In this document: positions 1 through 64,000 of the stretch, piece after piece
How the letters are laid out: each line of letters opens with the position of its first letter
Position numbering within the stretch: the first letter of the stretch is position 1
From: a virus
Taxonomy: Duplodnaviria > Heunggongvirae > Uroviricota > Caudoviricetes
Reading direction: 5' to 3' (one strand)
Virus record (IMG/VR): IMGVR_UViG_2883489344_000002
Length of the DNA stretch: 64,000 bases
Position numbers and translations under genes: made by a program
Notes under the pieces: model-generated
What the model was told of the DNA's origin: nothing
Database searches by the model: none
The model's input: only the letters and a program-made list of their open reading frames with translations

Positions 1-191
1 ATCAAACACATCGGCATATGCCCAGTCGCCCGAGGCGTCAGTGACAGCCACCAGCTCCAGGTAATCCGCCGGGCAGGGGAAGGAGAGGGGATCGCCCCGC
101 TGGATGCGGGCGCGCGTGACAATGCCGGCGCGATCTTGATAGGCGGTCAGTGCTGCCACAAGCAACGCCTCAAGCTTGTCTGCCTCATCAT
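1..191 (-). CDS. partial ORF running off the 5' window edge (hypothetical)
   Basis: The minus-strand frame is open from about 300 to position 1. A candidate ATG lies at 189-191. It is not in the ORF track because the stop is outside the window. Confidence 0.25.
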
Positions 192-317
192 GCATCAGTG
201 GGGTAAAGCGGAGCTTCACGCTCTCAAGTAATTCGCGGGGGTCATGAGGCCTCCAGGATTGAAGATGGCCACCATCGTAAGGAAAGTAACATTTGTGCCC
301 GTGCCGGCAGCGAACAT

Positions 318-345
318 AAAAAAAGCCCCTGGCGGGGCTTTGGGG
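318..345 (-). terminator. rho-independent terminator of the structural operon
   Basis: Minus-strand GCCCC-GCCA-GGGGC hairpin followed by TTTTTTT, immediately downstream of the ORF ending at 356. Confidence 0.6.
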
Positions 346-355
346 GAACCTGGGA

Positions 356-850
356 TTATTCGATGAAGTTATAGACAACACGCAGGTTAGGGCGAACCAG
401 CGCCGTCACGTCCTCATAGGAGAGGTCGGTACTGTCAACGTAGATCTTGCAGTCGTACAGGTTGATGGTCAGGGAGTCCGGCGCAGTGCCACCCAGGGAT
501 TCCGGCGCGGCACTGATAATGACGTCAAAATAGGACTTGTTGTTTACCGCGTCCTTAATGAAAGCCAGCAGCTTCCCGGTGATGGTTTCCACCGCCTGGC
601 AAGCCATCTCGCCGGCATTGCGCAGTGGACCATGTTGCGTGAACTTCATGCCACCGGGTCCGAAGTCTTCCACGTCCTCGCGGGTGCGCTCTGGCAGCTG
701 CGCGGTACGGAACAGCGCGGACAATTCTTCCTCGCCAACGATGGTCATCAGGAACTCAGAGCCATTGAGCTTCTCGCCCATGGCCTTGTTCATGTTGTAG
801 CGTGTTTTCAGGTATGCGGCATTGCCTACCGCGTTGTTGTGACCAGGCAT
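356..850 (-). CDS. putative tail tube protein (164 aa)
   Basis: The size is typical of contractile-tail tube proteins. It is the last gene of the operon that holds the sheath-like gene. No diagnostic motif was recognised. Confidence 0.35.
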   Translation of the reverse strand: MPGHNNAVGNAAYLKTRYNMNKAMGEKLNGSEFLMTIVGEEELSALFRTAQLPERTREDVEDFGPGGMKFTQHGPLRNAGEMACQAVETITGKLLAFIKDAVNNKSYFDVIISAAPESLGGTAPDSLTINLYDCKIYVDSTDLSYEDVTALVRPNLRVVYNFIE

Positions 851-863
851 TAATACATCCTCT

Positions 864-1196
864 TCAGATAAATAGCCCCTGCACCTGGGAGCGGTTTTGC
901 ACCGCCATACCCGAGAGTTGCAGGGTCACCGTGTTGGAAGCGAAGTAGCCGTCGCTGGTGCGCGGGGCGTCCAGGTTGTAGCTCACGTCCTGGATCACCA
1001 CATCCGCCAGGATGAAGCGCCGGCCAATATTGATGACGCAGACCTCCGGCCGGCGCCCGAGGGGTTCCACGTCTTCCAGCTCGGGCGACACCATGGCGCA
1101 CAAGGCCTTGATAGCGCCGTCTACTTCGATTGAAGCGTCATAAATGGCCATAAATTCAAGCGGCAGACTGATAGAGGGGGCTGTGCGCCCTGCCAC
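864..1196 (-). CDS. hypothetical structural protein, overlapping the next ORF in the -1 frame
   Basis: 110-aa ORF with a GTG start. An alternative ATG at 1151 has no SD. It overlaps the 1121-1447 ORF by 76 nt. Confidence 0.3.
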   Translation of the reverse strand: MAGRTAPSISLPLEFMAIYDASIEVDGAIKALCAMVSPELEDVEPLGRRPEVCVINIGRRFILADVVIQDVSYNLDAPRTSDGYFASNTVTLQLSGMAVQNRSQVQGLFI

Positions 1197-1447
1197 ACCA
1201 TCAGGCTGTTCCAGCGAGATACGGACGTCGTGTTAGTCACTGACTGCCCAAGGTTCGCTGCGGTCTCAAAACCGGCAATGGAGCCTGCATTATCCCCCTC
1301 GAAAGGGCTTGTCCACATCGAGGCAATCTGGAGCGATGCACCCTGGCCGATATAGCCGGCCACGGAGAGATCGCCTGACACGATGTAGGCTTTTAGATAA
1401 GGGCTGACACCATCAAAGTCGGATGCGCCGAAAGAAGATATTTCCAT
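1121..1447 (-). CDS. hypothetical structural protein (108 aa)
   Basis: ORF lying between the sheath-like and tube-like genes. Its 3' end overlaps the next ORF. Confidence 0.35.
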   Translation of the reverse strand: MEISSFGASDFDGVSPYLKAYIVSGDLSVAGYIGQGASLQIASMWTSPFEGDNAGSIAGFETAANLGQSVTNTTSVSRWNSLMVWQGAQPPLSVCRLNLWPFMTLQSK

Positions 1448-1492
1448 TTCCTATCCTCAATGCGGCCACCAGCTGGCGGCCGCCTTACTTAC

Positions 1493-2218
1493 TTAGCGGC
1501 CAATACGCTTGGCGCGCAGTTTCATCGACTTTGCACGGTGCAGCTTGGCCTGTGCGGTGAAAGCCTTGGAGCGGGCTTTCTTCAGCGCCATGCGCTGTGC
1601 AGAGGTCATATGACGCTTTTTGAATGGCTTGCGGATCAGCACCACTTTGCCCTTACGCACTACCTTCTCTACGGCCTCGGTCATGGCGCTGTTAGAGGAC
1701 AGGGAGTAAGCCGTCACCAGCTCGCTGCGGTCGGAGTCATCTAGTGCCTGGAACTCGTCACCCAGTGAAGCAGCAATGTCATCGTCCTCGTCGTCAAACA
1801 GCGCTTGCACGGCATCCTCATCAGCGCCTGCGGCAACCATGAAATCAGCCATATTGCCCAGCACCGTGAAATAGGCGTCCAGCTGGTCATCGGTCGGATC
1901 GGAATCGTCGCCAATGCCGGCCTCGGCCTGTGCGTAGCCGTCTAGCGCGTCATAGGAATGGTCATCACCATCCGCCCAGGAGAACACTGCTTGCGCGGCG
2001 TCACCCAGCTGGTTGGAGGCCACCACAGCGGCGGCCGCCTCCAGGATCATCTGGTGCGCCGCCTCCAGGGAGATTTCCTCCTTCACTGGCTCTTCTGCCG
2101 GCGGGGCGTCCGACGTGGCCACCCCCTCCAGCATGGCGGCCGGCTCAGCCTTGGCACCCATGGCAAAAGCCTTCAGGCCATCAGCCAGCAGGGCACCGCT
2201 TTGAAAAAAGTTGCTCAT
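1493..2218 (-). CDS. highly acidic protein with a Lys/Arg-rich C-terminal tail (241 aa)
   Basis: D/E-rich core with DD and DDEDDD runs. The last roughly 60 residues are basic. It sits directly downstream of the sheath-like gene. Confidence 0.5.
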   Translation of the reverse strand: MSNFFQSGALLADGLKAFAMGAKAEPAAMLEGVATSDAPPAEEPVKEEISLEAAHQMILEAAAAVVASNQLGDAAQAVFSWADGDDHSYDALDGYAQAEAGIGDDSDPTDDQLDAYFTVLGNMADFMVAAGADEDAVQALFDDEDDDIAASLGDEFQALDDSDRSELVTAYSLSSNSAMTEAVEKVVRKGKVVLIRKPFKKRHMTSAQRMALKKARSKAFTAQAKLHRAKSMKLRAKRIGR

Positions 2219-2228
2219 TGTTTACTCC

Positions 2229-3812
2229 TTACTTAATCAATGCCGGGACGCCCAGCAGGCGACGGGCGGAGCCAGTTGGGCAGCAAGCCCATTCAATTTT
2301 CCAGTAGTCGAATTCGGTCTGCGTAACCTTCAGGACATATGGCGCGGTGCCATCGGAATCAGGATCGCGTGGGGCAACCAGCGCATTTGACGCCACAAAA
2401 CGATCTAGAATTTTGGTCATTTCACGGGTCAGTGACTTTTCGGTCACGTTGTCTGGTTGGTGCTTGAGCTTGCGCCCCAGCTGGAAGAAGGCGCGGCTGA
2501 TCGCGTTCATGATGGAAGACACGTGCTGGAAGCGAAGGTAGTTCTCTTCCGGGTAGGTGGTCAGCGCATCGTCGATGATCATCTTGCCGGTGGAGCTGAC
2601 GGCAACCTTGTTGATGCGGGCGTTATACATCGCCTCCTCATCAGGGGTGCCAGAGCCTTCAATCGGCTTGATGTTGGCGCGGTTGATGACCCCACGCTCT
2701 TCGCCAGCTGGGGAATAGTGCCAGCCGCCCACATCGGAGTTTTTCTTGATGCCCTTGGCCTTGCTCGCATAGGCGGTGCCAGACAGTCCCACGTTAACGC
2801 GGCCACTCGTCCACTGGTCTTTATGGGTGAACGGGAAGTGATAAAGGGCACAGGCGTTGTTATTGGCGGTTTTCAGGCCAGAGTCTTCCGCTGCGGTGAG
2901 TGCCTCGGCGTAGGTCAGGTTGCCCTTGAGGTCAAAGAACCCCTCAATGCGGCGATCGTTCACCAGGTCAGCCAGCAGCTTTTGGGTTGCCAGGCTGTAG
3001 CATCCCAGCCCCAGGACGTGGGTGTAGTTCACGTTGGCGTTGGAAAGTGCGGTTACGGCCTTGCTGTACTGCGCTTCAGAGATGTTGGCCTGGTTGCCGT
3101 TGGTGCCACCAGCAAAGGCGATTGCCTCGGTCGCGGTGAAGGCCACGCCGGCCGCAGCCTGTGCGTCACAGGTTGCCATCAGGTAGCCAGAGCGGGCTTC
3201 CAGCGCGGTTTCGATGTAGCACGGGCGCCCCATGGAGTCTGTGTCTTCAGTACCGAAGGAAATCACCGTGGTTTCCAGGGTGGAAGTGACGCCCAGGCTG
3301 TTGGTTTCAGCGAGCTTTAGCTCGAAACGGGTTGAACTGTTCGGATCTGCTTTGAAGGTGACGTGACGATTTGTCGATGGGTCACCGTCATTCACGTATA
3401 GCGCCAGGAACTGATTACCCGTCAGCTCCACTTCAGTGCCATACGTCAATGCAGTGGTTGAATGAGAGATGTCACCATCTGCCTTGGAGAAGATGATCAC
3501 CGGAAACTTGGCGTCATCAGCCACCACGCGCACCGCGTAACCGTCAGTCTCCTGGACTGCCTCGTACACATGGCGAATCGGCTCAAATTGGGAACCGGAC
3601 GCCGGGTGGATCGGCTGCCCCAGGACATCTAGGTAGTTGGATTTGGTGATTTTCAGTGCTGTGAAGGGCTTGCCACGGGCAAACGCCCCGACGCCTGCCC
3701 AAAGGGACTGGCCTAGGTTATCGCCCACGGTCACGGTGCTATCAGCGTTGATCGCTGACACCGCCACGGCTGAGACATTCGTCATAGCCGATGGGATACT
3801 GTAGTTAGACAT
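2229..3812 (-). CDS. putative contractile tail sheath protein (527 aa)
   Basis: The size and the C-terminal region (GVINRANI...YLRFQHVSSIMNAI...) resemble the conserved sheath C-terminal domain. It is adjacent to the capsid-like gene, as in P1 genes 22/23. Confidence 0.5.
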   Translation of the reverse strand: MSNYSIPSAMTNVSAVAVSAINADSTVTVGDNLGQSLWAGVGAFARGKPFTALKITKSNYLDVLGQPIHPASGSQFEPIRHVYEAVQETDGYAVRVVADDAKFPVIIFSKADGDISHSTTALTYGTEVELTGNQFLALYVNDGDPSTNRHVTFKADPNSSTRFELKLAETNSLGVTSTLETTVISFGTEDTDSMGRPCYIETALEARSGYLMATCDAQAAAGVAFTATEAIAFAGGTNGNQANISEAQYSKAVTALSNANVNYTHVLGLGCYSLATQKLLADLVNDRRIEGFFDLKGNLTYAEALTAAEDSGLKTANNNACALYHFPFTHKDQWTSGRVNVGLSGTAYASKAKGIKKNSDVGGWHYSPAGEERGVINRANIKPIEGSGTPDEEAMYNARINKVAVSSTGKMIIDDALTTYPEENYLRFQHVSSIMNAISRAFFQLGRKLKHQPDNVTEKSLTREMTKILDRFVASNALVAPRDPDSDGTAPYVLKVTQTEFDYWKIEWACCPTGSARRLLGVPALIK

Positions 3813-3871
3813 TCAGCATGTTCCTTAAAAGAGCGCCCATTGGGCGCTCGGGTTACTTGTGGGGAAGTGGA

Positions 3872-5575
3872 TTAGCTGGAGGCGCTTTCGATGATCTGGC
3901 CGGTGCGGAAGTTGATGCCGCCTTTCTTGGCGTTGGTCAGCGTCAGCAGGGTGAAATACTGCGAACCGTTACGCGGGTGGATGCGGTTGATAGCCGAACC
4001 CCACAGAGTGGTGCGGTTGCGCAGGCCTGGCGTGGTCGGGTGCACGAACGGGATCGCCGGCACGGCGTCGCCGGTGACAAAGCCGGCTTTGCCCGGGTTT
4101 TCGTCGCGGCAGTAGCACAGCACGTCATAGGAGCCGAAGGTCACGCCCTGTTTGGTGAAGGCATTGCAAACACCGGTCGGGACTTCATACACCTTGATGC
4201 TGCCGAAGAGGGTGCCCACGAAGTGCACAAACGGCACCTGGGTGTAATTCTCAGCTGGGGTGAACATGGACGGCGGCAGCATCTTGAAGAACAGCGCGGC
4301 ATCGGAGCCGGCAAACATACCGCTTGAGCCGCTGCTCTGGGTGCGTTCAGCGATATCACGGTAGATCTGCTGCATCTTCGATTTGAAGATCAGGCTCCAC
4401 ACGTCCCAGTTGGTATCCTGCGGGATAGCCAGGTCGAAGGTGTCAGTCTTCATGGTGCGGCGGATCATGATGCGCAGGCGCAGCATATCCTGCTCATGGG
4501 ACAGGTAGTCCTTCAGGGTGCGGTATTGCAGGCTGCCCAGGTCAATGCCGAACTCGCGTTGCGCGTCGTAGGCGGCCATGACGGTGTGCTCTGCTGCCAG
4601 GGCATACTGTGATGGGCGCACGGTGTACTTTTTCATTTCCTGGTTGATCAGCGGGATCAGCTCAGGCGCGGCCTCGATGTTGATCTCAACTTCTGCTTCC
4701 AGCTTGGTGCCGGAGGCCGGTGCCATGGAGAAGGTCAGGGTGATCTGGCCTTTGGTGTAGTCCAGGGAAGAGGTCAGGGAGACCGCCGTGCCGGAGGCAT
4801 CAGCGTAGGAGTGCAGCAGGGTGCCTTCACCGTTGTCTTCCGGGGTCGGCTCATTGCCGATGTACAGCACGGTACGCCCCTTACGGATCGGGATGTCCTT
4901 GCCTTCAAAGTCAGAGATTTTGAAGGTGAACACCTTGGTGGTGCCATCGCCCAGGGCGGAGAGCACGTAGTTGCGGCGCATCTGGGAGTAGGCACCCACA
5001 GACTGCATATCCAGCTTGTCACCGATCGCGTAGTCACCGAAGGTGGTGCCGGCTACGTTGAAGATCTCGTAGATGTTGGACTCATCGCGCGGAACCGGGA
5101 TGAAGGTACAGGCGTCGCCAGTCTGTGCGCCCAGCGCAACCGGCAGGATCATCGCCAGGAAGATAGCCTGGTGCAGGATGCCATCCTGACCGCTCATCAT
5201 CTCAGCGTTCACGCTTTCCAGCATGGATTGGTTAATGGTCTTCTGGCCGCCGGCGTTGCGGCTTTCTGCCATCAGGCAGTTTTCCAGCGTTTGGTGGCAC
5301 ATGGCCAGCAGGTCTTCGCGCGGGGCGGTTTTGTGCTTCGCTGCATAATCAGCATACGCAGCGCCCCAGGCGGTCACGATCTGGGAAACGGCAGACGGGT
5401 TAACACCCTCGAAGATCGGCTCTTGTTTCGCCGCCTCAAGCATGGCCACACGGCGTTCTTCCGCATTCTGGATAAAGCCGCCTTTGTTGAACTGCGCGTC
5501 AGACACGATGCGGGTCACACGACGCGCACGACTGGCGATGTCAGCAATATGCTGTTGATACTCTTTATTACTCAT
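3872..5575 (-). CDS. putative major capsid protein (about 567 aa from the internal ATG, MSNKEYQQ...)
   Basis: The longest ORF (to 5752) has an N-terminal extension with no RBS. The ATG at 5575 has a GAGG upstream. The size matches the P1 gene 23 product. It is the first gene of the operon after an intergenic region with terminators. Confidence 0.4.
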   Translation of the reverse strand: MSNKEYQQHIADIASRARRVTRIVSDAQFNKGGFIQNAEERRVAMLEAAKQEPIFEGVNPSAVSQIVTAWGAAYADYAAKHKTAPREDLLAMCHQTLENCLMAESRNAGGQKTINQSMLESVNAEMMSGQDGILHQAIFLAMILPVALGAQTGDACTFIPVPRDESNIYEIFNVAGTTFGDYAIGDKLDMQSVGAYSQMRRNYVLSALGDGTTKVFTFKISDFEGKDIPIRKGRTVLYIGNEPTPEDNGEGTLLHSYADASGTAVSLTSSLDYTKGQITLTFSMAPASGTKLEAEVEINIEAAPELIPLINQEMKKYTVRPSQYALAAEHTVMAAYDAQREFGIDLGSLQYRTLKDYLSHEQDMLRLRIMIRRTMKTDTFDLAIPQDTNWDVWSLIFKSKMQQIYRDIAERTQSSGSSGMFAGSDAALFFKMLPPSMFTPAENYTQVPFVHFVGTLFGSIKVYEVPTGVCNAFTKQGVTFGSYDVLCYCRDENPGKAGFVTGDAVPAIPFVHPTTPGLRNRTTLWGSAINRIHPRNGSQYFTLLTLTNAKKGGINFRTGQIIESASS

Positions 5576-5654
5576 TAAACCGAGCCTCTTGGGTTTGTTA
5601 ATCGGCTCGATCTTATGGAATGTTACATCTCCTTTTTTTGGGGTTAAGTTTTTT

Positions 5655-5686
5655 TCTGGGCAAAGAAAAAGGCGCTCAAAGCGCCT
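5655..5686 (-). terminator. rho-independent terminator after the lysis/spanin genes
   Basis: Minus-strand hairpin GGCGC-TTTGA-GCGCC followed by TTTTTCTTTG. Confidence 0.55.
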
Positions 5687-5764
5687 TGTCAGGATGATGC
5701 GAAGTGTCCTTCGCCTTAGAGGTTTTCCGGTACTTGACAGGCGGCCGCTCATCGAGAGCTACAG

Positions 5765-5800
5765 CCTGAAAATAAGAGAAGGCACCGCGTGGGTGCCTTG
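5765..5800 (-). terminator. second hairpin terminator
   Basis: Perfect 7-bp stem AGGCACC/GGTGCCT with a T-rich tail on the minus strand. Confidence 0.4.
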
Positions 5801-5883
5801 TGGGGACTTCAATGAAAGAAACAGTTTATTGCATGTCGGGGACAAACTTCTTTGTCCTCAAATCCATACTTCAAACAGTGGCG

Positions 5884-6162
5884 CTATTCTGAGGCAGTTT
5901 TTTTTCTTTGTCCAACACCCCCCACCGTCACACCGTTCACCCTGTTAACGCTGATGTTGTGGTCATTGATGGTAGCCAGCAAGACGCGCGTTTTCTCCAC
6001 GTAGGCGGGGTAGTCGCCATAGGTTTTCACCGTGAAGGCCGGCATTTGGCACATCCAGGCGCTAACCTGTGCCGGCGCGGCCTCAACCTTAACGTTGATA
6101 CTGGGCGTTGAAGTCGCTGACGGCTTGCTGCTGCACCCTGACAACACCGGCAGGCACAGCAT
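5884..6162 (-). CDS. o-spanin (Rz1-like outer-membrane lipoprotein)
   Basis: Internal start MLCLPVLSGC gives a lipobox signal peptide. The gene is small and S/T/P-rich. It is embedded in the 3' end of the i-spanin gene in another frame. Confidence 0.55.
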   Translation of the reverse strand: MLCLPVLSGCSSKPSATSTPSINVKVEAAPAQVSAWMCQMPAFTVKTYGDYPAYVEKTRVLLATINDHNISVNRVNGVTVGGVGQRKKTASE

Positions 6163-6556
6163 GGCCAGCGCAAAGATCTTGTGCCTGGAGCTGCCGGAGC
6201 TGCTGTTGTGCGGCCTCACTTTCGGCCTGGTAATGCTGGGCTTGCTGCTCATTTTCCTGGTTCTCCTGGTTTAATGCCTCGGTGCGCTGCGCATAGGCGT
6301 CACGCTGGGCGTCTGAAATGGCTTTGCTGGTGGCCAGCTGCTCTTTTTCGTTGGTCAGGGTGGTGATGCTGGTGCGCTGGTTGGCCAGCTGCTCGGCCTG
6401 CACCTGATTGACGTCCTTCAGGTCAGACACCCACAGCCAGCCCGCCACCAGCCCGGCCGCGATCGTCATGCCCATGCAAATCTCCACCTTGGCGCGGGTG
6501 GATAGGCCTGAAAGCAGGCTCCAGCTGGTTGAGAGGGCGGTAAACATGCTCATCAT
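6089..6556 (-). CDS. i-spanin (Rz-like)
   Basis: N-terminal TM segment (ICMGMTIAAGLVAGWLWV) followed by Q/E/A-rich coiled coil. 155 aa. It overlaps the lipoprotein ORF. Confidence 0.55.
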   Translation of the reverse strand: MMSMFTALSTSWSLLSGLSTRAKVEICMGMTIAAGLVAGWLWVSDLKDVNQVQAEQLANQRTSITTLTNEKEQLATSKAISDAQRDAYAQRTEALNQENQENEQQAQHYQAESEAAQQQLRQLQAQDLCAGHAVPAGVVRVQQQAVSDFNAQYQR

Positions 6557-7302
6557 GCACTTTCCTTGAGTAATGCCAGCACACTGGCAGGGGTGATCGC
6601 GCTAACGGCCTTTGCCACCGCCGCGCTGTTAATCGAGGCACCAATCAACGCCACAGAGATGGCATTGCTATATGCCTGCTGGGATGTAGTGATGCTGCTG
6701 CTTGCCGCGTCGTACTGGGTGGCCAACGTCTTTTGTGCGGCGGTAGCAGTGGCCATCTTCGCGGTGAAGCCCGTTACGGCAGTTTGGAGCGCAGCTACCT
6801 GGCTGGTAGAGAGCGCCGCCGGCACGGTAGCAGTGCCGCTGGCCAGCGTGGCATTGATGCTATCCATGGCGGACGATAGCGCGCTGATATCCAGGGCGGT
6901 GAGGGCGGCCACCAGCGCGCCGGGCGTGGCGGCATCACCGATCGCCGTGGAGATGGCCAGCTCACTGGCTTTTAGCCCGCTGGCGCGGCAGTGCACGTCC
7001 CAGCCCGTGGTGAGCTGGATAAGGGTCGAGGGGTCACTGTAGTTAGCCAATAGTGTTGCGTGGCTGGTGGCCTGGGTGGCCGTGCCCGCCAGCACCTTCG
7101 CCCAGCTGCTGATCTGCGCTACGTTGGCGTTGATGCTACTTGGGTAGGTCACGGTAGACAGCACCAGCCCAGAGAGCGTGGCACTGGCCTTAGTGGCCAA
7201 TTTGGCCGCCTGAGTGGATTGGGTGGCGCTGGCGGCCGTGGCCAGCCCGCCGGCGGTTTTGAGCGCCTGGTAGGCGGCAATTTGGGCAGGGGTAGAAAGC
7301 AT
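6553..7302 (-). CDS. Ala/Ser/Thr-rich low-complexity protein (249 aa), function unknown
   Basis: ORF in an operon between the PAAR-like gene and the spanins. Its composition is strongly A/S/T-biased. Confidence 0.4.
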   Translation of the reverse strand: MLSTPAQIAAYQALKTAGGLATAASATQSTQAAKLATKASATLSGLVLSTVTYPSSINANVAQISSWAKVLAGTATQATSHATLLANYSDPSTLIQLTTGWDVHCRASGLKASELAISTAIGDAATPGALVAALTALDISALSSAMDSINATLASGTATVPAALSTSQVAALQTAVTGFTAKMATATAAQKTLATQYDAASSSITTSQQAYSNAISVALIGASINSAAVAKAVSAITPASVLALLKESA

Positions 7303-7305
7303 AGG

Positions 7306-7590
7306 TTAACTCACTGACAGGAGCGGCTCGCCGCTGGTTACGGTGGAACCACAGGAAACCGGATCGCCCTCGCAGACCACGGCCTTGCCGCCTACGGTAA
7401 ACCAAGGGCGGGTAGACATGGCATTACCGGGGTGTGATGACGTTCCGTCTGTATGGGAGGGATAGGCGTTACCATCCACCAGCACTGCAACGCCATTGAC
7501 CGTGAAGAAATCCACGGCCTCGGCCGGCGGCCGGGAGGCAAACCCATCATGCCCAGAACACACGGAATTTTTTGTCGCTATGCCAGGCAT
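7306..7590 (-). CDS. PAAR-like spike-tip protein (94 aa)
   Basis: Contains GDPVSCGSTVTSG and VVCEG motifs consistent with the PAAR/DUF4150 zinc-binding cone. Confidence 0.45.
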   Translation of the reverse strand: MPGIATKNSVCSGHDGFASRPPAEAVDFFTVNGVAVLVDGNAYPSHTDGTSSHPGNAMSTRPWFTVGGKAVVCEGDPVSCGSTVTSGEPLLSVS

Positions 7591-8393
7591 TCGGCCGGCT
7601 CCAGCTCATGGGGCACCATATGCAGGCACTCATAGATTTCTGGCGTATCAGCGTAGCGCTCGCGCTGCTCGGCAAGGCAGGAGGTGGAGATGAGGGAGTT
7701 TCCTTTTTGGGATAACTGGATAGCTTTCACCTGGGGCTGCTGGCCAAGCCAGACCAGGGCGCTTGAGACCTTATAGCCCGCCACCACCAGCCGGCACTCT
7801 GGGGAGACAAGGTTATAGACCAGGCGGATAAAGTCCGGGTGATATTGGTGAGCGTCATCGATAATCACCGTGTTTACGCCTGGCAGCACCGATTCAAGGT
7901 ACTCGCGCGTGGCGTCCACCATCGGATCCCAGCACAGCCCCCACGTCAGCTTTTCATCCGTCGCCAGCACGTACTCTGTCCGCACAGAAAATAGGGCGTC
8001 CGCCAGGGCTAAGCCCGCGCCGGCATACCCATAGCGCAACATCTTGCGACACTTCAGCATGATGTCTTGGGTAGGGGAGATGACCATTACCACCTGATCA
8101 CGATTCATCACCAGGTCATGCAGTGCCACCATGGCACATGCTGTGGTCGCGCCTGTTTCTGGGGCGTGGAAGGCCAGAACATGGCGCTGGCTCTCCATGG
8201 CTGCCAATAAGCGCTGTTGCTGCCGGGTCATGCTCAATTCGGGGAGCACGTGGTTCGCAAAGTAGCGCAATGAGCGCTCTTCTGGCGTGAACTCGTCCAG
8301 CATGGCATAGCCCATATTGCGGACGCGGTTGCTTACCAGCTCGTTATGGTCAGGAAAAGTAATGCTCTCGAGAGTGGTTTTGAAGGAACCCAT
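7578..8393 (-). CDS. P-loop/DEAH-like NTPase-fold protein (271 aa)
   Basis: Degenerate Walker A (HAPETGATT) and a DEAH-like Walker B (VIIDDAHQY). First gene of the minus-strand operon. The promoter region at 8394-8560 is AT-rich. Confidence 0.4.
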   Translation of the reverse strand: MGSFKTTLESITFPDHNELVSNRVRNMGYAMLDEFTPEERSLRYFANHVLPELSMTRQQQRLLAAMESQRHVLAFHAPETGATTACAMVALHDLVMNRDQVVMVISPTQDIMLKCRKMLRYGYAGAGLALADALFSVRTEYVLATDEKLTWGLCWDPMVDATREYLESVLPGVNTVIIDDAHQYHPDFIRLVYNLVSPECRLVVAGYKVSSALVWLGQQPQVKAIQLSQKGNSLISTSCLAEQRERYADTPEIYECLHMVPHELEPAECLA

Positions 8394-8569
8394 AGACAGG
8401 CCTCATGATTAAAGGACTGCCAGCCTATGGAAAGTTGCATCTGCTTGTTAAACGTAATTGTTAAAATGAAAGCACAAAAAATGCGAATTAAGAATTTATT
8501 AATTGCTTACGGGATGCAACAAGCCAGAAAGGATCATAGACTCAGCCCTAAGAACGGGAGGTATAAATT

Positions 8570-8896
8570 ATGCGCAATTATATGTCTGCACTGACCGCTG
8601 AAGAGATCAGCCGCATCGCTGATCAAGCCGTAGCAGATGTTGCGAGTCAGAAACTTACGACGACGAAAAGTGCCGCTCCAGCAGCCTACGGAACCGCTCA
8701 CCGCGACCGTACTGCAATGGCTCATAATGTTAATGTACGTTATAGTATCTCTGATAAAAATGTGCACCTCAGCAAGGGTAACGATGGTATTACAGTTATC
8801 TATAGCAATGATTTACATGGGGTCTCGAGTAAATTATCAATGGCAACTGGTAGAGATCTTTTCCGCACCGCATTCAATTTAGCTCGTAAGGGTTAA
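8570..8896 (+). CDS. hypothetical protein (108 aa)
   Basis: Strong RBS GGGAGGT. Followed by a terminator. Confidence 0.5.
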   Translation: MRNYMSALTAEEISRIADQAVADVASQKLTTTKSAAPAAYGTAHRDRTAMAHNVNVRYSISDKNVHLSKGNDGITVIYSNDLHGVSSKLSMATGRDLFRTAFNLARKG

Positions 8897-8908
8897 AAAT
8901 ACTTAATC

Positions 8909-8937
8909 AATGCCCCTCTGATGGGGCATTTTATTTT
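8909..8937 (+). terminator. rho-independent terminator
   Basis: ATGCCCC-TCTGAT-GGGGCAT followed by TTTATTTTG. Confidence 0.65.
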
Positions 8938-8948
8938 GCCGGTGAGAC

Positions 8949-9617
8949 ATGAACCAGCCTAAAAAATGGGTTTTTACAGAGCTTGTCCAAGACGCTGATA
9001 ATCCAGAACAATTAATAGCTTATGCGATATATAAAGCGGATAAAGACGAACTGGCTAAGAAGTGCCGTCAAAGAAATAAAAGTGAAGATGATATTGGTAT
9101 CGAGTTAGAACGGTTTCATGATAATCTCGCGGATTCAGACCGGCGGCTAGCTGAATATAAACGCCGTGCAAATCAAGTAGTAGAAGGTTTGGTCAGGGGG
9201 GTGGACAGCAGGGTAAGAGCAGAACTTGAAGCGCGTGAAAATGCTCATATAAGACACTTGGAACAACAACTTATTTCAGTTCAGAATGAATTAACGAGAG
9301 CTGAAGAGACAGCCCTAAAAAAATGGACAGAACAGGCCCATAACTATAGCGCGCATCTTAATAAACCGCCAACTTGGAAAGCTGTAGCTAAATGGATCGG
9401 TCTGTGGCTAATTTCTGGAATACCTGGTTTGTTCGCAACGGTAATCACGACTATCATATTGGTTGGGCTTGTTTCCTTATTTACTACTAATGCACTTCAG
9501 TCAACTAAAGAAGCTCTAAAAGCTAGTCTGGATGTACTGATGGTAGATCATGGGGGAGTGCCGACAGGAAATATCAATGATTCTGACTCAGTATTAAATG
9601 AAAAAAAGAATCAATAA
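8949..9617 (+). CDS. membrane-anchored coiled-coil protein (222 aa)
   Basis: Cytoplasmic coiled-coil N-terminal part and a C-terminal TM segment (WIGLWLISGIPGLFATVITTIILVGLVSLF). Lower GC than the backbone. Confidence 0.5.
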   Translation: MNQPKKWVFTELVQDADNPEQLIAYAIYKADKDELAKKCRQRNKSEDDIGIELERFHDNLADSDRRLAEYKRRANQVVEGLVRGVDSRVRAELEARENAHIRHLEQQLISVQNELTRAEETALKKWTEQAHNYSAHLNKPPTWKAVAKWIGLWLISGIPGLFATVITTIILVGLVSLFTTNALQSTKEALKASLDVLMVDHGGVPTGNINDSDSVLNEKKNQ

Positions 9618-9632
9618 ATTCCAAACTATAAA

Positions 9633-9656
9633 GCCTCAAGTCGAGGGTTTTTTTAT
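9633..9656 (+). terminator. putative terminator
   Basis: CCTC-AAGT-CGAGG hairpin followed by TTTTTTT. Confidence 0.45.
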
Positions 9657-9722
9657 ACTTTCGGGGAATGACCTATCTTGACGTGTTGTTAATGCATAAA
9701 AAACTTACTAAGGTGAAATGCG

Positions 9723-10047
9723 ATGACCGATCATTTAAAAGCCATATATGAAATGACCCGGCGCTACAATAAATTAGGGGTAGTTTCTAATGAAGTTTTT
9801 GGTAGCATTGAGATAAGCATGAAGGCTCGTGAGCTTAAAGAAAAAATGCCTAATCTCCGTCCTATGGACGAAGAGCAAATCAAGGCCGTTCGAAACCGCT
9901 ACGGTATGTCTTAGTCTGCACTGGCTATTACAATCGGTATAACCGTTGAAAACGTATCAAAATGGGAACGCAATGAAGGCAAGCCTGGTGGTGCCGCATT
10001 ACGCATCCTTAACACGTTGGAGGCCAAAGGTTCCAGCGTTTTTGTAT
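9723..10047 (+). pseudogene. XRE-family HTH DNA-binding protein interrupted by an in-frame TAG at 9912-9914
   Basis: The N-terminal 63-aa ORF continues in the same frame after the TAG into a canonical HTH (SALAITIGITVENVSKWERNEGKPGGAALRIL). The combined product would be about 108 aa. Confidence 0.5.
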
Positions 10048-10147
10048 AGACAATTTAAGAGCGCGACAAATCAAAAAAATAAATCAGCACTTCGCCTATA
10101 AATAATTTATGTTATTTATGAGAGAGCTTGAGATAAAGAATTTGAGC

Positions 10148-11236
10148 CTAATTTTCAGAGGCTTCCTTATCGAAAAATAGATTTTTATATCTTGACAAAA
10201 TACCTGGTGGAGCCATTGATTTAATTATTTTAATATGGGGCAATATCGATAAGAAAATCTGCTGGCCTTCAGTGCTTTTAGCACCAATGTACTTTCTAAT
10301 AAATTCATTCTCATCTATGATCCCTATCAAGAACTTGTAAACTTCTTTTCTTTCAATCAATATTCCAGAATCAAATATTTCATCTAAAGTTCTTATTAAC
10401 TTGCGAAGCTGGTATTCAAGTGAAGCAAGTCTTTTCCCGTTAAATTCCATAATATCAGATGTTGATTTTCCATTGTTCACCCCGTTGATTTCTAATTTTT
10501 CCAAATAATCACGCTCTTGCTGGGTAAATAATTCTCGTAAAGATAAAAAGGATTCGTATGTTTCGTCGTCATTGTGTTGGCTTATTATATAATCTAGTAT
10601 GCGTACTGCCTTTTGGGATTTTACATAGACGGAACTAATTATCGCGGTCTGTGCATTGTACTCATTTTGCAATTGAGATATCTGCTCTTCAAGATTTTTT
10701 TTAGAATTGTTTAACTTATCAAGTTCATCTTTAGCGTTGTCTATTCCCATTCGCGCTAGCTCTTGTTTTTCTTTTTCTCGTTCAATTTTTGTGTTGTTTA
10801 TCTCAGCCTGAAGAGCAAGCGCTGCTTTTGCGGCCATATTTGAATGCTCATCGGCTACAGATGCATCTGCTTTTTTTTGAGACAAAAGTATTTGTTTGTC
10901 TAAAATATTACCTTCAGCTTCAATTTCTTTTTTTAACTTATGATTGGCCGCCCAAGTTTGCAACCAATCAATGCCCATTTGCAAGTATGGATATGCAATT
11001 GCTAATATCAAACCCCACAGTATCGGCTGAAAAAATCTTTGTGAGTAATAGCTGGGTTCATTTAAAATGGCAGCAATGCGCTGCTCAATGCTGCTTTTGC
11101 TCAATGCTAATATAAGAATCGCGTCCCAATTTTTTACTAAGAAACTCAAGGCAACAAAACCAAATATTGGGCTTGTAAGCCTATGCTTAACCGCTTCTTT
11201 GATTGATTCTTTAAGCTCTTCCATACGAACTCCCAC
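10148..11236 (-). CDS. AT-rich membrane-anchored coiled-coil protein (362 aa), possible exclusion/abortive-infection factor
   Basis: About 30-35% GC in a GC-rich genome. Two N-terminal TM segments, a long coiled coil, and a C-terminal domain with no recognisable motif. Confidence 0.5.
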   Translation of the reverse strand: MGVRMEELKESIKEAVKHRLTSPIFGFVALSFLVKNWDAILILALSKSSIEQRIAAILNEPSYYSQRFFQPILWGLILAIAYPYLQMGIDWLQTWAANHKLKKEIEAEGNILDKQILLSQKKADASVADEHSNMAAKAALALQAEINNTKIEREKEKQELARMGIDNAKDELDKLNNSKKNLEEQISQLQNEYNAQTAIISSVYVKSQKAVRILDYIISQHNDDETYESFLSLRELFTQQERDYLEKLEINGVNNGKSTSDIMEFNGKRLASLEYQLRKLIRTLDEIFDSGILIERKEVYKFLIGIIDENEFIRKYIGAKSTEGQQIFLSILPHIKIIKSMAPPGILSRYKNLFFDKEASEN

Positions 11237-11326
11237 AAATATTTCAAAATGCGGCCTTTACACCATTGCAGATGATCATGGGAGTTTACTACTTCTAAGA
11301 AAAAGAATCCTCTTTGCAAAAGTTTT

Positions 11327-12130
11327 TTATGATTTAGGGAACAGTCCCAATATAAAAGAGCGATAGTAATCCGACTCTTCCCTATGCTCTTCTTGTAGAC
11401 TCTCTAGTTGGCTACGATTAGCATTGGCCGCGTCCAGCGCAGACAGCCTAATCCGCTTTACCCCAGGTTCTTCACAGATCGCCCTAAATGCGCCCCCAGC
11501 ACTCACAGGGACGCCTGAAACAAGTAAGGGCTGCCCTGGCATCATCGCAGCCCTCAACGCCTCCAGAAAGCCATTGGTGCAGTGCTCAGCACCGTCCACG
11601 AAGACGAATGAGGTGCACCCCTTGAGAGAAGCCAATTTCGCCTCTGTGAACTCCTGGGGGTTGAGCCACTCAATACGGCGGGCTGGCGTGCAGTCAAGAT
11701 GCACGGCATGGGCGCTGAATGTCAGGTGTCGGGTCAGCACCGGGTAAAGCTGGGCTACCTGGATCAGGAGTGACTCGATGGTGCTCCAGGTACGCATATA
11801 GGGGGAAACAACATAGGCGCGGCCGTAGTAGCAGCACAGCATTGACCACACTGCCAGCGCTGCCGCCGGCGCGTGAATGGGCGCTCGCTCCCCATGGGTC
11901 ACGGCAATGTATTTTTCAGCGCTATACCCTGTGAGCCGCTCCATGGCTGGCATGATGTCGGCCGGGAACGTGAGGCGCATCTCTTGGCAAAAAGCAGGGA
12001 AGGGCTGCACAAGCATCGCATCCAGGTTGCCTATGTTGAAAGTGGCGAACTCCGCCCGGGCGCGCTCATGCTGTGCGGTGATGCCAGGCTTGAACATGGG
12101 GATCGTAGTGTTGAGACTATGGCTTGGCAT
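11327..12130 (-). CDS. hypothetical protein (267 aa) downstream of the methyltransferase
   Basis: ORF with a possible Walker-B-like FVFVDGAE segment. Function unknown. Confidence 0.45.
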   Translation of the reverse strand: MPSHSLNTTIPMFKPGITAQHERARAEFATFNIGNLDAMLVQPFPAFCQEMRLTFPADIMPAMERLTGYSAEKYIAVTHGERAPIHAPAAALAVWSMLCCYYGRAYVVSPYMRTWSTIESLLIQVAQLYPVLTRHLTFSAHAVHLDCTPARRIEWLNPQEFTEAKLASLKGCTSFVFVDGAEHCTNGFLEALRAAMMPGQPLLVSGVPVSAGGAFRAICEEPGVKRIRLSALDAANANRSQLESLQEEHREESDYYRSFILGLFPKS

Positions 12131-12171
12131 GGTTTTCCGGGATAGGGCGGCCGGCGCGCGGCCGCTGGTGG

Positions 12172-14238
12172 TTAGAGGATGGCAATGATGTCGTGGACGC
12201 TGCCGCGTGTATCGCTGGCGCAGCTAATGGCGCGCCGTGCCACCAGCCCGCGCAGGGTGAAGCCCCGCGCTAGGTAGAGAGACATCACTTTTGGGGCGCT
12301 GCTATTGGTGATCACCACGCGCGCGCCGCGCCCGTGCGCCGCCAAAAGGTGATCGACCAGGGTTACCTGATCCTCATACGTGAAGCCATGCTCAGTGTAG
12401 GAGGTGAAGTTGCCTTCGCCTGGCATTGGCTCATAGGGCGGATCGCAAAAAATGACATCCCCCGCGCCGGCCTGGGCTATCGTCTCCTGGAAAGGCGCAC
12501 AGATAAACTCTCGCCGCGCACTGCTTCCAACAAAGTGATCCAGCTCCGCCGCCGGGAAGTAGCTTCCGGCCTTTTTGTTCCAGCCCACGTTAAACATCCC
12601 TTTGCGGTTATAGCGGCTCAGGCCATTAAAGCAGGTGCGGTTAAGCGCCAGGAACAGCGCCGCGTGGCGCGCCGGATTGGCCAGCCGCGCGTTAAACTCC
12701 TCACGCAGGGCAAGATAGGCCTCGTTGCTATCGCAGTCTGCCACTAACTTAGACGCGGCCGGGATAATGGCTCCTGGATAGTCAGACAGATGCTGGTAGA
12801 GGTTGATAAGGTCTGGGTTGATGTCAGCCAGCAGGCAGCGCTCAAAGCCGGCATTCATAAAGACCGAACCTGCTCCCACAAAAGGCTCTACCAGCCGCTG
12901 GCCAGTGCCCAGGGCGGGCAGCAGCGCGTCAAGGACGGAATATTTCCCACCCGCCCATTTCAGGAAGGGGCGCACCCGTACTGCACCCTCAATTGAGGGC
13001 GCGGCAGGCTGCATCACAGCGTTACTCACATTTTCCAAAATTCGTTGTCCTATCCAGTGCATAACAGGCACCGCCATGGAGTTACCCACTGCTTTGTAGC
13101 GGGGCGCATCAGGGCAGCTCTCGGCGGGCTTGCCTTTGAAGGGGATCATGGAGTGTCCATCAGGGAAGCCTTGCAACCTCTCACATTCCACGGGTCGAAG
13201 CCGGCGCACATGCTGACTGATCAGCGCGTGGGCTTTGTTGGAGCCGCCGCTGCCCGTACTTAAACAGTTGGCCACCTCCTCACCCAGCTCGGCAGTGGTG
13301 CCGCCCTCGCGGCCGCGCATCGATACCGCGCGGACAGGCATCACGGCGTGTACGTCTGTTCGGGTCAGGGTATGGCTTACCTCGGGCTTGTCGATCCCTA
13401 ATTGGTTTCCGCCGTTGCGTCCGGTACGGTTAATGACGTTGCCGGCAATGCTATAGGATGGGGCGTTATCCCATTCAATAGCGCTGCCTTCAGCTCCGGT
13501 GGCAACGGTCGCCCCCGGGACTCGGCTCGGCGGACTATCGAGGCGCAGGCTGTCGAACTCAAATAATACTTCTGCGGGATCGAGGTCTTCTCTAGCACTT
13601 GCGACAACAAACACACGGCGGCGGCGTTGTGCCACTCCGAAGTATTGGGCATCGAGGGTGCGCCAGGCGATCCGGCGCTGCTGGCCATAAACACAACCCG
13701 AGAGTGGCCACTTTGGAATGTGATCACCGGCGGGCTTGCTCCAGCGCCAGTAGGCGGTGCTCTTTCCTGGCTCAGGTTGCTCACCAGGTGTAAGCGGTTG
13801 AGCTTCTCCAGCCAAGCCGGCCAGGAAGCAGCCGAAGGCGTTGCTGCCATCGGAGAGGACGCCTGGGACGTTCTCCCAGACGATAACGGCGGGGGGCTTT
13901 CCAGCGGCGGCGCGCTGGTGGTCGATTTCATTGGCTAACTCCACGTATTTCAGGGTTAGCTGTCCGCGCTCATCCTCCAGGCCAGTACCCAGCCCGGCCA
14001 CCGAGAAGGCCTGGCAGGGCGTACCGCCCACCAGCAGGTCTGGCGCGGGAACGTTTCCGGCCTGCACCCGGCCGGCGATGGTGGTCATATCGCCCAGGTT
14101 GGGGACATCTGGCCAGTGGTGAGCCAGAACAGCGGAGGGGAAGGGGTCAATCTCAGAAAACCACGCCGCCCGGAAGCCCAGCGGCTCCCAGGCGACGGAT
14201 GCAGCTTCAATGCCGCTGCATACCGAGCCGTAGATCAT
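12172..14238 (-). CDS. bifunctional DNA methyltransferase: N-terminal C5-cytosine MTase fused to a C-terminal Dam-like N6-adenine MTase (688 aa)
   Basis: C5 motifs are present: CSGIEA (motif I), GGTPCQAFSVAG (motif IV), ENV, and RLQGFPD. The C-terminal half has Dam motifs PFLKWAGGK and DPPY. This matches the P1 Dmt concept. Confidence 0.75.
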   Translation of the reverse strand: MIYGSVCSGIEAASVAWEPLGFRAAWFSEIDPFPSAVLAHHWPDVPNLGDMTTIAGRVQAGNVPAPDLLVGGTPCQAFSVAGLGTGLEDERGQLTLKYVELANEIDHQRAAAGKPPAVIVWENVPGVLSDGSNAFGCFLAGLAGEAQPLTPGEQPEPGKSTAYWRWSKPAGDHIPKWPLSGCVYGQQRRIAWRTLDAQYFGVAQRRRRVFVVASAREDLDPAEVLFEFDSLRLDSPPSRVPGATVATGAEGSAIEWDNAPSYSIAGNVINRTGRNGGNQLGIDKPEVSHTLTRTDVHAVMPVRAVSMRGREGGTTAELGEEVANCLSTGSGGSNKAHALISQHVRRLRPVECERLQGFPDGHSMIPFKGKPAESCPDAPRYKAVGNSMAVPVMHWIGQRILENVSNAVMQPAAPSIEGAVRVRPFLKWAGGKYSVLDALLPALGTGQRLVEPFVGAGSVFMNAGFERCLLADINPDLINLYQHLSDYPGAIIPAASKLVADCDSNEAYLALREEFNARLANPARHAALFLALNRTCFNGLSRYNRKGMFNVGWNKKAGSYFPAAELDHFVGSSARREFICAPFQETIAQAGAGDVIFCDPPYEPMPGEGNFTSYTEHGFTYEDQVTLVDHLLAAHGRGARVVITNSSAPKVMSLYLARGFTLRGLVARRAISCASDTRGSVHDIIAIL

Positions 14239-14822
14239 GGTTTTTTGCCTGCCTGCCGGGTTTTCATGGCCATTTTATCCGGGGAGGCGGAAATGCCCAG
14301 GCACCAGACAGCATCTGCTGGGAATACGCCCTGGCGCGGCAGGGCACAATAGCGGGTAGGCAGGGCGGCCACAGCGCCCGGTGCGCCGGTAGTCACCCCA
14401 TGGAATGCCAGCTCATCGGTCACGTCGCACGTCTTAACGTACTCCGCCCACGCATCCACCAGCCGGACAGACACTGGGGTACGGCGGATAGAGAGGACGC
14501 ACACATGCCAATTGCGCGGCATGGTCTGGTGAGGCACGGCCAGCACCGGGGCGGCGCTGTCATGCGCCAGGCACAGCGCCGGCAGTTGGCGTAACTCACC
14601 GTCACAGTCCACCCAAATGATGTGCTCATGCTTGGCCAGCATCTCCTGGATAAACGTCGCCTTCATGGCGGTGTTTTTGTTCCAGTTGCCCCGGCTTGCA
14701 CGGGGCTGGATGTCATAGGCAAGCCCCAGCTCATCACACCGGCGGATCAGCGCCTGCGCGCGCGAGGCGTATTCCCATTCTGGGGTGTAAAACGAGACGA
14801 TAACGGGGATAGGCCGGCTCAT
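14235..14822 (-). CDS. small GT-A-like (DxD) putative nucleotide-sugar transferase, translationally coupled to the MTase
   Basis: HIIWVDCDGE hydrophobic-DxD motif. The ATGA overlap with the MTase start links the two genes. Confidence 0.35.
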   Translation of the reverse strand: MSRPIPVIVSFYTPEWEYASRAQALIRRCDELGLAYDIQPRASRGNWNKNTAMKATFIQEMLAKHEHIIWVDCDGELRQLPALCLAHDSAAPVLAVPHQTMPRNWHVCVLSIRRTPVSVRLVDAWAEYVKTCDVTDELAFHGVTTGAPGAVAALPTRYCALPRQGVFPADAVWCLGISASPDKMAMKTRQAGKKP

Positions 14823-15382
14823 GTCGGTTTACGTCCTCCAGACGTGATAGGATTTGCGGCGACCCTCTGGCGCGCATCCTCCATCACAATGGCACGCTCG
14901 ATTGAGACGCGCGCCTCACGCAGATCCTTCAGACGGTCTTTATGCCCACGCTGGCCGGGCATCATCAGCTTTTTCAGCGCATGTTGTGTCGCGCTGCACG
15001 TCACCGACCAAGCTTCCAGAATGTCGTAAATATCGATCACCACGCCTTTTACTTCACGATGGTATCGACTTGGCAGCTCAGGCATGGCTGGCGCTGGTTT
15101 TGAAGGCGTTGGGTGGCAGTGCGAAAAATGTTTATGGGTGGACATTGCCAGGCGCGAAACCATGCCCCTGAAATTTGTTACCACCTCGCCGGGCGGCAGC
15201 ACTACAACGTGGCGACGGTAGTCGTTACACGATGCGCCCGTTTTATACAGACTGAAAGTAAGCACGTTAGGAAGGGAGCCTGATTCAATGACGCAGCACA
15301 TCTCGTCTTTCTGCCACATACCCAAAGGACAGAAACGGTCTGCCAGAGACAAGGCACGTTCGAAGTTTTCTTCGATATTCAT
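14819..15382 (-). CDS. hypothetical protein (187 aa)
   Basis: ORF coupled (4-nt overlaps) between rdgC and the GT-like gene. Confidence 0.45.
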   Translation of the reverse strand: MNIEENFERALSLADRFCPLGMWQKDEMCCVIESGSLPNVLTFSLYKTGASCNDYRRHVVVLPPGEVVTNFRGMVSRLAMSTHKHFSHCHPTPSKPAPAMPELPSRYHREVKGVVIDIYDILEAWSVTCSATQHALKKLMMPGQRGHKDRLKDLREARVSIERAIVMEDARQRVAANPITSGGRKPT

Positions 15383-16293
15383 CGTTGCGCCACCCCGCCC
15401 AGGGCTTCAGTCAGCTGATTTGTTACCTGGAACAGCTCATCAGCCACCAGCTCAATATCTGCGGCACGGCGCTGGTGGGCTTCCTCGCGGTCGATATCAT
15501 CATTCTGCCCGATCAGCTCATCGGCAAATGAGAGGCCTGACAATGCGCCAGAGTCACTGACCACCAGCCACACGCGATCTTGCCAGTTAAGCTCGAGGCG
15601 GGTTACCAGCTTGCCAGCATCGATCATGGCCTGGATTTCGTCTGATGCGAGGTCTTGCTTGGTCACCTTGGCCGCGCCGCCGTCAGCGAGAAGTGCTTGC
15701 AGCTCCGCGCGCTCGCCCAGCGTCCAGCCAGCTGGAGCTGAAGCGGTCTTGACCCACTCGGTGAGCGTCAGCTCAATGGGGCTTTCCATCGTCAGAGGAA
15801 CAACCGGCAGTGAGCCAAGCGCCTTACGGATCAGCGCCAGCGCATCTTCTGCTTTCTTGGCCGGGGCATTCACAAATACGCGCATGTTTTGGATATCGAA
15901 CAGCACCAGTGTTTGTGAATAACCCGAAAACGCGCGCGGCAGCAGGGAGTGGATCACCTCATCTTTCAGGCTCTCTTTCTCGCTCTTCTTCAGGCGGCGG
16001 TTCTGCTCGACCTCCAGGGTTTCGACCCGGCTGGCCAGGGCAGTTTTCACCACGGCACCCGGGAGCATCTTCTTTTCATGCTTGATGGCCACCAGCAGGA
16101 AACCATTGCCAGCTTGCACCAGCTCATCATCCGGGCTGAAGGTCAGCGGACTGATAAAGCCACTGCGCGCCATGTCCTGGGATGCACAGGGCGTAAAGCG
16201 GAATGCATCGAGCTGCTGTTGCATCTCGTCCTGGCTCAGGCCTACGTCGCGGCCAAGCTGGTAGATTGAGGCGGTGCGGAACTCCTTGAACAT
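15379..16293 (-). CDS. rdgC: recombination-associated protein RdgC homolog
   Basis: 304 aa. Collinear similarity to E. coli RdgC along its full length (FTPCASQDMA, SLKDEVIHSLLPRAF, KKAEDALALIRKALGSLPVVPL, EDIDREE, LGG.AQR). Confidence 0.8.
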   Translation of the reverse strand: MFKEFRTASIYQLGRDVGLSQDEMQQQLDAFRFTPCASQDMARSGFISPLTFSPDDELVQAGNGFLLVAIKHEKKMLPGAVVKTALASRVETLEVEQNRRLKKSEKESLKDEVIHSLLPRAFSGYSQTLVLFDIQNMRVFVNAPAKKAEDALALIRKALGSLPVVPLTMESPIELTLTEWVKTASAPAGWTLGERAELQALLADGGAAKVTKQDLASDEIQAMIDAGKLVTRLELNWQDRVWLVVSDSGALSGLSFADELIGQNDDIDREEAHQRRAADIELVADELFQVTNQLTEALGGVAQR

Positions 16294-16543
16294 CAGGCGG
16301 CCTCCACCAGCTCAACATTGAACGAGTTGCAGTTGATTTGGCGGAAGAAGTCGAAAGCACTCTGGGGGTGCGAGAAGTTGCGCGCGTGGCCGTCGCGGGT
16401 GCCTAACACAAAGCTGGTGCCCTGTTGGTTAATGGCTACAACCTGGCAGCGCTCGCGGGTCGCCCTGATAAAGACATCGACCGCCGGATCATTAACGAGT
16501 TGGTCAATAAACTGGTGGCGGGTAACTACAATTTCGCTCATAC
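16293..16543 (-). CDS. hypothetical small protein (83 aa)
   Basis: Internal ATG with a GAGGTG SD. The longer annotated ORF lacks an RBS. Confidence 0.4.
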
Positions 16544-16626
16544 AAAGCACCTCACAGAAATAGTGAGGTGATTGTACTAAGTAACTGTTTAAAAGCGGTA
16601 ATCGTGTTTGTTGGTCTGGATGGGTA

Positions 16627-17283
16627 TCAGCCCTGCGCAACCGAAACTTTAGGTGCAGTAATGGACATGCTGCTGCTGGCCTTCAGGGTCATGGCACCGC
16701 CCGAGGCCAAGCTCATTGCGCCGGCCGCTTGGACGCTTAAGTCCCCATCTCCCTTAACCGTGACATTACCGGCAGCGTGGATGAATAGCGTGGCCTGTGA
16801 GGAGATATAGAGCTGCCCACTGTCGTTCATGCCCATAGTGGAGCCGCTCGCCTTATGCGTCACTGACCAGCTGCCCGAGGCGTTGCGGATCTCCAGCAGC
16901 CCGTTACGGTCGGACACATAATCCTTTGTGGCGGTGACCGTGCCGGCCGGCGGTGCACCCTCTACTGCCGGCGGGGAGTAGGCGGTGCCCTTTCCGGAGG
17001 CCTCGGCCGCCACGTTGGGGGTGCCACCAGCTGCATCGGCGGCTCTGCCTACTATGCGCGGGCGGGTACTGTCGCCGCTATAAGGGAAATCCACCCAGAC
17101 ATCATCCCCGGCGATCAGCGGCACAAACGCCCCGTCATCCGGTAGCAGGCGCTCCGCCCATGGGAGGCTGTCGGCCGGGATGCTATCCCATAGCCCCACC
17201 AGGCGCACGGAGACGCGGAGAAGCCCGTTAGGATCGGCCGTGCTGACCACTTTTGCGCGCTGCGGCGCGTTAATCTGTGCCAA
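16627..17283 (-). CDS. baseplate spike protein (gpV / Mu gp45-like)
   Basis: 218 aa. The N-terminal region fits the phage baseplate assembly protein V family. Gly/Ser-rich beta-helix-like C-terminal part. Confidence 0.5.
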   Translation of the reverse strand: MAQINAPQRAKVVSTADPNGLLRVSVRLVGLWDSIPADSLPWAERLLPDDGAFVPLIAGDDVWVDFPYSGDSTRPRIVGRAADAAGGTPNVAAEASGKGTAYSPPAVEGAPPAGTVTATKDYVSDRNGLLEIRNASGSWSVTHKASGSTMGMNDSGQLYISSQATLFIHAAGNVTVKGDGDLSVQAAGAMSLASGGAMTLKASSSMSITAPKVSVAQG

Positions 17284-18283
17284 ATGAAATCACTCCTAAA
17301 ACGGCGCGGCAGGTATAGCCGAAACGGTCTTCCTGATGGGTGACGCGCTCGACAATCATCTTTGTAGGGACGGACTCATCAAGCCCGCTGGTGGAATCGT
17401 AGGTATGAACCAGCACCTTGATGACCATGCCAGGGGTCAGGGCGGTGTTGCCGCTTACCTCCATGTCAAACTTGGGCAGCAGGTAGGTGGCCATGTTGTT
17501 CAATGCTGCCTGGTCATCGGCGCTCACCATTTTCACAGGCCAGCTCTCCTTACCGGCAGACAGCAGCCCACCCGTCAGGGAATAGGCCATATAGCGCACC
17601 TGGCGCGACGCGGCATAAACCTGATCCTGGTTGAGCTTGGCAAAGCGGGTGATCAGCAGCGTGGCCTTGGAGTTGTTCGCCTCATACGTCAGGGTTGGGC
17701 TGGCTCGGGATAGGGCGGCCATGCTCTTCACGTGGATAACGCCCCGGGATGACCAGCACAGTGCGCCGGCCTCTTGCGCCATGCGCGCCAGCACACTGGC
17801 CGGCGTCTGCCCCATGTTGAGGTGATACGTACCCAGCTTTTTGAAACTGTCCGCATCGACCTGGAGCGTACCGGCCAGCCCCTTGAGGATCACCGCCGGC
17901 TGTTTCTTCACAAAGAACTGCGGCTTGGGTGCCGGCTCCTTGAGGGCTTTCACCTTTTCGCTGAAGGCAATCACCTTTACCATGTCCGCCTCATGCGGAG
18001 CCTTGAGCACGGTAAAGGACTCGGTGAACGAGGTGTTGCCTTGCCCCTGGGGGTCGCCAAGGGAGCAGGTCAGGATGGAGCCATATTTCACGCCCAGGTT
18101 ATCAACCAGGTAGCCCGTGCTGTCGTGTATCTCCAGCTCCAGCTGGGGACCCGACAAGTCCGCCACCTCGATGTAAGTGCACCGGGCAATCATCGAGCGC
18201 GGGATCTCCGTGCCGTCCTTTGTCACGCTCTGCAAAAAGAGTTGTGTGCGCTTGCTGGTGGCGCTGCCGGCAGTGCCTGCCAT
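17270..18283 (-). CDS. baseplate hub protein (late control gene D / gpD-like)
   Basis: 337 aa. The position upstream of the gpV-like gene and the overall pattern match gpD/Mu gp44 family proteins. Confidence 0.45.
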   Translation of the reverse strand: MAGTAGSATSKRTQLFLQSVTKDGTEIPRSMIARCTYIEVADLSGPQLELEIHDSTGYLVDNLGVKYGSILTCSLGDPQGQGNTSFTESFTVLKAPHEADMVKVIAFSEKVKALKEPAPKPQFFVKKQPAVILKGLAGTLQVDADSFKKLGTYHLNMGQTPASVLARMAQEAGALCWSSRGVIHVKSMAALSRASPTLTYEANNSKATLLITRFAKLNQDQVYAASRQVRYMAYSLTGGLLSAGKESWPVKMVSADDQAALNNMATYLLPKFDMEVSGNTALTPGMVIKVLVHTYDSTSGLDESVPTKMIVERVTHQEDRFGYTCRAVLGVISFGTD

Positions 18284-19122
18284 CAGACCACCTCCACCAG
18301 CTGCACCGCCGGAGCGGGCGGCACAATCGGCGCTACGGTGGTGTAGGATACCCCGTCGCTGATGATTTCAATCTTGCCGCTGCTGGGTGTGCCAAGCCAG
18401 GCTGTAAAGAGCGGGGCAATGACGGTAACGGGGATGGCGGCAGCATAGATCCGCTCATTGGCCATTGGCAGGGTCAAATCATTGACCATCGACCCGCGCG
18501 GATCGCGCAGCAGACACTCCAGCTCCAGCGGACAGCCCGCCAGGCGGGTTTGGGCGGTGAAGTTGGTGTTGCCATAGGTGGCGAACTGGCGCAGCCAGGT
18601 AAGCAAAGCACCCGTCAGGGCGTTGAGCGTCTCCTTCTCGTTGGCCAGTACCATGATCGAGTATTCAATCTCCACCGGGTTGAAGGTCAGCAGCGCACTC
18701 GGAACGCCCTTGTCATCGGTCAGGTAGCCCGCATTGAAGTCGTCGACAACAACCGTGTTGTCATGCATCTGGAAGCCCGGAGTGCGCCCCAGGTTGATGA
18801 TGGGCAGGGCATCTGCATTCAGCTCACCATAGCTATTGGGCTTCTCATCCCGTAGCCCCGCGCCGGCCGCGCGCACCGCCCGCAGGAAGGCCTCCACATC
18901 GTCATAATTGCCAAACTTCAGTTTGTCCCGGGCGGAGCGCTTGAGAAAGCGCTTAAGCGGCCGCGCCGTGGCGCGCGTGTCACTCACGCTAAGGCCATCC
19001 AGCACCGCTAGCAGGGCATTGGCCAGCCCCGCGTCTACGTCGCTGGTGGAGGACAGCTCACGCTTGCCATTGGGGGCAAACATTTCGCGCTTGAAGCGCA
19101 TCATCAGCTCATTCTGTGCCAT
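18283..19122 (-). CDS. hypothetical tail/baseplate-associated protein (280 aa from the internal ATG)
   Basis: ATG at 19122 with AAGGG upstream and a 14-nt overlap with the upstream gene. The longer ORF to 19293 would overlap by 185 nt and was rejected. Confidence 0.4.
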   Translation of the reverse strand: MAQNELMMRFKREMFAPNGKRELSSTSDVDAGLANALLAVLDGLSVSDTRATARPLKRFLKRSARDKLKFGNYDDVEAFLRAVRAAGAGLRDEKPNSYGELNADALPIINLGRTPGFQMHDNTVVVDDFNAGYLTDDKGVPSALLTFNPVEIEYSIMVLANEKETLNALTGALLTWLRQFATYGNTNFTAQTRLAGCPLELECLLRDPRGSMVNDLTLPMANERIYAAAIPVTVIAPLFTAWLGTPSSGKIEIISDGVSYTTVAPIVPPAPAVQLVEVV

Positions 19123-19915
19123 CAAACATGCCCTTATAGCTACGGCTTGGAATGCAGTAATACAACGTGCCCACGGCGGCGGTGCCGTAGTTGAACTTGC
19201 GGTGGACATACCACCAGCGCCGCACCGGCTCCCCGCTGGCCATATCCTCCATCCATTCCAGGATTGAGCCGATCGGCACGTCATGGGCGGCAATGCAGAG
19301 GATCAGCGCGTCGTCTGGCGCGCCGGTGTTTTCGTCAGTGTCGTTCATGGCATAGAAGTTGGGCATTTCATCGGGACAATCCACCACAACCACCAGCTCC
19401 GGATCCGCATAGGCCAGAGTCTCCTGGTTCGGGTCGATTTTCTCGGCCGGCATCACCTCATAGCCATCATCATCGATTTGCACCTCGGACAGGCTGGCCG
19501 CGCGGAACAACACTGCGTCGAAGGCGTCAGGGTTAAGCTTTATCGCCTTAATCCAATCCTCACGTACCAGGTCATTAATTGCCTGATGCCCATGGAAGCG
19601 AGTACGCAGCCCGCTGACAATAGGGCGGCTGGCAATAGCATCAGGTACAACGGTGCCACTATCAGCCCCGTCTGTGCCCGCAGGCGAAGCCTCAGCAGCA
19701 TCAATCTCAGTTGTGTCATGTTGTTCCTCAGTATTAGCGGCTACTCCGCCTGTTTCTTTGCCATCACCAGCAGCATCGGCGGTGGGGTCGGTGCCGGTGT
19801 CGGCGGCCGGGGAGGCCTGTTCTGCGTCAGGGTGAGGAACATCCCCAGCAGTAGCACCACTGGAAGTAGCCGGCACAGCCGGCACGTCATCGAGCAGATC
19901 GTCATAAAACCCCAT
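19109..19915 (-). CDS. hypothetical protein with acidic low-complexity N-terminus (268 aa)
   Basis: ORF in the operon. Codon periodicity is consistent. Confidence 0.45.
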   Translation of the reverse strand: MGFYDDLLDDVPAVPATSSGATAGDVPHPDAEQASPAADTGTDPTADAAGDGKETGGVAANTEEQHDTTEIDAAEASPAGTDGADSGTVVPDAIASRPIVSGLRTRFHGHQAINDLVREDWIKAIKLNPDAFDAVLFRAASLSEVQIDDDGYEVMPAEKIDPNQETLAYADPELVVVVDCPDEMPNFYAMNDTDENTGAPDDALILCIAAHDVPIGSILEWMEDMASGEPVRRWWYVHRKFNYGTAAVGTLYYCIPSRSYKGMFDGTE

Positions 19916-21129
19916 CAGTTAGTTTTCCCTATTTGCTCAGAGAGCCATTTGTTAAAGGCATTCTCAGCCTGCTTGTCGGTCATGCCGGTCAGTTTCATGG
20001 CATCCTTGAAGCCCTGCTTTCTCATGCGGAGCTGCTCGGCCACCAGCTTTTTGGCGTCGTCGCGCTCCTGCTCCGCCTTTTTGGCGCGGGCAAGGGCAAG
20101 CTTCAGCTCGGCCGCCTTTTTGGCCGTGGCGGTGCGCGCGCGGGCGGCTTTTTTGCGGAGCTGCTCTATCTGGTCGCGGCTGGTGGCCTGCTTCTTGGCC
20201 ATGGCCTGCTGGGCGGCCTGATAGCGGGCAAACTCCTTGCGCACCTTGTCTTGGTCAGTCTCGGCGCTCCGGTTGCGCCCCATGGCCTTCTGTTCGTCTT
20301 CAGTGAAGGTGCGGGTGGTTTTCTTTTTGTCATCACCAAAGGCAACCTGGGTCGCGGCCTTCTTCAGTTGCTGGCCAAGCTGGCGCTGCCATGTCATCGA
20401 CTGGAAGCGCGTCATGGTGTGGATCACGTGCTTGCAGGCGACGCCAGTCAAATCGGGGTTTCGCACCTTGGGGAAGGCGTATTCCGCCGGCGGCTTCAGG
20501 GCGTAATTGCCGGCCGTGGCCATGTAGCGATACCAATACTGGTGACGGCCGCAATCACAGTCGAAGGAAACGCGGCCGGCGGCCAGCTGGCGGGAGAGGG
20601 TCATCAGGGAGGCTTTCTCATCCCCCACGTCCTCTACATACCGATCCCACTCCTCAAAGCGCACCCGCACCAGGTGGTGATCGTCCATTGAGATGTCCGA
20701 GGCCTCGACCTTCACCATGGCGGTATTGTGCTGGAGGCGGATGAATATCGCCTTTTTGATGCCGCTGCCGTCATCCACTTTGTTGCTGGCGCGCTGCACA
20801 TCGATCTTGGTGGATTGCGCCACCAGCTGGGCATAGGTGATGCCTGGCACATCGCTATTGAACTGGGTGCGGTGCGCCATGCGACCGGTGATAAACCGCT
20901 TCATGTCCTCGGGGGTGAAGAAGGTCCCCTCTTTTTTCTTGCCCAGCTCAAGGAACTTCTCCAGCTCCTTGTTACGCATCATGGCCGGCGTCAGGGTACG
21001 GCGCGCGCCCTGGCGGTTTTTGCGTTGGGTCTTGCGGATCCGGTTAAAAACCTTCAGGAACTCGGCCGCAGACAGGCCATGCGTGGCATAGCGGCCGTTC
21101 TCCTTGCGGTCAAAATCTGGGGATGGCAT
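19915..21129 (-). CDS. hypothetical protein with Cys-rich segment and Lys-rich coiled-coil C-terminus (404 aa)
   Basis: SFDCDCGRH...VACKHVIH is a putative zinc-binding segment. The C-terminal 120 aa are K/A/E-rich. Confidence 0.45.
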   Translation of the reverse strand: MPSPDFDRKENGRYATHGLSAAEFLKVFNRIRKTQRKNRQGARRTLTPAMMRNKELEKFLELGKKKEGTFFTPEDMKRFITGRMAHRTQFNSDVPGITYAQLVAQSTKIDVQRASNKVDDGSGIKKAIFIRLQHNTAMVKVEASDISMDDHHLVRVRFEEWDRYVEDVGDEKASLMTLSRQLAAGRVSFDCDCGRHQYWYRYMATAGNYALKPPAEYAFPKVRNPDLTGVACKHVIHTMTRFQSMTWQRQLGQQLKKAATQVAFGDDKKKTTRTFTEDEQKAMGRNRSAETDQDKVRKEFARYQAAQQAMAKKQATSRDQIEQLRKKAARARTATAKKAAELKLALARAKKAEQERDDAKKLVAEQLRMRKQGFKDAMKLTGMTDKQAENAFNKWLSEQIGKTN

Positions 21130-21138
21130 CGCTTATCC

Positions 21139-21486
21139 TCAGCTGACGTAGAGAGAGCCGGAGATCTCCGGGCTGGTGGCGGAGAAGGTGTTGATCTGCT
21201 CACGGATCCACGCCAGGGTAGGCACCGTGATTTCAGTGCCGGCAACCATGGCGTCGCACTCATCCTCCAGCCCACACACCAGCGTGACTACCCAACGCAG
21301 CTCGGCAGTGCCCCAGATACGGTAGGCAATCAGGTCAGGGCGATAAATTTCATCGGCCAGGATGTCATAGGCCAGCAGGTCAGAGTCATAGCTCAGGGAC
21401 TTGGCCATAATCTCCTGGCGCATATAGGCGCGCAGGATGGGATCGGCTACGTTCCGGTCGTCCAGGCGACTAATGGCATCACTCAC
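21139..21486 (-). CDS. tail protein X-like (LysM-like, P2 gpX family)
   Basis: The central region DLLAYDILADEIYRPDLIAYRIWGTAE...GTEITVP resembles the gpX/LysM pattern. Confidence 0.4.
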   Translation of the reverse strand: MSDAISRLDDRNVADPILRAYMRQEIMAKSLSYDSDLLAYDILADEIYRPDLIAYRIWGTAELRWVVTLVCGLEDECDAMVAGTEITVPTLAWIREQINTFSATSPEISGSLYVS

Positions 21487-22127
21487 AGGTAGTTCCCCTT
21501 GCCCGTCAGCGGGCTGTAAGAGGCCTGCTCGATAGATTGGCGCTCAAAGGCGCTGACGATAGTCCGCAGGGGATTAAGCGGCGAGGCTGGCTCCTGGGCG
21601 CGTGTGAAGCCCAGCATCTTTTCCAGGTATTGGACGCTGGCCACGTTGTTAAAAGTGGTGGCAAAGGTGCACAGCATGGTAAGGCTGTGCTCACCGCGCA
21701 GCTGTTCCCAGTCGATACGGTAAATGGTTGACCCTTTCGCATCCCGCGCCACGTCTACCAGGGTGTCAGGAATGTTGAAGCGCCCGCCGGCATTGCGGGG
21801 GAAGGTGATTGCTTTCTGGCGCACCAGCTCGCGGTAGATGTCCAGGGCTTCCACCAGCACCGGCTTGCCGCTGGCACCTGCATCCCCCAGGCGCACCCGC
21901 ACCCCGGCGCGCGCGGTGATGAAGTCGCTGGACTCATCCACCAGCACCTCAAAACCCTTCTGCTCCAAGTCGTGGATTGTCTCAATCAGCTGCTGCTCGA
22001 GCTGGTGGCGGTTATCAGGCAGCTTGATGGCATCAGCAATGAACAGCTCTCCATCCTTCCAAGCGGCTTTAGCCAGCATTGGGGGGCTGGTGGTCAGGCA
22101 GATGGCACAGATTTTTTTGTTGATCAT
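21483..22127 (-). CDS. hypothetical protein (214 aa)
   Basis: ORF coupled to the gpX-like gene. Confidence 0.45.
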   Translation of the reverse strand: MINKKICAICLTTSPPMLAKAAWKDGELFIADAIKLPDNRHQLEQQLIETIHDLEQKGFEVLVDESSDFITARAGVRVRLGDAGASGKPVLVEALDIYRELVRQKAITFPRNAGGRFNIPDTLVDVARDAKGSTIYRIDWEQLRGEHSLTMLCTFATTFNNVASVQYLEKMLGFTRAQEPASPLNPLRTIVSAFERQSIEQASYSPLTGKGNYL

Positions 22128-22442
22128 GCAGGGTATCCCGTGGCGCGCCCGCCTGGATTGGCGAACAGGCTGAAGAATACAGTTACTTACATTTGCCTGG
22201 GCATCGAAAATGGGATAGTTATTGCTTTCACAGTGAGGTAAGAGCAGATAAATAGGCTCCGCTTGTAATACTTAAATTACTTGCACTTAGGCTGCTTCGT
22301 ACAGGTCTCAATCAGCATTGACCAGGTGCGCTTTGTGCTAGAGGCGTATGCTGGTGCATTATGGCACGTTAATTACAGTGCTGGGCAAGAAAATACGGTT
22401 AGAAAAAGGCCGCTAATGCGGCCATATTGCGCAGAGAGTTAG

Positions 22443-23615
22443 CTATTGATATTGGGAGAGATAATCTGCAACTCCGTTCGCTGGATTTATCCCGCCAGTA
22501 TAGACTGTTCCTAGCTCTTGAGGCGTAACGGAGGTTGTAGGCCATATAACCATACCTTCAAAATAACTATCTATTTTAATTCTTTGAAGCTCTTTGAAAA
22601 GGTGGTCTTCTAATTCATTTTTTTTTAAGCAATTAACATAATAAGCGGCTGCACTTGCTACTATGTCTACAATCTGTAGTTGAGGATATTCTTGAGATGA
22701 ATGGAATGTTAAAGATCGAGCTTTGATTGGTAACTCAAAGGTTCTTCTGTCATAGCCATACACCTCTGTAATCCTTGACAAGTCCATAAATTTATTAAAT
22801 AAGTCTTGTTTCTCTACAATCGCTTTGGAATCGTCATGCTTGATATAAAAACCGCTGGGGTATGTTTTACCCCACTCTATACAGTGATTGAAGAGGCTGG
22901 GTATGGAAGGGTCTAATGTATTTTTTTCAACATTTTCTAATATATCATTAATTTCGCTTTTGGTAATGCTAATTCTATCTATTGTAGATTTGAATCTTTT
23001 GTCCTTAGAGCAAGCCTTTAGTTCATCAACTGATTCGTAAAATTCAGCAATAGACTCAGAGGATTGAATCCTAATCATGTTCATGAACTTCTGGTACATT
23101 TTATCTGTTTCTTCCTCTCCACACAAAGCAGGGAGGCAATAATAGTAAACATTAGACAGAGCAAGGTTGTGTCCATCTTTATAAAGATCCCACCCTCTAT
23201 TAAAACACCATGTTTCGATTAGAATATCAACAATCTTTGTTGTTAACATGTATTTTTTGTCGATTAAACAGATTTTAACATTCTCTTTATTGATATATTT
23301 ACTTTCAAGGAGCCTAATGATTCCATCCTGACCTGATTTCCTACGTTTAAGAGTTTTAAAGTGAGCTTCTATAGGGGATTTACTTCCTGTCAGCTCTAAT
23401 GCTTTGAGCGCATCTTGTTTATTAATGCTGCTTGAGCTTAAAGTGAAACAAGGTTGCGTTGGGTCAAGCAAGTTCCCGCCGGTATTTCCTGATTCATCAA
23501 AAAATATATCAGGCTTTATATGCATCATTTTATTTTTCTTTGCGGTCAGCTCTCTTTTATTTTCGTTACTCTTCTTTATTTTGTTTGCGCGCCGAAGTTG
23601 GCTATTTGCACCCAT
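22443..23615 (-). CDS. AT-rich DUF3800-like protein (390 aa; alternative start at 23528)
   Basis: Low GC. DUF3800-type N-terminal FFDESGNTG motif and C-terminal QIVDIVASAAAY motif. K-rich N-terminal extension. GAGGT SD at the long start. Confidence 0.55.
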   Translation of the reverse strand: MGANSQLRRANKIKKSNENKRELTAKKNKMMHIKPDIFFDESGNTGGNLLDPTQPCFTLSSSSINKQDALKALELTGSKSPIEAHFKTLKRRKSGQDGIIRLLESKYINKENVKICLIDKKYMLTTKIVDILIETWCFNRGWDLYKDGHNLALSNVYYYCLPALCGEEETDKMYQKFMNMIRIQSSESIAEFYESVDELKACSKDKRFKSTIDRISITKSEINDILENVEKNTLDPSIPSLFNHCIEWGKTYPSGFYIKHDDSKAIVEKQDLFNKFMDLSRITEVYGYDRRTFELPIKARSLTFHSSQEYPQLQIVDIVASAAAYYVNCLKKNELEDHLFKELQRIKIDSYFEGMVIWPTTSVTPQELGTVYTGGINPANGVADYLSQYQ

Positions 23616-23873
23616 AAATACCTCTAGAATGATCTGAAAAAAGGCGTTCTACTTTATTGCAAGATTATAATACCACTTAATATAGGTTGGGTTATATAAT
23701 TAATGTCAAGTTTGACTCACTATTTCTTGATAAGGCAATAATAATAAGGAGGCCTGCTCCCAGCGGCCTGCCATGCCTGCTTAAGAAACAAGCTTAGGCT
23801 AGAATACTCTCCGTTTTCCAAGCGAACCCTGTAATAAGTGCCATGGCATCGGCCAGCAAGGCAAGAGGACTAT

Positions 23874-24329
23874 ATGAAGCAACACCACAAAATCAGCCAG
23901 GCAGATATAGCCGCACAGGATGAAGCCCGCAGGATTATCAGCTTTGCGGAGACACTGCTGATGAAAGTACAAAGGCACCCTGGCCGCGTCGCATCGGCCT
24001 ATGTCCCCGATCTACAGGCCTATGAAATCTATCTCAGGATGAAGGATGGCACCGCTCAGCTACATGGACTTGATGTACTCGTTGTGGCAAACATATCAGC
24101 GGCAAAGCCCGGTACGGGCGGATTCACGCTGTTGCTCCACCAGCTCAAAACGTATGCCGAGCAGCGTAGATGGGTGCTGAAAGTCGAAAATGTTTTGGAC
24201 GCGCGTTTCCGGGCATTTTTGGAGAAGGAAGGGTTTGTTTTCCCTGATGTAGGGATGCACTACCACGGCTCAGGATACTGGGCAGCGAAGGGAGTGATGT
24301 CTACAGAGGAGCTGGTGGCATTAAGATAG
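23874..24329 (+). CDS. GNAT-family N-acetyltransferase (putative)
   Basis: AGAGGA SD. The KPGTGGFTLLL segment resembles the acetyl-CoA-binding Q/RxxGxG/A region. About 150 aa. Confidence 0.45.
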   Translation: MKQHHKISQADIAAQDEARRIISFAETLLMKVQRHPGRVASAYVPDLQAYEIYLRMKDGTAQLHGLDVLVVANISAAKPGTGGFTLLLHQLKTYAEQRRWVLKVENVLDARFRAFLEKEGFVFPDVGMHYHGSGYWAAKGVMSTEELVALR

Positions 24330-24495
24330 CGTGAGCTGGTGAAGAGAACCGCCCAGAAGGGCGGTTTAGGTAAAACGCATTAAAGATCAGCGAACTATTC
24401 AGCAGGAACCAATATAGTTATTACGCATCGGGGCGCATGATAGGGCAGGCGGCTGACCAGTGCAAATTGAGTATGTTGGTCAGCTGTCGGCCACA

Positions 24496-24906
24496 TTAGA
24501 GATAGTCTCCTTCGTAACCATCCATCAGATCCTCCCGGTAGTTGGAAAGCAGGCGCAGCGCATAAGCTGTCTCCTGAACGGTTGCATCACTTTCAGCAGC
24601 GAGAACGGTTGTCTTTACCAGGTGATAGGATGCATCCAACTCAAAGCCATTCATCATCAGGAATATCGATGCGGCCTGAAAGGCTGTGCGTTTATTCGCA
24701 TCATTGAAGGCATGAGCCTTTGCAATGCCCACCAGGTACATGGCTGCCAAGCTAAACACATCATCGCAATTTTCATAATGGTGAAGAGTTTGCACTCGAT
24801 TAAGTGCTCCTTCGAGCCTATCTAGGTTTGGCGTACCACTGTTAGGCAAAGTTACTCTCTGAAGGTTAATGACCTGTTCCGTAGTCAGGAAAATGATCTC
24901 CATCAT
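24496..24906 (-). CDS. doc: Doc (death-on-curing) toxin, Fic fold
   Basis: HAFNDANKRTA matches the Doc variant of the Fic motif. 136 aa. A 4-nt overlap with the upstream phd-like gene. Confidence 0.8.
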   Translation of the reverse strand: MMEIIFLTTEQVINLQRVTLPNSGTPNLDRLEGALNRVQTLHHYENCDDVFSLAAMYLVGIAKAHAFNDANKRTAFQAASIFLMMNGFELDASYHLVKTTVLAAESDATVQETAYALRLLSNYREDLMDGYEGDYL

Positions 24907-25280
24907 TTATCTTCCAGAGCCTTAATTATTTTTGCGTGTTTCTTGCGTGTTTTTTCAATCGCTTCATCAAAAGAAAGCGATCTACCCGGAGGTAAAATTG
25001 ATCTGTGCGGGTGCGCTAAATCTTCGACCTTTTTAACGGACTCAGTTAGATGCTTAGGTAAGCCCATAGGATCCCAAGTAGTGGCGTTTCCAGCGTAGAT
25101 GTCAGCCCTATCATCAGACTTATTCATAAAACCTAATACACCCACGCCACCAGCAGCTCGGGCACTCAGCAAGATGTCAGGTTTACCGCGTTGGGTGACT
25201 ATGATTTGCTCGCCGTTGCGTAATGCTTCAAGTACATCTGCAAGCTCATCGCGCATACGTGTATAGCTAATATTTTTCAT
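24903..25280 (-). CDS. phd: Phd/YefM-family antitoxin (125 aa, with C-terminal extension)
   Basis: N-terminus MKNISYTRMRDELADVLEALRNGEQIIVTQRGKPDILL matches the Phd/YefM consensus. Confidence 0.75.
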   Translation of the reverse strand: MKNISYTRMRDELADVLEALRNGEQIIVTQRGKPDILLSARAAGGVGVLGFMNKSDDRADIYAGNATTWDPMGLPKHLTESVKKVEDLAHPHRSILPPGRSLSFDEAIEKTRKKHAKIIKALEDK

Positions 25281-25445
25281 AGCAAGCTCCTAGATATGTA
25301 CATGTACAGGTTAGCGCTAGGATGAAGGATTAGCAAGCATGCTGAAGTTAAAAAGCCGAAAGTGGAAAATCCTCAAGTGTTCCTTTTAAGAATGTTCCTA
25401 ATAAATTATAATGTTTACGATTTTTTACATATTTAAGGATGGTGT

Positions 25446-25931
25446 ATGGCTAGTTATGTCGATTCAAATCTTTCTAAAGGTGAAGAGGTAATCACCCGCG
25501 CCCATGTATCTTGGCTTTCCTTCTTATTCGTAATAGTAATTGGTACAGTGTGTTTGCTGATAGGGCTGTTAGGAGCACTTATTCGTGGGAGCGGTGGCGG
25601 CGACATTCCTGGCATTTCGTGGTTTTTCATTTTAGTGGGGGCATTTCTCCTTCTTAAGGTCACCCTGATCATCGTAACTACAGAGCTTGCATTAACAAAT
25701 AAGCGCGTCATCGCTAAATTTGGCTTTATCCGCAGAACTACTGTTGAACTACGCCTTGATAAAGTCGAAAGTTTAGAGGTAAATCAAGGAATTATGGGGC
25801 GCTTGCTCGGGTATGGGAATATTGTTGTTAAAGGAACTGGCGGCACAGGCACCCCAATTCCATCTATCAAAAAACCCTTAGACTTTAGACGAATCGTTAA
25901 CAATTACATTGAAGAAAGAGAAGCAGTTTAA
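25446..25931 (+). CDS. membrane protein with bacterial PH (bPH_2/DUF304-like) domain
   Basis: Two TM segments followed by a YdbT-like PH-domain pattern. Low GC. A terminator follows at 25948-25979. Confidence 0.45.
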   Translation: MASYVDSNLSKGEEVITRAHVSWLSFLFVIVIGTVCLLIGLLGALIRGSGGGDIPGISWFFILVGAFLLLKVTLIIVTTELALTNKRVIAKFGFIRRTTVELRLDKVESLEVNQGIMGRLLGYGNIVVKGTGGTGTPIPSIKKPLDFRRIVNNYIEEREAV

Positions 25932-25947
25932 GATTTGATAGCGTTTA

Positions 25948-25979
25948 GAAGGCCATCTTTAAAGGGTGGCCTTTTTTAT
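25948..25979 (+). terminator. rho-independent terminator
   Basis: AAGGCCATC-TTTAAAG-GGTGGCCTT followed by TTTTTATTT. Confidence 0.55.
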
Positions 25980-26262
25980 TTCATTTGAAAATGATAATTG
26001 GCAAGCGCCAGAAAAGGGAAGAGCCGCCCGGGGGCAGCTCTTGTTCATCAAGGTAAGTTGAATCTTAACTGAAATCGATAACGACGGTCATGTGAATGCC
26101 AGGGCACTTTAATGAACCCAGGCACCAAAAACAATACGTGATGCTCGGTCAGGCGGCTTTTTTTTCGGGTGGTGGAGTGGCAGTTTTTTGTTTACTGACG
26201 TGCCAGAAAAGCTTTCTGCGGCGATTACTTAGGCGATTTTTGTTCATAAAATAAAATGCATT

Positions 26263-26910
26263 TTAGATTAGGGGTATATCGATGCGCGCCATCTGATATG
26301 CCAGCGCCAGCAGCTCGTACTGAGTCCCATTCAAAGCCTCAAAGGTTCGCTTTCCGCCTACAGTGCCTGCGGCATGTACGGGCACAAGCCACGGGTAACA
26401 ATCACGAACCCTTGCCGGCGCGGCCAGCTGGTGGTGCCACTCGCACAATGGCAGCACCAGCTTGTGCGCGCCCGGCTTTACCCGGCCGTCAATGTGGTGC
26501 AATGAGACCTGCTCTGTGCGAATGCCATGCTGTAGGCAGGCAATGCATGGGAGAGTGCCCAGGGCGGCCATGATGCCGCGCTCCTCGGAGGTAGGGCTAC
26601 GCCCCTTGGTTCCCAGACTGCGCGCCGGCTTTCGCGTCCTGGCCGCCGCTGGTGGCTTGCTAACTGCCTGCTGGCGCTTAGCCTGGGCTTTCTCCACCAG
26701 CTGGGCACGGTACTCAGGAGATTGTTGGCGCGCGCGCTGCTTTTCCTGCTGCCGCTTACCGCTGGCTAAGGCTTTTTCCTGCATGGCCTGGCGGTAAGCC
26801 GGATCTGCCTGGCGGGTGCGCTGCTTCTCCCGCTGGCGCTGTTGGGCATCCCGCTGTTTTTGCAGCTGGCGCGCCTTCTTCTCTTCCGTCAGTCCATTAA
26901 TGGCCGGCAC
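26263..26910 (-). CDS. ref: Ref-like HNH endonuclease (recombination enhancement function family)
   Basis: Basic, Q/R-rich disordered N-terminal half followed by C..C...HHIDGR......LPLCEWHH core, as in P1 Ref. Confidence 0.55.
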   Translation of the reverse strand: MPAINGLTEEKKARQLQKQRDAQQRQREKQRTRQADPAYRQAMQEKALASGKRQQEKQRARQQSPEYRAQLVEKAQAKRQQAVSKPPAAARTRKPARSLGTKGRSPTSEERGIMAALGTLPCIACLQHGIRTEQVSLHHIDGRVKPGAHKLVLPLCEWHHQLAAPARVRDCYPWLVPVHAAGTVGGKRTFEALNGTQYELLALAYQMARIDIPLI

Positions 26911-26913
26911 AGG

Positions 26914-27204
26914 CTAAAGGGGCATTGAGGCATTGACGGCGCTATTCATCAGCCAGCCATGGCGCTTGAGCACCATTTCTTCATCCAACATATCGATACC
27001 GTGTAGTGCCATATCGATACGCATACGCATGTTTTGCTTTTGGATCCGCTCGTATGCCATGAGGTAATCACCCGGGAGCGCAGGCACACGGAATTCACGC
27101 AAGGCTGCCATGGCCGCCATTTCGGTCAGAACGTCCGGGGTTGGATATTCATCAATTGCGCATTCATCAATGACAATGGGTTGAATGTCTGGGGTGTGCT
27201 GCAT
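26914..27204 (-). CDS. hypothetical protein (96 aa)
   Basis: ORF. Coupled downstream of the gene that begins at 27638. Confidence 0.4.
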   Translation of the reverse strand: MQHTPDIQPIVIDECAIDEYPTPDVLTEMAAMAALREFRVPALPGDYLMAYERIQKQNMRMRIDMALHGIDMLDEEMVLKRHGWLMNSAVNASMPL

Positions 27205-27224
27205 GAGGAAAACTCCTTTAGGAA

Positions 27225-27638
27225 TTAATTAGCCAGCTGTCTGGCGGCAAGGCGCTGATTGAAGACACTCTGTAGTTGGTACATGGCGCTGTTACGGCGG
27301 CACTCATCGAAAATCGTGTTGCCACGGCGGTCGGCCGAGCTACGCAGGAATTGCATGGGTAAGGGGTTTTCGGCGCGCGGACGCACAGGAAATGGGTGCT
27401 CTGCAAATGCACCAGGCGTTGGAGCATCTTTGAGATAAATGCGGCGGCCGCCAGCGGTGATGATGTGCAACATCCCTTGAGCCTCCATTTCTTGTACCAG
27501 GCTCCTGGCCACTGAGATCCCACGGCTCACGGCGGCCAGGATGTCACGAATGGTCAGGTAACTTTTATGCTCAAATTGCGCCATAACCAGCTTGGCGCGC
27601 TCATCGAATAGGTGAACAGAGGAAAGGGTGTTGCTCAT
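27225..27638 (-). CDS. hypothetical protein (137 aa), possible winged-helix
   Basis: ORF. Confidence 0.4.
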   Translation of the reverse strand: MSNTLSSVHLFDERAKLVMAQFEHKSYLTIRDILAAVSRGISVARSLVQEMEAQGMLHIITAGGRRIYLKDAPTPGAFAEHPFPVRPRAENPLPMQFLRSSADRRGNTIFDECRRNSAMYQLQSVFNQRLAARQLAN

Positions 27639-27802
27639 GTAATCTCCTTGATACCGCCTGCCAGCGGCTATCTATTACGGTTCATGCGGTGGCATCTGCC
27701 AGGATAACGTTGCGGCTATCGTCAAAGGGGTGGCCGGCTTATTCTCTCGGGAACTCTTCCACTTTTAGCGATGCCAGCTCCTTTCTAAGAAACTCGCAGA
27801 TC

Positions 27803-28402
27803 TTAAGGACGGCGATGAATCCCACTGTGCCGCACAGGAAGACCCAAGCCACGATAAGGGGCATATAAATGCTTGGCTCCAAGGCCATGTACATCTCGAA
27901 CACTCTTAGGGACACTCTGCGCTACCCAGGCGTGATGGCCATTAAGCCATGTTTGGTGTAATGCGAACTCCTCAAGCAACTGGTCACTCACAGAAGAGGC
28001 CAAGCTCTCAATGCTCGCCAAAATAGTCTTAGGTTTCTCGTCAATCCCGCAGATATAAAGCAACTGCCGGCAGCGCAGCCACACGATGCGCATACGCTCC
28101 ATGGGAAGCCAGAAATAGAAGGTCTGGCCATTGGCGCGGGGATGGCTGGCACCTTCATCAGAGTGCAGTGCGTCCGTTTCCACCAGCGACCGGATCCGCT
28201 TCAGGCTATGGCCTACGCTCAAGTCGATATTCAGCCGGTGACGCATTGTGGCCAGCTGCATGACACTGCGACGCAGATTGAGTGGCTTGTCAGGCTGTAG
28301 GGCATACCGATCGCCCAAAGACTTCTCAATAGTCCGGTAAGGCATCTCACGCAGGGTAGCGATGAAGATGGCCTGCATCATCTCGTTGTCGCTGACTTTC
28401 AT
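27803..28402 (-). CDS. hypothetical protein (199 aa)
   Basis: ORF. Confidence 0.4.
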   Translation of the reverse strand: MKVSDNEMMQAIFIATLREMPYRTIEKSLGDRYALQPDKPLNLRRSVMQLATMRHRLNIDLSVGHSLKRIRSLVETDALHSDEGASHPRANGQTFYFWLPMERMRIVWLRCRQLLYICGIDEKPKTILASIESLASSVSDQLLEEFALHQTWLNGHHAWVAQSVPKSVRDVHGLGAKHLYAPYRGLGLPVRHSGIHRRP

Positions 28403-28586
28403 CAGGCCACCAGCCGGGATGATGCATGGAAAAGGAGGGAGGCCATCAGCATAGAGCTGGTGGCCAGGGCAAAGCGGATTTTGGGGCTGGAAAATATCAT
28501 GGATTAACGCAAAACCTAAATTGGGGACAAAGATTTTAGGATGGGCGTCTACGTTAATCCAGAGATATTTTAGGATTGGCGTCTAT

Positions 28587-29081
28587 TTAGGGTGCGATTG
28601 CGCTTTCTTCCGGCAAAACAGCGGGTTGTTGCTGCTCTGCCTGCTGCTCACCCAGGAAAAGAGTACGCGGCACATGCACCATCTGCCCCTTCACCACCGG
28701 TGGGAATTGCTTATTTTCGATAGCATCCACCAGCATATCCCAGGCCTCGATCGCGGCCTCGCTGTTGCTGTCGCGTACCAGCTTCACAGTGATTTCACCA
28801 GGGCGGTCGGCACCGATCACATCAACGCCCATGGCCAAGCGAATGCCGGCATCGTTCGCCAGGTCTGGCAGGCTATACACGTTGAGCTGGTTATCCAGAT
28901 CAAACGCCAGAGCGAGGCCGGTGGCCACAACCATGCTGGCCGGGGAGTCCTTGGATCGCTCTTTACGGGAAATCAGGCGATGGCCAGACAGCTGGAAGCA
29001 TGGAGAAGCCTCGCTGGTGATGATCGGTGCCGGAGAATCAGAGAAAAGGTGCTTAACTTGGGCAAGAATGCTTTGGGACAT
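28587..29081 (-). CDS. hypothetical protein (164 aa)
   Basis: ORF. Confidence 0.4.
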   Translation of the reverse strand: MSQSILAQVKHLFSDSPAPIITSEASPCFQLSGHRLISRKERSKDSPASMVVATGLALAFDLDNQLNVYSLPDLANDAGIRLAMGVDVIGADRPGEITVKLVRDSNSEAAIEAWDMLVDAIENKQFPPVVKGQMVHVPRTLFLGEQQAEQQQPAVLPEESAIAP

Positions 29082-29183
29082 GGGTTTCCTTTATTGATCA
29101 AGGTCAATGTTTGCTATAGGATCTGCGCGCTTTCAATTTTTTGATAGATTGCGAGAGCACTACAGCCCCTCCGGGGGCTGTTT

Positions 29184-29630
29184 TTACATCTGCTGCCATA
29201 TTTCCCCTGTATCCACGCACACAAAGCCATGACACCGCCTGTCGTAGACATCCTTGTAAGGGATGGCTGAAGGTGATTGCTGCTCATGCCAATGCTGATG
29301 GCCAGCCAGGAACGCGACCGGGCAGGAGTGATAGGCGCTATAGTCCGTCCCTTCACTACGCGATGCAGCCCGGGCACCGTCAAACCAGCCGGCCAGCACG
29401 TCAAAGCGCTCCACCAGCTGGACGGTGAAGTCATCTTCATCACCGAGGAGGCGCACTATACCCATCTTGGATAATTGTTCCAGAACCCTCCCGTCGCCCA
29501 CGATGTCATCCCCGCTGTAATTACCGGCATCATCCACGTAGGAGAAATGCGTATAGGGCGTAGGGCTGTCAATGTGATGGGCGCGGGCAACGGCCGTGAA
29601 AAACTTCATCATGCGGCGTGAGACTTTCAT
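29184..29630 (-). CDS. hypothetical protein (148 aa from MKVSRR start)
   Basis: AAGGA SD 7 nt upstream of the internal ATG. Confidence 0.4.
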   Translation of the reverse strand: MKVSRRMMKFFTAVARAHHIDSPTPYTHFSYVDDAGNYSGDDIVGDGRVLEQLSKMGIVRLLGDEDDFTVQLVERFDVLAGWFDGARAASRSEGTDYSAYHSCPVAFLAGHQHWHEQQSPSAIPYKDVYDRRCHGFVCVDTGEIWQQM

Positions 29631-29713
29631 GGTGGCATCCTTATCGTTGGGTAGGTGCATAGCAAAAGCGCCCTCTAAGGGGCGCTGTGGGCTTTTGACT
29701 TGGTGAGGCCGCC

Positions 29714-30058
29714 TTACAAGGGCATACGCAGCCTATACCCTGAGAGCTTACATGCGGCCACCACAAACTGTGCCGCCAACTCATTTTCCTGTGGAGTTGC
29801 ATCACGAGAAGAAAGCTTCAGGTGGGCAGCGATATCAGCAGTGACCTTACGCTCGATATAGGCCTCATTCACTTCATTGAAGTAAGCCTGCTGAGATGGC
29901 TGGGTACGGAATTTAAACCCTCCTGCCAGCATCATGTGCGCCAAGATAGTTAACATGTAGGCAAAGATTGTCAGCCCAATATCGCCATATAGGGTAAGCG
30001 CAATAGAGCACAGCATCAGGCCATTGAATAGCTTGTGGTGCGTAGACATATGGAACAT
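29714..30058 (-). CDS. small membrane protein (114 aa)
   Basis: Two predicted TM segments. Confidence 0.4.
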   Translation of the reverse strand: MFHMSTHHKLFNGLMLCSIALTLYGDIGLTIFAYMLTILAHMMLAGGFKFRTQPSQQAYFNEVNEAYIERKVTADIAAHLKLSSRDATPQENELAAQFVVAACKLSGYRLRMPL

Positions 30059-30116
30059 AGAAATCCCTGGAAGGCCGGGTAAAGCCCGGAAAAATTAAAA
30101 GTGAGCGCCAGGCGCG

Positions 30117-30437
30117 TCACCGGGTGCGCCGGCGCTCCAGCTGGTGGACGCGGGTTGCCACCTGTGATGCTGGGGCGCTAAATACGCGGTTAATTGCTTC
30201 AATGATATGCCCCTCAGAGCGCTGGATGTCATTCACGATCTGCTGGGCGGTATGCTCATCTGCTGCCTCAACAAACTGGGCGGCCTCTTGCGGGTTGGCC
30301 ATCAACTTATCGAGCGTCATATCCCTGATCGGCGCACCGGATGGGAATATCAGGGTGCAAGCGACAACCGCGCGGCCGTCACGCACCCCACTGCGCAAAT
30401 GAACCTTTATCCCGTCAACCACCAGCACTTTTGCCAT
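30117..30437 (-). CDS. hypothetical protein (106 aa from MAKVLVV start)
   Basis: AGAGGA SD upstream of the internal ATG. Confidence 0.4.
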   Translation of the reverse strand: MAKVLVVDGIKVHLRSGVRDGRAVVACTLIFPSGAPIRDMTLDKLMANPQEAAQFVEAADEHTAQQIVNDIQRSEGHIIEAINRVFSAPASQVATRVHQLERRRTR

Positions 30438-30534
30438 AAATTCCTCTGGGGCTAACACGAAGTGAATCAGGTGGTGATTCACGGTGATTCATTTTGAATC
30501 ACGAAATAAAACACGTTTTAGTATAGGGGTATCT

Positions 30535-30900
30535 TTAGTCTTGCGTCCAGAACACCACATCTTTGGGCGGGGACAGCGGCGTTTCTTCGAACCGTAAATA
30601 AGTGCCGATACTTATGCCTTCTTTTGTCAACTGGCAAAGCGGCGGTGCCTTGGGATTGTCCGGCTCCGAATGGATGATCTGGACAGCACCGCGCTTAACT
30701 AAGCGACATAGAGAATTCCTGAAATTGCTCAATGTGAGCGATTTTTTGTGCATTTTTTTCAGGTATCTCGGCCTAACTTGCAAGTAAAGGGCGGATAGAT
30801 GAATTTGGCAGTGCTTACCTTTACGGAGGCTTCCGTTACAGTGTTGCTCTGCCAAATAAGACAGCGTGACCTTTTGCAAGATCGAAAACTCTCTTGGCAT
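30535..30900 (-). CDS. hypothetical protein
   Basis: ORF immediately downstream of the recombinase gene. The start is uncertain. Confidence 0.3.
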   Translation of the reverse strand: MPREFSILQKVTLSYLAEQHCNGSLRKGKHCQIHLSALYLQVRPRYLKKMHKKSLTLSNFRNSLCRLVKRGAVQIIHSEPDNPKAPPLCQLTKEGISIGTYLRFEETPLSPPKDVVFWTQD

Positions 30901-30956
30901 GGGGATGACCTTATTGTTCTTCTTTCTTTTTCTTTTGGGCGTCTTGTGGCGTTATC

Positions 30957-32036
30957 TCAGCGAAACATACGCAACATGATGCTGTTATCTGCCTCCAAAT
31001 GTCTGATGTAGCCCATAACCTGCTTAGGCGTCTTCCAGGTGCCCTCATGCATAATCTGGGGAAGGGATGCACCACTTTTGGCCATGTCCTGCGCCGCCCC
31101 TACGCGGGGGCTGTGCCCAGTCCACGTGCGATAGCGCTTGGTAGACTTTCCGTCCTGGGTGCCATAGAGCGCTGACCAAGCATCAGAGAAAATCTTCTCA
31201 ATTGCACGGTGAGTAAGGGGATTTTTGGTTTGACGGAGTTTGTTGTAGCGGTCAACACCGCAAAAAACAAAGGCGTCAGGCTGATCGGCCAGGCCAGACA
31301 TTTCGAGCCAGTTGACCAGCCACTCAGTGACGATTGGAGCCAATTTCTTAATGACGCCGTACCCATCGATGATGGTTTTGGTGTGCTTGACTAGCAGAAT
31401 AGCGGTGCCGTCAGGGGAGAACGTCACATCACGAACACGTAAGCGGGAGATCTCCGCAATGCGCAGCAGAGTAATGTAGGAGATACCGATGAAAGCCAGA
31501 TTCCGGCGTTGGTAAAGGCGGGTATTGGACTCCCACGCGGCAGCTACCTTGAGCAATTCCTCTCGGTGCAGCGGAATAGCCTGGCCGATCATCTCACCTT
31601 TTAGGACAGACGTTCTGCGGATTTTACGCATCCCACGATCAACGGAGCGCACGTCATCAGGGCGCAGCAAGCCGGCCTCGGCGTGAATTTTGTTAATCAT
31701 GGTCTTGTGCTGTGCCACTGTGGAGGTGGCACGGCCAAGCTCCTCTTTCAAATAGAAGAGGTAATCACGCACATCATCATAGTCAGCGGGGAGCCACACT
31801 TTGCCGCGCTCGTCACACCAGCGCGCCCAGCTCCGCAATACCGAGAGCATCTGATCCCAGGTATTTTTGGCAAACGCATCCTTGTCGGCTAAGAACCGGC
31901 GAAGATGATCGGCTACCCGCTCATCGAAACTTGCCGCGTTTAATGAAGGAAGGTCACGTGGATTCACCTTCTTCGGAGTCATTTTCGTCATCGATTTTCC
32001 TATGTCGTTTGCAGATTTTGTAATCTGGATGCTCAT
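30957..32036 (-). CDS. cre: Cre-like tyrosine site-specific recombinase
   Basis: Collinear similarity to P1 Cre, including AFxxxTW, VRDYLxYL, NLAFxGIxYxTLLRIAEIxRxRVxDx, GHSxRVGAAxDMAxxGxSxPxIMxxGxW and MxYIR with the catalytic Tyr. The start codon is uncertain (32036, 31991 or 31982). Confidence 0.75.
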   Translation of the reverse strand: MSIQITKSANDIGKSMTKMTPKKVNPRDLPSLNAASFDERVADHLRRFLADKDAFAKNTWDQMLSVLRSWARWCDERGKVWLPADYDDVRDYLFYLKEELGRATSTVAQHKTMINKIHAEAGLLRPDDVRSVDRGMRKIRRTSVLKGEMIGQAIPLHREELLKVAAAWESNTRLYQRRNLAFIGISYITLLRIAEISRLRVRDVTFSPDGTAILLVKHTKTIIDGYGVIKKLAPIVTEWLVNWLEMSGLADQPDAFVFCGVDRYNKLRQTKNPLTHRAIEKIFSDAWSALYGTQDGKSTKRYRTWTGHSPRVGAAQDMAKSGASLPQIMHEGTWKTPKQVMGYIRHLEADNSIMLRMFR

Positions 32037-32283
32037 CTTTCAGGAGCAACCCGATTTCTTCAGCCGTAAACGGCCGCTTAGCGTTTCTATCGTGCAATTG
32101 AAGGTCCGGGTGCATATCCGCAAGGAGAAGAAGGAACTCAAACTCACTAGAGGCCATAGGCCGATGGTCATGTTCCTTCTTTATCCAGCCGCCAACGGAG
32201 TAGCCAAATCGTTCGGCCATCTCTGCTTGCGTCTTGCCTAGCTTTATGCGGGCTGCCTTAACCATTTTACCGGTCGGTTGCAT
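31954..32283 (-). CDS. XRE-family HTH regulator upstream of cre (109 aa)
   Basis: Canonical HTH LGKTQAEMAERFGYSVGGWIK. It overlaps the annotated cre 5' end. Confidence 0.5.
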   Translation of the reverse strand: MQPTGKMVKAARIKLGKTQAEMAERFGYSVGGWIKKEHDHRPMASSEFEFLLLLADMHPDLQLHDRNAKRPFTAEEIGLLLKDEHPDYKICKRHRKIDDENDSEEGEST

Positions 32284-32659
32284 AAAAATGCTCCTGCAAC
32301 TATCCCGCCCGGGATAGTGATTTTATAGTGGTCTGGGTTAAATACAACGCTAATCCCAAAATTAACTGGTAAACCGGTTTATGAGCGTGGGACTAACGTT
32401 TGGTGCTTCTACGCTAAAAATGCACAGGGATTACCCACAATCTGATTAATTTTTCACGTAACGCTACCAAGTCTGATCTTCAAGTTATGGCTCATGCTGA
32501 TAGCTAAAAACGCCTGCATATACGACGAGATTGGGATGAGATGTCGCTCTGAGTATCGGTTTCATAGTGTGCCAACCCCTAAAGTTAAAAGCCTGCTAAT
32601 TTCGTAAGGAAAACGTCACAGGACTGAAACGGCTTTGCTAAACCGTAAAGTACCAAATG

Positions 32660-32699
32660 TTGTCAGGTATATATATGGGTAGTTATATATACCTGACAA
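32660..32699. promoter_or_regulatory. lox-like recombination site: 16-bp perfect inverted repeats flanking an 8-bp asymmetric spacer
   Basis: TTGTCAGGTATATATA-TGGGTAGT-TATATATACCTGACAA. Same architecture as loxP (13-8-13). It lies in a roughly 650-bp non-coding region upstream of cre. Confidence 0.6.
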
Positions 32700-32942
32700 T
32701 TTTGTAAGGGGGTAAGCATATTCGATTTATTGTTATCTCACCAGAGACCTATTCCGTTAAGTTATTATTACCATGATCAATATCACCAATGGTATCAGTT
32801 CCATAATTGTCGAAAAAGCCCGCAATTCAGCACTATTTTCAGTTTCTGATACCGGTAACCTTCCCCGTCACAATGGGCTAGTGGTATATAGGGATTGTCC
32901 GAAAACGATAGTGGATTGGAAATTTTTTGCAGGGTTAGAGCA

Positions 32943-33155
32943 ATGACACGTAACACCATTTTACCTTTAGTGAATGACATTACATTAGCCGCCAAAGAGC
33001 TTGGGCTTGTAACCTTGGCAACACCTGCCAATATGGAAATCATCGTGCAACACTTCGCTATGACGCTCTCAACCCCCGCTCCTGGCACAAAACGTGTCTC
33101 CATCAAAGAACTCCGCCGATACTTAAAGCAAACCATTTACTACTGTATTTTGTGA
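32943..33155 (+). CDS. Coi-like small protein (70 aa) upstream of c1
   Basis: The size and position match P1 coi. Its start overlaps an ATTGCTCTAA C1-operator-like half-site on the minus strand. Confidence 0.35.
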   Translation: MTRNTILPLVNDITLAAKELGLVTLATPANMEIIVQHFAMTLSTPAPGTKRVSIKELRRYLKQTIYYCIL

Positions 33156-33318
33156 CCCAGTTGTTCATAGAGTGCTCGTGTCCCACATATAGGACAAGTT
33201 TGTCCAGTTATGAGACATTTTTGTCCGGGTATTGTGTAACGGCTAGTAGACCTATACTAAAATAATGTTTATTTTAAGCTGTCGGCGCTATGCCGGCCTT
33301 GAAAGAGACATTTTGTTG

Positions 33319-34197
33319 ATGAAAAAAATCCAGCGTGTAGAGAAACTATACAAAGAATTCTTGAGCTTCCGGGAGAGGTTCTTAAAAGAGGCCATGGAGT
33401 TGGCCACCGTCACCCAAACCGCCATTCTTACCGGTGAGGCTTATCGTCCCATCGTCATCGTCCCACCTGAGAAATTCTTGCAGTTTGAAAGTGATATAGA
33501 ACTTTGGGCTAAATACGCCTTCAATTTGGAGCAGCTGGCGACTGACGTTAAGCAATTTGGTGCGGCTAAACGCTTGTTTTACCCCTTCCCCAAGCTGATC
33601 ACCAATGCCAGCAACGTGACCTACTATACTAACGAGGCTTCAGCCCAGCAGACGCGCACCGTCAAAGCTGCATTGCGCCAGCTCACTGTAGCCGTCCGTT
33701 CTGCCCGCACCCACCAGCCCCCTGAGCAGCTCGAGCAAGTGCTCGATGGTTTGAATAAAGACCGAGAAATTCTCTCATCCCTTCCCCCTGAAACCGTGCT
33801 TATCTGCCGGCGCACAGGCTATAACGACCTGTATTGCAGCTATGAAACGCCGGATGCATCTGGGCGCGTTGTTACCCGAGTTTCAAGCAATGGCGCATTC
33901 TTTGATGGCCGTGAAGTGACAGAGATCAAACTTGCTGAAAAGGCGCAGACCAATAAAACCTCTTTCTATGACCAGCTGACCCCGCTCCCCATTAAGATGT
34001 ATGGTGGCTGCAAGGTCTATCTGGAACATGAGGCTAAGGCCTTAAAAGAGCATTTGAAAGGAACAAAGCAAGAGCGTCGCATTCAATCCAGAGTAAAGCG
34101 CGCCGCTAAGCAGGCCGCCGAACGAGCCGCTGCCAGGCGCGCCCGAGAAGAAGCCGAGGCTGCCGCCCCCACGCCACCCGTCAACGATATTGAGTAG
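33319..34197 (+). CDS. c1: C1-type immunity repressor
   Basis: The N-terminus IQRVEKLYKEFLSFRERFLKEA aligns with P1 C1 (VYGEQLYQEFVSFRDLFLKKA). 292 aa versus 283 aa in P1. Confidence 0.65.
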   Translation: MKKIQRVEKLYKEFLSFRERFLKEAMELATVTQTAILTGEAYRPIVIVPPEKFLQFESDIELWAKYAFNLEQLATDVKQFGAAKRLFYPFPKLITNASNVTYYTNEASAQQTRTVKAALRQLTVAVRSARTHQPPEQLEQVLDGLNKDREILSSLPPETVLICRRTGYNDLYCSYETPDASGRVVTRVSSNGAFFDGREVTEIKLAEKAQTNKTSFYDQLTPLPIKMYGGCKVYLEHEAKALKEHLKGTKQERRIQSRVKRAAKQAAERAAARRAREEAEAAAPTPPVNDIE

Positions 34198-34216
34198 CCA
34201 CCCACAGCTGGTGGCT

Positions 34217-35716
34217 TTAGCCATTAAGCCAATCCTCCGCTTCGCTTCTGCGACCCTCATCAGCCCGACTCAATACCTCACTGGCCGGCACATAGTCCGC
34301 TAACTGGGTAAAGCAGTAGACATCCCATCGGTCGGGCGACTTCAGGTTAAGCTTCAACCTCATTTGCTCCTTCTTCATGATCACCCATTGCCCTGCCTCA
34401 TTGAGGAAGGCCGGGATCTTGCTGGCCTGGTCAGCTGTCTTGGCATCAGGGTCAAGTCTCATGCGCCCCTGGCGCACTGCGTTAGCCGCCAGTACGTTGG
34501 CATAGGCGCGCTGGTTGACATAGTGCCGCTTTAGCGCCTCATTGTGCATACGCTTACCCCAACGAATGCGCTGGGCAAACACCCCGTGCTTTTCCTCCAG
34601 CACGTCGGCCGTAGTAGCACCGATCCCGTCGCCATCGATGGCAATGGAGATATTGGGATACTTGTCATGGGTGCACTCGCTGAAGATGACATCAGCGAAA
34701 CGTGACGGTGTAACGGTAGATTCCATCTCATAGACAATATGCGGCACCACCCGGCGATGTTTGCCATATCCAGACACCCGGAAAATACCCAACACGGACT
34801 TGTCTCGACCGTTCCCCACGTCACAGCAGGCCAGCCAGCCCCAGCCCTTGGCCAGCGGCACACGCCGGCGCATGGCGCGCTCACACACATCACGCCCCAG
34901 TAGATAGCCAGAAAGCGAGGTCGGAAACTCCCCGCGTACCTTGATCAGGTATTCAGGGCTTTCGCGGCCGCCATAATCCATCAGCTTCTCAGCAATGAAC
35001 CGGAGGGTAACCAGGGGGCTTTCCTCAGAGTTGAGCTTAATGGCGGTGTAGATACCCTTGGGGTTCTCTGGGGTCTTGGCCAGGCGGTGATGAGAATCGT
35101 AAAACTCGCCGCTGGTTCGCGTGGGCTGGGAGATCAGCAGTAGGCGGTTATCCTCCTGGGTCAGTGCGCCTTTGATGAAGCCAAATGCCTTGTCAGAGAC
35201 ACCTGACGCCTCATCGATAATGTAGAGCATGTGATCAGCGTGCTCACCGGCCAGCGCCTCCTCATTGCCCAGACGGAAGCCCTTGGGCACCACTTCCCAG
35301 CTGCCCTTTGAGCCGTTCGCAAAGAACTGCATATCAGTTAGCGTGAAGTATTGCGCCAGCCACGGGAAGTTTTTGAGTGCAACTTTCCAGTTTTGCTTAA
35401 GGTACTTAAAAATACCCGTCTTGACCTGCTGTAGCTTGTTTGCTATCAGGATAACGCGGGCTTCAGGGAAGAAAATCATGTAGCAGAGGATCATGATAGA
35501 GGTCATGTCGGACTTACCCGTACCGTGTCCTGACGACACTGAGGTACGGCTACCGTGCTCCTGCACGGCCTCTATAATCATCTCCTGCTGCCAAGTTGGG
35601 GTTTTCCCAAATATCACTTCGGCGGCGGTGATCCAGTCATACCGATACATCACGACCAACCGTTGCCAGCGCGGGTCATCCAAGACCGGCGATCGCAACT
35701 TAGTGCTGGTGGCCAT
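34217..35716 (-). CDS. terminase large subunit (PacB-like)
   Basis: Walker A SGHGTGKS. Walker [11 protein letters not shown]-terminal nuclease-like IAIDGDGIG. Confidence 0.75.
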
Positions 35717-36941
35717 CTATTTCATCATCTCCAAAAAGCAGTTGGTTAATGTCGTCGTCTGGTTCTTCATCGTCAGCAAAGCCAACCGACAGGTTTAAAT
35801 CGTTAAGGCTCCCATCCGCTGCCACGTCACCGTGGCCACCCTCATCGACCAGCTGGTTAACGGCCTCCCGCTTACCGGCCAAGTCTTCATCCAGGGCGGC
35901 CAGGCGCGCAGCGCGCATCTCCCGGGCTTGCTTGTCCAGCTCCATCAAATCGATGGGCACAGCTTGAATGTCATTGGTGGCGGACTGCTTGATCTCATGG
36001 CGCGCCAGCTCCAGCAGCAGGGAGGGCACCTTGTCGCCGTGTGACTCAATCATGATTGCGGTATCGAGGGCGCTGCGGCCGTGTGCCTGACGCTCCTGGT
36101 AGGCTTGCTGGATGCGCTCCGGCTCCTGGAGCTTGCGTAGGTGTTTTTCCTGCTCTCGCTGCTCCCGGGCGTAGCTCTGGCGTATGCCGGCCATGGTGCG
36201 GGCAGCGTCATTGATTGCGCCGGCGGCAGCGGTTACCACGGAAAGGGCTTTAACTAAAGGGGGCTGGCCACCTTCATCGCCTTCTGGTGCCGGCTGTGAA
36301 TCTAGGAACTCCAGCAGCTCTATGCTGATGCGCTCTATCTTGAAGAGATTGACGAGGCTTTTTTCAATCACGATAGCCTCAAGGGCATCAACGCCGGCAG
36401 CGGCCAGCAGCTCCTGTGCTCGGGCTACATCCTCCTCCGCTGGCGCGGTGCCCATCAGTAACTGACCGCCCTTCTTAGTCTGGTCTGACACACGCCCGGA
36501 CTTTGTGCGGCCGGCAACGGCCGTGATCACTTCGCCAACAAGCACAGCAGCAGGTGTCGGCACATCACTGAGGGCGCTGCCCCCGGTGCCGTTTTTAATC
36601 TGTGCGCTTAGCTCCCTGATTTTGCTGGTTTTCTCTGAAGCGGTGATCACACTGCGTTGATCACTGGCGTGATCATCTTTATTGGCGTGATCATTTGATC
36701 GTGGGGAAGACTTTGATCGCTGGGATGATCGCGGAACTGATCGCGCGGGGCTGGCCTGTGGCTTTTCTTTGGCAACGACGCTATCACCGGCACCCAGGTA
36801 ACGGCGGGCAGTGTTGGGGTTTAGTCCATACAATTCAGCATATTGCTTAATGCTGATGTCCTGCTTTGCCCGCATCTGGGCGAAGCGCTCTCTATGCTCT
36901 CCCCAATCTGTCTTCACTGCGATCACCTTCAAAGTTGCCAA
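35700..36941 (-). CDS. terminase small subunit (PacA-like) containing the pac site
   Basis: N-terminal [24 protein letters not shown]. Directly upstream of and overlapping terL. Confidence 0.6.
36644..36743. repeat. pac-site-like cluster of eight TGATCA/TGATCG hexamers (Dam sites) within the terS 5' region
   Basis: Four TGATCA (36644, 36658, 36670, 36688) and four TGATCG (36696, 36714, 36726, 36738) in 100 bp. Confidence 0.65.
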
Positions 36942-37120
36942 TTTGATCGCAGTCTACTGATCGTTACATCTCATCCATCATCATCAGCGCCACCAATTTG
37001 GTTACCAAAATTATGACAAAAGGATACCAAAAGTTGATTTTACGTCCCGTTTCTGTATTATTGGCACCGCGTTAAGCAATCTATCAATCAATAAATCAGT
37101 AACTTAAGGAAAGCACGAAT

Positions 37121-38230
37121 ATGACAGCGAACAATCAAACCCCAGTCTTTGTGGCTATGGATGGCGGCTCAGGCAACATCTCTATGCGCTTCACTAACGA
37201 CAGGGGCGAGGTGATCAACATCATCACCCCATCTCTGGTGCGTAGAGGCCGCCTGCAACACGGCATGAATGAGTCAACCTCAACGTGGAAGACACAATCT
37301 GGTGAGCTGTTCTCTGTGACCGATGACGGCACAAGCATGGAATTGGTGAACACCTGCGATCCTGAATACCAGCTCAGCGATGCAAACCGCGTCCTGGTGC
37401 TCAACGCAGTGGCACAGGCAGGATTGGGCGGTCGCCCAGTGGTGATCGGTGACACCCTGCCGGCCGTGCAGTATTACGGTGGCAATGGCATTGACACCGC
37501 ACGTATTGAGGCCAAGCGCCGGAACCTCATGCAGCCCATCACCAACTATTCTGGTGAGTTGAAAGCGCCAATCGTTAAAAAAGTGCTGGTATTCCCCGAG
37601 GCGGTGACGGCTTACGTGTCCGCCAGCACCCTGCCAGATGGCTCAGAGCACCCTGAGTTTGAAGGCGTGAAGCGCAGCATCATCATTGACCTTGGCCGCT
37701 TCACGTGTGATATCGCCATTGTGAATGAGCACCTGAAAGTGCTTAGCTGCAAAACCACAGAGCACGGCATCCACGTGATGATTGACCGCCTTCACCTGCT
37801 GCTCCAGGAACACGCAGAGGAAATTGGCCTCACCAACGCGCATGAGATCCAAAAATCCGCCTTGGATGAAATCATCCGTCAAGGTTACATCGGCTCCCGC
37901 GCTGAATCCCGCAAGCACCTGCGCCGTGACATCACCAAATATGTAGAGCAGGCTGCCATGGAGCTGGCCACGCAGATCCGGGAAGATATCCGCTCTGTGC
38001 TGCATAACATGCTATCTATCGATATGTTGCTGTTCGTTGGGGGCGGGGCTAACTGGCTGGGTGGCAAGCTCAGCTATTTGCCGAACCTGGCGGAAGCATG
38101 GCACGACTTCGTTTTCGTGCCTGACCACCCTGAATTAGCCGTGACAGATGGCGTTCACATCCTCATGGAGCAGCGCAAGCCGCAGATCTTGCAAGAGCTG
38201 GCCATGACTGAATTAACCCCGGAGGCCTAA
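37121..38230 (+). CDS. parM: actin-like plasmid segregation ATPase (ParM/StbA family)
   Basis: N-terminal VFVAMDGGSGNI phosphate-1 motif and LLFVGGGANWLGG adenosine motif of the actin fold. 369 aa. Confidence 0.65.
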   Translation: MTANNQTPVFVAMDGGSGNISMRFTNDRGEVINIITPSLVRRGRLQHGMNESTSTWKTQSGELFSVTDDGTSMELVNTCDPEYQLSDANRVLVLNAVAQAGLGGRPVVIGDTLPAVQYYGGNGIDTARIEAKRRNLMQPITNYSGELKAPIVKKVLVFPEAVTAYVSASTLPDGSEHPEFEGVKRSIIIDLGRFTCDIAIVNEHLKVLSCKTTEHGIHVMIDRLHLLLQEHAEEIGLTNAHEIQKSALDEIIRQGYIGSRAESRKHLRRDITKYVEQAAMELATQIREDIRSVLHNMLSIDMLLFVGGGANWLGGKLSYLPNLAEAWHDFVFVPDHPELAVTDGVHILMEQRKPQILQELAMTELTPEA

Positions 38231-38231
38231 T

Positions 38232-38774
38232 ATGGCTGGCGACAACTCAAAAAGAGATAGCTTAAACTTTCGCATTACCGCTCAAACCCGGCAGTCGCCG
38301 GCGGCTGCTCGCTTCATTGATGAATTTCGTGAGAGCAGTGAGTACACCATCAAGCGCAGCAAGATAAACGCTGCCTTGCAGGCAGGCCAAATGCTAATGG
38401 AATGTGGGTTGTTGCCGGTCTTGAACTTCTTGGACACGCCGCAGTTTGCGCGAATGAGCGAACGTGAGCGCCAGCAAGTCTTTCTGGTGCGGTTGCAGCA
38501 GTATTTGGGGGATAACCCCCAGATTATGCAAGCGGAGGCTTCTGAGGTCGTACAGAAGGCTCTGGAGCCGGTGACCGCCCAGGCCACCAGCCCTGAACCA
38601 GTAAAAGCAGAAGAGCCGGCGCACGTGAGTGAACCAGCTCAAAGTAAGCAGGAGGCACCCGCAGCGCCACCAGCTGAAGCAGAAAAGGAAAGCACAGAGC
38701 CATCAGGGGGAAAGGCCAAGCCAGAAAACGCCCGTCTCAGTCGCTTTAGCGATGCCCTGAATGGCGGCTTCTAA
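38232..38774 (+). CDS. parR: ParR-like partition adaptor
   Basis: Immediately follows parM (2-nt gap). Small. Acidic, proline-rich C-terminal tail. Confidence 0.45.
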   Translation: MAGDNSKRDSLNFRITAQTRQSPAAARFIDEFRESSEYTIKRSKINAALQAGQMLMECGLLPVLNFLDTPQFARMSERERQQVFLVRLQQYLGDNPQIMQAEASEVVQKALEPVTAQATSPEPVKAEEPAHVSEPAQSKQEAPAAPPAEAEKESTEPSGGKAKPENARLSRFSDALNGGF

Positions 38775-38777
38775 CGT

Positions 38778-39173
38778 CTAACACATGCGGCGTCTAACCG
38801 CCGCACCCATCAGCTTATGGGCGAGATGCCACATCCGACTCTCTGCCCTTTCCTTATCTTCCTCAGTCATCAGCATCTTTTCCCGTCTTACCGGGTCAAT
38901 CCGCTCTGGATTCCTGCACCGCTTGAAAAATGCATCGTCTAATCGGGTCAGGTGGAAGGTGCGCGGCCTAACTGAATCATCGACCCGGCAGTCTGAGTTG
39001 TGCGACTTGGCGATCGAACTCATGCGCAAGTAGATCTCACTCACCGATGAATCATACTGCGGGTAACGCGCCTTCAACCCCTTCGCCACCTCTTTGGCTG
39101 TAGCCGGCCGGCCAAGCTCAATCAGGTACTGCGATATCTCCCAAGACGTAAATCTTGAGTGTTTGGCTGCCAA
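38778..39173 (-). CDS. hypothetical protein (131 aa)
   Basis: ORF convergent with parR. Confidence 0.4.
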   Translation of the reverse strand: MAAKHSRFTSWEISQYLIELGRPATAKEVAKGLKARYPQYDSSVSEIYLRMSSIAKSHNSDCRVDDSVRPRTFHLTRLDDAFFKRCRNPERIDPVRREKMLMTEEDKERAESRMWHLAHKLMGAAVRRRMC

Positions 39174-39595
39174 TAGACCCCCAATGGGTATACGGGTTTC
39201 ATTGCTGTTTGTGTGTTGCCGGGATGAGAGTTATGGGAGGGGCATTGCGAAGATTAAGGCGCGAGGATGCGCCTTATCGCTACTTCCTTTTCCCCTGCAT
39301 GGTGCGGGGCATAAAGCTACTTGGCATGTACTCACCAGATGACGGTAGAGACAGGGTAAGCACAGAACAAGGAGCCTCTCATTGCCTCTGTGCTTGGCAC
39401 AGGAGCGGGCGGTGGTGACTATATGAAAAGCCACGCAAATAATCAAATTGAGGGCGCTGGTCGCTGGTGGTGGCTTTGCTGGCCATCAGCATTCCAACCA
39501 CCAGCCAAACCCCGACACAACTCTGATTTTTGTCGCCCAAAATGGGAATGCGGGAGTGTCAGGCGTAGTATTAGCGTTTTCTTTGCATCTGAGGG

Positions 39596-40165
39596 ATGTT
39601 GATGGCAGACACTATACTGAGGGACTTGTGGAGAGATCCTCTTCCTGCTGATATCGAGGCTGGGATAACCGCTGAAAAGCTGGTGCTGATGATTCGAGAC
39701 ATCATGCGCACAGACCTGAATGAGCATGAGAAAGGCACCAGACAGCAGGGCGGGCACACATTAAGGGATCATGTCGGTAAGACAAGGCCTGAGATGATAC
39801 AGCGCCTACTCGATGCCGAACGGTTATATGAAACGTCTACCTTTTATCATGGGCAAGAATTTGCTGAGACTGTAGTCGCCAAGGCTATCTTGAGTGATCT
39901 GCATAGGGTCTATAATTGGTACTATAAGATAGACAACCCCCCAGGCGGGGTTATAGCGCGCGCTGGTGGAAAAAAAGATTTTATCCTCATAAAGGTTGAA
40001 AGTAACTTCCCTGTGGGCACACAGGTTAAGTTGCTCAACGATGGTACTTTTGAGGAGGCGATTTGCTCACATGTTTTTGTGAAAATCATTCGCGGAAACA
40101 TTGCCGGACGCAATAAGTATATTGTGACCAGTTTCCCATGCATTCCTAGGCCGGAGGCATCATGA
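39596..40165 (+). CDS. putative toxin-like protein (189 aa)
   Basis: GGAGG RBS. GGHTLRDHVGKT segment. Translationally coupled (ATGA) to a downstream acidic protein. Confidence 0.4.
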   Translation: MLMADTILRDLWRDPLPADIEAGITAEKLVLMIRDIMRTDLNEHEKGTRQQGGHTLRDHVGKTRPEMIQRLLDAERLYETSTFYHGQEFAETVVAKAILSDLHRVYNWYYKIDNPPGGVIARAGGKKDFILIKVESNFPVGTQVKLLNDGTFEEAICSHVFVKIIRGNIAGRNKYIVTSFPCIPRPEAS

Positions 40166-40788
40166 CCACAGCCACCATTGAACGATACCCACATCTTGAT
40201 GAGCTTATGATGGGATTCATCAATCAGGATGCCGAGTCTATGGCCGGCTCCGACAAATATGCAGACATGCTGAAATGCTATTTTGACGTTATGGATCGAG
40301 ATCTTCTGCCCGAGCTGCTGAAAGAGATAGAAGCTTACCAAGCAGAGCATTCTGACAATCTGGTTGAGGATTTTGCCAGAGACTTTCCTTATGGTTACCG
40401 TGTAAGTGAAGCAGAAGAGTTTTTCAGCCTATTAAAGGGTGGCATTGTCACCCAGATTGATAACAAAGAAAAATATCAGGAAGAAGCTGCTGCATGGCAC
40501 AGGGCATTTTGGACTGTTTCTAAAGACGGTGATCCATCTGAGGAAACTGAGGCGACCGTAAAGCCTGACCCGGCAAAAATACAACAATGGCTGCAAAGTG
40601 TGGCAAATTTGTATTCAGTCAATTCGCCAGAATTTGTCGCAGCTCAGGCTGAAGCATTAAGGCTGTTGGGCATTACTGTTGCTGAGCCAGCTTCTCAGAC
40701 GACGCCCACTCAGGAGGATAAGTCGAGTGCGAGTCACGCCGCGTCCTCATCAGCCAAGCCAAGGAAACCCCTTACAGTTATGCGTTAA
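40162..40788 (+). CDS. acidic immunity/antitoxin-like protein (208 aa)
   Basis: ATGA overlap with the upstream gene. D/E-rich. Confidence 0.4.
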   Translation: MTTATIERYPHLDELMMGFINQDAESMAGSDKYADMLKCYFDVMDRDLLPELLKEIEAYQAEHSDNLVEDFARDFPYGYRVSEAEEFFSLLKGGIVTQIDNKEKYQEEAAAWHRAFWTVSKDGDPSEETEATVKPDPAKIQQWLQSVANLYSVNSPEFVAAQAEALRLLGITVAEPASQTTPTQEDKSSASHAASSSAKPRKPLTVMR

Positions 40789-40824
40789 ATCCTCGCCCGC
40801 TGGCAGCCGCCGGCGGGCTTTACT

Positions 40825-41199
40825 TTGGCCGGAGCCACCAGCTTGATCACCCTATCCTCTTCCTATACGCCCTCCACCATTACCAAGCAGTTTGATGTCA
40901 TCGCGTCGCTGATCGTGCGCGGCAGTGAGTATCTGGCCATCTTTGACAGTCGCAAGCCCCTGGCAGCAGCCGTACAGTCGCATATCTCCCCAGCTGATGG
41001 GGAAATGCGGTATCGGGTGGTAGCGATGCTGGAGCTGGCACACCGGGACGATGCTCGGAAAGCCTATGCGGTAGTGCGGTACTGGGAGGAGGCGTCATAT
41101 CTGCCGGCTGGCGTCATAACCGGCGATACTGGGGAGCTGGCCACAGGGCTGTATCAGATCCTGGCACGCCGGCGCGGCCTGACGTTCGTCAGTTACTGA
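40825..41199 (+). CDS. hypothetical protein (124 aa)
   Basis: ORF. Confidence 0.35.
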   Translation: MAGATSLITLSSSYTPSTITKQFDVIASLIVRGSEYLAIFDSRKPLAAAVQSHISPADGEMRYRVVAMLELAHRDDARKAYAVVRYWEEASYLPAGVITGDTGELATGLYQILARRRGLTFVSY

Positions 41200-41606
41200 G
41201 CTGCGCTTTTCGCGTAATCCTCCAGAAGCTCCGCAACGTGACTATCCACCAGCACCTGATCGCCTGGCACATAACGAGGCCAGTCCGGTGCATATGCCGG
41301 GCGCACGATGACTGGCGCGCACCCAAACTGATCGGCAGTAATGTCCACAACATAATGCTCCCCACCGCTGGACACTTCACACCAGTAGTGGCCATATCGG
41401 CCATGCGGCAGGAACAAGCCGCCATCCTCTAGCCCGTCACCACCTCGGATAACCGCCGCATAGCCGGCCAGTGCCGCCGCGCGCTGCACCAGTGTGCAAG
41501 CCATCAGGCATAAGCCGGTAGTGACAGCAATACCCGACATAGAAAGCGCTTCTTCGATTAGGGTGCGGCAGTGGGTGGCAACCTGTAATAATTGACACTC
41601 AGTCAT
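41193..41606 (-). CDS. hypothetical protein (137 aa), Cys/His-containing
   Basis: ORF. Confidence 0.35.
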   Translation of the reverse strand: MTECQLLQVATHCRTLIEEALSMSGIAVTTGLCLMACTLVQRAAALAGYAAVIRGGDGLEDGGLFLPHGRYGHYWCEVSSGGEHYVVDITADQFGCAPVIVRPAYAPDWPRYVPGDQVLVDSHVAELLEDYAKSAAQ

Positions 41607-41677
41607 TTTCCCTTTCCCAATATGAAAAACCCGGCATCGAGCCGGGTGTGTGCTGTATATCTTTGACGCATGGCAGG

Positions 41678-42007
41678 TTAGCTCACCAGCTTCAAATCCT
41701 GCTTGCGGTGCTTCTTATGGTCATCATAGAAATTCTCATGAGTTCCAATAGACAGCAAATACAGCTCAAGCTTTCCTTCTAACCAAGAATAGCCCAAAAG
41801 ATACAGCTCTTTTTCGAGAGAGAATTTGTGAACACGCAAAAATTTGAGATCCCCTTTTTTCTGTTCGCCAATCAAGGGATCGGCAATAACGCGTTCAATT
41901 TCATCTTCTACAATACGCAGTTGCTTGCCGCTCAGTTTAGACAATGCTTTTTCAAAGCGACGAGTTTCGTAAACATCAACCTTGTTTACGCTCTGTTCTC
42001 CGGACAT
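41678..42007 (-). CDS. RelE/ParE-superfamily toxin
   Basis: The C-terminal region LKFLRVHKF...YLLGY...LELYLLSIGTHENFY fits the RelE/ParE fold consensus. The start is taken at MSGEQSV. Confidence 0.55.
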   Translation of the reverse strand: MSGEQSVNKVDVYETRRFEKALSKLSGKQLRIVEDEIERVIADPLIGEQKKGDLKFLRVHKFSLEKELYLLGYSWLEGKLELYLLSIGTHENFYDDHKKHRKQDLKLVS

Positions 42008-42212
42008 ATTTCTTGACCCTTCCATTCTCAACTTCACTTTTAGCTAGTAAGGCTTCGAGAATGAAGGAATACGGCAGATCAGGGTTGTCTTCGGCAATCC
42101 TACCTATTTTAGCCCAATGCTCAATCTGCTTTGGTACGCTGCGGCTTGAAACCTCAGCATACACTTTCACATCATCCACAAAGTCCTCATCAAGACGGAC
42201 ACTAATAGCCAT
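41976..42212 (-). CDS. ParD/RelB-type RHH antitoxin
   Basis: MAISVRLDEDFVDDVKVYAEVSSRSVPKQIEHWAKIG matches the ParD antitoxin pattern. 78 aa. Upstream of and overlapping the toxin. Confidence 0.6.
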   Translation of the reverse strand: MAISVRLDEDFVDDVKVYAEVSSRSVPKQIEHWAKIGRIAEDNPDLPYSFILEALLAKSEVENGRVKKYVRRTERKQG

Positions 42213-42554
42213 GGGGTCTACCTCTTCTACTCGGATGTGTTCAAAGGATAGTCCCTTTTATCATCATTTATACGCTTTCCTTGCGTGACTTGATTATGCG
42301 ACAACATGTGTATTAATGCAATCTTTTGTCGCTTTTATGGAGGTTATCGTGCCCTCTGCCTTAGTGCTGTAGTGTTAGAAACATGTTAAAAAGCTGCGGT
42401 TAGGCAGCTTTAGTTTGCTTTACAAAATCACTTACAACTGTTGTAAAGATACAGCTATTTCTAGGCCGACACGGATAAATTCCATTAAACCCAAAATAAA
42501 CATAAATATATTTGTATTGTCCATAAAAACCTTTTTAAAAAAGGTACGCTATAA

Positions 42555-42760
42555 CAAACAGTTATTGGCTTTATAGCGCACATGTGAATAGATTATTGGC
42601 AGTTTGCAGCTGCCCATGCTTGGCGTTTTTTAACAAAAAGTGCTAATTATTCATTTTGCCCTCCTAAATTCCTTGCAAGGTAGAATCCAAAGACTTACCG
42701 TTAATGAACAGTTATTGGCTTTATAGCCTACAGCTTGTAGCAGTTTGCAGCTGCTCAGCA
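42555..42760. repeat. two direct repeats (AACAGTTATTGGCTTTATAGC ... CAGTTTGCAGCTGC) about 150 bp apart in a 750-bp non-coding region
   Basis: Unit 1 at 42555-42614 and unit 2 at 42706-42753. Each is followed by a T-run. Confidence 0.6.
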
Positions 42761-42765
42761 AATGA

Positions 42766-42798
42766 AAACCTGGACTTCTGTCCGGGTTTTTTTTTGCC
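42766..42798 (+). terminator. rho-independent terminator after repeat unit 2
   Basis: CCTGGAC-TTCT-GTCCGGG (with one G-U pair) followed by TTTTTTTTT. Confidence 0.6.
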
Positions 42799-43054
42799 TT
42801 AAGTAAATATCTTTCCATGGATTTGATGAATGTGCAACCACCTGTCAATAATTTAGCACTTTTTGCCTAACCCACCTAGGTCAACCTGTGCTATTTGCCT
42901 TCAATCTCCTGTCTTACTCAGCGTCAGGCTCAATTAAGAAAGCCTGAGCTTAACCACATTTAATTTTATGAAAATAAAGGGTTTTAACTCGCTGCGGCTT
43001 CACTCTTGACGTACTTGCCAGCCCACACTACTGTATGAATATACATATAAATTA

Positions 43055-43462
43055 ATGCAGGTGATTTTTATGGGCTTCCCTTCCCCAGCGCAAGACTACG
43101 CGCGCCCCCGGCTTAGCCTGGATGCTATTGCTCGGGTCTCTATCCCTGCCACCTACTTCATGCGGGCGGCAGACTATTTACCATCAGTAGGTATTCTCAA
43201 AGGCTCAGTATTGGTGATCGACCGCAGTTTAGACCCCAAACACGGATCGCTCCTGATTGCCTGGCTGGGCGGTGAATTTAAGGTTGTGCGTTACGTGAGT
43301 GTGCCGGAGCCGGCATTACAGCGGTTAACAAAAGAGCATGATGTAATTAAATTGAGCGATTATGCGGTGTCTGGCGGTGATGACTCGCCTATCTGGGGGG
43401 TGATTGCGTATGTGCTGTCTGACGTGTCGGGGCGCGTGTTTAATCAAGCACCAGGCATTTAG
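43055..43462 (+). CDS. humD: UmuD'/HumD-like S24 peptidase-family protein
   Basis: GFPSPAQDY...ATYFMRA...VIDRSL...GEFKVVRY...VIAYV aligns with UmuD. Confidence 0.7.
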   Translation: MQVIFMGFPSPAQDYARPRLSLDAIARVSIPATYFMRAADYLPSVGILKGSVLVIDRSLDPKHGSLLIAWLGGEFKVVRYVSVPEPALQRLTKEHDVIKLSDYAVSGGDDSPIWGVIAYVLSDVSGRVFNQAPGI

Positions 43463-43505
43463 CTTATGCAGGTGAAGCAAGGCCGCTGATGGGCGGCCTC
43501 TGAGT

Positions 43506-43676
43506 TAAATGGCGTGAAGATGCTGGTAAAGGGCGAACTCACAAATGACAGAGGTGGCCACCAGCGCCAGGATGCGTAACCAAGCCTTTTTCCAGCCGTG
43601 AGTACGATACTCAAGCATTGCCCATACAATCAGGACACTGACAGTCACAGTGATGCAGAGCGTATAAATCGACATC
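43506..43676 (-). CDS. small hydrophobic protein (56 aa), coupled to the upstream gene
   Basis: TGATG stop-start overlap. Not in the ORF track because it is under 60 aa. Confidence 0.3.
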
Positions 43677-43938
43677 AATGTACCCTCTTCATCACAAAGA
43701 CTGGAATATCAGGATCTACCTGAAGGCCGCGGAAAAGCGTCGCAGAATGCGCAGGAGCATCATCACAGGGCTTAATTTGTATAACTGAGACCGGATTGGC
43801 GACATCTAACCAAAAACGCTCTAAGAGCGCTTCCACGAATCTATACAAATAGGGGTGTAAATCCATCGATCCATCTGGCTGCTGCGTTGGCTTGAGGCCG
43901 TGAGCGAGGAGCATGGCCTTAATGTCTTGCTTATTCAT
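43675..43938 (-). CDS. hypothetical protein (87 aa from MNKQD start)
   Basis: ORF. Confidence 0.35.
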   Translation of the reverse strand: MNKQDIKAMLLAHGLKPTQQPDGSMDLHPYLYRFVEALLERFWLDVANPVSVIQIKPCDDAPAHSATLFRGLQVDPDIPVFVMKRVH

Positions 43939-44389
43939 CTTGTCCTTCAAAATGGGTAAAAACAGGCAGAGGCTGGCCATCGTAGTCAGGAGAGATCTTA
44001 AGCATGTCTTGGTATTTTTTTGGGAATGGTGGACTTTCCCACGCCACGCCAAGCGCGCGCGCCATGTCGATGGTCGGAGCGATAGGCAACGCCTGCCAGC
44101 CCGGTGCCAGGTCAGCGCCTGGATCCAGGTCGGGCGTGGTAACGCCCAGGAGCATAGCCAGCGCGCGGTAGTTTTGCTCTGAGTGGTAACGCCCTTTGCA
44201 GCGTACCAGTTTCACTGCGGCTTCTTTGATGGCCACCAGCTCCTGCATAGCGGTAACCTGGCCGCGCAGTTCTAGCAGCTCCTTAGCCATGGAAACCGCT
44301 AGATCATGGTTAGGGGTGATGACGGCGCCGTTTACTGGTTCGCGGATGAAGGCTTCCAACTCGCGATCTGTGGCTTTTTCGTTAATCAA
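43931..44389 (-). CDS. hypothetical protein (152 aa)
   Basis: ORF. Confidence 0.4.
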   Translation of the reverse strand: MINEKATDRELEAFIREPVNGAVITPNHDLAVSMAKELLELRGQVTAMQELVAIKEAAVKLVRCKGRYHSEQNYRALAMLLGVTTPDLDPGADLAPGWQALPIAPTIDMARALGVAWESPPFPKKYQDMLKISPDYDGQPLPVFTHFEGQDE

Positions 44390-44461
44390 TTATCTGTACT
44401 CATTAATCTACTGTGTAGTTGGGGCGGTATGCCGCCCGCTTAGAATTCAACATACCTATTG

Positions 44462-45229
44462 TCAGCCGTAATGAATCACGCCCCCCACCACTTCGCTACC
44501 AGCGGCTTGGATTGTGAGAGCGGCCAGCTCATGTGGCGGCACCGCTGCTAAGGGTGAAACGGTATAGACAATGCGGCAATGCTCTTCACATCCAGGATGC
44601 TTTTTCGATGCATCCCACTCAGCCTCGGTAACATCACACCAAATGTCAGGGGCGGGACTGGTTTGATAGATAAGCTCTTGCGTCCGCAGCCGCTCAAGGT
44701 CTGCCGCCATAGCATCGCGCTGTGCAGTGGCCAGTAGTACATGCTGACCACGGAATTCTGCTTTGGCTTCAGCAGCCTCTACCCGGTCGATAAGCTCTAA
44801 AATAGTGACGCTGATGACTGCAAGTGACGCATTATCGAAAGCGCCCAGCGCAACCTGTGCCTTCAGCTTGCGTAAATCAGAAAGCTGTAGAGGGCTGAAG
44901 ATGCTTTCAGCAGGCGCGCGGTTTTCTTCACCTTGCTGCCCTAGCCCCGAGTCTGATAGCAGACAATGAACGAAAGATCGTGCTTCACGCTGGGCAATGC
45001 CTCGCTCTGAGATGGCCTTCGTAGCAGCCTCTGCTGGGATGTCAGCGTCTTGCAAGTGCATCTGGTAGCGACCAAGAATGTCATCCGGTATATGCCCCTC
45101 CAGCAGCTCAGGAAGGAAGCGCACCTGCTCATCACTCATCTTTTTCTCCTTCGAACCAGTCCCAATCATCTTCACGCTGGTAGGCCTGAAGGGGGTTTGC
45201 CTCTTTGCGGGCTGTCTTTTCGTAATCAT
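44462..45229 (-). CDS. hypothetical protein
   Basis: ORF. The start may be internal (MSDEQVRF). Confidence 0.4.
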   Translation of the reverse strand: MITKRQPAKRQTPFRPTSVKMIGTGSKEKKMSDEQVRFLPELLEGHIPDDILGRYQMHLQDADIPAEAATKAISERGIAQREARSFVHCLLSDSGLGQQGEENRAPAESIFSPLQLSDLRKLKAQVALGAFDNASLAVISVTILELIDRVEAAEAKAEFRGQHVLLATAQRDAMAADLERLRTQELIYQTSPAPDIWCDVTEAEWDASKKHPGCEEHCRIVYTVSPLAAVPPHELAALTIQAAGSEVVGGVIHYG

Positions 45230-45440
45230 CCAGCTCGAACGGTGTCAGCTTGCAGGTGTCCGCCACGGCCACACCGATTTGTGCCAGTGACATCGCGGCG
45301 GTGTGGATGTCCAGGAGCCGGCGAGCCTCATCTGCTGATGGACTTAAGCGGTCGTCGCGGCGCATTGCCTCACGAATGTCGATCGCTTCCCCTCGGAGGC
45401 GCACGGCGTGTTGTACTGGTGCTGTCATTGTCTGTTCCAT
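45132..45440 (-). CDS. hypothetical protein (102 aa)
   Basis: ORF. Confidence 0.35.
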   Translation of the reverse strand: MEQTMTAPVQHAVRLRGEAIDIREAMRRDDRLSPSADEARRLLDIHTAAMSLAQIGVAVADTCKLTPFELDDYEKTARKEANPLQAYQREDDWDWFEGEKDE

Positions 45441-45443
45441 TGC

Positions 45444-45809
45444 TTAAACGCCAAGCCTGTAATGGCTGGATTGTGCGAAAAGCATGGCATCCAGCAGCGG
45501 GGTATTCGGTTTCGGGCGGCCGGAATCGGCCAAGGTGATATCCCGGCGGCCAGCCTGGACAAACTTCTTCAACGTGGTGGCCTCATCAAGCAGGCTTTCG
45601 CGCTGCTGGCGCTGGTAATCCAGCTCCTGATTGGCCGTTGCCAGCTGGTGCTTGAGCTGCTGCACCCCGTCCACCAGCTCCTGGCAGTCGCCGGCAGTCA
45701 GGCTTAACAGAGGTGTGCCAATTGTGGCCTGGCGCTGCCATTCAGCAGGGGCATTGATGAACATCTCCAGGCTGTGGAGCAGCTCATCAAGGCGGGTTTC
45801 AAAGCTCAT
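45444..45809 (-). CDS. hypothetical protein (121 aa)
   Basis: ORF. Confidence 0.35.
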   Translation of the reverse strand: MSFETRLDELLHSLEMFINAPAEWQRQATIGTPLLSLTAGDCQELVDGVQQLKHQLATANQELDYQRQQRESLLDEATTLKKFVQAGRRDITLADSGRPKPNTPLLDAMLFAQSSHYRLGV

Positions 45810-46153
45810 TTGTTTTCCTTCGAGGGTAACGTGGTGTCTACCAGGGGGATAGCATCCTTTAGCGCTTCCAGATCTAACACGCGCTCGGCCATCGCCAAGC
45901 GCATAGGGATGTTCATGCGGTCATTGGCCAGGAGGAACGCCGCCGCGCCGGCACAGTGCTTTTCCACTCCCTGCTTTCTTGTGATTTGCTCAGTAGTTTT
46001 GTGACAGCGGAAATTAGAGAAGTCATCATCCAGCATGTCGCGCTTAATGCTGTCCAGCCGGCCGGGTGCCAGCTCATAGCCGCCGTCTTTGAGGAACGGG
46101 CATTCAGGGCATGGCTTTTTCAGTGCAAAGAACCGTTTGAAATCCATAATCAT
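45806..46153 (-). CDS. Cys-rich hypothetical protein (115 aa)
   Basis: CPECPF...C..H...C residues suggest metal binding. Confidence 0.35.
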   Translation of the reverse strand: MIMDFKRFFALKKPCPECPFLKDGGYELAPGRLDSIKRDMLDDDFSNFRCHKTTEQITRKQGVEKHCAGAAAFLLANDRMNIPMRLAMAERVLDLEALKDAIPLVDTTLPSKENK

Positions 46154-46183
46154 CGATCTCGCTCAATGGGTAGCCAAGCGCGG

Positions 46184-46384
46184 TTATCGCGTTTGCGCAT
46201 ACAGCTCGTTGCCTAAGAAGCGGACTTTTCTGATCTGCTCTTCAAAGCCATAGCTCTTTAGCAGCTCATGCGCCGCGCGCTCCAGCTCCGCTTTGAAGGC
46301 AAGATACCCACCTTCCGGCAGTTGCTCCATTAAGGCCTCTATAGGCGTAAGCTGCGGGAGATTAGAGGGTTTTTCTTGGATCAT
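46184..46384 (-). CDS. hypothetical protein (66 aa)
   Basis: ORF coupled to the upstream gene. Confidence 0.3.
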   Translation of the reverse strand: MIQEKPSNLPQLTPIEALMEQLPEGGYLAFKAELERAAHELLKSYGFEEQIRKVRFLGNELYAQTR

Positions 46385-47550
46385 AGCGATGCCTCGTTAT
46401 CACCCTCACTGGATATGGGCTGAAGTGTGAAAAACTCCTGTGGGCGCAACACCGGCGCAGGATCTTTCATCACCTCAATAGTCTTGCTGTGCAGCTGCTC
46501 CAGCTGCGCGATAACGCTATCGATATGCTCCTGGGTCAGGTCATCCGATACCTTGGCCATCGGCACTAGCTTGCGGTGAAAGTAGGCTTTGACGTCCATT
46601 ACCCAGATATCTAACCGCTCCTCTAAATGCTTGGCATAGGCCACCTTCTCCGCCAGCTTGCCACCACGTGAAAAATGCCTTTTGATCTCCTCCAGCATGG
46701 CAAGCGCGCGCTCAATGACCACCAGCTTCATGCGAGACGTATCCCCCACGTTGCGGGCAGATAGGTAAGCATCCATGCAGCCATACCGGGAAATCATGAA
46801 GTGAGCGAAGTCCTTAGACATCCCCTCTTTTGGCGGCGCGCCAGCAGCACAGCTCAGGACATTCCGCCAAAGAGCTTTGGACAGGTTCAAGCACTCCTCC
46901 CGACTCACTTTACGGCCGTTGGGGCACAAGTAGATCTGTTGCGGGAAATGCTCATCGTCATCGGTGGCGTCAACGAAATAGTTAGCCGCTTCGCCCATCT
47001 CCTGAGCTTCGCGCACACTAAGGCTAACGTAGCGTATCAGGCCGCTCATTTTAGGGCGGAAGCGGTTTAGGCGCTTTTCCATGTAAATGCGCTCTTCATC
47101 AGTCACACATTGGGAAGGGTGCGTCGCCTCAATAAGCAGCTTCATCTTGTAGCACATCTTCGCCAATGCATTGGCTTGGGCAGGTGTTACTAGGGCGTTG
47201 CGAGACAAGGCAGTAGCCACCTGAATCTGCTCCCTGGCCACCTCGCAGACTGGTATGCCTCGGATGCATAGCCCCTCCTCCCTCTTATCTTCCCTTGCCT
47301 GCTGAGTGCCAAAGTTCGCGTGAACGGCTATCAGTGCTTTACGGAATGCAGGCAGGGTATTGCGTGGCAGTCTGAAGATAATCGGCAGATAGCCAGCCTC
47401 AGTCACTGCCTGGCGCTCAAAGGTAGGGTAATCAGCACTCAGAAGACTTTCAGCAAACACGACTACATCAGGACGGCCAACAATAACCACATTGATGCAC
47501 CCTTTCTGATAGTCCGGACTGCCTTTAGGAATGAAGTGACATTTAATCAT
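46381..47550 (-). CDS. hypothetical protein (389 aa)
   Basis: Long ORF at the head of a minus-strand operon. Confidence 0.45.
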   Translation of the reverse strand: MIKCHFIPKGSPDYQKGCINVVIVGRPDVVVFAESLLSADYPTFERQAVTEAGYLPIIFRLPRNTLPAFRKALIAVHANFGTQQAREDKREEGLCIRGIPVCEVAREQIQVATALSRNALVTPAQANALAKMCYKMKLLIEATHPSQCVTDEERIYMEKRLNRFRPKMSGLIRYVSLSVREAQEMGEAANYFVDATDDDEHFPQQIYLCPNGRKVSREECLNLSKALWRNVLSCAAGAPPKEGMSKDFAHFMISRYGCMDAYLSARNVGDTSRMKLVVIERALAMLEEIKRHFSRGGKLAEKVAYAKHLEERLDIWVMDVKAYFHRKLVPMAKVSDDLTQEHIDSVIAQLEQLHSKTIEVMKDPAPVLRPQEFFTLQPISSEGDNEASL

Positions 47551-47782
47551 GAGAAAAGTCTCAAATCCTTGTTTTGGTGTGTTGAGACTATATCGGGTAT
47601 GCGGCCTGGTATCAATGTGTTTTAGGATTGCCGCACACGTTGATTTAAAGAGATTTTGTTGACTTTTCTATAGCTGGATTCGCTATGCTTCACATACAGT
47701 GGCGCATCAAGGCAGCGGTATTAATCACGCCTAGTTTGTATGGAGTGAAGAGTGCGCCCCCGGCATGACGGGGGCTGATATA

Positions 47783-48490
47783 TCAGAACAGGTTAGCGAT
47801 CTCGGTGCGCCAGGCCTTATAGCCTTTGTAGTTGACGTGGGTATCATCTACCGAATATTCGGGGTTTAGCAGGCCATCAATGGTCATTGCCGGGTTGATA
47901 TCCACATAGTGATATTGCTTTTCAGCACAGAGTGCCACCAGTCGGCGGTTTACGTCGTTGATAACGCTGTTTTTCTGCGCCAGAGTTTTGCCAGACAGCA
48001 ACGTAGATTCAACCACCACTTCCATACCTGCCGCTTTAAGCTTATCCGCGATCAGAATGATATTGTTGGCGATCCCCTCAGCGCTCACGCCACGGTCAAT
48101 ATCGTTGGTGCCCAGCATGATGAAGGCCTTTTTCGCCCCAGTGGAGGTGATATCTTCGATGCGCTCGAGTACGCCCGCCGTGTCATCGCCGGCAATACCT
48201 CTATTGACGATTTTATAATCCGGGAAGATATCATCCCATCGGGCATTTTCTGTCAGGCTATCCCCGACCATCACATAGTCGCCTTTACCTTGGAAAGCGC
48301 TATACATGGCTCGTTTGAACAGATAGACAGGGTTCCGCTCAGCTTGTACTTGTTCTTTCGTGAAATACGTGTGCTTCAGTTCGTAAATGTAGTTATAGGG
48401 GAAGACTGCATATTTCCCCAACGCAAAGCTGTAGCCCATTGCGGCTAGCAACCCCACCCCTATTGCGACCTGCTTCATCCTTAATTGCAT
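47783..48490 (-). CDS. membrane-anchored SGNH/GDSL-family hydrolase
   Basis: N-terminal TM segment. GDSL block VMVGDSLTE. C-terminal DTHVN (DxxH) block. GGGGA SD at the internal ATG. Confidence 0.6.
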   Translation of the reverse strand: MQLRMKQVAIGVGLLAAMGYSFALGKYAVFPYNYIYELKHTYFTKEQVQAERNPVYLFKRAMYSAFQGKGDYVMVGDSLTENARWDDIFPDYKIVNRGIAGDDTAGVLERIEDITSTGAKKAFIMLGTNDIDRGVSAEGIANNIILIADKLKAAGMEVVVESTLLSGKTLAQKNSVINDVNRRLVALCAEKQYHYVDINPAMTIDGLLNPEYSVDDTHVNYKGYKAWRTEIANLF

Positions 48491-48673
48491 ATAAATCCCC
48501 AAAGTAGTATCAGAAAGTTCAGAAAAAAACGTGCACATACTACCCCAGCTGGGACAGGAAGAAAAATGCTTATCGGGGGTTTTGAGAGGTGGGTTTAGTT
48601 TCAGTGGCAGTGCTGGTGGCGTGGCGCCACCAGCACACATAGGTAGCCGGCCTTTAGAGTAAGCCGGCGGCTA

Positions 48674-49513
48674 TTATTTCAGGCTCAGGAACGGCGTCGC
48701 CGCGCCACTTGTGAGGGTTTGTGGGAGGGTGCCATTCCACTTGTTGATCGCCTCCAGTTGCAGCACTTCTGGGTTTTTGCGCAGCGCATCACCACGCAAG
48801 GCGATTGCGTCAGCCTCAGCTTTGGCGCGCAGCGTGGTAGCCTCAGCCTCTCCCCGCGCCTGCTCAATAGCTTTCTGGGCTTCAGCCTTGGACTGGGCGA
48901 TCTCATTTTCACGCAACAACGCGCGCTGGGTGGCTTCGATTTTGGCGTTAATCGACTCTTTGACCTTTTGCGGATAGTCCAGGTCGCTAAGCCAGGACAG
49001 CTTAACGACGCGGATACCCATTGGGTCTAACTTGGCCTTCAGATCCTTAGTGACCTCCTCCAGCAGCTCAGTTTTGCCACCAGCTGCCAGGGAGTTGATA
49101 TCCATCTTGCCGGAGTGGTTGATCAGCGCATCGCTGATGTTCTGGCGAATGTTGATCTCGGTGATCTCATCAACACCCTTACGGTACTTTTGGAATATTT
49201 TGGTCACCTGCGTTGGGTCAACAAAATACTCCACCCCTACTTTTGCCTTCACGTCCATTGAGTCAGAGGTTTGGAAAGTAAAGGGTTCGCGGTAGTTATG
49301 CAGCTGGTTGAAGGTCGGGAACTGGTAAATATCTTCGTTCCAGGTCAGCCAGTATTTACCAACACCCACTTCCTGTTGTTGGACGCCCTTTTCAGTACCG
49401 TATAGGTCAACCTTCACGCCCACATAGCCCGCTGGCACGGTAGCGCGCTCGCAGCCAGTCAGGAGCGCCGCTGCACCGATGATGCAGGCGATCGCAAAAT
49501 GTTTCAATTTCAT
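48674..49513 (-). CDS. SPFH/band-7 domain lipoprotein
   Basis: Lipobox LLTGC. Stomatin/prohibitin-like core followed by an A/E/K/Q-rich coiled coil. Confidence 0.55.
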   Translation of the reverse strand: MKLKHFAIACIIGAAALLTGCERATVPAGYVGVKVDLYGTEKGVQQQEVGVGKYWLTWNEDIYQFPTFNQLHNYREPFTFQTSDSMDVKAKVGVEYFVDPTQVTKIFQKYRKGVDEITEINIRQNISDALINHSGKMDINSLAAGGKTELLEEVTKDLKAKLDPMGIRVVKLSWLSDLDYPQKVKESINAKIEATQRALLRENEIAQSKAEAQKAIEQARGEAEATTLRAKAEADAIALRGDALRKNPEVLQLEAINKWNGTLPQTLTSGAATPFLSLK

Positions 49514-49704
49514 GCTTTTTCCTTCTTCATAAATTTCTTGGTGGTAAATGCCCAGTACACACCCACCGGATAGACCAGTGCCAGCACCCCGCCAAATAGG
49601 CATAGCAGAGTTGAGCGACTAGACATCATGGTTGGGAGGGCTAGGCCATATGTGCAAAGGGTGGCCAGTACAGCGGCCAGGAGTTTGAAATAAGCTCGGA
49701 TCAC
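49510..49704 (-). CDS. small two-TM membrane protein (NfeD-like partner?)
   Basis: 64 aa. Its stop overlaps the start of the SPFH gene. Confidence 0.4.
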   Translation of the reverse strand: MIRAYFKLLAAVLATLCTYGLALPTMMSSRSTLLCLFGGVLALVYPVGVYWAFTTKKFMKKEKA

Positions 49705-49783
49705 ATAGTGCTCTCATGGAAGCCCGGGAGGGCTGGGGGAATCGTACCGGCATGGCCTCTATCAAAGACCATGCCGGTACGGC

Positions 49784-50509
49784 TTAGGCGGTCAGGTTCT
49801 TCAAGCGATCCGTGGCCTGCTCCATCTCGGCCATGGCATCAATCAGCTCATCAGCGGCGTTACGCAGCTTATGGGCAGCGCGCAGCAAATCGGTTTTGAT
49901 GGGACCCAGCCGTTTTTGGAACATGTCCTTTTCCTGGGTTTCACGCTCCTGCATTTCTGCCTGGCGCAGCATCTCTTCTGCCTGACGGCGCAGCTCGGCC
50001 GGGGTATGTTTAAGAGCCTTCAGGACTGGCTCAGTAGGGAGAGAGGTTTTGCTTTCTTGGATCGGCATTTCTTTGATGGTTTCCTTTTCCACAATTGGCA
50101 TGGCGGGTTCAGGGGCTGCACCCCACTTCAGATTAGCGGCGATATCTTTCAGATCGCCCGGCACATAATGAGGGGCTTGGGTTGGTTGGCGTTCTTCTGG
50201 CGGCGTGAGGGTGTGACCCATAGGTGCCATGGGTTCGCCGTGCCGGCTATGCCGGAGGTAAATGGCGCTGCCCGGACGGCCGACCGGATAAATGGTGTAG
50301 ACGTGGATGCGCTCACGGACGTGCACAAATTGAACCAAAAATTCCAGCTCTTTGCTGGTCATGGTTTGCAGTACGCTAACCTTACGCTGCACCATGGCCA
50401 GGCTTACCCCATCTACCTGACGATCGACATACGACTTCAGCTCAGAGAGGTGACGTTGGAGCTTAGGCGGCAGCTTCGGCACGTTTTTGGGCGTGTTGTT
50501 CAGGTTCAT
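49784..50509 (-). CDS. hypothetical protein (241 aa from MNLNN start)
   Basis: GGAG SD at the internal ATG. The long upstream extension was rejected. Confidence 0.4.
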   Translation of the reverse strand: MNLNNTPKNVPKLPPKLQRHLSELKSYVDRQVDGVSLAMVQRKVSVLQTMTSKELEFLVQFVHVRERIHVYTIYPVGRPGSAIYLRHSRHGEPMAPMGHTLTPPEERQPTQAPHYVPGDLKDIAANLKWGAAPEPAMPIVEKETIKEMPIQESKTSLPTEPVLKALKHTPAELRRQAEEMLRQAEMQERETQEKDMFQKRLGPIKTDLLRAAHKLRNAADELIDAMAEMEQATDRLKNLTA

Positions 50510-50883
50510 ATTTTCTCCGCGTTGATGCGGTGACGGAAAGCGGCAGCGGCAACCATGCCCAGGCACATATTGATCCCTGGCAGATAAACGTCTGCCACTC
50601 CCTCGCTCACCAACTTTTCCAATTCGCCCCGGAACAGATCCATTCCGGTGGCTTCTCTCTCGCTGATGGCTTTGGCAGTGACCGGCGCGTGATTGCACTC
50701 CTTCACTGCCAAAACCAGCGCTTCCCGGTTGGCTGGCGACCAATCGTTGTTAGCCACTAGCTTCATGGCCACCTCAAAAACGCGAACGAGGCTCGCGTTT
50801 TCAGCTGTGAGGTGGGCAACATTGAAGGTGAGCGCATCAATATGCTCACTCACCACTTTTAACGTAGGGTTTAGGCTGGCCAT
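50506..50883 (-). CDS. hypothetical protein (125 aa)
   Basis: ORF. Confidence 0.4.
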   Translation of the reverse strand: MASLNPTLKVVSEHIDALTFNVAHLTAENASLVRVFEVAMKLVANNDWSPANREALVLAVKECNHAPVTAKAISEREATGMDLFRGELEKLVSEGVADVYLPGINMCLGMVAAAAFRHRINAEKI

Positions 50884-50888
50884 ATAGC

Positions 50889-51894
50889 TTAAGCACCACC
50901 CTCGCCACGCGCCTGCAAGATCGCCCCGCCCTTGCTGCGCGAGATGCGCTTGAGGGTGGCATCTGTGGGTTTGTTGCTGTAGTAGATGTAATTGAAACTA
51001 CTGATACGACGATCGTAGAAGCGGATGCGATACCGCTCTTCCCCCTCAAAGTAAGGGCGCGGCGTCATTCGCTCAGAGCAGAAGGCGTTGTCCTCAGATT
51101 TTTCACGGAAGGTGCAATACTCATCGGTGATCCGATGGGAGGTATAACGGCCATCAGATTCCATGATGTGCACCTTGCAACGGTTATCGCTGCGGGCGAA
51201 CAACGCATAATGCTCATCGAATTGCTCCTGGGTTGGGCGTTCGCGGAAGTGAACTGCGTAGCTTAAATCGCGCCGTGCGTCGTCGAACGGTACGACCGTG
51301 ATCCGCCAGCGGTATTCCGGCATCCAGTCAAAATTTTTGCTTTTGATGACTGGCGGCACAGTGCGCAGCAGCGCCATTGGGGAAGGCGGATCAGATAATT
51401 CCTCCACATTCGGCATCCGCTCCAAATCTGGCTCTTCTGCTGGTTTCGGTTCAGCTTTAGGATCAACTTCAGGCGCTGGCGCTACTTCCGGTGCAACCTC
51501 TAACACCTCTACCGCACCCGCTTTAGCGACATCTGCGATCGCAGTCTCTTTAGCCCCCTCTACAGGCATAACCGGTGCGGAGGTAGGTGCTGTAGCAATG
51601 GATTTTGGAGCTGCTGGAGCAGTGCCGGGGATTGCGGGTGCTTCGGGTGCCAGTTCGGCCTTTTCAGAGGTGGCCTCTGGGGCGGAGGAGGAGATTTTCT
51701 GTGCTTCTTGCTTCGGGGCTGGAGCCTGCGGTGCGTTAATCCCCATGACCATGTTCAATACAGAAAGAAAGTGATAGGCCTCACTCACCTCAAGATTTTT
51801 ACCGGCCATCACATTGAATGCAGTGACGGCTCGGGTCATTACGTCTTCAGATGGGGATGGGAAACCGTCACCAGCTGGATTGAGCATATTTGTC
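50889..51894 (-). CDS. hypothetical protein with Pro/Ala-rich linker
   Basis: ORF. The start is taken at MTNMLNP. Confidence 0.4.
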
Positions 51895-52074
51895 ATATAG
51901 TTACCAGAATTGATAAGCGCGTTTAGCGGCCGGAAATGTACAGGATGCAATTTTGAAACTCAATACTAAAACGTTGGTCACTCATGCCGATTTAGTGTGC
52001 GATTAGTTCAATATACTTAACTAAATCTAATGCTTCTTTCGAGGAAGCATAAAAAAACCGCCGGGTGGCGGTCT

Positions 52075-52847
52075 TTACATCGTGGCGAGTAACAGTGATT
52101 CAGGTACTTCTAACATCCTTGCAAGCGTCTCATTGTCCTTAGAATCATGCATCGTCAAGTGTCCCAGGTGGGATAGCTCCGTCACGCGAATAGTGCCACC
52201 ATTCCACAACACCCGCAATTGCTCTAAGCCCTCAAAATACTCCTGGGGACTCATGCCCCATGTGCTGTACTCCCGCAAAGTTTGGGGGCGGCAGGCGAAA
52301 ACCTGCACCTGGCGAAGCCTGTAGCGGCCGGCGACCGGGGCATGTTTGGCTGATGCCCTGCCATGCAAGGAATGCTGCTACGGGAGAAATAGAGTGCACG
52401 ACCATATTTATCAGTCACCGTCTTCACAATGCCAGGATCTGCGGCCTGGGCATCAGACACGTGCTGCACCGCAACGGTTGCCATGTCTGCCGCGCGCTTG
52501 TCGAAGTCACCCACCAGCTGCTTGATGTGGCAGCCCGGAAATAGCGGCTCATTGGCCGGCAAGCTCACGGTGATGACGCTGGCCATGATCACCTTAGCGT
52601 CTACCAGCTGCGTCACGGCGGCGGCGACACGCTCAAGGTCATTCACGCAACCATTCACCATTACTGCCATGGCACCGTGCTGTGGCACGTGGCGCGCAAT
52701 GTCCAGGCACTCAGTGGCCACTATCACCATTGATGCACCTGACTCATGCGCCCGCTGAATGGTATGGGACAGAATCGATCTTCCGCCTACCTCAGCCAGG
52801 GGGTCAAACAGGCCTGCGGCAGAACATGGTTCCGCGGGGACGACCAC
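52075..52847 (-). pseudogene. kdsB-like CMP-Kdo synthetase gene, frameshifted and with a degenerate N-terminal motif
   Basis: The 52251-52847 ORF aligns to KdsB residues about 1-180. The 52075-52368 ORF aligns to the KdsB C-terminus (EQLRVLWNGG) in another frame. The N-terminus lacks the conserved Arg/Lys. Confidence 0.5.
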
Positions 52848-52850
52848 AAA

Positions 52851-53120
52851 TTAGGCGGAGGTGCTTTCTGGGAACTCGATAGCGAAAGCTTCCTGGGTAA
52901 GGCGATCGGCGCGGCGAACGGCGCTGCCAAGAGCCTCAATGGCATTCTTGGCCACCACCCACAGAGAACCGTAAAGCTCTTGGGTGCCACACGATTTATG
53001 GGCGAACACCAGACGGTATTCCCCGGCCTCAACGCGCATTGAGACGTTGTGCCCCAGGCGCTTTACCCACCAGAAAATTTGCTCGATGGTGTAGCCCTTA
53101 TGGATCTTCTCGAAAGCCAT
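52851..53120 (-). CDS. hypothetical protein (89 aa)
   Basis: ORF. Confidence 0.35.
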   Translation of the reverse strand: MAFEKIHKGYTIEQIFWWVKRLGHNVSMRVEAGEYRLVFAHKSCGTQELYGSLWVVAKNAIEALGSAVRRADRLTQEAFAIEFPESTSA

Positions 53121-53122
53121 GA

Positions 53123-53431
53123 TTATTCGCTCTCCGACTCGTAAAGAGCCTGATGGGCTTCATGCTCAATGGAGCTTTCGACAAGGCCATACGTCAGCGC
53201 AGAGAGCGTATCGCGCACCTTGCTGATATGTGCCTCTTGCTCAACGTCCGGGGAAATATCCAGGAATGCCGCGTTCAGGACGCCGGCCAGGGTGCCGGTA
53301 TAGGTGAAGGTTTCACCCTGCTCATTGGTGATAGTCAACTGGGCGCTACCATCGGCCGCCTTAGTCAGCTGCGGGGTAGTCTCCTGGAAGAGCCAGAAGA
53401 GCTTTGCATCTAATGTCAGTTGTTGGTTCAT
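53123..53431 (-). CDS. hypothetical protein (102 aa)
   Basis: ORF. Confidence 0.35.
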   Translation of the reverse strand: MNQQLTLDAKLFWLFQETTPQLTKAADGSAQLTITNEQGETFTYTGTLAGVLNAAFLDISPDVEQEAHISKVRDTLSALTYGLVESSIEHEAHQALYESESE

Positions 53432-53453
53432 AGGGTTCCTTTAAGGTGAGGAG

Positions 53454-53648
53454 TTAATCAGCGCGCTCAAGGGCAAGCAGACGGAGATGAGCTTTACCGC
53501 GCGGGTAGGTGCGGTACACGGTCTTATTGATGACCTGAAGATAACTCTCAAGGCTTACAAACCTTTGGCTTTCATAGGGTTTGATGGTATGGGTTAATTG
53601 ATTAGCCCAGCGCAATTTAAGCTCTGGGAGTTTGGTTGCTTTAGACAT
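53454..53648 (-). CDS. hypothetical protein (64 aa)
   Basis: ORF. Confidence 0.3.
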   Translation of the reverse strand: MSKATKLPELKLRWANQLTHTIKPYESQRFVSLESYLQVINKTVYRTYPRGKAHLRLLALERAD

Positions 53649-53689
53649 GTGGCCTCATAAAAAAGCCGGCAGGGCGCCGGCCGGGGTGG

Positions 53690-54859
53690 TTATTTCTCAA
53701 AACGGGTTTCCACTGCGCCATGTTCGCGCTCCCATGCATCAACCAGGGCGTAGCAGCGCTCATGCAGCTCCAGGGCGGTTTTCTTGCCCAAACCCTTGAT
53801 GCTTTCCAGCTCGTCCACGTCATGCATCACCACGTCACATAGCGTGTTGTAGCCGTCTGCTTTCAGCGCGGTCAGGATGGCCGGGCGCAGCCCTTCTACG
53901 CTATCCAGCTCGACTGACTTCGCCCAGTCCAGGCGCGCCACCAGCAGCGGGTTCACCTCGCTCAGTTCCTCACGGTAGATGGTAAACAGCTCCTCATAGA
54001 GGTCATCTGGCCAGATGTCACGCAGCAACGGGATGATGTAATAATGCGGGCGACCCCACTCATTGACCTTCACATCACAGCTGATACCAATGGTGGTCTT
54101 GATGGTCAGTGAGAACGTCAGGTTATTGACATAGCGCGGGCGCTCCGCGTAATTCCGTTCAACTCGCATCCCGGTAAACTCACGGCGCAAGAAGAAATGC
54201 ACCGGCGATCCGTCTTTGGACTTGGTTTCGTAGCGGTAAGCCTCATACAGGCCGTTGGCGCGCTCAATATGGCGCGCCAGCTCGTCATTGCGGGAACGGC
54301 ACTGTTCGAGCTGGGACATGGCCAAGGTCACATCTGATTTCATGGCAGTTTCACGGATCCGGGACTCGTTCAACTTCTGGCTCAGGGTTTTGACCGTAGC
54401 CCGCAGCTCGCGCGCCTCGGTCTGGTACTGCACCTTTTTGGCCTTCAGCTTTTCTGGCTGCAATTGCTCCAGCTCACGCAGACGTGCAGATAACCGTTTT
54501 TCCCGCTCGACATAGGTGGCCACCATGTTCTCTTTGGTTTGCACCTGGTTTTTCATCTGGGTGGCCTCGGCCTTCAGGCTTTCAACCATCATCTCCAGCT
54601 GGAAAACAGCACTGGCCACGCTGTCGGCAAGCTCTTCATCAAAGCCCTCACAGCGCGCCTGGAATTCGGCTATTTGTTCCTTGGCCTGGTTGAGCTGGTG
54701 CTGTAGAAGGCCGGCAATCGTCCTTTTACTCTCCAGCTCGTCCAATACAGCATCTTGTTGGTCTTGCTCTGCCTCAGCGATCTTAGCCAGCTCCGCAGTC
54801 AGCAAGCGGATCCCCTCGATGCTCAGCTCAATATAGCGGGAGCTTTCATCATCCTTCAC
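53690..54859 (-). CDS. coiled-coil protein with C-terminal HhH-like motif (389 aa)
   Basis: About 200 aa of coiled coil. C-terminal GLGKKTALEL helix-hairpin-helix-like segment. Confidence 0.4.
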   Translation of the reverse strand: MKDDESSRYIELSIEGIRLLTAELAKIAEAEQDQQDAVLDELESKRTIAGLLQHQLNQAKEQIAEFQARCEGFDEELADSVASAVFQLEMMVESLKAEATQMKNQVQTKENMVATYVEREKRLSARLRELEQLQPEKLKAKKVQYQTEARELRATVKTLSQKLNESRIRETAMKSDVTLAMSQLEQCRSRNDELARHIERANGLYEAYRYETKSKDGSPVHFFLRREFTGMRVERNYAERPRYVNNLTFSLTIKTTIGISCDVKVNEWGRPHYYIIPLLRDIWPDDLYEELFTIYREELSEVNPLLVARLDWAKSVELDSVEGLRPAILTALKADGYNTLCDVVMHDVDELESIKGLGKKTALELHERCYALVDAWEREHGAVETRFEK

Positions 54860-55320
54860 GCGGTAAAGCGCGTAGTTGAGGTTGCCCAGCAGGTTACTAA
54901 AGCCATGGTTAATGGCCTCGATAAGCGGGGGTGTTCTGCTGGTGGAGTGGCTGGCAAGGGCTGTACGGACATCGGAACCTCTAGAATGTGTGGCTGGCCG
55001 TGTGTAGGGACATGCGACCCAGTGGGTTAACCGAGAGCACTGGCGCGGCAGGGAAACCCTCTTGGTTAAGCAATGTGCCCAGGCGCAAGGGGGTCATCAG
55101 GTTATCGGGGTAATGCACCACCACTGATCTGACGCCGCTGTCGGTCATGAAACTTACCGACCAAAAGTAATGGCGGCGTTGGAAAAATCTCAGAATCTTG
55201 GACATTTGCACCATCTTACGAATAGTTAAACATCCTAAACATTTAGCGGCCGTAATATGAAGTATTTAGGATGGGATGTAAAGTTGTGCCCGTTACCCGA
55301 ATCAGTGACCTTTTTCTGTA

Positions 55321-56052
55321 TTAACAGGTCACTGATTCGAACACCGGATCGGTAGCATCGTGGGTCAGGTATGCGGGCAACCAGGGTTCGCCGCTTTCAT
55401 GCGGACGCGGGTTGCCGTGGAACACCACCACGCGCGCGCCGGCCGGCAAGGTGCCATCACCGCGTGAATAGCGCTCGGTTGCCCAGCGGTTCTCTCCGAC
55501 CTTCACGATGTCTGCCTTGTAGCTGACGAACCAGCCCGGATAGAGGTCTTGCCAGTGCAGGCAATCCCCGATCACGCCCCGGATAAAGCCCTGGTCGCCC
55601 CACTTCGCCGTTACGGTGCACTCAGCAATATGGCGCTGCGGCTCCTTCCAGAAGGCATTCCAGATCTGCGCCTTAGCGCTGTTCGGGATGAACATCACCG
55701 AACTCATAAGGTATTGCGGGTGGTAAAAGTCAGTGAGCATCACCATCTGGTCACCGGTGGTCTTCAGCAGCTTCTTGATGTCACCGGTGATCACCGTGTC
55801 CAGGTCAAAATAAAGCAGGTCATCCGTAATGTCCGGGCGGAACAAGTCGATCTTCGCCCACCAGCCACGCATCCCCTGGTAGGGGGTGGTCAGTGGGATG
55901 CAGGTCACGCGATCCATGACAAATGGCGCATCCGTCAGACAGATGACCTCCGCGCCCTTAGGCAGCTGTGCCACCAGCGTTTTGACGTCATTCGGGGTGT
56001 AGTCGCCGCCGGCGCGGTACACCAGGGCAATTTTCAGGGGTTTTTTAGCCAT
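55321..56052 (-). CDS. GT-A-like (DxD) putative glycosyltransferase (243 aa)
   Basis: LLYFDLDTVITGD DxD motif after a hydrophobic strand. Confidence 0.4.
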   Translation of the reverse strand: MAKKPLKIALVYRAGGDYTPNDVKTLVAQLPKGAEVICLTDAPFVMDRVTCIPLTTPYQGMRGWWAKIDLFRPDITDDLLYFDLDTVITGDIKKLLKTTGDQMVMLTDFYHPQYLMSSVMFIPNSAKAQIWNAFWKEPQRHIAECTVTAKWGDQGFIRGVIGDCLHWQDLYPGWFVSYKADIVKVGENRWATERYSRGDGTLPAGARVVVFHGNPRPHESGEPWLPAYLTHDATDPVFESVTC

Positions 56053-56636
56053 TCTCTTAAGCTCATTTGAAGGATTGAATTAAGTTTCCCGCAGGAAACC
56101 ACGTTGATCTGCCCTAGCGCTGACTTGAACAGCAAGGGCAAATGGGAAAGGTTGTTGGGGCGGCCGCCTACCTTGTAACGCGCTTCCTGGGTCGCATCCA
56201 CGCCCACCAGCGCCACATTTTTAAAGCCCAGGTGATAAGCCAGCCCCAGTGCGCCCCAGGCAGAGTTGCCGTTATTGATCCGGGTAGGGTCTTCAGACAG
56301 ACCGGGCTTTGCCGACCAGCGCCATAGCCACCACTCTGGGGAGCCTTTTACCGGCGGCTCTGCGGCACGGTAAGAGACGCGCTCATATTCATAAACGCCC
56401 TCCTGAGTGATGCCGCCAGAAAAATAGCGCACGTTGCTGCGGCGCGTGGCCAGCCGGCGCATGTTGTCAGGGGATGGATCCAGCGTGAAGAAATAGGATG
56501 CCCGGGCAATCCAGTCAATGGCACCATTGACGGCGATCACTGGCACATCACGCGGTGGCAAAAAGCCACGCGCTGAAGGTCCAGACGCCACGATGATTAC
56601 CCGATCACCTTCTCCAGGCTTTTTAGTGGGAAACAT
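56034..56636 (-). CDS. MptE-like (DUF115-like) Rossmann-fold protein, putative glycosyltransferase (200 aa)
   Basis: VIIVASGPS...VIAVNGA and GNSAWGALGLAY...ALVGVD blocks. Confidence 0.4.
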   Translation of the reverse strand: MFPTKKPGEGDRVIIVASGPSARGFLPPRDVPVIAVNGAIDWIARASYFFTLDPSPDNMRRLATRRSNVRYFSGGITQEGVYEYERVSYRAAEPPVKGSPEWWLWRWSAKPGLSEDPTRINNGNSAWGALGLAYHLGFKNVALVGVDATQEARYKVGGRPNNLSHLPLLFKSALGQINVVSCGKLNSILQMSLREWLKNP

Positions 56637-57144
56637 GTCAGTTCAGTTCTCCGGGAGCAGTTAACAATGTCGATGTGCCGCAGCTCTTCACGGACATCGG
56701 CAAAATGCTGTTGCCACTTGGCAACGCTGTCGTCTGTCGGGTTTCGCAATCCGCCGGTATGCAAGCCGTGGTAGTGCACACCCTCTTTCAAAGAGCAGTC
56801 ATAGCCCAGAAGGAAGATGCGCGTTGCCCGAGGCTTGCCGCAAACTGGATGGCCATAGAGCCGGAGTTGAATTGAATGTGGGAGTCGCCAAAGCGCTGGT
56901 ATTCGATGCCCAGGCGATTGCTTGCTTTGCGTGATGCGGTACACCGGCGGATCCCCGCAGGCACATCATTGCCATAGTGTTGCCACCAGGCATCATCACC
57001 AGCAAACAAGGCATATGGCTGTCGGAACATGCCATATGCGTTATTTACTGCCACAACGGGATACCCCGCCCTTTCAACCTTTTCACAGTCTGCTTTTGTC
57101 AGTGACGGCGCGGGTGCCACACAAAATACAGAGTCAAAAATCAT
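56597..57144 (-). pseudogene. frameshifted paralog of the MptE-like gene
   Basis: The 56788-57144 ORF (VFCVAPAPS...VVAVNNA...NSGSMAIQFAASLG) and the 56597-56944 ORF (IFLLGYDCSLKEG) are collinear with the 56034-56636 protein. They are in different frames. The junction is near 56825. Confidence 0.45.
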
Positions 57145-57256
57145 TCATTTCTCAGGGGAAAACAGGACGCCGGCGCGTCCTGGAGATCCACAAAATTAAA
57201 TCACAATTGGACTTACAAGACACTGCAAGCCCGCCGGTTTGACGGAAGTTTTACGC

Positions 57257-57853
57257 TTAGGCGGCGGCTGGCAGTGCCTGCCCCGGCTCCAGGAGCCAAT
57301 AGCGCAGTATCAGAGCAACCGCTTCTTCCCAGCCCCACACCACCTCAGCCACATAGCCTTGTGCCCGTAGCCGCACCTGCCAATCCAGTTGCTCAGCAGA
57401 GGGCTTGTTAGTGCCATACTTCAGCTCAAACCGCAGGCCATGGTAGATGCCGCGCGCTGCGTCCAAGGTGACATCGGGGTAGCCCTTCTTCACCCCCTCG
57501 GCATTCAAGTCATTGGCGGTTTTCTGCGACCGCAGGCCGCCGTTCGGCGTGGCATGGAGCAAATCATATATGTCCCGGTGATGCCGGTACATGTAGTCAA
57601 AGATCCGCACCTGGTCATAATGCTCATAGTTACCTTTGAGCAGATCCGGCTTTTTTCCCAGCTGGATAAGCGCCTTTTCATGTACGGAGACCGCAAAGGC
57701 ATCCTCCAGCGCATTCAGCTGCGCCAGCGGGCTTTTGAGCCTTGTCGTCAAATCCGGCAGCTCATTCTTGGGCTTGAGCTTTTTGCCCTTGACCAGCTTG
57801 CCGCTGGCGTCTCGGTTGTTGGCCTTAAGCCAGTCTTCAGTAATGCGAAACAT
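57257..57853 (-). CDS. VRR-NUC domain nuclease (putative)
   Basis: C-terminal GYPDVTL...GLRFELKYGTNKPSAEQLDW...GYVAEVVW fits the PD-(D/E)xK VRR-NUC pattern. Confidence 0.45.
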   Translation of the reverse strand: MFRITEDWLKANNRDASGKLVKGKKLKPKNELPDLTTRLKSPLAQLNALEDAFAVSVHEKALIQLGKKPDLLKGNYEHYDQVRIFDYMYRHHRDIYDLLHATPNGGLRSQKTANDLNAEGVKKGYPDVTLDAARGIYHGLRFELKYGTNKPSAEQLDWQVRLRAQGYVAEVVWGWEEAVALILRYWLLEPGQALPAAA

Positions 57854-58087
57854 CTAACCCCATTCACCAGGCTTAACCCCAAACTTACGCACCTGGGCAT
57901 TACGCTCCCTGTGCCAGTCCTGGGAACAATCTTCATCACAAAATGGCTTTTGCCCACACGGCTCATCACAGTAGTGGCAAAAGCCGTTAATCATCAGCTG
58001 CGCGCCGGCAGACTGGCGGGACATTTGGATCTGGGTGTCCAATACTTTTTGCTCGGCCTCAGCCAAGCGGTCGATTTCGTCGCTCAT
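57854..58087 (-). CDS. TraR/DksA-type C4 zinc-finger protein
   Basis: CHYCDEPCG....CDEDC. 77 aa. Confidence 0.5.
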   Translation of the reverse strand: MSDEIDRLAEAEQKVLDTQIQMSRQSAGAQLMINGFCHYCDEPCGQKPFCDEDCSQDWHRERNAQVRKFGVKPGEWG

Positions 58088-58111
58088 AGGTACTCAAAAA
58101 ACATGGTTTGG

Positions 58112-58363
58112 TCATATTTGCGCGTCGTCCCCCATAATTTGGGCAAGGTCATATCGATTTTGGATGGAGAGTAATGCTAATGGCGTCTCATTACAAAAAC
58201 CCCCAAGCTTCACAGCAGCTTCCGCAGTGAGCTGGGCTTTTTTGTTGATAAGTCTTGATAAGGTAGCGTGGCTAATCCCCACTTTCTCGCCAACCTGACG
58301 CAACGTCAGACCGCTGGCCTCAACTGCGGCCTGGATAACCTCACCAGGATGCTGCACGGACAT
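58112..58363 (-). CDS. HigA-family HTH antitoxin-like protein
   Basis: PGEVIQAAVEASGLTLRQVGEKVGISHATLSRLINKKAQLTAEAAVKLGGF matches the HigA/VapI pattern. Confidence 0.6.
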   Translation of the reverse strand: MSVQHPGEVIQAAVEASGLTLRQVGEKVGISHATLSRLINKKAQLTAEAAVKLGGFCNETPLALLSIQNRYDLAQIMGDDAQI

Positions 58364-58411
58364 GATGCCCCTTAGATGAAAAAAGCGCCCTCATGGGCGC
58401 TTTGCAATCAG

Positions 58412-58600
58412 TCAGTGATGGCGGCTTGCATGTTCCATCACCATGTTGAGTAAGTAAATTACTGTGAAAACGGCAGGAAATACCTTAATTGTGGTGAGAA
58501 GTTTCACCTTTACGCTAGTTTCGCTATTGCGGGTTGCTTGGTTAGCGGCTACTGCGTTGTCTCGACGGGCATAATCAATCATGTTAGAGTCCTTTTGCTC
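58412..58600 (-). CDS. small C-terminally TM-anchored protein upstream of the HigA-like gene (start uncertain)
   Basis: The annotated 113-aa ORF would read through a perfect palindrome. The real product is probably shorter (MIDYARRDN... or MSPKQGS...). Confidence 0.3.
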   Translation of the reverse strand, partial: EQKDSNMIDYARRDNAVAANQATRNSETSVKVKLLTTIKVFPAVFTVIYLLNMVMEHASRHH

Positions 58601-58700
58601 ATTGGCCGGGGATCCTTGTTTTGGTGACATGTCCCAGGCCATGTGTAGAGGCTCACTTCGGTGAGCCTTTTTCATCTGGGCATATTGCCCCGATTGCTTG

Positions 58701-58722
58701 TTACGTGGTACGTACCACGTAA
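58701..58722. promoter_or_regulatory. perfect 22-bp palindrome TTACGTGGTACGTACCACGTAA (putative operator)
   Basis: Exact inverted repeat. It is adjacent to a hairpin plus T-run at 58640-58672. Confidence 0.5.
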
Positions 58723-58772
58723 CGAATAGTATAGGGTCCCCCTTTAGGTGCAAGTATTAATGAGGTCTTTTG

Positions 58773-59006
58773 CTATTTACTGTCTTCTTTCAGTGACTTC
58801 GCCAGCTGTTCAATCACCCTTCGCCATTCGTCCGCTGTTAAATCACGCACATTCCTGACTAGCTCATCCGTTTTGGGGTCACAAACAAACGTCCATTGCT
58901 CCCCATAATGCAGGGTAAATGTCGTCACCCTGTTATTGGACTTACTCAGCTGGCAACCGTATTCCTGCGCCAGTGCTTGCCAGTGCCGTAAATCCCCGTA
59001 CCGCAT
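58773..59006 (-). CDS. hypothetical protein (77 aa)
   Basis: ORF. Confidence 0.35.
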   Translation of the reverse strand: MRYGDLRHWQALAQEYGCQLSKSNNRVTTFTLHYGEQWTFVCDPKTDELVRNVRDLTADEWRRVIEQLAKSLKEDSK

Positions 59007-59015
59007 CGCCGCTCC

Positions 59016-59477
59016 TTAATGTTTAGGCTTAACTTTGCTCTCAAGTGTGATGTCTTCGGACACATACTCGTAGTCACTGTCATCCACCTCATCCGGCACC
59101 TTCAGCTGGTGGATGGAAGAAAACAGTAACCCGCTCTCCAGCCGTTCGCGGTGATAGAGAGACGCGGCTACCACCGTGAGCGCCGGCCGCTCATAGCTAT
59201 AAATCGCTGCTACATCGCTATCAATCGCGCTGTCAGCCGGCATCAGCCCCTGCTCTACCAGCAATGCTTTCAGTGCTGGCCAATAAGCCCCCATGCTGCG
59301 GTAATAGCGCGGCTCATCCTTCAGGTACTGGCTCATACTCTTAAGGTAGTCCATCAGGTACTCTTCTTCACTGCGGCCGGCCAGCGCCACCGGCAAACAG
59401 GCTTCCAGGTAGCTCACTTCCGGTTTCAAGGTGTCTTTCAATGTGGTCATGCAATTTTTGCCGGGTTTCCCCGGCAA
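59016..59477 (-). CDS. hypothetical protein (153 aa)
   Basis: ORF. Confidence 0.4.
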   Translation of the reverse strand: MPGKPGKNCMTTLKDTLKPEVSYLEACLPVALAGRSEEEYLMDYLKSMSQYLKDEPRYYRSMGAYWPALKALLVEQGLMPADSAIDSDVAAIYSYERPALTVVAASLYHRERLESGLLFSSIHQLKVPDEVDDSDYEYVSEDITLESKVKPKH

Positions 59478-59488
59478 TCTCCATCAAA

Positions 59489-60270
59489 TTAGTATCGGGA
59501 AACAACTTTTAAGACTTCTTCACGGTCGTACCGGGACGGGATCAGCCACCAGCTGCCGGCGAACTCTGATCCGGGGCGCGTCCCATTGAAGAATTTTGCC
59601 CCATACTTCTCTTTCAGCTCATCTTTGGAGCGGTAGAGCGCCCCCTCTTTGCCTTTCGGATCCTGAAGGCCAAAGCACCCGCCGGCGGCAAAGTTGATGC
59701 CACGCTTGGAACGTACCGCGCCGGTACTGACCCGCACCGTGATGCCCGTTTCAGTTTGCAGGCCATCTACGACGTGCCTTTCTTCCGCTTCTGCCTCAGT
59801 TTTGGCAAGGGCAGCCGCTACAGCCTTGGCGTCCTCCGCCTGCTTGCCCTGCTCGGCCTCGGTCGGCTCCTGGCCACCCGTGGGCAGCCCGTGTGCCTCC
59901 TGGTAGGCGCGCTTGATTTTGGCGCGCCCCTCCTCACCCATAACCAATAAGGCGTGATCGGCCTGGCGGGCAACATCACGGACGCGCGCCGGCGCCACCA
60001 GCAGCTCTGGCGTGACCTCCTTCGCCGGCTTAAGCCGGCAATGACGATAGTCGCGCAGGCTTCCGCCGTTCTATAGCCCGCATATCCGTCAAATTGATGC
60101 TCGAAGGTCTTTTCCCCATCTAGGATCTGAAGATACGCGTTCTGCTCTGGTGCCACGTCAGGAGTTACCAGCTCTTTGAACTGCTCATAACGCGCCTGGG
60201 CAGTCTCGGCCTTGCCAGCTTCCAGGGACTCGTGCGCCTGCACCACCCGGCGCGCCCTTTCCGCGTCCAT
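59489..60270 (-). CDS. hypothetical gene, possibly frameshifted (two ORFs in different frames)
   Basis: The 59818-60270 ORF has a sensible N-terminal 75 aa followed by Arg-rich nonsense. The 59489-59998 ORF looks genuine. The junction is near 60000-60060. Confidence 0.3.
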
Positions 60271-60729
60271 GCCCTTGGCAAAAGCGCTTTGGGTTATCGC
60301 CGCTTTACAGCGGTGGCCGTAGCCAACTGGCTTTAATCAAATACACCACTATTAATGTACTCGCACAGTCACCCGGTACACTATCGTGAATTTTCACAGT
60401 AATTTATTGGCAAACGCCTTCGCCATCTCTTCATCAAGGTGTCAGTTTTGCTATTGAAAGTTATTGTACGTTAGGAGAATTTTTTGTACCTCTGAGCTAT
60501 GGTAGAGCTTGACCATGTTGATAGGCAGTTTTGAGCGAATAGCGGAAGTTCGAAATTGTGATCTGATCTTTGTTGATTAATGTCTCCCAATGTTAGTAGT
60601 TTCTTCATATACAACGCTATGATATTCCCATTAATTCGAGTTTTCGAACGAACAAATCAGAGACCAGTGGTCACCTGCCGAGCACTGACTTGCATGTATG
60701 GATTTAATTAATCAAGGAAATTAATCGTT

Positions 60730-62757
60730 ATGAGTGATAATTTTGTTAGTAAAATTGTTAAGGGAAGAATCAAACCACCAATACGTGCTGATTTTAGTCT
60801 TGAAAAATGGAATGAGGAGTGGGCTAAGGTTGAGGCAAACTCTTCAGCAAGAGATAAAAAAGTCTATACAATGGGTATAATTATTGATGGTGTGCTCAGT
60901 GATATTAGAGAAAAACTAGCGGATTTATATCGACAAGCACCGAAAACAAACCATGAAAAACTGATGATCTCGTATATTGCAAGCTCCAATAGGACATCAG
61001 CTGTTGCTCTTAAACTTGCAAAAAGAACACCAACGACAAATGTTAATGACATAATGCTAAAAGCAAATGGTCGAGTAAACAAACAAAGCTTAGGAGAGAT
61101 CGTTCATGGAGCTGTTGATGGTTTTCAGCTTGCCATAAGAGAATGCATAAAAGGCATAGAGAATAATAGTCAAATAACAAGTTCTGATGATCCAATAGAT
61201 GAAATGATTTTCATCCAACAAGAAAGCTGGTTATCTCAGTTATATCATACTTACCTCCATCTTTGGCAATGCATTTTATGGAGTGATTATAATTTAGTAG
61301 AGATTGATGTTGAAAATAAAATATTCAGAATCGAACAGCCAAACACACCATTTGAAATTGCATTTAATAATAGTAGCCAGCGAAAAGAAAGTCTTTCAGC
61401 CCAAATGACATTTATCGCTACCCTACCTAATATAGCCCAATTCTTTGATGATGATAAATATATTTTTATTACTCGGGGTAATAAAAAAAGAGTGGCAAAA
61501 GTTGCATCTATTAGTAATGCGACTAGAGAATTAAAAACAATCAACGCGCACTGGAGAATGGGGGAGCATGATCTTGAAGACCACTTTCCTAAAGAGTGGT
61601 TAAACAATGATTTTGGTAAAGGGTTTTGTTTGTCAGAAGTATTGAATGTAATGAGAGTATTGATGCTCATCGCTAACATTGAGACTGAAAAATATCCAGA
61701 AGATGATAGTGCATATAATGTTAATAAATTAAGGGAGTTTTGTCCAACCGTTCAAGCAAGCTCATTAGAATGTGCCTTGTGTGAAGCTACAGAAATTAAC
61801 GCCCTTAAAATTAGTAAAATTCTTGATTTTCTAACATTTAATTCTTCTCCAACTGGAGATATTTGGTGTCAACCGTTGGTAAAATTAAAGAAAAATAAGT
61901 ATGCATTATTGACTAGCGCATTAAACGCACCGGTGATACTTAGGCTTTTCGAGCGTTGGGCATATCTTTTTGATATTGATCTCAGTAAAAAAGGAACGAC
62001 TTACGAAATAAAAGTTGTAGACGAAATAAACAGCGCTCTTAGAAGCAATGTATTTATAACTGACTATGACGATGCAGTATCTAAAAGAATTAAAGTAATA
62101 TCTGGTGAGGAAGAGATTGACTTTTTGGCAAGGGTCGATGATTTGATATTGATTGGTGAAGCAAAGTCTATAGTTACCACTGATTCAGAAATATCTAAGT
62201 ATCGGACGTCTGAAATACTTCAACATGCGGGAGAACAGGTTGTAAGGAAAACAGAGTTTTTAAGAACGAATTTACAAACTGTTTTTGAAGTATTGAATTG
62301 GAGTTATGATGCGAATAAAGATTATAAGTTTGCAGGGTTTATCATTAACAGCAGTCGCATATTTGTCGGGCATTCATTTAATTCAATACCAGTAATTGAT
62401 GAGAAAATACTTCAGGCATACTTCTCCTCAAATGAAATAAACCTGTTAACTGTGATTTCACAAAATAAGTCGAAATCTATTGCTTGGTACAGACTTTATA
62501 ACAATATCAATGAATTGAAGGATAACTTCAGTAAATATATCGCAGCCCCACCACAATTGAATGCCAACACTAAAGATTATGAGTATAATGAAATAGTTTT
62601 CCCCCATATAAATAATGACTCTTATAAAATCTCAAAAAAATATCTTGTATTTAAATCACGTGGCCTGTTAGCTCCTATGGAACAAGAACATAGTTTCCCG
62701 GTGATCAAATCAGCAGATTACGATTTAGAGATCGAGACTATTAACGTGACACTTTGA
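60730..62757 (+). CDS. large AT-rich protein of unknown function (675 aa) with a possible PD-(D/E)xK motif; candidate defence/exclusion gene
   Basis: About 30% GC, against roughly 55-60% for the backbone. It is preceded by a 450-bp AT-rich promoter region. EIDFLARVDDLILIGEAKS has the form D-x(n)-ExK. No NTPase motif. Confidence 0.6.
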   Translation: MSDNFVSKIVKGRIKPPIRADFSLEKWNEEWAKVEANSSARDKKVYTMGIIIDGVLSDIREKLADLYRQAPKTNHEKLMISYIASSNRTSAVALKLAKRTPTTNVNDIMLKANGRVNKQSLGEIVHGAVDGFQLAIRECIKGIENNSQITSSDDPIDEMIFIQQESWLSQLYHTYLHLWQCILWSDYNLVEIDVENKIFRIEQPNTPFEIAFNNSSQRKESLSAQMTFIATLPNIAQFFDDDKYIFITRGNKKRVAKVASISNATRELKTINAHWRMGEHDLEDHFPKEWLNNDFGKGFCLSEVLNVMRVLMLIANIETEKYPEDDSAYNVNKLREFCPTVQASSLECALCEATEINALKISKILDFLTFNSSPTGDIWCQPLVKLKKNKYALLTSALNAPVILRLFERWAYLFDIDLSKKGTTYEIKVVDEINSALRSNVFITDYDDAVSKRIKVISGEEEIDFLARVDDLILIGEAKSIVTTDSEISKYRTSEILQHAGEQVVRKTEFLRTNLQTVFEVLNWSYDANKDYKFAGFIINSSRIFVGHSFNSIPVIDEKILQAYFSSNEINLLTVISQNKSKSIAWYRLYNNINELKDNFSKYIAAPPQLNANTKDYEYNEIVFPHINNDSYKISKKYLVFKSRGLLAPMEQEHSFPVIKSADYDLEIETINVTL

Positions 62758-63160
62758 TTTTTCTAAATATATTGAATGTTATTGTAATGGCGATGTAATT
62801 AACAGAGTGTACCATCGCCATTTTCCCCTAGAAAAGCAATGTCCGCTTCTGGCACAAAGCAGACATGCTTCATCCGGCGTTTTGTCGTCGTCAGTTAACC
62901 CAATCTCTTTGTACCAGGCACGGCGGCCGCTCCAACTTTCTCGTATCATTTGTTGCCAGAACTGCACTGCAAAGAGGCATGCAAATGCTGTCGCATTTGT
63001 CGCCTTTAGGCTGGGAACACATCGATCTGATAGGCGATTATAGATGGAAAAGCAACCAAATACCGGCTTCTGGTAAGTTTCGTCGGCTGAGACCAGCTAA
63101 AGTCGAAAGGTCAAAAATAGCCTTAACGTACAATAATTTTCGATATCCAAACTGACCCCT

Positions 63161-63394
63161 ATGAACAGTCTTTCAACGCGAACGAAGGACTTAGAGCAGG
63201 AATCGAAAGCGCAGCAGCAGACTATCGGCGAGATGCTGAAAGCCGCATTCAGCGAGCACGAGAAGTCTGTCAGAGCGGAACTGAACGAAAGCGAGAAGAG
63301 AATCAGCGCCGCCATCCTCGACCACGACCGGAAGCTGCCCTCAGCCATGAGCCAGCGCACGAAAGGCATGGTGCGCATGGTCAGCCAGACGTGA
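63161..63394 (+). CDS. MobB/MbeB-like small mobilization protein (ColE1-type)
   Basis: TKDLEQESKAQQQTIGEMLKAAFSEHEKS resembles MbeB/MobB from small mobilizable plasmids. Confidence 0.4.
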   Translation: MNSLSTRTKDLEQESKAQQQTIGEMLKAAFSEHEKSVRAELNESEKRISAAILDHDRKLPSAMSQRTKGMVRMVSQT

Positions 63395-63466
63395 CTGACC
63401 ATCGTCCTGGTCTCCGCGCTGCTGATAGCATCGAGCACGGGCATTCTGCGGTGGCAGAGGCAACAG

Positions 63467-63658
63467 ATGCTCAACAATTACACTAGCATCTGGAAGCAGA
63501 AGGACGCGCTGGAGAAGCGGAACGCGCGGACGTGGGGCGTGAGGTACCAGGAAGACAACCAGGGGTGCTTTCTGGTCCTGCCGGAAGGCGTACAAGCGGA
63601 CACGAACTGGACGTTCGATAACGGCAGGAAGAACGGCATCAGACTGGTGCAGGAGTAG
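63467..63658 (+). CDS. hypothetical small protein in the mob-like region
   Basis: ORF. Confidence 0.25.
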   Translation: MLNNYTSIWKQKDALEKRNARTWGVRYQEDNQGCFLVLPEGVQADTNWTFDNGRKNGIRLVQE

Positions 63659-63664
63659 AGCAGC

Positions 63665-63967
63665 ATGACGGAGCTGGAAAAACAGTTGCTGAGCGCATTA
63701 GAGCAGCTACAGCAGGACTACTCGAAAAGGCTGGACGAGTGTGAGAATGCCTTCGCGGAATGGCGGACGATGTCTGGTCTTATGCAAAGGAAGAACGCGG
63801 CGCTGAGCGAGCGCGTCACGGGCTTGAGCAGGCAAGTGCAGAGTTTGAGCGAGCAGCTGAACGCCGCGGAGTTGCGCCAGCAGCAGGAGTGGGCGGCGCA
63901 GCATCAAAAACGCTGGAACTGCAACATAATCAGCGACAGAATGGTTTCAATTTTGGAATGTAGGTAA
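63665..63967 (+). CDS. MbeD/MobD-like protein (entry-exclusion/mobilization accessory)
   Basis: MTELEKQLLSALEQLQQDYSKRL...AFAEW...LSEQL resembles the MbeD_MobD family. Confidence 0.45.
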   Translation: MTELEKQLLSALEQLQQDYSKRLDECENAFAEWRTMSGLMQRKNAALSERVTGLSRQVQSLSEQLNAAELRQQQEWAAQHQKRWNCNIISDRMVSILECR

Positions 63968-64000
63968 TCAACATTTTGAAAAATAAAAAAGGGAAACTTA

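Follow-up and report, generated by a model that had tools for sequence, protein, structure and literature searches.

A probable RNase A-like toxin/immunity gene pair beside lpa in a Nissabacter phage-plasmid distantly related to P1

Two overlapping genes in a 64-kb stretch of tailed-phage DNA (the window, to which all coordinates refer) raise the question whether they encode a toxin and its immunity protein and, if so, whether such a toxin is directed against other bacteria or acts in the cell that makes it. The original prediction had read them as a translationally coupled toxin/immunity pair, neither protein being recognised as a known TA family, preceded by a 420-bp non-coding region.

Identification of a probable toxin and its immunity protein

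The open reading frames 39596–40165 (189 aa) and 40162–40788 (208 aa) were present as described, including their overlap. The operon comprises the following features:

39591–39595, plus strand: Shine-Dalgarno sequence GAGGG of the toxin gene, read from the sequence, 6 nt before ATG 39602
39602–40165, plus strand: toxin gene, 187 aa; the in-frame ATG at 39596 is an alternative start giving 189 aa
40153–40157, plus strand: Shine-Dalgarno sequence GGAGG of the immunity gene, read from the sequence, within the 3' end of the toxin gene
40162–40165, plus strand: ATGA stop/start overlap of the toxin and immunity genes (translational coupling)
40162–40788, plus strand: immunity gene, 208 aa, PF18593
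40795–40818, plus strand: intrinsic terminator behind both genes, with a GC-rich stem of 10 bp and TTTACTTT after it

The first reading frame stood, but its translation probably begins at ATG 39602 and yields 187 aa (MADTIL...). This start is preferred because the GAGGG sequence directly abuts ATG 39596 but is 6 nt from ATG 39602, and because MADTIL is the start in both the NCBI model and a 63%-identical homologue. The Shine-Dalgarno stretch was 93% conserved in the Logan homologue L001. Residue numbers of the toxin follow the 189-aa numbering throughout. The predicted GGAGG ribosome-binding site was found 4 nt before the immunity ATG and therefore serves the immunity gene, not the toxin gene.

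The toxin consists of a clade-specific acidic helical N-terminal region without a hydrophobic stretch (residues ~1–48) and an RNase A-like nuclease domain (residues ~50–181), matched by PF18431 (RNAse_A_bac) over profile positions 1–113 of 113 (E 1.3e-11, 45.7 bits, cut-off 27). NCBIfam NF041883 matched weakly (E 1.7e-5, 24.9 bits), far under the model cut-off of 200. The block that had looked conserved, GGHTLRDHVGKT at residues 52–63, aligned with the first residues of the crystallised RNase domain of CdiA-CT(Ykris), GGHLIDRHVGKT. The predicted fold is of the RNase A type, kidney-shaped with alpha and beta elements. Three of four active-site residues are conserved: H59, R70 and T178 correspond to His175, Arg186 and Thr276 of CdiA-CT(Ykris), and position 180 is a Phe where that enzyme has Tyr278. 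The exchange Y278A almost abolishes the activity of CdiA-CT(Ykris), and homologues often have Phe here, also where an immunity gene is kept (Batot et al. 2017, PMC5435912). No signal peptide or lipobox was evident in the toxin sequence, and PAAR, MIX, Rhs, VgrG, LXG or VENN modules were detected neither fused to the toxin in a profile search nor upstream.

The second protein is strongly acidic, as had been stated (pI 4.60, net charge –16). Its residues 8–79 matched PF18593 (CdiI_2; E 3e-8, 34.7 bits, cut-off 26.7); residues ~1–95 form the CdiI_2 domain and residues ~96–208 a variable C-terminal extension of ~110 aa. A profile of five immunity homologues matched 5e3e_A weakly (E 0.045). Asp23 in the motif INQDA, invariant in the five-sequence alignment, aligns with Asp21 in the NQD motif of CdiI(Ykris), which bonds the catalytic His175 of the toxin in the crystal complex (Batot et al. 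2017, PMC5435912). The tails of the homologues showed no similarity to one another, and that of the present protein had no detectable relatives; coil was predicted over its last ~40 aa in a low-confidence single-sequence AF2 model (pLDDT 57). DNA-binding domains of the HTH, RHH or AbrB type were not matched in the immunity protein at E ≤ 0.1.

Both proteins therefore belong to curated Pfam families, contrary to the original statement, and NCBI already names them accordingly: 'RNase A-like domain-containing protein' and 'contact-dependent growth inhibition system immunity protein'. The matches were to toxin and immunity families and not to virion or replication functions. Since both reading frames score above the curated Pfam thresholds, the pair is more than a chance arrangement. 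With the catalytic His, Arg and Thr and the immunity Asp conserved, the coupled toxin/immunity reading gained support, and judged from sequence the two genes are very probably a genuine RNase toxin/immunity pair.

Operon structure and the cassette-specific 5' region

Upstream of the toxin gene two further features were assigned to the cassette:

39415–39443, plus strand: candidate sigma-70 promoter (GTGACT-17-AATAAT) for the toxin operon, 9 of 12 matches in a consensus scan
39447–39601, plus strand: 5' region or UTR of the toxin operon, specific to the cassette and delimited by a drop in identity to L001

The candidate promoter was present in the window, in L001 and in the Chimaeribacter homologue L007, and missing in sister elements without the cassette; we infer that it drives the toxin operon. 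It overlaps the promoter of the neighbouring gene lpa back-to-back. Identity to L001 dropped from 98–100% to 68–77% within 39447–39601, a segment containing Chi sites at 39463 (plus strand) and 39498 (minus strand). The GC content of the cassette was 47%, compared with 53% for the window and 54–60% for the flanks. The ATGA overlap recurs in L001, and in L007 toxin and immunity genes are separated by 8 nt. The terminator folded with –23.3 kcal/mol (z = –3.2).

That the upstream region holds no convincing open reading frame was borne out. Seven mechanical reading frames of 53–104 aa lie in or overlap 39174–39601, none with a Pfam match, and indels in L007 break their frames. In L001 the frame 39390–39602 is cut off by a stop after 15 codons, and so is the upstream frame 39424–39602, which has a TGATG overlap with the toxin start and in L007 shows mostly non-synonymous changes. 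A small protein encoded in this gap was rejected on these grounds, lack of a Pfam match and unconserved frames. Upstream of the toxin there was no VENN motif or CdiA remnant, and seven in-frame stops occurred in 142 codons.

The lpa promoter and leader

The non-coding stretch extends over 39174–39601 (428 bp). About 270 of the 428 bp belong to lpa on the opposite strand:

38778–39173, minus strand: lpa, late-promoter activator, TTG start (PF25716, E 3.9e-26; phrog_1704), backbone gene flanking the cassette
39243–39381, minus strand: conserved, structured lpa leader RNA (RNAalifold on seven loci)
39256–39275, minus strand: leader hairpin II (AAGGCGC-N6-GCGCCUU), followed by a U-rich tract
39313–39378, minus strand: leader stem-loop I
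39418–39446, minus strand: lpa promoter, sigma-70-like, TTGATT-17-TATAGT

The lpa product and P1 Lpa share 39% identity. In the promoter, the –35 TTG and the –10 hexamer are conserved across seven related loci; sister elements without the toxin keep promoter and leader as well. In the leader alignment of the seven loci 93.7% of the cells were paired, compared with 40–60% in slid controls; six pairs had both sides changed, and none of 500 shuffles reached the real pairing. A covariance model of the leader found exactly one copy per locus in the seven related loci (83–120 bits) and none in P1. Rfam families were absent from 38900–39800 on either strand, and exact-pattern scans for the leader box retrieved nothing from viral or metagenome collections. 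The predicted hairpin GGCGC-GAGGAT-GCGCC is present at 39256–39275; with its full stem, AAGGCGC-GAGGAT-GCGCCTT, it folded with –14 kcal/mol (z = –2.4 to –2.6). By this comparative evidence the conserved part of the upstream region is the lpa promoter and leader, and not mainly an accessory of the toxin/immunity pair.

Three candidate regulatory sequences were discarded. A second AAGGCGC..GCGCCTT stem at 5669–5687 was an ordinary terminator rather than a shared operator. The P1 late-promoter box AAGTNACTT, with a one-mismatch copy at 39314, was no more frequent than chance predicts (18 copies within the window, 12–26 in shuffled sequence), and no convincing copy of the P1-type C1 operator ATTGCTCTAATAAATTT was found within the window.

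The phage-plasmid and its accessory slot

The replicon carrying the pair is a distant P1-like phage-plasmid of Nissabacter. P1-like marks are C1, PacA/PacB, Lpa, HumD, a tail sheath and Dmt-like and PmgS-like genes. For the locus and for the surrounding 24 kb, megablast retrieved no useful match among phages and plasmids, which places the element distant from sequenced relatives of P1.

The pair occupies a variable accessory slot adjoining lpa. In P1 the same slot, upstream of lpa, holds phd-doc-pdcAB, and in four of five sister elements it holds type II toxin-antitoxin (TA) pairs: RelE/ParE with an HTH protein in L010 and L011, which share the C1-pacBA-parMR-lpa synteny, and, with the slot reading frames judged by eye, a PrlF/YhaV-type pair in L012 and RelE with an HTH protein in L013. 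The window itself carries a further pair in this slot:

41678–42212, minus strand: ParD/ParE-like type II TA pair (existing PF15781 and PF11903 annotation of the identical contig), same accessory slot

The immediate neighbours of the toxin/immunity pair, orf124 and orf137, had no Pfam match. There is no CdiA-sized gene in the 64-kb window, as its largest reading frame has only 688 aa. Among the annotated neighbours within ±10 kb of the pair no cdiB was present, and the called genes in the same range included no vgrG, hcp, PAAR or adaptor genes. The PADLOC-DB 2.0 models matched neither the toxin and the immunity protein nor four neighbours at E ≤ 0.1.

Homologues and divergence

Relatives of the toxin are very rare: an exhaustive HMMER search of 1.84 billion proteins yielded 23 representatives at E ≤ 1e-3. 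Word-indexed protein searches with the toxin and the immunity protein returned only the queries and one homologue; tblastn of the toxin against phages and of the immunity protein against plasmids found nothing, nor did an alignment search with the toxin in viral contigs. The stand-alone full-length homologues of the toxin are 34–63% identical and have an adjacent immunity gene; in those that match its length, the N-terminal ~48 aa are conserved.

On the chromosome of Chimaeribacter arupi a remnant of such an element has been reduced to integrase, lpa, toxin, immunity gene and orf116. Persistence of the pair in this remnant is expected if the module resists loss. Toxin and immunity protein diverge far faster than their flanking genes: between the window and C. 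arupi the identities were 34% for the toxin and 26% for the immunity protein, compared with 85% for Lpa and 50% for orf124.

Comparison with known systems

The closest characterised relative is the CdiA-CT/CdiI pair of Yersinia kristensenii ATCC 33638 (PDB 5E3E; PMC5435912). Both systems share the toxin fold (PF18431), the GGH..HVGKT motif, the catalytic His, Arg and Thr, an immunity protein of PF18593 with an Asp contacting the catalytic His, and the order toxin before immunity gene. The present toxin differs in being a free protein of 187 aa instead of the tip of a multi-thousand-residue CdiA, without VENN, a cytoplasm-entry domain or, among the annotated neighbours, cdiB. Identity over the toxin domain is ~24%, with Phe in place of Tyr278; the immunity protein has 208 aa including the variable tail, in contrast to 104 aa, and the pair is carried by a phage-plasmid. 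In systems for contact-dependent growth inhibition (CDI) the toxin forms the C-terminus of a large filamentous CdiA, demarcated by VENN or ELYN; the present toxin is not such a C-terminus.

Traits of type II TA systems are present, namely a mobile element as carrier and two small adjacent genes, predicted to be co-transcribed, for a toxin and its protein inhibitor. The phd-doc operon of P1 has the same position relative to lpa and pacAB, and there too a plasmid prophage carries two translationally coupled genes for a toxin and its inhibitor. Their products come from unrelated protein families; Phd is a DNA-binding antitoxin and Doc a Fic-type kinase. The antitoxin gene comes first in P1, whereas the toxin gene comes first here, and the orientation to lpa is opposite. 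Addiction is proven for phd-doc, whereas for the present pair it is only proposed.

The same two families occur as stand-alone genes on conjugative plasmids of Pantoea (e.g. pPag2, NC_014563; WP_013360143/WP_013360142). There, too, the genes are adjacent and abutting on a mobile replicon without a CDI locus, with a location near repA. Identity is ~30%, the Pantoea toxin has 277 aa with a long N-terminal region, its immunity protein consists of the domain only (104 aa), and the carrier is a conjugative plasmid rather than a phage-plasmid. The closest representative (P0013) has hydrophobic stretches in its N-terminal region.

Ribocin (RbcN) of Pseudomonas aeruginosa is likewise a stand-alone bacterial protein with an RNase A-like fold. 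According to its description (PMC13189344), only 15% identity to CdiA-CT(Ykris) was reported and activity needs His, Thr and Tyr at equivalent positions; unlike the present toxin, Ribocin is presented there as a virulence factor cleaving helix 69 of eukaryotic rRNA. RNase A-like lipoproteins of Bacillus anthracis/cereus (PMC5435912; NF041883) combine the same domain and adjacent immunity genes with a use other than as polymorphic effectors. These are lipid-anchored and little diversified, in contrast to the strongly diversified toxin of the window, which lacks a signal sequence and lipobox. Three traits of the present pair are unusual: a stand-alone toxin without CdiA, Rhs or signal peptide, an immunity protein with a variable tail and a location in the slot of a phage-plasmid.

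Proposed role and alternative explanations

In the proposed mechanism, the operon would supply a metal-independent endoribonuclease of the RNase A fold together with its cognate CdiI_2-type immunity protein, which by homology is expected to cover the active site and block the access of RNA. As the toxin is free and has no obvious signal sequence, it may act within the producing cell. Location on a P1-like phage-plasmid, in the variable slot next to lpa, suggests a working mode similar to type II TA systems; the lower GC content of the cassette, the C. arupi remnant and the stand-alone Pantoea pairs agree with it. Translational coupling would keep the immunity protein in step with the toxin; upon loss of the element, or when an invading phage shuts off host expression, the RNase would be freed and the cell killed or arrested. 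The phage-plasmid would be stabilised in this way and possibly defended by abortive infection as well. Candidate for the labile or regulatory part is the variable tail at the C-terminus of the immunity protein. To a TA-like cassette acting inside the cell, for stabilisation or defence, we give about an even chance. Several observations count against it: the immunity protein has no DNA-binding domain for autoregulation, neither protein was matched by PADLOC, the element already has a conventional addiction module in ParDE, the pair diverges fast, described members of the family are mostly exported effectors, Phe180 replaces Tyr278 and the model of the immunity tail is of low confidence.

The main rival is an effector/immunity pair for inter-bacterial competition that travels as cargo of the phage-plasmid. 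The toxin would leave the cell by host export, e.g. as type VI secretion system (T6SS) cargo via the N-terminal region of ~48 aa, or be released by phage lysis, while the immunity protein would shield lysogens. Members of the RNase A-like family are mostly exported effectors of CDI, Rhs/T6SS and T7SS, a group of putative T6SS effectors of Enterobacteriaceae carries the domain, and diversification of this kind is regarded as typical of toxins used in competition (Batot et al. 2017, PMC5435912). A listing of Klebsiella T6SS effectors likewise includes the domain, and both the rapid divergence of the pair between conserved flanks and the N-terminal region common to the clade would fit. Yet nothing of a delivery system (signal peptide, PAAR, Rhs, VgrG, LXG, VENN) is fused or upstream, the neighbours orf124 and orf137 have no Pfam match, a CdiA-sized frame is lacking in the window and the slot otherwise houses intracellular TA modules; we consider this explanation rather unlikely. 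Much the same low weight falls to a dedicated anti-phage system, for abortive infection or superinfection exclusion, with the RNase released or activated by infection with another phage. An accessory slot of a temperate element beside other TA pairs, an RNase toxin kept in check by an inhibitor protein and an immunity tail that could serve as sensor agree with it. However, no PADLOC model was matched, no sensor domain was recognised, and the sequence offers nothing to tell such a system from plain addiction.

Decay of an orphan cdiA-CT/cdiI fragment, or an inactivated toxin without present function, is highly improbable. It could be argued from the Phe at a position where the Y278A enzyme is nearly inactive and from the rarity of relatives. 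Both reading frames are intact, though, with good Shine-Dalgarno sequences, coupling and a terminator; His, Arg and Thr are conserved, and stand-alone homologues retain the N-terminus and the adjacent immunity gene. The orphan cdiA-CT was rejected because of the in-frame stops and the missing VENN upstream, where no CdiA sequence was found. Inactivation through the change from Tyr to Phe was not upheld because Phe is a common natural variant according to Batot et al. (PMC5435912).

A wider reading would join the TA-like cassette with the regulation of lpa. It holds that P1-like phage-plasmids have domesticated an RNase A toxin/CdiI pair of the CDI type as a new TA family similar to type II, with the fast-evolving immunity tail as labile or sensing part, and that lpa is gated by an undescribed leader RNA, acting as attenuator or as an sRNA of ~160 nt. 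The back-to-back overlap with the lpa promoter would, within this reading, tie expression of toxin and immunity protein to the lysis-lysogeny state. As a whole this reading is unlikely.

Implications

Curated families already include the pair that had appeared unknown; more original is a side result of the analysis, the conserved structured leader upstream of lpa in a clade of P1-like elements. Should the toxin act intracellularly, a family of toxins familiar from warfare by contact or secretion would serve also the stabilisation or defence of a phage-plasmid, without a delivery domain, and would fill the same slot as the classic phd-doc of P1. If true, the locus would be a concrete case of polymorphic-toxin and TA systems sharing one pool of toxins and immunity proteins. 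Moreover, it would allow the change from a stable 'immunity' protein to a labile 'antitoxin' to be studied in a natural setting, with the added tail as the obvious candidate for its cause.

Identity and organization of the toxin/immunity pair

Two open reading frames on the same strand, overlapping by ATGA, were present as originally predicted, together with a GGAGG ribosome binding site for the second gene. The second protein is indeed strongly acidic (pI 4.6, net charge -16); the nuclease part of the toxin is basic (pI 8.9).

Features of the two-gene operon
39591-39595 (+), toxin Shine-Dalgarno sequence GAGGG, abutting ATG 39596 and 6 nt from ATG 39602
39596-40165 (+), toxin ORF, 189 aa from the first ATG, 187 aa from ATG 39602
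40153-40157 (+), GGAGG of the immunity gene, 4 nt before its ATG
40162-40788 (+), immunity ORF, 208 aa
40795-40818 (+), terminator-like hairpin with T-rich tail after the second stop codon, -23.3 kcal/mol

The predicted 189-aa first protein exists as a reading frame, but the second ATG, 39602, is the most likely translation start, for a product of 187 aa, because the sole Shine-Dalgarno sequence touches the first ATG, and the NCBI model and the closest homologue start with MADTIL. Toxin residue numbers follow the 189-aa count (start 39596). The strong hairpin with its T-rich tail marks the pair as a closed operon.

The original prediction recognized no family for either protein; both belong to known ones. 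The first protein matched the whole profile of Pfam PF18431, 'Bacterial CdiA-CT RNAse A domain' (E 1.3e-11, 45.7 bits, cut-off 27), residues 8-79 of the second matched PF18593, 'CdiI immunity protein' (E 3e-8, 34.7 bits, cut-off 26.7), and NCBI already names them in Nissabacter sp. SGAir0207 'RNase A-like domain-containing protein' and 'contact-dependent growth inhibition system immunity protein'. With both matches above cut-off the toxin/immunity reading was correct, and we are highly confident that the pair is genuine. For the studied toxin of the family His175, Arg186, Thr276 and Tyr278 are important for activity, and CdiI shields the active site, its Asp21 bonded to His175 (Batot et al., PMC5435912). 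In an alignment of 24 sequences H59, R70 and T178 of the toxin are kept and are invariant or nearly so, while D23 of the immunity protein, invariant among five homologues, aligns with Asp21. Position 180 holds Phe in place of Tyr in this alignment; as Phe is frequent among homologues at the position of Tyr278 (Batot et al., PMC5435912), it was not taken as a sign of inactivation. By homology the toxin is predicted to act as a metal-independent endoribonuclease, with the immunity protein tightly blocking its active site.

A free-standing toxin clade with variable immunity tails

The toxin departs from the described family in standing free. Translated in frame, the sequence upstream of it has seven stops and contains neither VENN nor a CdiA remnant, the largest ORF in the window has 688 aa, and domain searches and annotations revealed no secretion-related domains fused to the toxin or in neighbouring genes. 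Toxin residues 1 to ~48 are acidic, predicted helical and without hydrophobic signal; their pattern DLW..P.P...KL....DIM.TDL..HE is common to a small clade of 154-194-aa proteins. Members of this clade are scarce: when 1.84 billion representatives were searched exhaustively with HMMER, 23 proteins reached E <= 1e-3, and 7 reached E <= 1e-10.

In every clade member with a fully readable neighbour, the next gene encodes a CdiI_2-like N-domain followed by a long tail. Full immunity lengths are 208 aa in the window, 248 aa in Chimaeribacter arupi and about 257 aa in two metagenome contigs, and the tails of these proteins have no detectable similarity to each other. A fifth case, on the homologous Logan contig L001, is cut off by the contig end after 135 immunity codons, already beyond the ~95-aa domain. 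In contrast, the immunity protein of the Pantoea plasmid homologues is domain-only (104 aa). A weak single-sequence model of the window protein (pLDDT 57) suggests a helical N-domain and coil-like last ~40 residues.

The accessory slot of a P1-like phage-plasmid

The contig to which the window belongs measures 101.9 kb and is a distant P1-like phage-plasmid.

Backbone features
33265-34197, C1-type repressor
34217-36941, PacB and PacA terminase
37121-38774, ParM-like segregation protein and partner
38778-39173 (-), late-promoter activator Lpa, TTG start, 39% identical to P1 Lpa
41678-42212, ParE/ParD-like pair
43055-43462, HumD
Further backbone genes: tail sheath, tail protein, Dmt-like methyltransferase, PmgS-like protein, tyrosine recombinase

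The P1 gene order is humD-phd-doc-pdcA-pdcB-lpa-pacA-pacB, thus the RNase/CdiI operon sits in the stretch of P1's addiction module. Five sisters with an Lpa backbone were compared, three of them IMG/VR genomes of 90-97 kb found via Lpa. Pantoea sp. CP034366 and Citrobacter freundii CP056338 have the order C1-pacBA-parMR-lpa and, beside lpa, an annotated RelE/ParE toxin with an HTH protein; the slots of the IMG/VR sisters, judged by eye from ORF translations, hold a PrlF/YhaV-type pair, a RelE and HTH pair, and an autotransporter. A type II TA pair thus occupies the slot in five of six comparators (P1 and the five sisters, the three IMG/VR slots judged by eye). In the window this TA slot harbours an RNase A-like/CdiI_2 pair of a new, stand-alone type.

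The cassette has a GC content of 47%, compared with 53% for the window and 54-60% for the flanks. Identity to contig L001 is 98-100% over 39191-39430, 68-77% in the stretch directly 5' of the toxin gene and 52-83% inside it; to C. arupi it is 85% for Lpa, 50% for the product of orf124, the ORF 3' of the immunity gene, 34% for the toxin and 26% for the immunity protein. In C. arupi NZ_PJZI01000005 (L007, 5930-9654) an integrase-lpa-toxin-immunity-orf116 block stands alone among chromosomal genes, flanked by cytochrome bd-like and iron-uptake genes, with no tRNA found within 16.5 kb. This mini-island resembles the decayed remains of a P1-like element in which the toxin pair was retained. Pantoea conjugative plasmids carry similar stand-alone RNase A-like/CdiI pairs beside repA. 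DUF1493-type small proteins occur near such pairs in a metagenome contig (L008, 824-1611, by eye) and in Pantoea pPag2 (L004, 4853-5056, annotated so).

Several observations concern the backbone itself. In P1 lpa and pacA are adjacent, whereas a ParM-like gene and its partner lie between them in the window and in the Pantoea/Citrobacter sister plasmids (L010, 4364-5957; L011, 4393-5956). Despite strong Pfam and PHROG matches lpa, with its TTG start, is absent from the gene calls of the identical Logan contig L002 and from the PLSDB annotation of L010 (~6001-6335) and L011 (~6001-6337). After the operon terminator follows orf124 (40825-41199, +; phrog_7522, unknown function), whose C. arupi copy (L007, 9304-9654) is 50% identical and which phages RCS47 and SJ46 carry as well, at a distance from lpa; it seems to belong to the backbone and not to the pair. 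A 137-aa ORF (41193-41606, -) between cassette and parDE had no Pfam, PADLOC or PHROG match, and spaced Cys, His and Asp residues were seen by eye. Across the 64 kb the Chi octamer GCTGGTGG is present 73 times, both strands counted, where shuffles predict about 2.4; two of these copies are upstream of the toxin, at 39463 (+) and 39498 (-).

Possible roles of the pair

We favour, at about even confidence, an intracellular, TA-like role, since the toxin lacks a delivery domain, translation is coupled, the slot is a TA hotspot of a plasmid-prophage and the Pantoea pairs lie beside repA. RNase toxin and immunity protein would then stabilize the phage-plasmid, abortive infection may be an added outcome, and the immunity tail would be a candidate labile or regulatory part. 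Against this role count the lack of a DNA-binding domain in the immunity protein in the Pfam search, the lack of a match to PADLOC models, the presence of ParDE in the same slot and the strong diversification of the pair.

Such diversification is classically tied to competition toxins (PMC5435912), and the strongest alternative is that the toxin is exported as a competition effector, e.g., a T6SS cargo recruited via the N-terminal region; with no secretion-related domain found in the toxin, we regard this as rather improbable. A dedicated defence role, which overlaps with the favoured TA-like model and likewise faces the negative PADLOC result, is equally doubtful. That the pair is a dead remnant is very improbable; the active-site residues H59, R70 and T178 are retained.

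A conserved leader RNA upstream of lpa

The 420-bp region upstream of the pair had been described as non-coding. No credible gene was found in 39174-39601, where seven mechanical ORFs lacked Pfam matches and had broken frames in homologous loci, but most of the region belongs to lpa on the opposite strand. An upstream ORF of 59 codons (39424-39602, +), ending with TGATG over the toxin start, is probably no gene, because its substitutions relative to C. arupi are mostly non-synonymous and only 15 codons exist in L001. The GGCGC-containing hairpin noticed originally was recovered on the lpa strand.

Features of the lpa/toxin intergenic region and of a similar stem
39243-39446 (-), lpa promoter and leader
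39446-39418 (-), lpa promoter, of a sigma-70 type shared by all seven lpa-bearing loci, in the window TTGATT-17-TATAGT
39378-39313 (-), stem-loop I after the promoter, long and imperfect
39275-39256 (-), hairpin II, AAGGCGC-N5-6-GCGCCUU, stem invariant, loop variable
39415-39443 (+), candidate toxin-operon promoter GTGACT-17-AATAAT, the only consensus match for the operon
39447-39601, remaining ~155 nt, cassette-specific
5576-5752 (-), region of a 626-aa ORF with a terminator-like stem

The candidate toxin-operon promoter lies back-to-back with the lpa promoter on the same 32 bp and occurs only in cassette-bearing loci; a coupling of both promoters is speculation. The second AAGGCGC...GCGCCTT stem (5669-5687, -), with TTTTCTTTG after it, forms a canonical terminator and lies within the mechanical ORF of 626 aa, whose gene probably starts near 5576, as the PHROG match begins at residue 60.

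The leader was located in C. arupi (L007, 7631-7761), in the sister plasmids L010 (6415-6544) and L011 (6413-6541) and in the IMG/VR sisters L012 (2822-2958), L013 (2785-2913) and L014 (2794-2912). In this small sample of seven sequences 93.7% of cells were paired, compared with 40-60% when the partners were slid; six pairs were altered on both sides, which none of 500 shuffles matched, and several invariant G-U pairs fit the lpa-sense strand only. A covariance model found exactly one copy per locus, always upstream of lpa (83-120 bits), and none in a 14.8-kb P1 segment covering the lpa region (L003), where the annotated lpa promoter precedes its gene by about 45 nt. The leader had no Rfam match. 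Hairpin II is followed by a U-rich tract, UAAUCUU in the window and UUUUUCUU in three sisters; with its invariant stem and this tail, the hairpin may serve as an attenuator or form the end of an ~160-nt sRNA. The leader thus looks like an attenuator or an ~160-nt RNA ahead of the late-gene activator lpa, and it is the most original observation from this region.

Follow-up and report, generated by a model that had tools for sequence, protein, structure and literature searches.

[quoted passage not shown] The dql genes were defined by nucleotide similarity of their 5' UTR to that of dinQ (Kristiansen et al., 2016, PMC5066626), and dqlB-agrB (DinQ-like B) is carried by pOXA-48, IncX3, IncN and IncF plasmids (PMC12365149). 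On pOXA-48, DqlB-agrB is a validated addiction module, in which pairing was proven by compensatory mutations (PMC12365149). In the enterobacterial type I systems tisB/istR-1 and zorO/orzO, the toxins are amphipathic helical membrane peptides of ~29 residues, and a divergent sRNA pairs with a short part of the long 5' UTR rather than with the ORF (PMC8309996, PMC5397157).

The locus described here is situated in the window, i.e. the whole 64,000-nt stretch of DNA that was analyzed, which belongs to a P1-like phage-plasmid carried by Nissabacter sp. SGAir0207. The element is P1-like in its C1-type repressor, PacA/B-like terminase, sheath and PmgS, and, as a plasmid prophage of low copy number, it has partition genes. 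Judging from its sequence, the locus at 42385-42795 probably constitutes a dinQ/agrB-like (dql) type I toxin-antitoxin module, and it is best read as a divergent copy of this known type. The features of the module and of its neighbors are as follows.

41678-42212, minus strand: parD-like/parE-like type II toxin-antitoxin pair (PF11903, E = 3.7e-19; PF15781, E = 3.4e-32), upstream of the module
42385-42411, minus strand: putative toxin-transcript terminator, hairpin and U-run AAAGCUGCCUAACCGCAGCUUUUUAAC (GCAGC and UUUUU, recognized by eye)
42432-42524, minus strand: candidate type I toxin ORF, 30 codons and stop, MDNTNIFMFILGLMEFIRVGLEIAVSLQQL (ORF list and reading of the minus strand)
42533 to 42530, minus strand: Shine-Dalgarno AAGG, 5 nt 5' of the ATG (sequence reading)
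42530-42545, minus strand: A/U-rich hairpin ACCUUUUUUAAAAAGGU around the Shine-Dalgarno (MFE folds of the leader)
42557-42577, minus strand: putative target module A in the toxin leader (copy 1, 21 nt), 32-52 nt 5' of the start codon
42599-42613, minus strand: putative target module B in the toxin leader (copy 1, 15 nt, with GCAGCTGC), 74-88 nt 5' of the start codon
42673-42701, plus strand: predicted sigma-70-like sRNA promoter, TTGCAA (42673-42678), 17 nt, TACCGT (42696-42701) (PWM scan)
42708-42795, plus strand: predicted antitoxin sRNA of ~88 nt with predicted ends (fold, terminator scan and profile)
43006-43046, plus strand: humD promoter TTGACG-17-TACTGT with an overlapping LexA-like box, a neighbor outside the module
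43070-43462, plus strand: humD (UmuD'-like), downstream of the module (phrog_811 UmuD-like, E = 1.5e-31; peptidase/HumD family in the sources)

An earlier note on this DNA had pointed out a composite repeat in two copies, and this repeat is real. Module A, AACAGTTATTGGCTTTATAGC (21 nt), is located at 42557-42577 and 42707-42727, while module B, GCAGTTTGCAGCTGC (15 nt), is located at 42599-42613 and 42740-42754, both copies being identical in each case. The 19-mer core of the repeat has exactly two matches in the 64 kb (both strands, up to three mismatches), with 0.01 expected from shuffled sequences. The distance between the copies is 150 nt for module A and 141 nt for module B, in agreement with the ~150 bp reported before. 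Given this separation and the differing spacers between the modules (21 and 12 nt, also unlike in sequence), the copies are not tandem as had been stated. Identity is restricted to two perfect islands within sequence that is otherwise unalignable.

The earlier note had also considered replication iterons; these, or another protein-binding repeat of a replication/partition region, would accord with two identical 21-mers together with a palindrome-bearing partner module, on a prophage of this low-copy kind. Plasmid iterons form an array of at least three similar 17-22-bp repeats beside a rep gene or an origin. Here, only two copies were found in the 64 kb at up to three mismatches, lying 150 nt apart and not in an array, with two islands of identity between which the spacers are unrelated, and with no adjacent rep or par gene. 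Moreover, the relatives described below preserve the layout and not the sequence, always together with an ORF, a promoter and a terminator, which fits RNA pairing and not a conserved binding protein. A role as iterons is therefore highly improbable.

Copy 2 begins 6 nt 3' of the predicted sRNA promoter and is best read as the 5' seed and stem-loop of an sRNA. The predicted RNA consists of a single-stranded 5' seed to position 42727, a stem-loop at 42733-42759 that contains module B, a linker rich in A and, at 42764-42791, a terminator whose 12-bp hairpin is followed by a tail of nine U (hairpin and T-run, 42764-42795). Its fold has an energy of -33.5 kcal/mol (z = -4.76), which none of 200 shuffles equaled. 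With a profile of the agrA, agrB and dqlB-agrB sRNAs and those of three unannotated relatives (L098, L107 and L193, see below), built without the window sequence, the best match in the 64 kb was 42708-42798 on the plus strand at E = 0.0035, although matches to such ad hoc profiles are weak and the terminator supplies part of the score. The promoter geometry is common to agrB (TTGCAA-17-TAGTAT), agrA, L098 (TTGCAT-17-TAATCT) and L107 (TTGCAT-17-TACTCT), the TTGCA of the -35 being invariant in the alignment, and a consensus fold of seven sRNAs supported the terminator alone.

The earlier note had assigned a T-run or terminator to each copy and had suggested a pair of sRNA genes. For copy 2 this assignment holds (12-bp hairpin and nine T), whereas the T-run 3' of copy 1 (42625-42630) received no score in the terminator scan. 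Folding of the candidate transcripts separated the two copies in the same way, as the copy-1 transcript folded no better than shuffles (z = +1.05). If both copies were sibling sRNA genes acting in trans, for example MicC-like on a porin mRNA, the neighboring ORF would be irrelevant. Consistent with this idea, copy 2 shows all features of an Hfq-type sRNA, with a weak MicC alignment in Rfam at E = 0.071 (30 bits) spanning its 5' end and terminator; GGCGTTTTTT comes after copy 1, with TATAAC located 2 nt ahead of the 21-nt repeat and 4 nt ahead of ACAG; and E. coli has two tandem sRNA genes, agrA and agrB. However, the 30 bits are far below the gathering score of 90 for MicC (RF00121), and the similarity is limited to the terminator and some of the 5' end. 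Only copy 2 possesses a promoter of conserved geometry, a 5' seed, a stem-loop and a strong terminator, while copy 1 lacks the TTGCA(A/T)-17-TAnnnT promoter of copy 2, agrA, agrB, L098 and L107, and no promoter-like site was found 5' of copy 1 in L098, L107 and L193 either. In addition, a small hydrophobic ORF adjoins copy 1 in constant orientation in every locus, and of the 95 loci with the 17-mer seed, the 80 listed included no other Enterobacterales. We therefore regard two sRNA genes as unlikely.

The reading as a toxin-antitoxin module also draws on the opposite strand, where a hydrophobic ORF of 30 codons lies directly 3' of copy 1, with the Shine-Dalgarno AAGG and its own hairpin and U-run. 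The 750-bp region had been described as non-coding, which does not agree with the presence of this ORF (42524 to 42432) and its Shine-Dalgarno. The palindrome TTACAACTGTTGTAA near 42432 and the hairpin at 42390-42411, both noticed before, are present: the former represents the final five codons of the ORF (L-Q-Q-L-stop), and the latter is read as its terminator. The terminator scan lists this hairpin on the plus strand only, the minus-strand reading being made by eye, and in L098 the scan detects a minus-strand terminator at the matching position. Gene calling in one public (Logan) assembly recovered the ORF with a 30-aa product.

The encoded peptide has a GRAVY of 1.0, within the top 5% of the 25-40 aa ATG ORFs in the window and below the 1.79 of DinQ or DqlB; as a predicted toxin, it would span the inner membrane once. 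Its LMEFIR is in register with LLELIR of DinQ and ILELIR of DqlB (MAFFT alignment and by eye), with the E/R/(Q/E) spacing kept. A profile of the DinQ, DqlB, L098, L107 and L193 peptides, again built without the window, placed the ORF first among 1842 six-frame segments with a weak E-value of 0.044; with a profile of DinQ and DqlB only, it reached rank 29 (E = 35).

Since copy 1 is inside the leader of the divergent toxin ORF, it is best read as the target of the sRNA and not as a second sRNA gene, and the sRNA is therefore complementary to the toxin mRNA. This complementarity appears as a direct repeat in the DNA because the sRNA and toxin genes are on opposite strands. Target module A is a perfect complement of the sRNA 5' end (duplex -31.0 kcal/mol), while the module B duplex amounts to -28.2 kcal/mol and the module B hairpin is predicted in both RNAs. 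Cognate sRNA-leader duplexes ranged from -60 to -77 kcal/mol and non-cognate ones from -13 to -41 kcal/mol. Module B occupies the site of the single target in dinQ, dqlB, L098, L107 and L193, with 74 nt between start codon and target as compared to 73-82 nt in these loci. Sequestration of the Shine-Dalgarno by the A/U-rich hairpin is only suggested by the leader folds, as this hairpin is weak.

No convincing sigma-70 site for the toxin was identified in the window with either a consensus or a PWM scan, and no LexA operator was found at the toxin promoter. The sole intergenic CTGT-N8-ACAG-like box (at most one mismatch) belongs to humD: it is CTGTATGAATATACAT at 43031-43046, with one mismatch, while the boxes of L098 and L107 are perfect and in the same place.

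Three unannotated relatives with the same architecture were found.

L098: ENA ERZ27285327 k141_40338
L107: Logan SRR13512918
L193: Pantoea agglomerans plasmid NZ_CP090210.1

In L098 and L107, the module is located 5' of LexA-boxed humD homologues (62-63% identity), as in the window. A scan of ~90 humD-homologue loci for the architecture yielded none beyond L098 and L107, and a search with the neighboring proteins did not reveal any relatives. The repeats of L098, L107 and L193 measure 20, 22 and 22 nt, respectively; their sequences differ between loci while the copies are identical within each. Hence, of the conservation in relatives that the earlier note had looked to, the layout is kept in five other loci (E. 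coli dinQ-agrAB, IncX3 dqlB, L098, L107 and L193) and the repeat sequence is distinct in each. The L098 and L107 repeats differ at three positions, with every change present in both copies, so that the sequence co-varies within a conserved layout. In principle, gene conversion rather than selection for pairing could keep the two copies identical.

Between L098 and L107, the ORF has five synonymous and three conservative codon changes in 24 codons, a synonymous bias which argues that it evolves as a coding sequence. The peptides of L098, L107 and L193 constitute a group of their own (..CNIVLQIVLTVMQMTGK, ..LQIIVAVKQLTGRP). Their sRNA seeds are akin to that of agrB (TGTTAAGAA.. vs. TGTTAGATAAGAA..) while the window seed is not, and L107 shares patches with dinQ.

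These relatives also bear on the view that the repeat is a chance or decaying, functionless duplication beside a spurious small ORF. The single example of the exact window sequence, the failure of the curated family models and the GRAVY below that of DinQ or DqlB would all accord with it. Nevertheless, a repeat expected 0.01 times by chance, the islands of perfect identity within unalignable sequence, the preservation of architecture and spacing in five other loci and the synonymous-biased substitutions of the L098/L107 ORF render this view improbable.

In the window module as in dinQ-agrAB, the gene of a 27-30-residue toxin and the sRNA gene(s) diverge from opposite strands, and the sRNA 5' end complements the toxin leader 5' of the Shine-Dalgarno, resulting in direct repeats in the DNA. 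The E. coli dinQ gene occupies the minus strand, with a leader target that is a plus-strand repeat of the agrA (76%) and agrB (97%) 5' ends. Both systems have a TTGCAA -35 with a 17-nt spacer, an sRNA start (predicted in the window) at the repeat, a Rho-independent terminator and a peptide motif L-(L/M)-E-(L/F)-I-R, the E..R...Q spacing of DinQ resembling E15/R18/E22 of the window peptide. In contrast to E. coli with its two sRNA genes (agrA and agrB), the window has one, and its complementarity is bipartite (21 + 15 nt) rather than a single block of 31-34 nt. Furthermore, no leader nucleotide similarity was detected, the window module is plasmid/phage-borne, and no LexA operator was found at its toxin promoter, a trait of dinQ proper that is not required for dql.

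The resemblance to dqlB-agrB includes the plasmid location and the presence of two repeat copies, one in the leader and one in the sRNA, with a terminator after the second. The IncX3 dqlB locus has exactly two, at a distance of 229 nt, the second with such a terminator behind it. Start codon and target are 75 nt apart in dqlB-agrB and 74 nt apart for window module B, and dqlB-agrB, too, frequently goes unannotated owing to its tiny size. They differ in that the DqlB peptide is MINLLIIVLRAVAALANALIAILELIRQFID, that the NCBIfam DqlB model misses the window peptide, and that the window replicon is a P1-like phage-plasmid. With tisB/istR-1 and zorO/orzO, the locus would share a small membrane-peptide toxin and a divergent sRNA pairing with the leader, whereas the peptide families and leader structures are different and tisB is LexA-controlled; Pfam and NCBIfam scans, the sole sequence comparison made, were negative for a relationship.

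The earlier note had also drawn an analogy to the P1 immI switch, where duplicated targets lie on either side of the c4-type antisense RNA that controls an antirepressor operon. The P1-like nature of the element accords with this analogy, as does the joint occurrence of a duplicated element and a putative antisense RNA at the locus. The c4-type RNA is an Rfam family and precedes the icd-ant operon, which carries the target elements. Provided that C4 is in the library, no match of this kind was obtained in the repeat region at E ≤ 10, and no Rfam family reached its gathering score in the whole 64-kb window. The neighbors are humD and parDE, and no icd/ant-like operon follows downstream. Since the same architecture is found on a non-phage Pantoea plasmid and on the E. 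coli chromosome as well, an immI-like switch is very improbable. In outline, the earlier proposal that antisense RNA acts at this locus was thus sound, while its specific versions (two sRNA genes, c4 and iterons) were not upheld.

The curated models did not recognize the module. NCBIfam DinQ (NF041472) and DqlB (NF041473) had no match at E ≤ 10 to the window, L098 and L193 peptides, with 54 bits for the DinQ control, and Rfam AgrB (RF02891) had none in the window region at E ≤ 10 and none to L098, L107 and L193 at E ≤ 0.01, with 106-108 bits for agrA and agrB. Pfam gave no match for the peptide, and the single NCBIfam match was a 12-bit chance match for a plus-strand ORF. An nhmmer profile of five toxin mRNAs did not match the window locus.

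At the nucleotide level, the intergenic region had no blastn match in phages, plasmids or E. coli genomes, while the dinQ region matched 2971 plasmids where the window region matched none; megablast of 10 kb returned one 86-nt parD match and nothing else. The 19-mer seed had no match in viral contigs, and the 17-mer seed had 95 single matches in genome contigs, close to chance expectation, the 80 listed being all from unrelated taxa. Neither degenerate toxin-codon patterns nor the terminator pattern were found in viral contigs. One metagenome match to a degenerate toxin-codon pattern (L111) was rejected as a chance match. In a HMMER search against 1.84 billion representatives, the window peptide found itself alone, and tblastn in plasmids was uninformative, with no match for the window peptide and none for DinQ itself, perhaps due to the BLAST low-complexity filter. 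The sequence type of the window is accordingly represented by one instance in the databases searched.

By analogy with dinQ/agrB and dqlB/agrB, we infer that both RNAs are transcribed and that the constitutively made sRNA would pair with the toxin leader, which would stop translation and/or prompt cleavage by RNase III. Upon loss of the plasmid, the sRNA, assumed to be shorter-lived than the toxin mRNA, would disappear first, the presumably toxic peptide would be produced, and the cured cell would be killed or arrested, amounting to an addiction function by post-segregational killing.

It seems doubtful that the module is more than a plain addiction cassette. Because it adjoins the LexA-controlled humD, upstream of the latter, in three elements, the toxin mRNA might perhaps be SOS-dependent, from an unrecognised promoter or by read-through from the humD-divergent side, which might couple a damage-triggered membrane toxin to the induction of the phage-plasmid. 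Likewise, the sRNA might act on a host mRNA too, such as a porin leader, as the seed weakly resembles the 5' end of MicC.

Taken together, every element that had been flagged in this region receives a reading, and the plasmid gains candidate toxin and sRNA genes that were unannotated. The dinQ-like/agrB family appears to reach past its curated models, given that the window, L098 and L193 are missed by the NCBIfam and Rfam AgrB models and L107 by Rfam AgrB. The features recognized here provide a signature by which divergent, trans-pairing type I toxin-antitoxin loci may be scanned for: a short perfect direct repeat with copies 150-230 nt apart, a terminator after the second copy and, on the opposite strand, a tiny hydrophobic ORF next to the first. 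The proposed dinQ/agrB-like module is situated on a P1-like phage-plasmid beside a second addiction system, the type II parDE pair, a combination that would fit the way in which maintenance functions are stacked on low-copy elements.

The window is included in CP028039.1, a replicon of 101,864 bp from Nissabacter sp. SGAir0207, a strain described previously (PMC6687921). This replicon is a distant P1-like phage-plasmid that encodes a tail sheath, a PacA/PacB-like terminase, PmgS, a Dmt-like methyltransferase, a ParM-type partition protein and a C1-type repressor. The flagged region is an 857-bp intergenic gap between a parD-like/parE-like pair and humD. The feature that it contains is real and, judged from its sequence, best explained as a divergent type I toxin-antitoxin module of the dinQ/agrB type, in which a small membrane toxin is paired with an antisense sRNA. 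The relevant features are:

41678-42212, minus strand: parD-like/parE-like type II toxin-antitoxin pair, left neighbour of the gap
42524->42432, minus strand: candidate toxin ORF of 30 codons, immediately beyond copy 1 of the repeat
42708-42795, plus strand: predicted sRNA with a typical sRNA fold
43070-43462, plus strand: humD, a UmuD'-like gene, right neighbour of the gap

The type II pair directly adjoins the putative type I module, placing two addiction-type systems back to back. The phage-plasmid also has a stand-alone toxin/immunity pair: two adjacent genes at 39596-40788 match PF18431 (bacterial CdiA-CT RNase A toxin domain, E = 1.3e-11) and PF18593 (CdiI_2 immunity protein, E = 3e-08). 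No tRNA genes were found in the 64-kb window.

The composite direct repeat described in the earlier note was confirmed. The 21-mer AACAGTTATTGGCTTTATAGC (module A) is present at 42557 and again at 42707, and the 15-mer GCAGTTTGCAGCTGC (module B) at 42599 and again at 42740, while the spacers between the modules share neither sequence nor length (21 vs 12 nt). On both strands of the 64 kb, a 19-nt core occurs exactly twice with up to three mismatches allowed, compared with 0.01 occurrences expected from shuffles. Instead of the tandem arrangement originally described, the two copies are dispersed. Copy 2 is followed by the strong terminator that had been proposed, a 12-bp G+C-rich hairpin with nine T; the T-run noted after copy 1 is also present, but no terminator is scored there. 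A role as replication iterons was rejected, there being just two copies and no rep gene. Likewise, the suggested analogy to the c4/immI switch of P1 found no RNA-family match, and the neighbouring genes are wrong for it. In the recommended Rfam search, extended to all 64 kb, no family reached its gathering score, despite the C1-type repressor and the other P1-like genes, and any c4-like immunity RNA would therefore be too divergent to detect.

Copy 2 forms the 5' part of what looks like an sRNA gene, complete with a promoter, a seed and a terminator. A promoter-like TTGCAA-17-TACCGT ends at 42701, six bases upstream of the repeat, and the predicted fold of 42708-42795 comprises a free 5' end of ~20 nt, a stem-loop with the GCAGCUGC module, an A-rich linker and the terminator. 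Its energy of -33.5 kcal/mol (z = -4.76) was equalled by none of 200 shuffles; the equivalent stretch from copy 1 did not fold better than shuffles (z = +1.05). The seed at 42708-42727, ACAGUUAUUGGCUUUAUAGCC, weakly resembles the 5' end of MicC (GUUAUAUGCCUUUAUUGUCAC), and an additional contact with a host porin leader is conceivable. The MicC score is 30 bits, where the threshold is 90, and the reading as a MicC-like sRNA was rejected.

The earlier note regarded the region as non-coding, which is incorrect, since the minus strand contains the 30-codon ORF, annotated as a gene in one public assembly. Its predicted product, MDNTNIFMFILGLMEFIRVGLEIAVSLQQL, is small and hydrophobic, and a Shine-Dalgarno (SD) motif, AAGG, lies five bases 5' of the ATG. 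The hairpin and the palindrome near 42432 that had been noted are both present. The terminator-like hairpin (42411->42390) lies downstream of the ORF, ends in UUUUU on the minus strand and is read as its terminator, while the palindrome TTACAACTGTTGTAA corresponds to the final codons, Leu-Gln-Gln-Leu-stop. The SD is located within a short hairpin (ACCUUUUUUAAAAAGGU), which is A/U-rich and weak, and SD sequestration is therefore not claimed. When a full-length toxin mRNA is folded to minimum free energy, module B in the leader (GGGCAGCUGC, 42607-42616) pairs with the 3' terminator region at 42390-42411 (AGCUGCC/GCAGCU). This 5'-3' fold-back recalls the fbi element of hok mRNA and may be due to chance, arising from the GCAGCTGC palindrome.

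Consensus and position weight matrix scans of the window revealed no convincing toxin promoter; a possible -10 element, AATAAT at 42651->42646, is without an acceptable -35, so that the extent of the leader and the inclusion of both modules in the mRNA are presumptive. A perfect 13-nt inverted repeat, CAAAAAGTGCTAA / TTAGCACTTTTTG, lies either side of the sRNA gene (42634-42646 and 42853-42865). Each arm reads AATAAT-T(T)AGCACTTTTTG on its own strand, as if a -10 box and start region were present twice in inverted orientation. The plus-strand arm belongs to a promoter-like TTGATG-18-AATAAT that ends at 42852 and is directed at humD, and the minus-strand arm could be the -10 of the toxin promoter. 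No LexA box was found on the toxin side of the intergenic region. The only one overlaps the humD promoter (43031-43046; one mismatch, ACAT for ACAG), so that SOS control of the toxin as in dinQ is unsupported.

Because the sRNA and the ORF occupy opposite strands, a sequence repeated directly in the DNA makes the sRNA complementary to the leader of the toxin mRNA. The complementarity is perfect and bipartite: the sRNA 5' end matches the leader over 21 nt (32-52 nt upstream of the ATG) and the stem-loop module over 15 nt (74-88 nt upstream). Computed sRNA-leader duplexes ranged from -60 to -77 kcal/mol for cognate pairs and from -13 to -41 kcal/mol for non-cognate pairs. By analogy with characterised members, the sRNA would be constitutive and pair with the toxin leader, stopping translation and/or triggering RNase III cleavage; plasmid loss would then permit toxin synthesis and depolarisation of the inner membrane.

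The layout is kept in five other loci with co-varying sequence. Nucleotide relatives of the region were absent from phage, plasmid and E. coli collections, and pattern scans for the sRNA seed elsewhere gave no matches beyond chance among the loci listed. The two closer homologues of the window HumD (62-63% identity) are encoded on short metagenomic contigs, L098 (ENA ERZ27285327 k141_40338) and L107 (Logan SRR13512918), which show the window's arrangement upstream of humD in unrelated sequence. Their minus-strand ORFs, MATFLVVLEFCNIVLQIVLTVMQMTGK (L098, 27 codons, good SD and terminator) and MAAFLVLLDFCNIVLQIVLTVMQM (L107, good SD, incomplete at the contig end), are accompanied by perfect plus-strand direct repeats of 20 nt (GTGAAGACTGGCTCAACGGC) and 22 nt (TGTTAAGAATTGGCTCAACAGC), respectively, with copies 163-166 nt apart and a strong terminator after the second. 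The repeats of the two contigs differ at three positions, each changed in both copies of its locus, and the ORFs by 5 synonymous and 3 conservative codon changes in 24 codons. Both contigs carry perfect LexA-type boxes at the humD promoter (L098, 2191-2206; L107, 673-688). Some 90 further loci with humD homologues were examined, and none has the window-type architecture. A weak tblastn match of the L098 peptide led to L193, an unannotated locus on the Pantoea agglomerans plasmid NZ_CP090210.1. It encodes a dinQ-like peptide (MISLATILVALKIIHVTLQIIVAVKQLTGRP) and an agrB-like sRNA, with a perfect 22-nt seed/target repeat whose copies are 209 nt apart; TTGACC-17-TAATAT lies ahead of the second copy and a terminator behind it. 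A RepB-family replication gene is located ~1.5 kb upstream of the dinQ-like toxin and agrB-like sRNA of L193 (2100-2600; record about 5780-6280).

dinQ-like (dql) genes form a family on enterobacterial chromosomes and plasmids (Kristiansen et al.; PMC5066626). On inspection of its sequence, the E. coli dinQ-agrAB locus matches the window in layout: dinQ (peptide MIDKAIIVLGALIALLELIRFLLQLLN) is on the minus strand, its leader target is the plus-strand repeat of the agrA (76%) and agrB (97%) 5' ends, and agrB has the promoter TTGCAA-17-TAGTAT and starts at the repeat. DqlB of pOXA-48 is toxic and is neutralised by agrB through base pairing, as established by compensatory mutations, the pair acting as an addiction module (PMC12365149). 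An IncX3 dqlB locus presents the same picture as the window: its repeat occurs exactly twice, at a separation of 229 nt, and a terminator follows the second copy. Start codon and target are separated by 73-82 nt in dinQ, dqlB, L098, L107 and L193, and by 74 nt for module B of the window. A MAFFT alignment places LLELIR (DinQ), ILELIR (DqlB), LMEFIR (window) and LEFCN (L098) in register, and the polar spacing of DinQ, E17, R20 and Q24 (PMC8309996), corresponds to E15, R18 and E22 of the window peptide.

The NCBIfam DinQ and DqlB models did not match the window, L098 or L193 peptides (DinQ itself, 54 bits). Rfam AgrB, with which agrA and agrB score 106-108 bits, gave no match in the window at E <= 10 or in L098, L107 and L193 at E <= 0.01, and a profile built from the nucleotide sequences of five toxin mRNAs found nothing at the window locus. 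When profiles were built without window sequence, the plus-strand segment 42708-42798 was the best match in 64 kb to six sRNA genes (E = 0.0035), and five peptides ranked the small ORF first of 1842 six-frame segments (E = 0.044); with DinQ and DqlB only, it was just 29th (E = 35). These profiles weakly support homology to dinQ/agrB loci. Given this and the failure of the curated models, we regard the module as dinQ/agrB-like in its working rather than as a member under the current definition; the locus is probably a distant relative of dinQ/agrB. The module improves the annotation of the plasmid, shows that the dinQ/agrB family models are too narrow and provides a recognisable DNA signature for type I modules of this kind.

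What the first reader, a model, noticed from the sequence alone, without database searches (positions are those of the whole stretch)
52075..57150. Decaying sugar-activation / glycosyltransferase cluster (kdsB-like pseudogene, GT-A-like gene, MptE-like gene plus frameshifted paralog)
A KdsB (CMP-Kdo synthetase) homologue is split into two frames. It also lacks the conserved N-terminal Arg/Lys. Downstream are a 243-aa DxD glycosyltransferase-like gene and a 200-aa MptE/DUF115-like gene. A second copy of the MptE-like gene is broken by a 1-nt frameshift near 56825. Together with the SGNH hydrolase and SPFH genes this looks like a cargo region for cell-surface (LPS/Kdo or capsule) modification, possibly for superinfection exclusion. 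It is caught in the process of pseudogenisation.
Basis: partly seen in the sequence, partly recalled or inferred. Interest (0 to 1): 0.6.

Follow-up and report, generated by a model that had tools for sequence, protein, structure and literature searches.

The report
Sequencing-error frameshifts in P1-type sugar-transferase genes
The two "broken" genes are almost certainly single-base sequencing errors in the deposited plasmid sequence; what is really there is an intact three-gene sugar-transferase block shared with phage P1, plus a full-length copy of a sugar-activating enzyme that has lost its catalytic residues.

Summary
The window is plasmid pSGAir0207_4 (CP028039.1) of Nissabacter sp. SGAir0207, a P1-like phage-plasmid assembled from PacBio reads.

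**Frameshifts.** A contig built independently from a read run deposited for the same isolate (SRR8894411) matches the window with no mismatches. It differs only by five extra bases, each inside a G/C run. Two of these restore the two "broken" genes, to 182 aa and 257 aa.

**What the genes are.**
- They are homologues of P1 pmgL-pmgM-pmgO-pmgP-pmgQ-pmgR-pmgS, in the same order.
- The pmgO/P/Q trio is present, in order, in all but one of the related phage loci examined.
- PmgQ-like has a GT8-type fold with its catalytic motifs.
- PmgO-like and PmgP-like are distant paralogues with a Maf/sialyltransferase-like fold. The E. coli third-Kdo transferase WaaZ gives a sub-threshold match to the same Pfam model.

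**The kdsB-like gene.** It is full-length but is the only deviant at 25 otherwise invariant KdsB positions, including the Arg/Arg/Lys loop and QGD. It is an accessory gene, seen in 4 loci, and is probably catalytically dead.

**Verdict.** Ordinary and largely an artefact, with a modest lead on the unknown function of P1 pmgO/P/Q.

The parts
57854..58087 (-). PmgL-like small protein (77 aa), first gene of the P1-type block
   Evidence: tblastn gives 35% identity to the P1 pmgL region (L003 2178-2336). Found in 74 related loci.
57257..57853 (-). PmgM-like VRR-NUC nuclease-fold protein (198 aa)
   Evidence: 47% identity to P1 pmgM, which is annotated as VRR-NUC. PHROG 2363/824/5702. The Pantoea orthologue is annotated VRR-NUC.
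56597..57144 (-). PmgO-like gene with a Maf/GT42-like fold. True product is 182 aa. The window lacks one C in the run 56827-56829 (+ strand), which creates the apparent frameshift.
   Evidence: Intact 182-aa ORF in the read-based contig (L002 4908-5456). Matches phrog_4603 'alpha-2,3-sialyltransferase' at E=2.5e-52. Uninterrupted in all relatives. The profile's best PDB matches are Cst-II sialyltransferases, E about 0.05, which is marginal. Homologous to PmgP by hhalign, probability 98.2%.
56034..56636 (-). PmgP-like gene (200 aa), MptE/DUF115/Maf-like fold. Overlaps PmgO-like by 40 nt and PmgQ-like by 19 nt.
55321..56052 (-). PmgQ-like GT-A glycosyltransferase (243 aa), GT8-like
54981..55214 (-). 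Small protein (77 aa) in the position of P1 pmgR
   Evidence: Assigned by position between PmgQ-like and PmgS-like. tblastn gives 28-61% identity to the gene in the same position in 11 loci, including JK004 and a P1-like contig.
53690..54972 (-). PmgS-like protein. True product is 427 aa. The window lacks one G in the run 54927-54931 (+ strand), so its N-terminus appears cut to 389 aa.
   Evidence: Matches phrog_1660 'PmgS-like head morphogenesis' at E=6e-64. Carries an HHH_5 domain. Indel shown. The Pantoea alignment breaks exactly at 54925. A terminator-like hairpin lies at 53682-53664.
52851..53648 (-). Three small genes (64, 102 and 89 aa). The 102- and 89-aa genes travel with kdsB as an accessory insert.
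   Evidence: The 102- and 89-aa genes are found only in the kdsB-carrying relatives L001 and L012. They are absent from the close relative L013.
52075..52847 (-). KdsB-derived gene, full-length (257 aa) once one G is restored to the run 52337-52340 (+ strand). Catalytic residues are lost and the first ~10 codons and the gene's own ribosome-binding site are missing.
   Evidence: Intact ORF in L002 9207-9980. Scores 119 bits on TIGR00466 against a 155-bit cut-off, whereas the Pantoea copy scores 254 bits. It is the sole deviant at 25 columns that are invariant in 11 other KdsBs. The GTG start lies 3 nt after the upstream gene's stop codon. A terminator-like hairpin lies at 52076-52053.

Best explanation
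**1. The frameshifts are assembly errors (shown; probability about 0.93).**
- The window is CP028039.1, a P1-like phage-plasmid assembled from PacBio RS II reads.
- Both frameshifts are one-base under-calls of short G/C runs in a poorly polished stretch near the end of the deposited contig.
- In the cell, the PmgO-like gene (182 aa) and the kdsB-like gene (257 aa) have open reading frames.

**2. The genes are a conserved P1-type block (shown).**
- The block is the counterpart of phage P1 pmgL-pmgM-pmgO-pmgP-pmgQ-pmgR-pmgS.
- It is a conserved backbone module of P1-like, SSU5-like, some lambdoid and some jumbo phages. It is not decaying cargo.

**3. It is a glycan-building module (inferred; about 0.7).**
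- PmgO and PmgP are inferred to be transferases of the Maf/Cst/WaaZ fold class that use a CMP-activated ulosonic acid.
- In Enterobacterales the donor would most plausibly be CMP-Kdo (inferred; about 0.35).
- PmgQ is inferred to be a GT8-type, metal-dependent retaining hexosyltransferase that uses a UDP-sugar.
- The most likely acceptor is the host LPS core during lytic growth (about 0.35). Virion proteins are the main alternative.

**4. The kdsB-like gene can no longer make CMP-Kdo (shown for the residues; inferred for the activity).**
- In related plasmids an accessory, catalytically intact phage KdsB would boost CMP-Kdo supply.
- In this plasmid the gene keeps its fold-defining residues and its reading frame but has lost the triphosphate-binding Arg/Arg/Lys, the QGD motif and other active-site residues.
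- Any Kdo donor must therefore come from the host KdsB.
For: **Assembly artefact**
- The exact PmgQ-like protein is found on Logan contig SRR8894411_10.
- The contig matches window 62049..49323 with 0 mismatches and 5 one-base gaps. All five are deletions in the window within G/C runs of 3-5 bases as they stand in the window, 4-6 in the read-based contig.
- Window 7270-48230 is 100% identical to the contig.
- The genome paper lists SRR8894410 and SRR8894411 as this isolate's runs. Assembly was HGAP3, Quiver and Pilon (PMC6687921).
- All three coding-region corrections restore ORFs colinear with homologues.

**P1 homology and synteny**
-.
- The trio is present in 86-87 of 87 loci in the same order, and PmgO is never interrupted.

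**Folds and motifs**
-.
- WaaZ, described as the third-Kdo transferase (PMC6358824), matches PF01973 at E=7e-7 over residues 1-195.
- Extra glycan enzymes are inserted in or fused to the module elsewhere: a GT1 gene in EP_H11 and a TylF-like methyltransferase fusion in XacN1.

**KdsB**
-.
- It is accessory: present in 4 loci and absent from the close relative L013.
Against: **On the artefact reading**
- I could not see the reads themselves.
- Which of the two runs is MiSeq is inferred, from the fact that a 72-kb contig matches without a mismatch over the 53.7 kb compared.
- Pilon polishing should have fixed such errors.
- The five errors cluster: 5 in 12.7 kb against 0 in 41 kb, at equal G/C-run density. 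That clustering is explained only by inference, as an unpolished contig end.

**On function**
- No donor or acceptor has been determined for any PmgO/P/Q protein.
- P1 pmgO, pmgP and pmgQ are dispensable for plaque formation (PMC10695390).
- PmgP's second-best fold match is a pyrophosphokinase, MptE.
- Pfam hits to PF01973 are all below the gathering score, for WaaZ as well.
- The direct profile comparison of PmgP and PmgO with WaaZ is weak: probability 20% and 11%.
- KdsB accompanies the trio in only 4 loci, so the Kdo link is thin.
Confidence: 0.85

Rival explanations
1. The frameshifts are real. The plasmid population carries the shorter homopolymer alleles, and PmgO-like and KdsB-like are true pseudogenes.
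For: The deposited, Pilon-polished assembly carries them. NCBI annotated the truncated 198-aa product (P0001). The window's PmgO-like also has an unusual APAPSL loop in place of ASGPSL. The kdsB-like gene shows loss of catalytic residues.
Against: The read-based contig from the same isolate has the longer runs at all five sites and no other difference over 53.7 kb. Every difference is a deletion in a G/C run, which in my understanding is typical of PacBio consensus errors. Two of the five lie outside genes, so selection plays no part. Runs of 3-5 bases are too short for frequent slippage.
Confidence: 0.05
2. The kdsB-like gene is a relic with no remaining function. Its reading frame is open only because too little time has passed for a stop codon or indel to arise.
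For: It is the sole deviant at 25 columns invariant in 11 other KdsBs, including all recognised catalytic positions. It lacks the first ~10 codons and its own ribosome-binding site. The gene is dispensable in this plasmid family. Its lineage evolves about twice as fast as its relatives.
Against: In a neutral-drift simulation without indels, the frame stays open in only 4-6% of runs for the excess divergence alone, and in 0.5-1% of runs for the whole branch. Codon-position GC (0.64/0.44/0.66) matches the neighbouring genes. 46 invariant structural positions are kept. A terminator-like hairpin directly follows the stop codon.
Confidence: 0.45
3. The kdsB-like protein is a repurposed pseudoenzyme. 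It could bind Kdo or CMP-Kdo, or pair with and modulate the dimeric host KdsB.
For: The 257-codon frame is open despite heavy divergence. The fold core is retained, for example the LEQLRVLW and ALYFSR motifs. Codon composition is normal for a coding gene.
Against: No second member of this diverged lineage was found. The nearest protein is 41% identical. There is therefore no evidence of purifying selection on the new sequence state. No RBS-like sequence is evident by eye upstream of the GTG start.
Confidence: 0.4
4. PmgO/P/Q glycosylate phage virion proteins, giving a true morphogenetic or decorating role, rather than modifying the host envelope.
For: P1 names the genes 'putative morphogenetic'. 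They lie in an operon with a late promoter next to tail and baseplate genes. The module sits beside PmgS-like 'head morphogenesis'. Close structural relatives of both folds glycosylate proteins: glycogenin, GlyE, AgtA and the Maf flagellin glycosyltransferase.
Against: The genes are non-essential in P1. In the lambdoid phage phiNP the module occupies the slot between the lysis genes and the terminase, which in my understanding is a typical moron position. WaaZ and the GT8 enzymes WaaJ/WaaO and LgtC act on LPS.
Confidence: 0.25
5. PmgO and PmgP are small-molecule pyrophosphokinases of the MptE or thiamine-pyrophosphokinase type, not glycosyltransferases.
Against: The best fold match is a Maf glycosyltransferase. 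The PmgO profile's best sequence matches in the PDB are Cst-II sialyltransferases, and the alignment covers the GxGPSL loop and the SG...LxGxD motif. The genes are always paired with a GT8-like transferase, and elsewhere with a GT1 and a sugar-type O-methyltransferase.
Confidence: 0.1

Closest known systems
Phage P1 pmgL-pmgS region (PmgO, PmgP, PmgQ; P7 HdmB, HdmC, HdmD)
   Same: Same gene order: PmgL, VRR-NUC PmgM, PmgO, PmgP, PmgQ, a small PmgR-position gene, then PmgS. Identity to P1 is 57-60% for PmgP and PmgQ. PHROG families match at E=1e-52 to 1e-89.
   Different: There is no ppp phosphatase between PmgP and PmgQ. No pmgN counterpart was looked for. The HAD-type phosphatase pap is absent, and a 64/102/89-aa plus kdsB-like insert occupies its place after PmgS. 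No P1 C1-operator consensus is present. The function of the P1 genes is itself unknown, and they are non-essential (PMC10695390).
KdsB, CMP-Kdo synthetase (TIGR00466; PDB 1VH1 and 3K8D)
   Same: Alignable over nearly the full length: E=2e-32 to E. coli KdsB across residues 2-225. The fold-core motifs are kept.
   Different: Scores 119 bits against the 155-bit cut-off. Arg10, Arg15, Lys19, the SGT motif, the QGD of QGDEP, His181 and the Asp of GVDTP are all replaced (numbering by alignment to 248-aa enterobacterial KdsB). The N-terminus is truncated.
Glycosyltransferase family 8 (glycogenin, LgtC, WaaJ/WaaO, GlyE)
   Different: No Pfam Glyco_transf_8 hit at E<=0.01. Only 14-16% identity. Shorter (243 aa) than the LPS-core GT8 enzymes. 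Donor and acceptor are unknown.
Maf / DUF115 (PF01973) and GT42 sialyltransferases (Cst-I/II); E. coli WaaZ third-Kdo transferase
   Different: All Pfam scores are below the gathering threshold. The proteins are much smaller than Maf proteins. The direct profile match to WaaZ is weak (probability 11-20%). No biochemical data exist.

Membership tests
Pseudogene by frameshift (PmgO-like and kdsB-like) | The reading frame is interrupted in the organism's DNA, not only in one assembly | tested here: not met
   A read-based contig from the same isolate has one more base at 56827-56829 and at 52337-52340. This gives uninterrupted ORFs of 182 and 257 aa.
KdsB (CMP-Kdo synthetase, TIGR00466) | Whole-protein score at or above the curated cut-off | tested here: not met
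   119.4 bits against a cut-off of 155.2. The Pantoea plasmid copy scores 254.1 bits.
KdsB (CMP-Kdo synthetase, TIGR00466) | Conserved nucleotide- and metal-binding residues: PAR...STRLPGK loop, SGT, QGDEP, RH...YRAG and GVDTP | tested here: not met
   Replaced by PAE...SAAGLFD, NDL, PANEP, RQ...CRPQ and TMHDS. The window protein is the sole deviant at 25 columns invariant in 11 other KdsBs, where the others deviate at 0-3. That these residues are catalytic rests on my recollection of the published KdsB/KpsU structures.
KdsB (CMP-Kdo synthetase, TIGR00466) | Homology over the full length of the fold | tested here: met
   E=2.4e-32 to E. coli KdsB (1VH1) across residues 2-225. 46 fully invariant columns are retained.
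P1 PmgO / PmgP / PmgQ families (PHROG 4603, 2111, 1962) | Significant full-length profile match | tested here: met
   E=2.5e-52, 3.4e-83 and 9.1e-89, each over nearly the full length. tblastn to P1 and P7 gives 57-60% identity for PmgP and PmgQ.
P1 PmgO / PmgP / PmgQ families (PHROG 4603, 2111, 1962) | Conserved gene order within the pmgL-pmgS block | tested here: met
   The order in the window matches the P1 map. The trio appears in the same order in 86-87 of 87 loci.
Glycosyltransferase family 8 | GT-A fold closest to GT8 structures | tested here: met
Glycosyltransferase family 8 | DxD metal site, plus the GDQ and C-terminal H..G..P(W) motifs | tested here: met
   Invariant D83, D85, G152-D153, H212-G213 and P215, with near-invariant Q154, in 72 sequences. 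These align with the WaaJ motifs. Their roles are inferred from GT8 literature as I recall it.
Glycosyltransferase family 8 | Match to the Pfam Glyco_transf_8 model | tested here: not met
   No Pfam family at E<=0.01. No precomputed Pfam domain on any of the 120 homologues listed.
MptE-like / DUF115 / Maf (PF01973) | Pfam score at or above the gathering threshold (34.6 bits) | tested here: not met
   PmgP-like scores 19.2 bits and PmgO-like 17.1 bits. Some homologues do carry a precomputed PF01973 hit.
MptE-like / DUF115 / Maf (PF01973) | Shared fold | tested here: met
CMP-ulosonic-acid (sialyl- or Kdo-) transferases of the GT42 / WaaZ type | Transfer from a CMP-activated sugar | not testable with these tools

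The most novel reading that the evidence does not exclude
The pmgO-pmgP-pmgQ trio of P1-like and related phages would be an LPS-core remodelling module. Two WaaZ-like transferases would add Kdo from CMP-Kdo, and a GT8-type enzyme would add a hexose, during lytic growth. Some phage-plasmids would add their own KdsB to boost the unstable donor. The effect would be to mask or truncate the core receptor that P1- and SSU5-type phages use. In this plasmid the KdsB copy would have become a non-catalytic pseudoenzyme kept for another role.
Probability: 0.2. Interest if true: 0.55.

Novelty: new member of a known kind. Interest (0 to 1): 0.25.

Why it matters
**As posed, the finding does not matter.** The "decay" is an assembly artefact, and the genes are homologues of long-catalogued P1 genes.

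**Two practical points follow.**
- CP028039.1 carries at least five uncorrected homopolymer deletions in its last ~15 kb. These create false pseudogenes in the public annotation, for example the 198-aa "cytidylyltransferase domain-containing protein".
- The function of P1 pmgO/P/Q has been open since the P1 genome was annotated. The fold assignments give a concrete, testable hypothesis for it: a pair of Maf/Cst/WaaZ-like transferases plus a GT8-like transferase, with an intact phage kdsB alongside in a few relatives.

**A minor curiosity.** A full-length KdsB copy with all catalytic residues replaced is a possible example of a phage-borne pseudoenzyme.

Tried and rejected
**Searches and comparisons that found nothing or too little**
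- megablast of the region against phages found nothing. Against plasmids it found only one 75%-identical Pantoea plasmid.
- The PmgP profile and WaaZ itself had no hit in the PDB sequence search at E<=10.
- Direct hhalign of the PmgP and PmgO profiles against single-sequence WaaZ gave only local, low-probability matches (20% and 11%). The WaaZ link therefore rests on the shared Pfam model only.
- Foldseek against afdb50, meant to test WaaZ fold similarity directly, was unavailable.
- Literature searches for pmgO/P/Q, hdmB-D and DUF115 in phages found no functional study.
- The P1 C1 operator consensus is absent from the window, so regulation could not be transferred from P1.
- Promoter and terminator scans did not exceed shuffled controls overall. 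Only the positions of two hairpins, right after stop codons, are noteworthy.

**Ideas considered and set aside**
- *Programmed frameshifting or phase variation at the two sites.* The runs are only 3-4 bases in the window, and the read-based contig removes the frameshift.
- *DNA hypermodification as the role of the module.* It lies near nuclease and SNF2 genes, but I know of no hypermodification of P1 DNA, and the module also sits in the lysis-to-terminase slot of a lambdoid phage.
- *dN/dS on the kdsB-like gene.* The nearest relative is 41% identical, so synonymous sites would be saturated.

Full report
**Observation**

All genes of the finding lie on the minus strand. I ran tblastn with the proteins of a syntenic Pantoea plasmid (NZ_CP034366, L001). 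The features described are in the window.
- The KdsB homologue aligns in frame -3 (52847..52368) and then in frame -2 (52326..52135).
- A 182-aa Pantoea protein aligns in frame -2 (57144..56821) and then in frame -1 (56827..56603).
- Between them lie an intact 243-aa gene (55321-56052) and an intact 200-aa gene (56034-56636).
- Pfam gives CTP_transf_3 for both KdsB pieces. It gives only a sub-threshold MptE-like hit for the 200-aa protein.

**The frameshifts are assembly errors**

- The exact 243-aa protein is encoded on a 72,386-bp Logan contig assembled from run SRR8894411. On that contig the neighbouring genes are called as intact.
- Aligned to the window, 12,732 bases of the contig show 0 mismatches and exactly 5 gaps.
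- Every gap is a base missing from the window inside a G/C run. On the + strand the runs are CCC 56827-56829, GGGG 52337-52340, GGGGG 54927-54931, CCCC 58368-58371 and CCCCC 58738-58742.
The third cuts the N-terminus of the next gene (389 aa instead of 427 aa). The last two lie outside called genes.
- With the extra bases, the PmgO-like ORF is 182 aa and the KdsB-like ORF is 257 aa. Both are colinear with their homologues.
- The window is CP028039.1, at record positions 37765-101764.
- The genome paper states that this plasmid was assembled from PacBio RS II reads with HGAP3 and Quiver, then Pilon-corrected with MiSeq reads. It lists SRR8894410 and SRR8894411 as the runs of this isolate (PMC6687921).
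- Caveat: the remaining 41 kb that I could compare (window 7270-48230) is identical to the contig, although G/C runs are equally dense there. The five errors are thus clustered in the last ~15 kb of the record. I attribute this to a poorly polished contig end. That is an inference. I could not inspect reads.

**What the genes are**

- tblastn against phage genomes shows that the 243-aa and 200-aa proteins are homologues of P1 PmgQ (P7 HdmD) and P1 PmgP (P7 HdmC), at 57-60% identity.
- They also occur in SSU5-like phages, Cronobacter phage JK004, the lambdoid Citrobacter phage phiNP, and jumbo Xanthomonas and Stenotrophomonas phages.
- PHROG assignments:

| Window gene | PHROG family | PHROG label |
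|---|---|---|
| PmgQ-like | phrog_1962 | glycosyltransferase |
| PmgP-like | phrog_2111 | unknown function |
| Repaired 182-aa gene (PmgO-like) | phrog_4603 | alpha-2,3-sialyltransferase (the family of P1 PmgO) |
| 427-aa gene | phrog_1660 | PmgS-like head morphogenesis |

- The flanking genes match P1 pmgL and the VRR-NUC gene pmgM.
- The order in the window is PmgL, PmgM, PmgO, PmgP, PmgQ, a small gene, then PmgS. This is the order on the P1 map.
- In 80 IMG/VR loci recovered with a PmgP profile, plus the phage loci, the PmgO-PmgP-PmgQ trio is present in the same order in 86-87 of 87 loci. PmgO is never interrupted.
- This is a conserved backbone block, not decaying cargo.
The SPFH gene has none in the closest relatives.

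**Folds**

- In 72 family members D83, D85, G152-D153, H212-G213 and P215 are invariant and Q154 is nearly so. They align with the DxD, DQ and G..KPW motifs of E. coli WaaJ. No Pfam GT8 hit is obtained.
- The PmgO and PmgP profiles are homologous (hhalign probability 98.2%, E=4e-14). The "second copy" is therefore a true but distant paralogue.
- The PmgO profile's best PDB sequence matches are seven Cst-II entries (E about 0.05-0.1). The alignment covers the GxGPSL loop and the SG...LxGxD motif.
- E. coli WaaZ is described as the transferase for the third Kdo, whose glycoforms have a truncated outer core (PMC6358824). WaaZ matches the same Pfam model, PF01973, at E=7e-7 over residues 1-195.
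- The direct profile comparison of PmgP and PmgO with WaaZ is weak.
- Elsewhere the module has further glycan enzymes inserted or fused: a GT1 gene in EP_H11 and a TylF-like methyltransferase fused to PmgQ in XacN1.

**The kdsB-like gene**

- Once repaired it is 257 aa and aligns with E. coli KdsB over residues 2-225 (E=2e-32).
- It scores 119 bits against TIGR00466, below the cut-off of 155. The Pantoea plasmid copy scores 254 bits.
- I aligned it with four other phage-plasmid KdsBs and seven chromosomal ones. It is the only deviant at 25 columns invariant in the other eleven; the others deviate at 0-3.
- Motif changes, reference sequence to window sequence:

| Reference motif | Window sequence |
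|---|---|
| PAR | PAE |
| STR | SAA |
| PGK | LFD |
| SGT | NDL |
| QGDEP | PANEP |
| RH..YRAG | RQ..CRPQ |
| GVDTP | TMHDS |

- From what I recall of the published KdsB/KpsU structures, these positions bind the triphosphate, the cytosine and the metal ions.
- The gene has also lost the first ~10 codons. Its GTG start lies 3 nt after the upstream stop codon, with no evident ribosome-binding site.
- Its branch is about twice as long as that of its plasmid relatives: 33-36% identity to chromosomal KdsB against 41-50% for the relatives.
- Against simple decay, the frame is open for 257 codons. In a neutral simulation without indels this happens in 4-6% of runs for the excess divergence alone, and in 0.5-1% of runs for the whole branch.
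- Also against decay, codon-position GC matches the neighbouring genes, and a terminator-like hairpin directly follows the stop codon.
- KdsB is accessory in this phage family. It occurs in 4 loci, always after PmgS. In L001 and L012 it is accompanied by the 102-aa and 89-aa genes, which are absent from L014. The whole insert is absent from the close relative L013.
- I cannot decide between a young relic and a repurposed pseudoenzyme.

**Mechanism**

Shown:
- The genes are intact.
- They are P1 pmgO/P/Q homologues.
- The folds and motifs are as stated.
- The KdsB copy lacks its catalytic residues.

Inferred:
- PmgO and PmgP transfer a CMP-activated ulosonic acid. Kdo is the only such donor expected in these hosts, and an intact phage KdsB in some relatives would boost it.
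- PmgQ transfers a hexose from a UDP-sugar.
- The acceptor is the LPS core or, alternatively, virion proteins.
- In P1 the operon carries C1 operators and a late promoter.
- P1 pmgO, pmgP and pmgQ are non-essential for plaque formation (PMC10695390). That fits an accessory, envelope-directed role.

**Verdict**

- The reported decay is an artefact.
- The cluster is a new member of a known, functionally uncharacterised phage module.
- The catalytically eroded KdsB copy is real but minor.
- Interest is low. There is a modest hypothesis-generating by-product for P1 biology.

Noticed in passing
window 54927-54931, 58368-58371, 58738-58742: Three further one-base homopolymer under-calls relative to the read-based contig. 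One truncates the PmgS-like N-terminus (389 aa instead of 427 aa). One lies in the ribosome-binding site of the HTH gene at 58112-58363. One is intergenic. All five errors fall within window 49.3-62.0 kb, while 41 kb elsewhere is error-free at the same G/C-run density.
   Followed up: yes
window 57109-57126 (PmgO-like residues 7-12): The window's PmgO-like protein reads APAPSL where 13 of 14 relatives have ASGPSL. This is the glycine-rich loop that aligns with GNGPSL of Cst-II. The change is also present in the read-based contig, so it is real and might weaken nucleotide-sugar binding.
   Followed up: partly
window 53664-53682 and 52053-52076: Terminator-like GC hairpins with T-tails lie directly after the PmgS-like and KdsB-like stop codons. 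This suggests two transcription units: PmgO to PmgS, and the 64/102/89-aa plus KdsB-like insert. Overall terminator counts did not exceed shuffled controls.
   Followed up: partly
window 30957-42212: P1-type plasmid-prophage backbone: Cre-like integrase (30957-32036), P7/P1 C1-type repressor (33265-34197), ParM/StbA (37121-38230), Lpa late activator (38778-39173) and ParE/ParD (41678-42212). No match to the P1 C1 operator consensus occurs anywhere in the window.
   Followed up: partly
window 39596-40788: A bacterial RNase A-like toxin domain (PF18431) is followed by a CdiI_2-type immunity gene. This is a contact-dependent-inhibition-style toxin/immunity pair carried on a phage-plasmid.
   Followed up: no
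window 8000-11000, 22000-26000, 60000-63000: Low-GC islands (34-48% against about 55-60% elsewhere). They contain a DUF3800 gene (22443-23615), Phd/Fic (24496-25280) and a 675-aa ORF (60730-62757). They are likely recently acquired cargo.
   Followed up: no
L091 5346-6197 (E. coli K-12 waaZ): WaaZ, the third-Kdo transferase, matches Pfam PF01973 (MptE-like/DUF115) at E=7e-7 over residues 1-195, just below the gathering score. This places WaaZ in the same fold class as Maf, Cst and PmgO/P.
   Followed up: partly
L007 6356-7672 (XacN1 ORF373); L009 6033-7001 (EP_H11): In the jumbo phage XacN1 the PmgQ-like domain is fused to a TylF-like O-methyltransferase. In the SSU5-like phage EP_H11 a GT1-family gene is inserted between PmgP and PmgQ. 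The module therefore gains further glycan-tailoring enzymes in other phages.
   Followed up: partly
It appears to be strain-specific cargo unrelated to the pmg block.
   Followed up: partly
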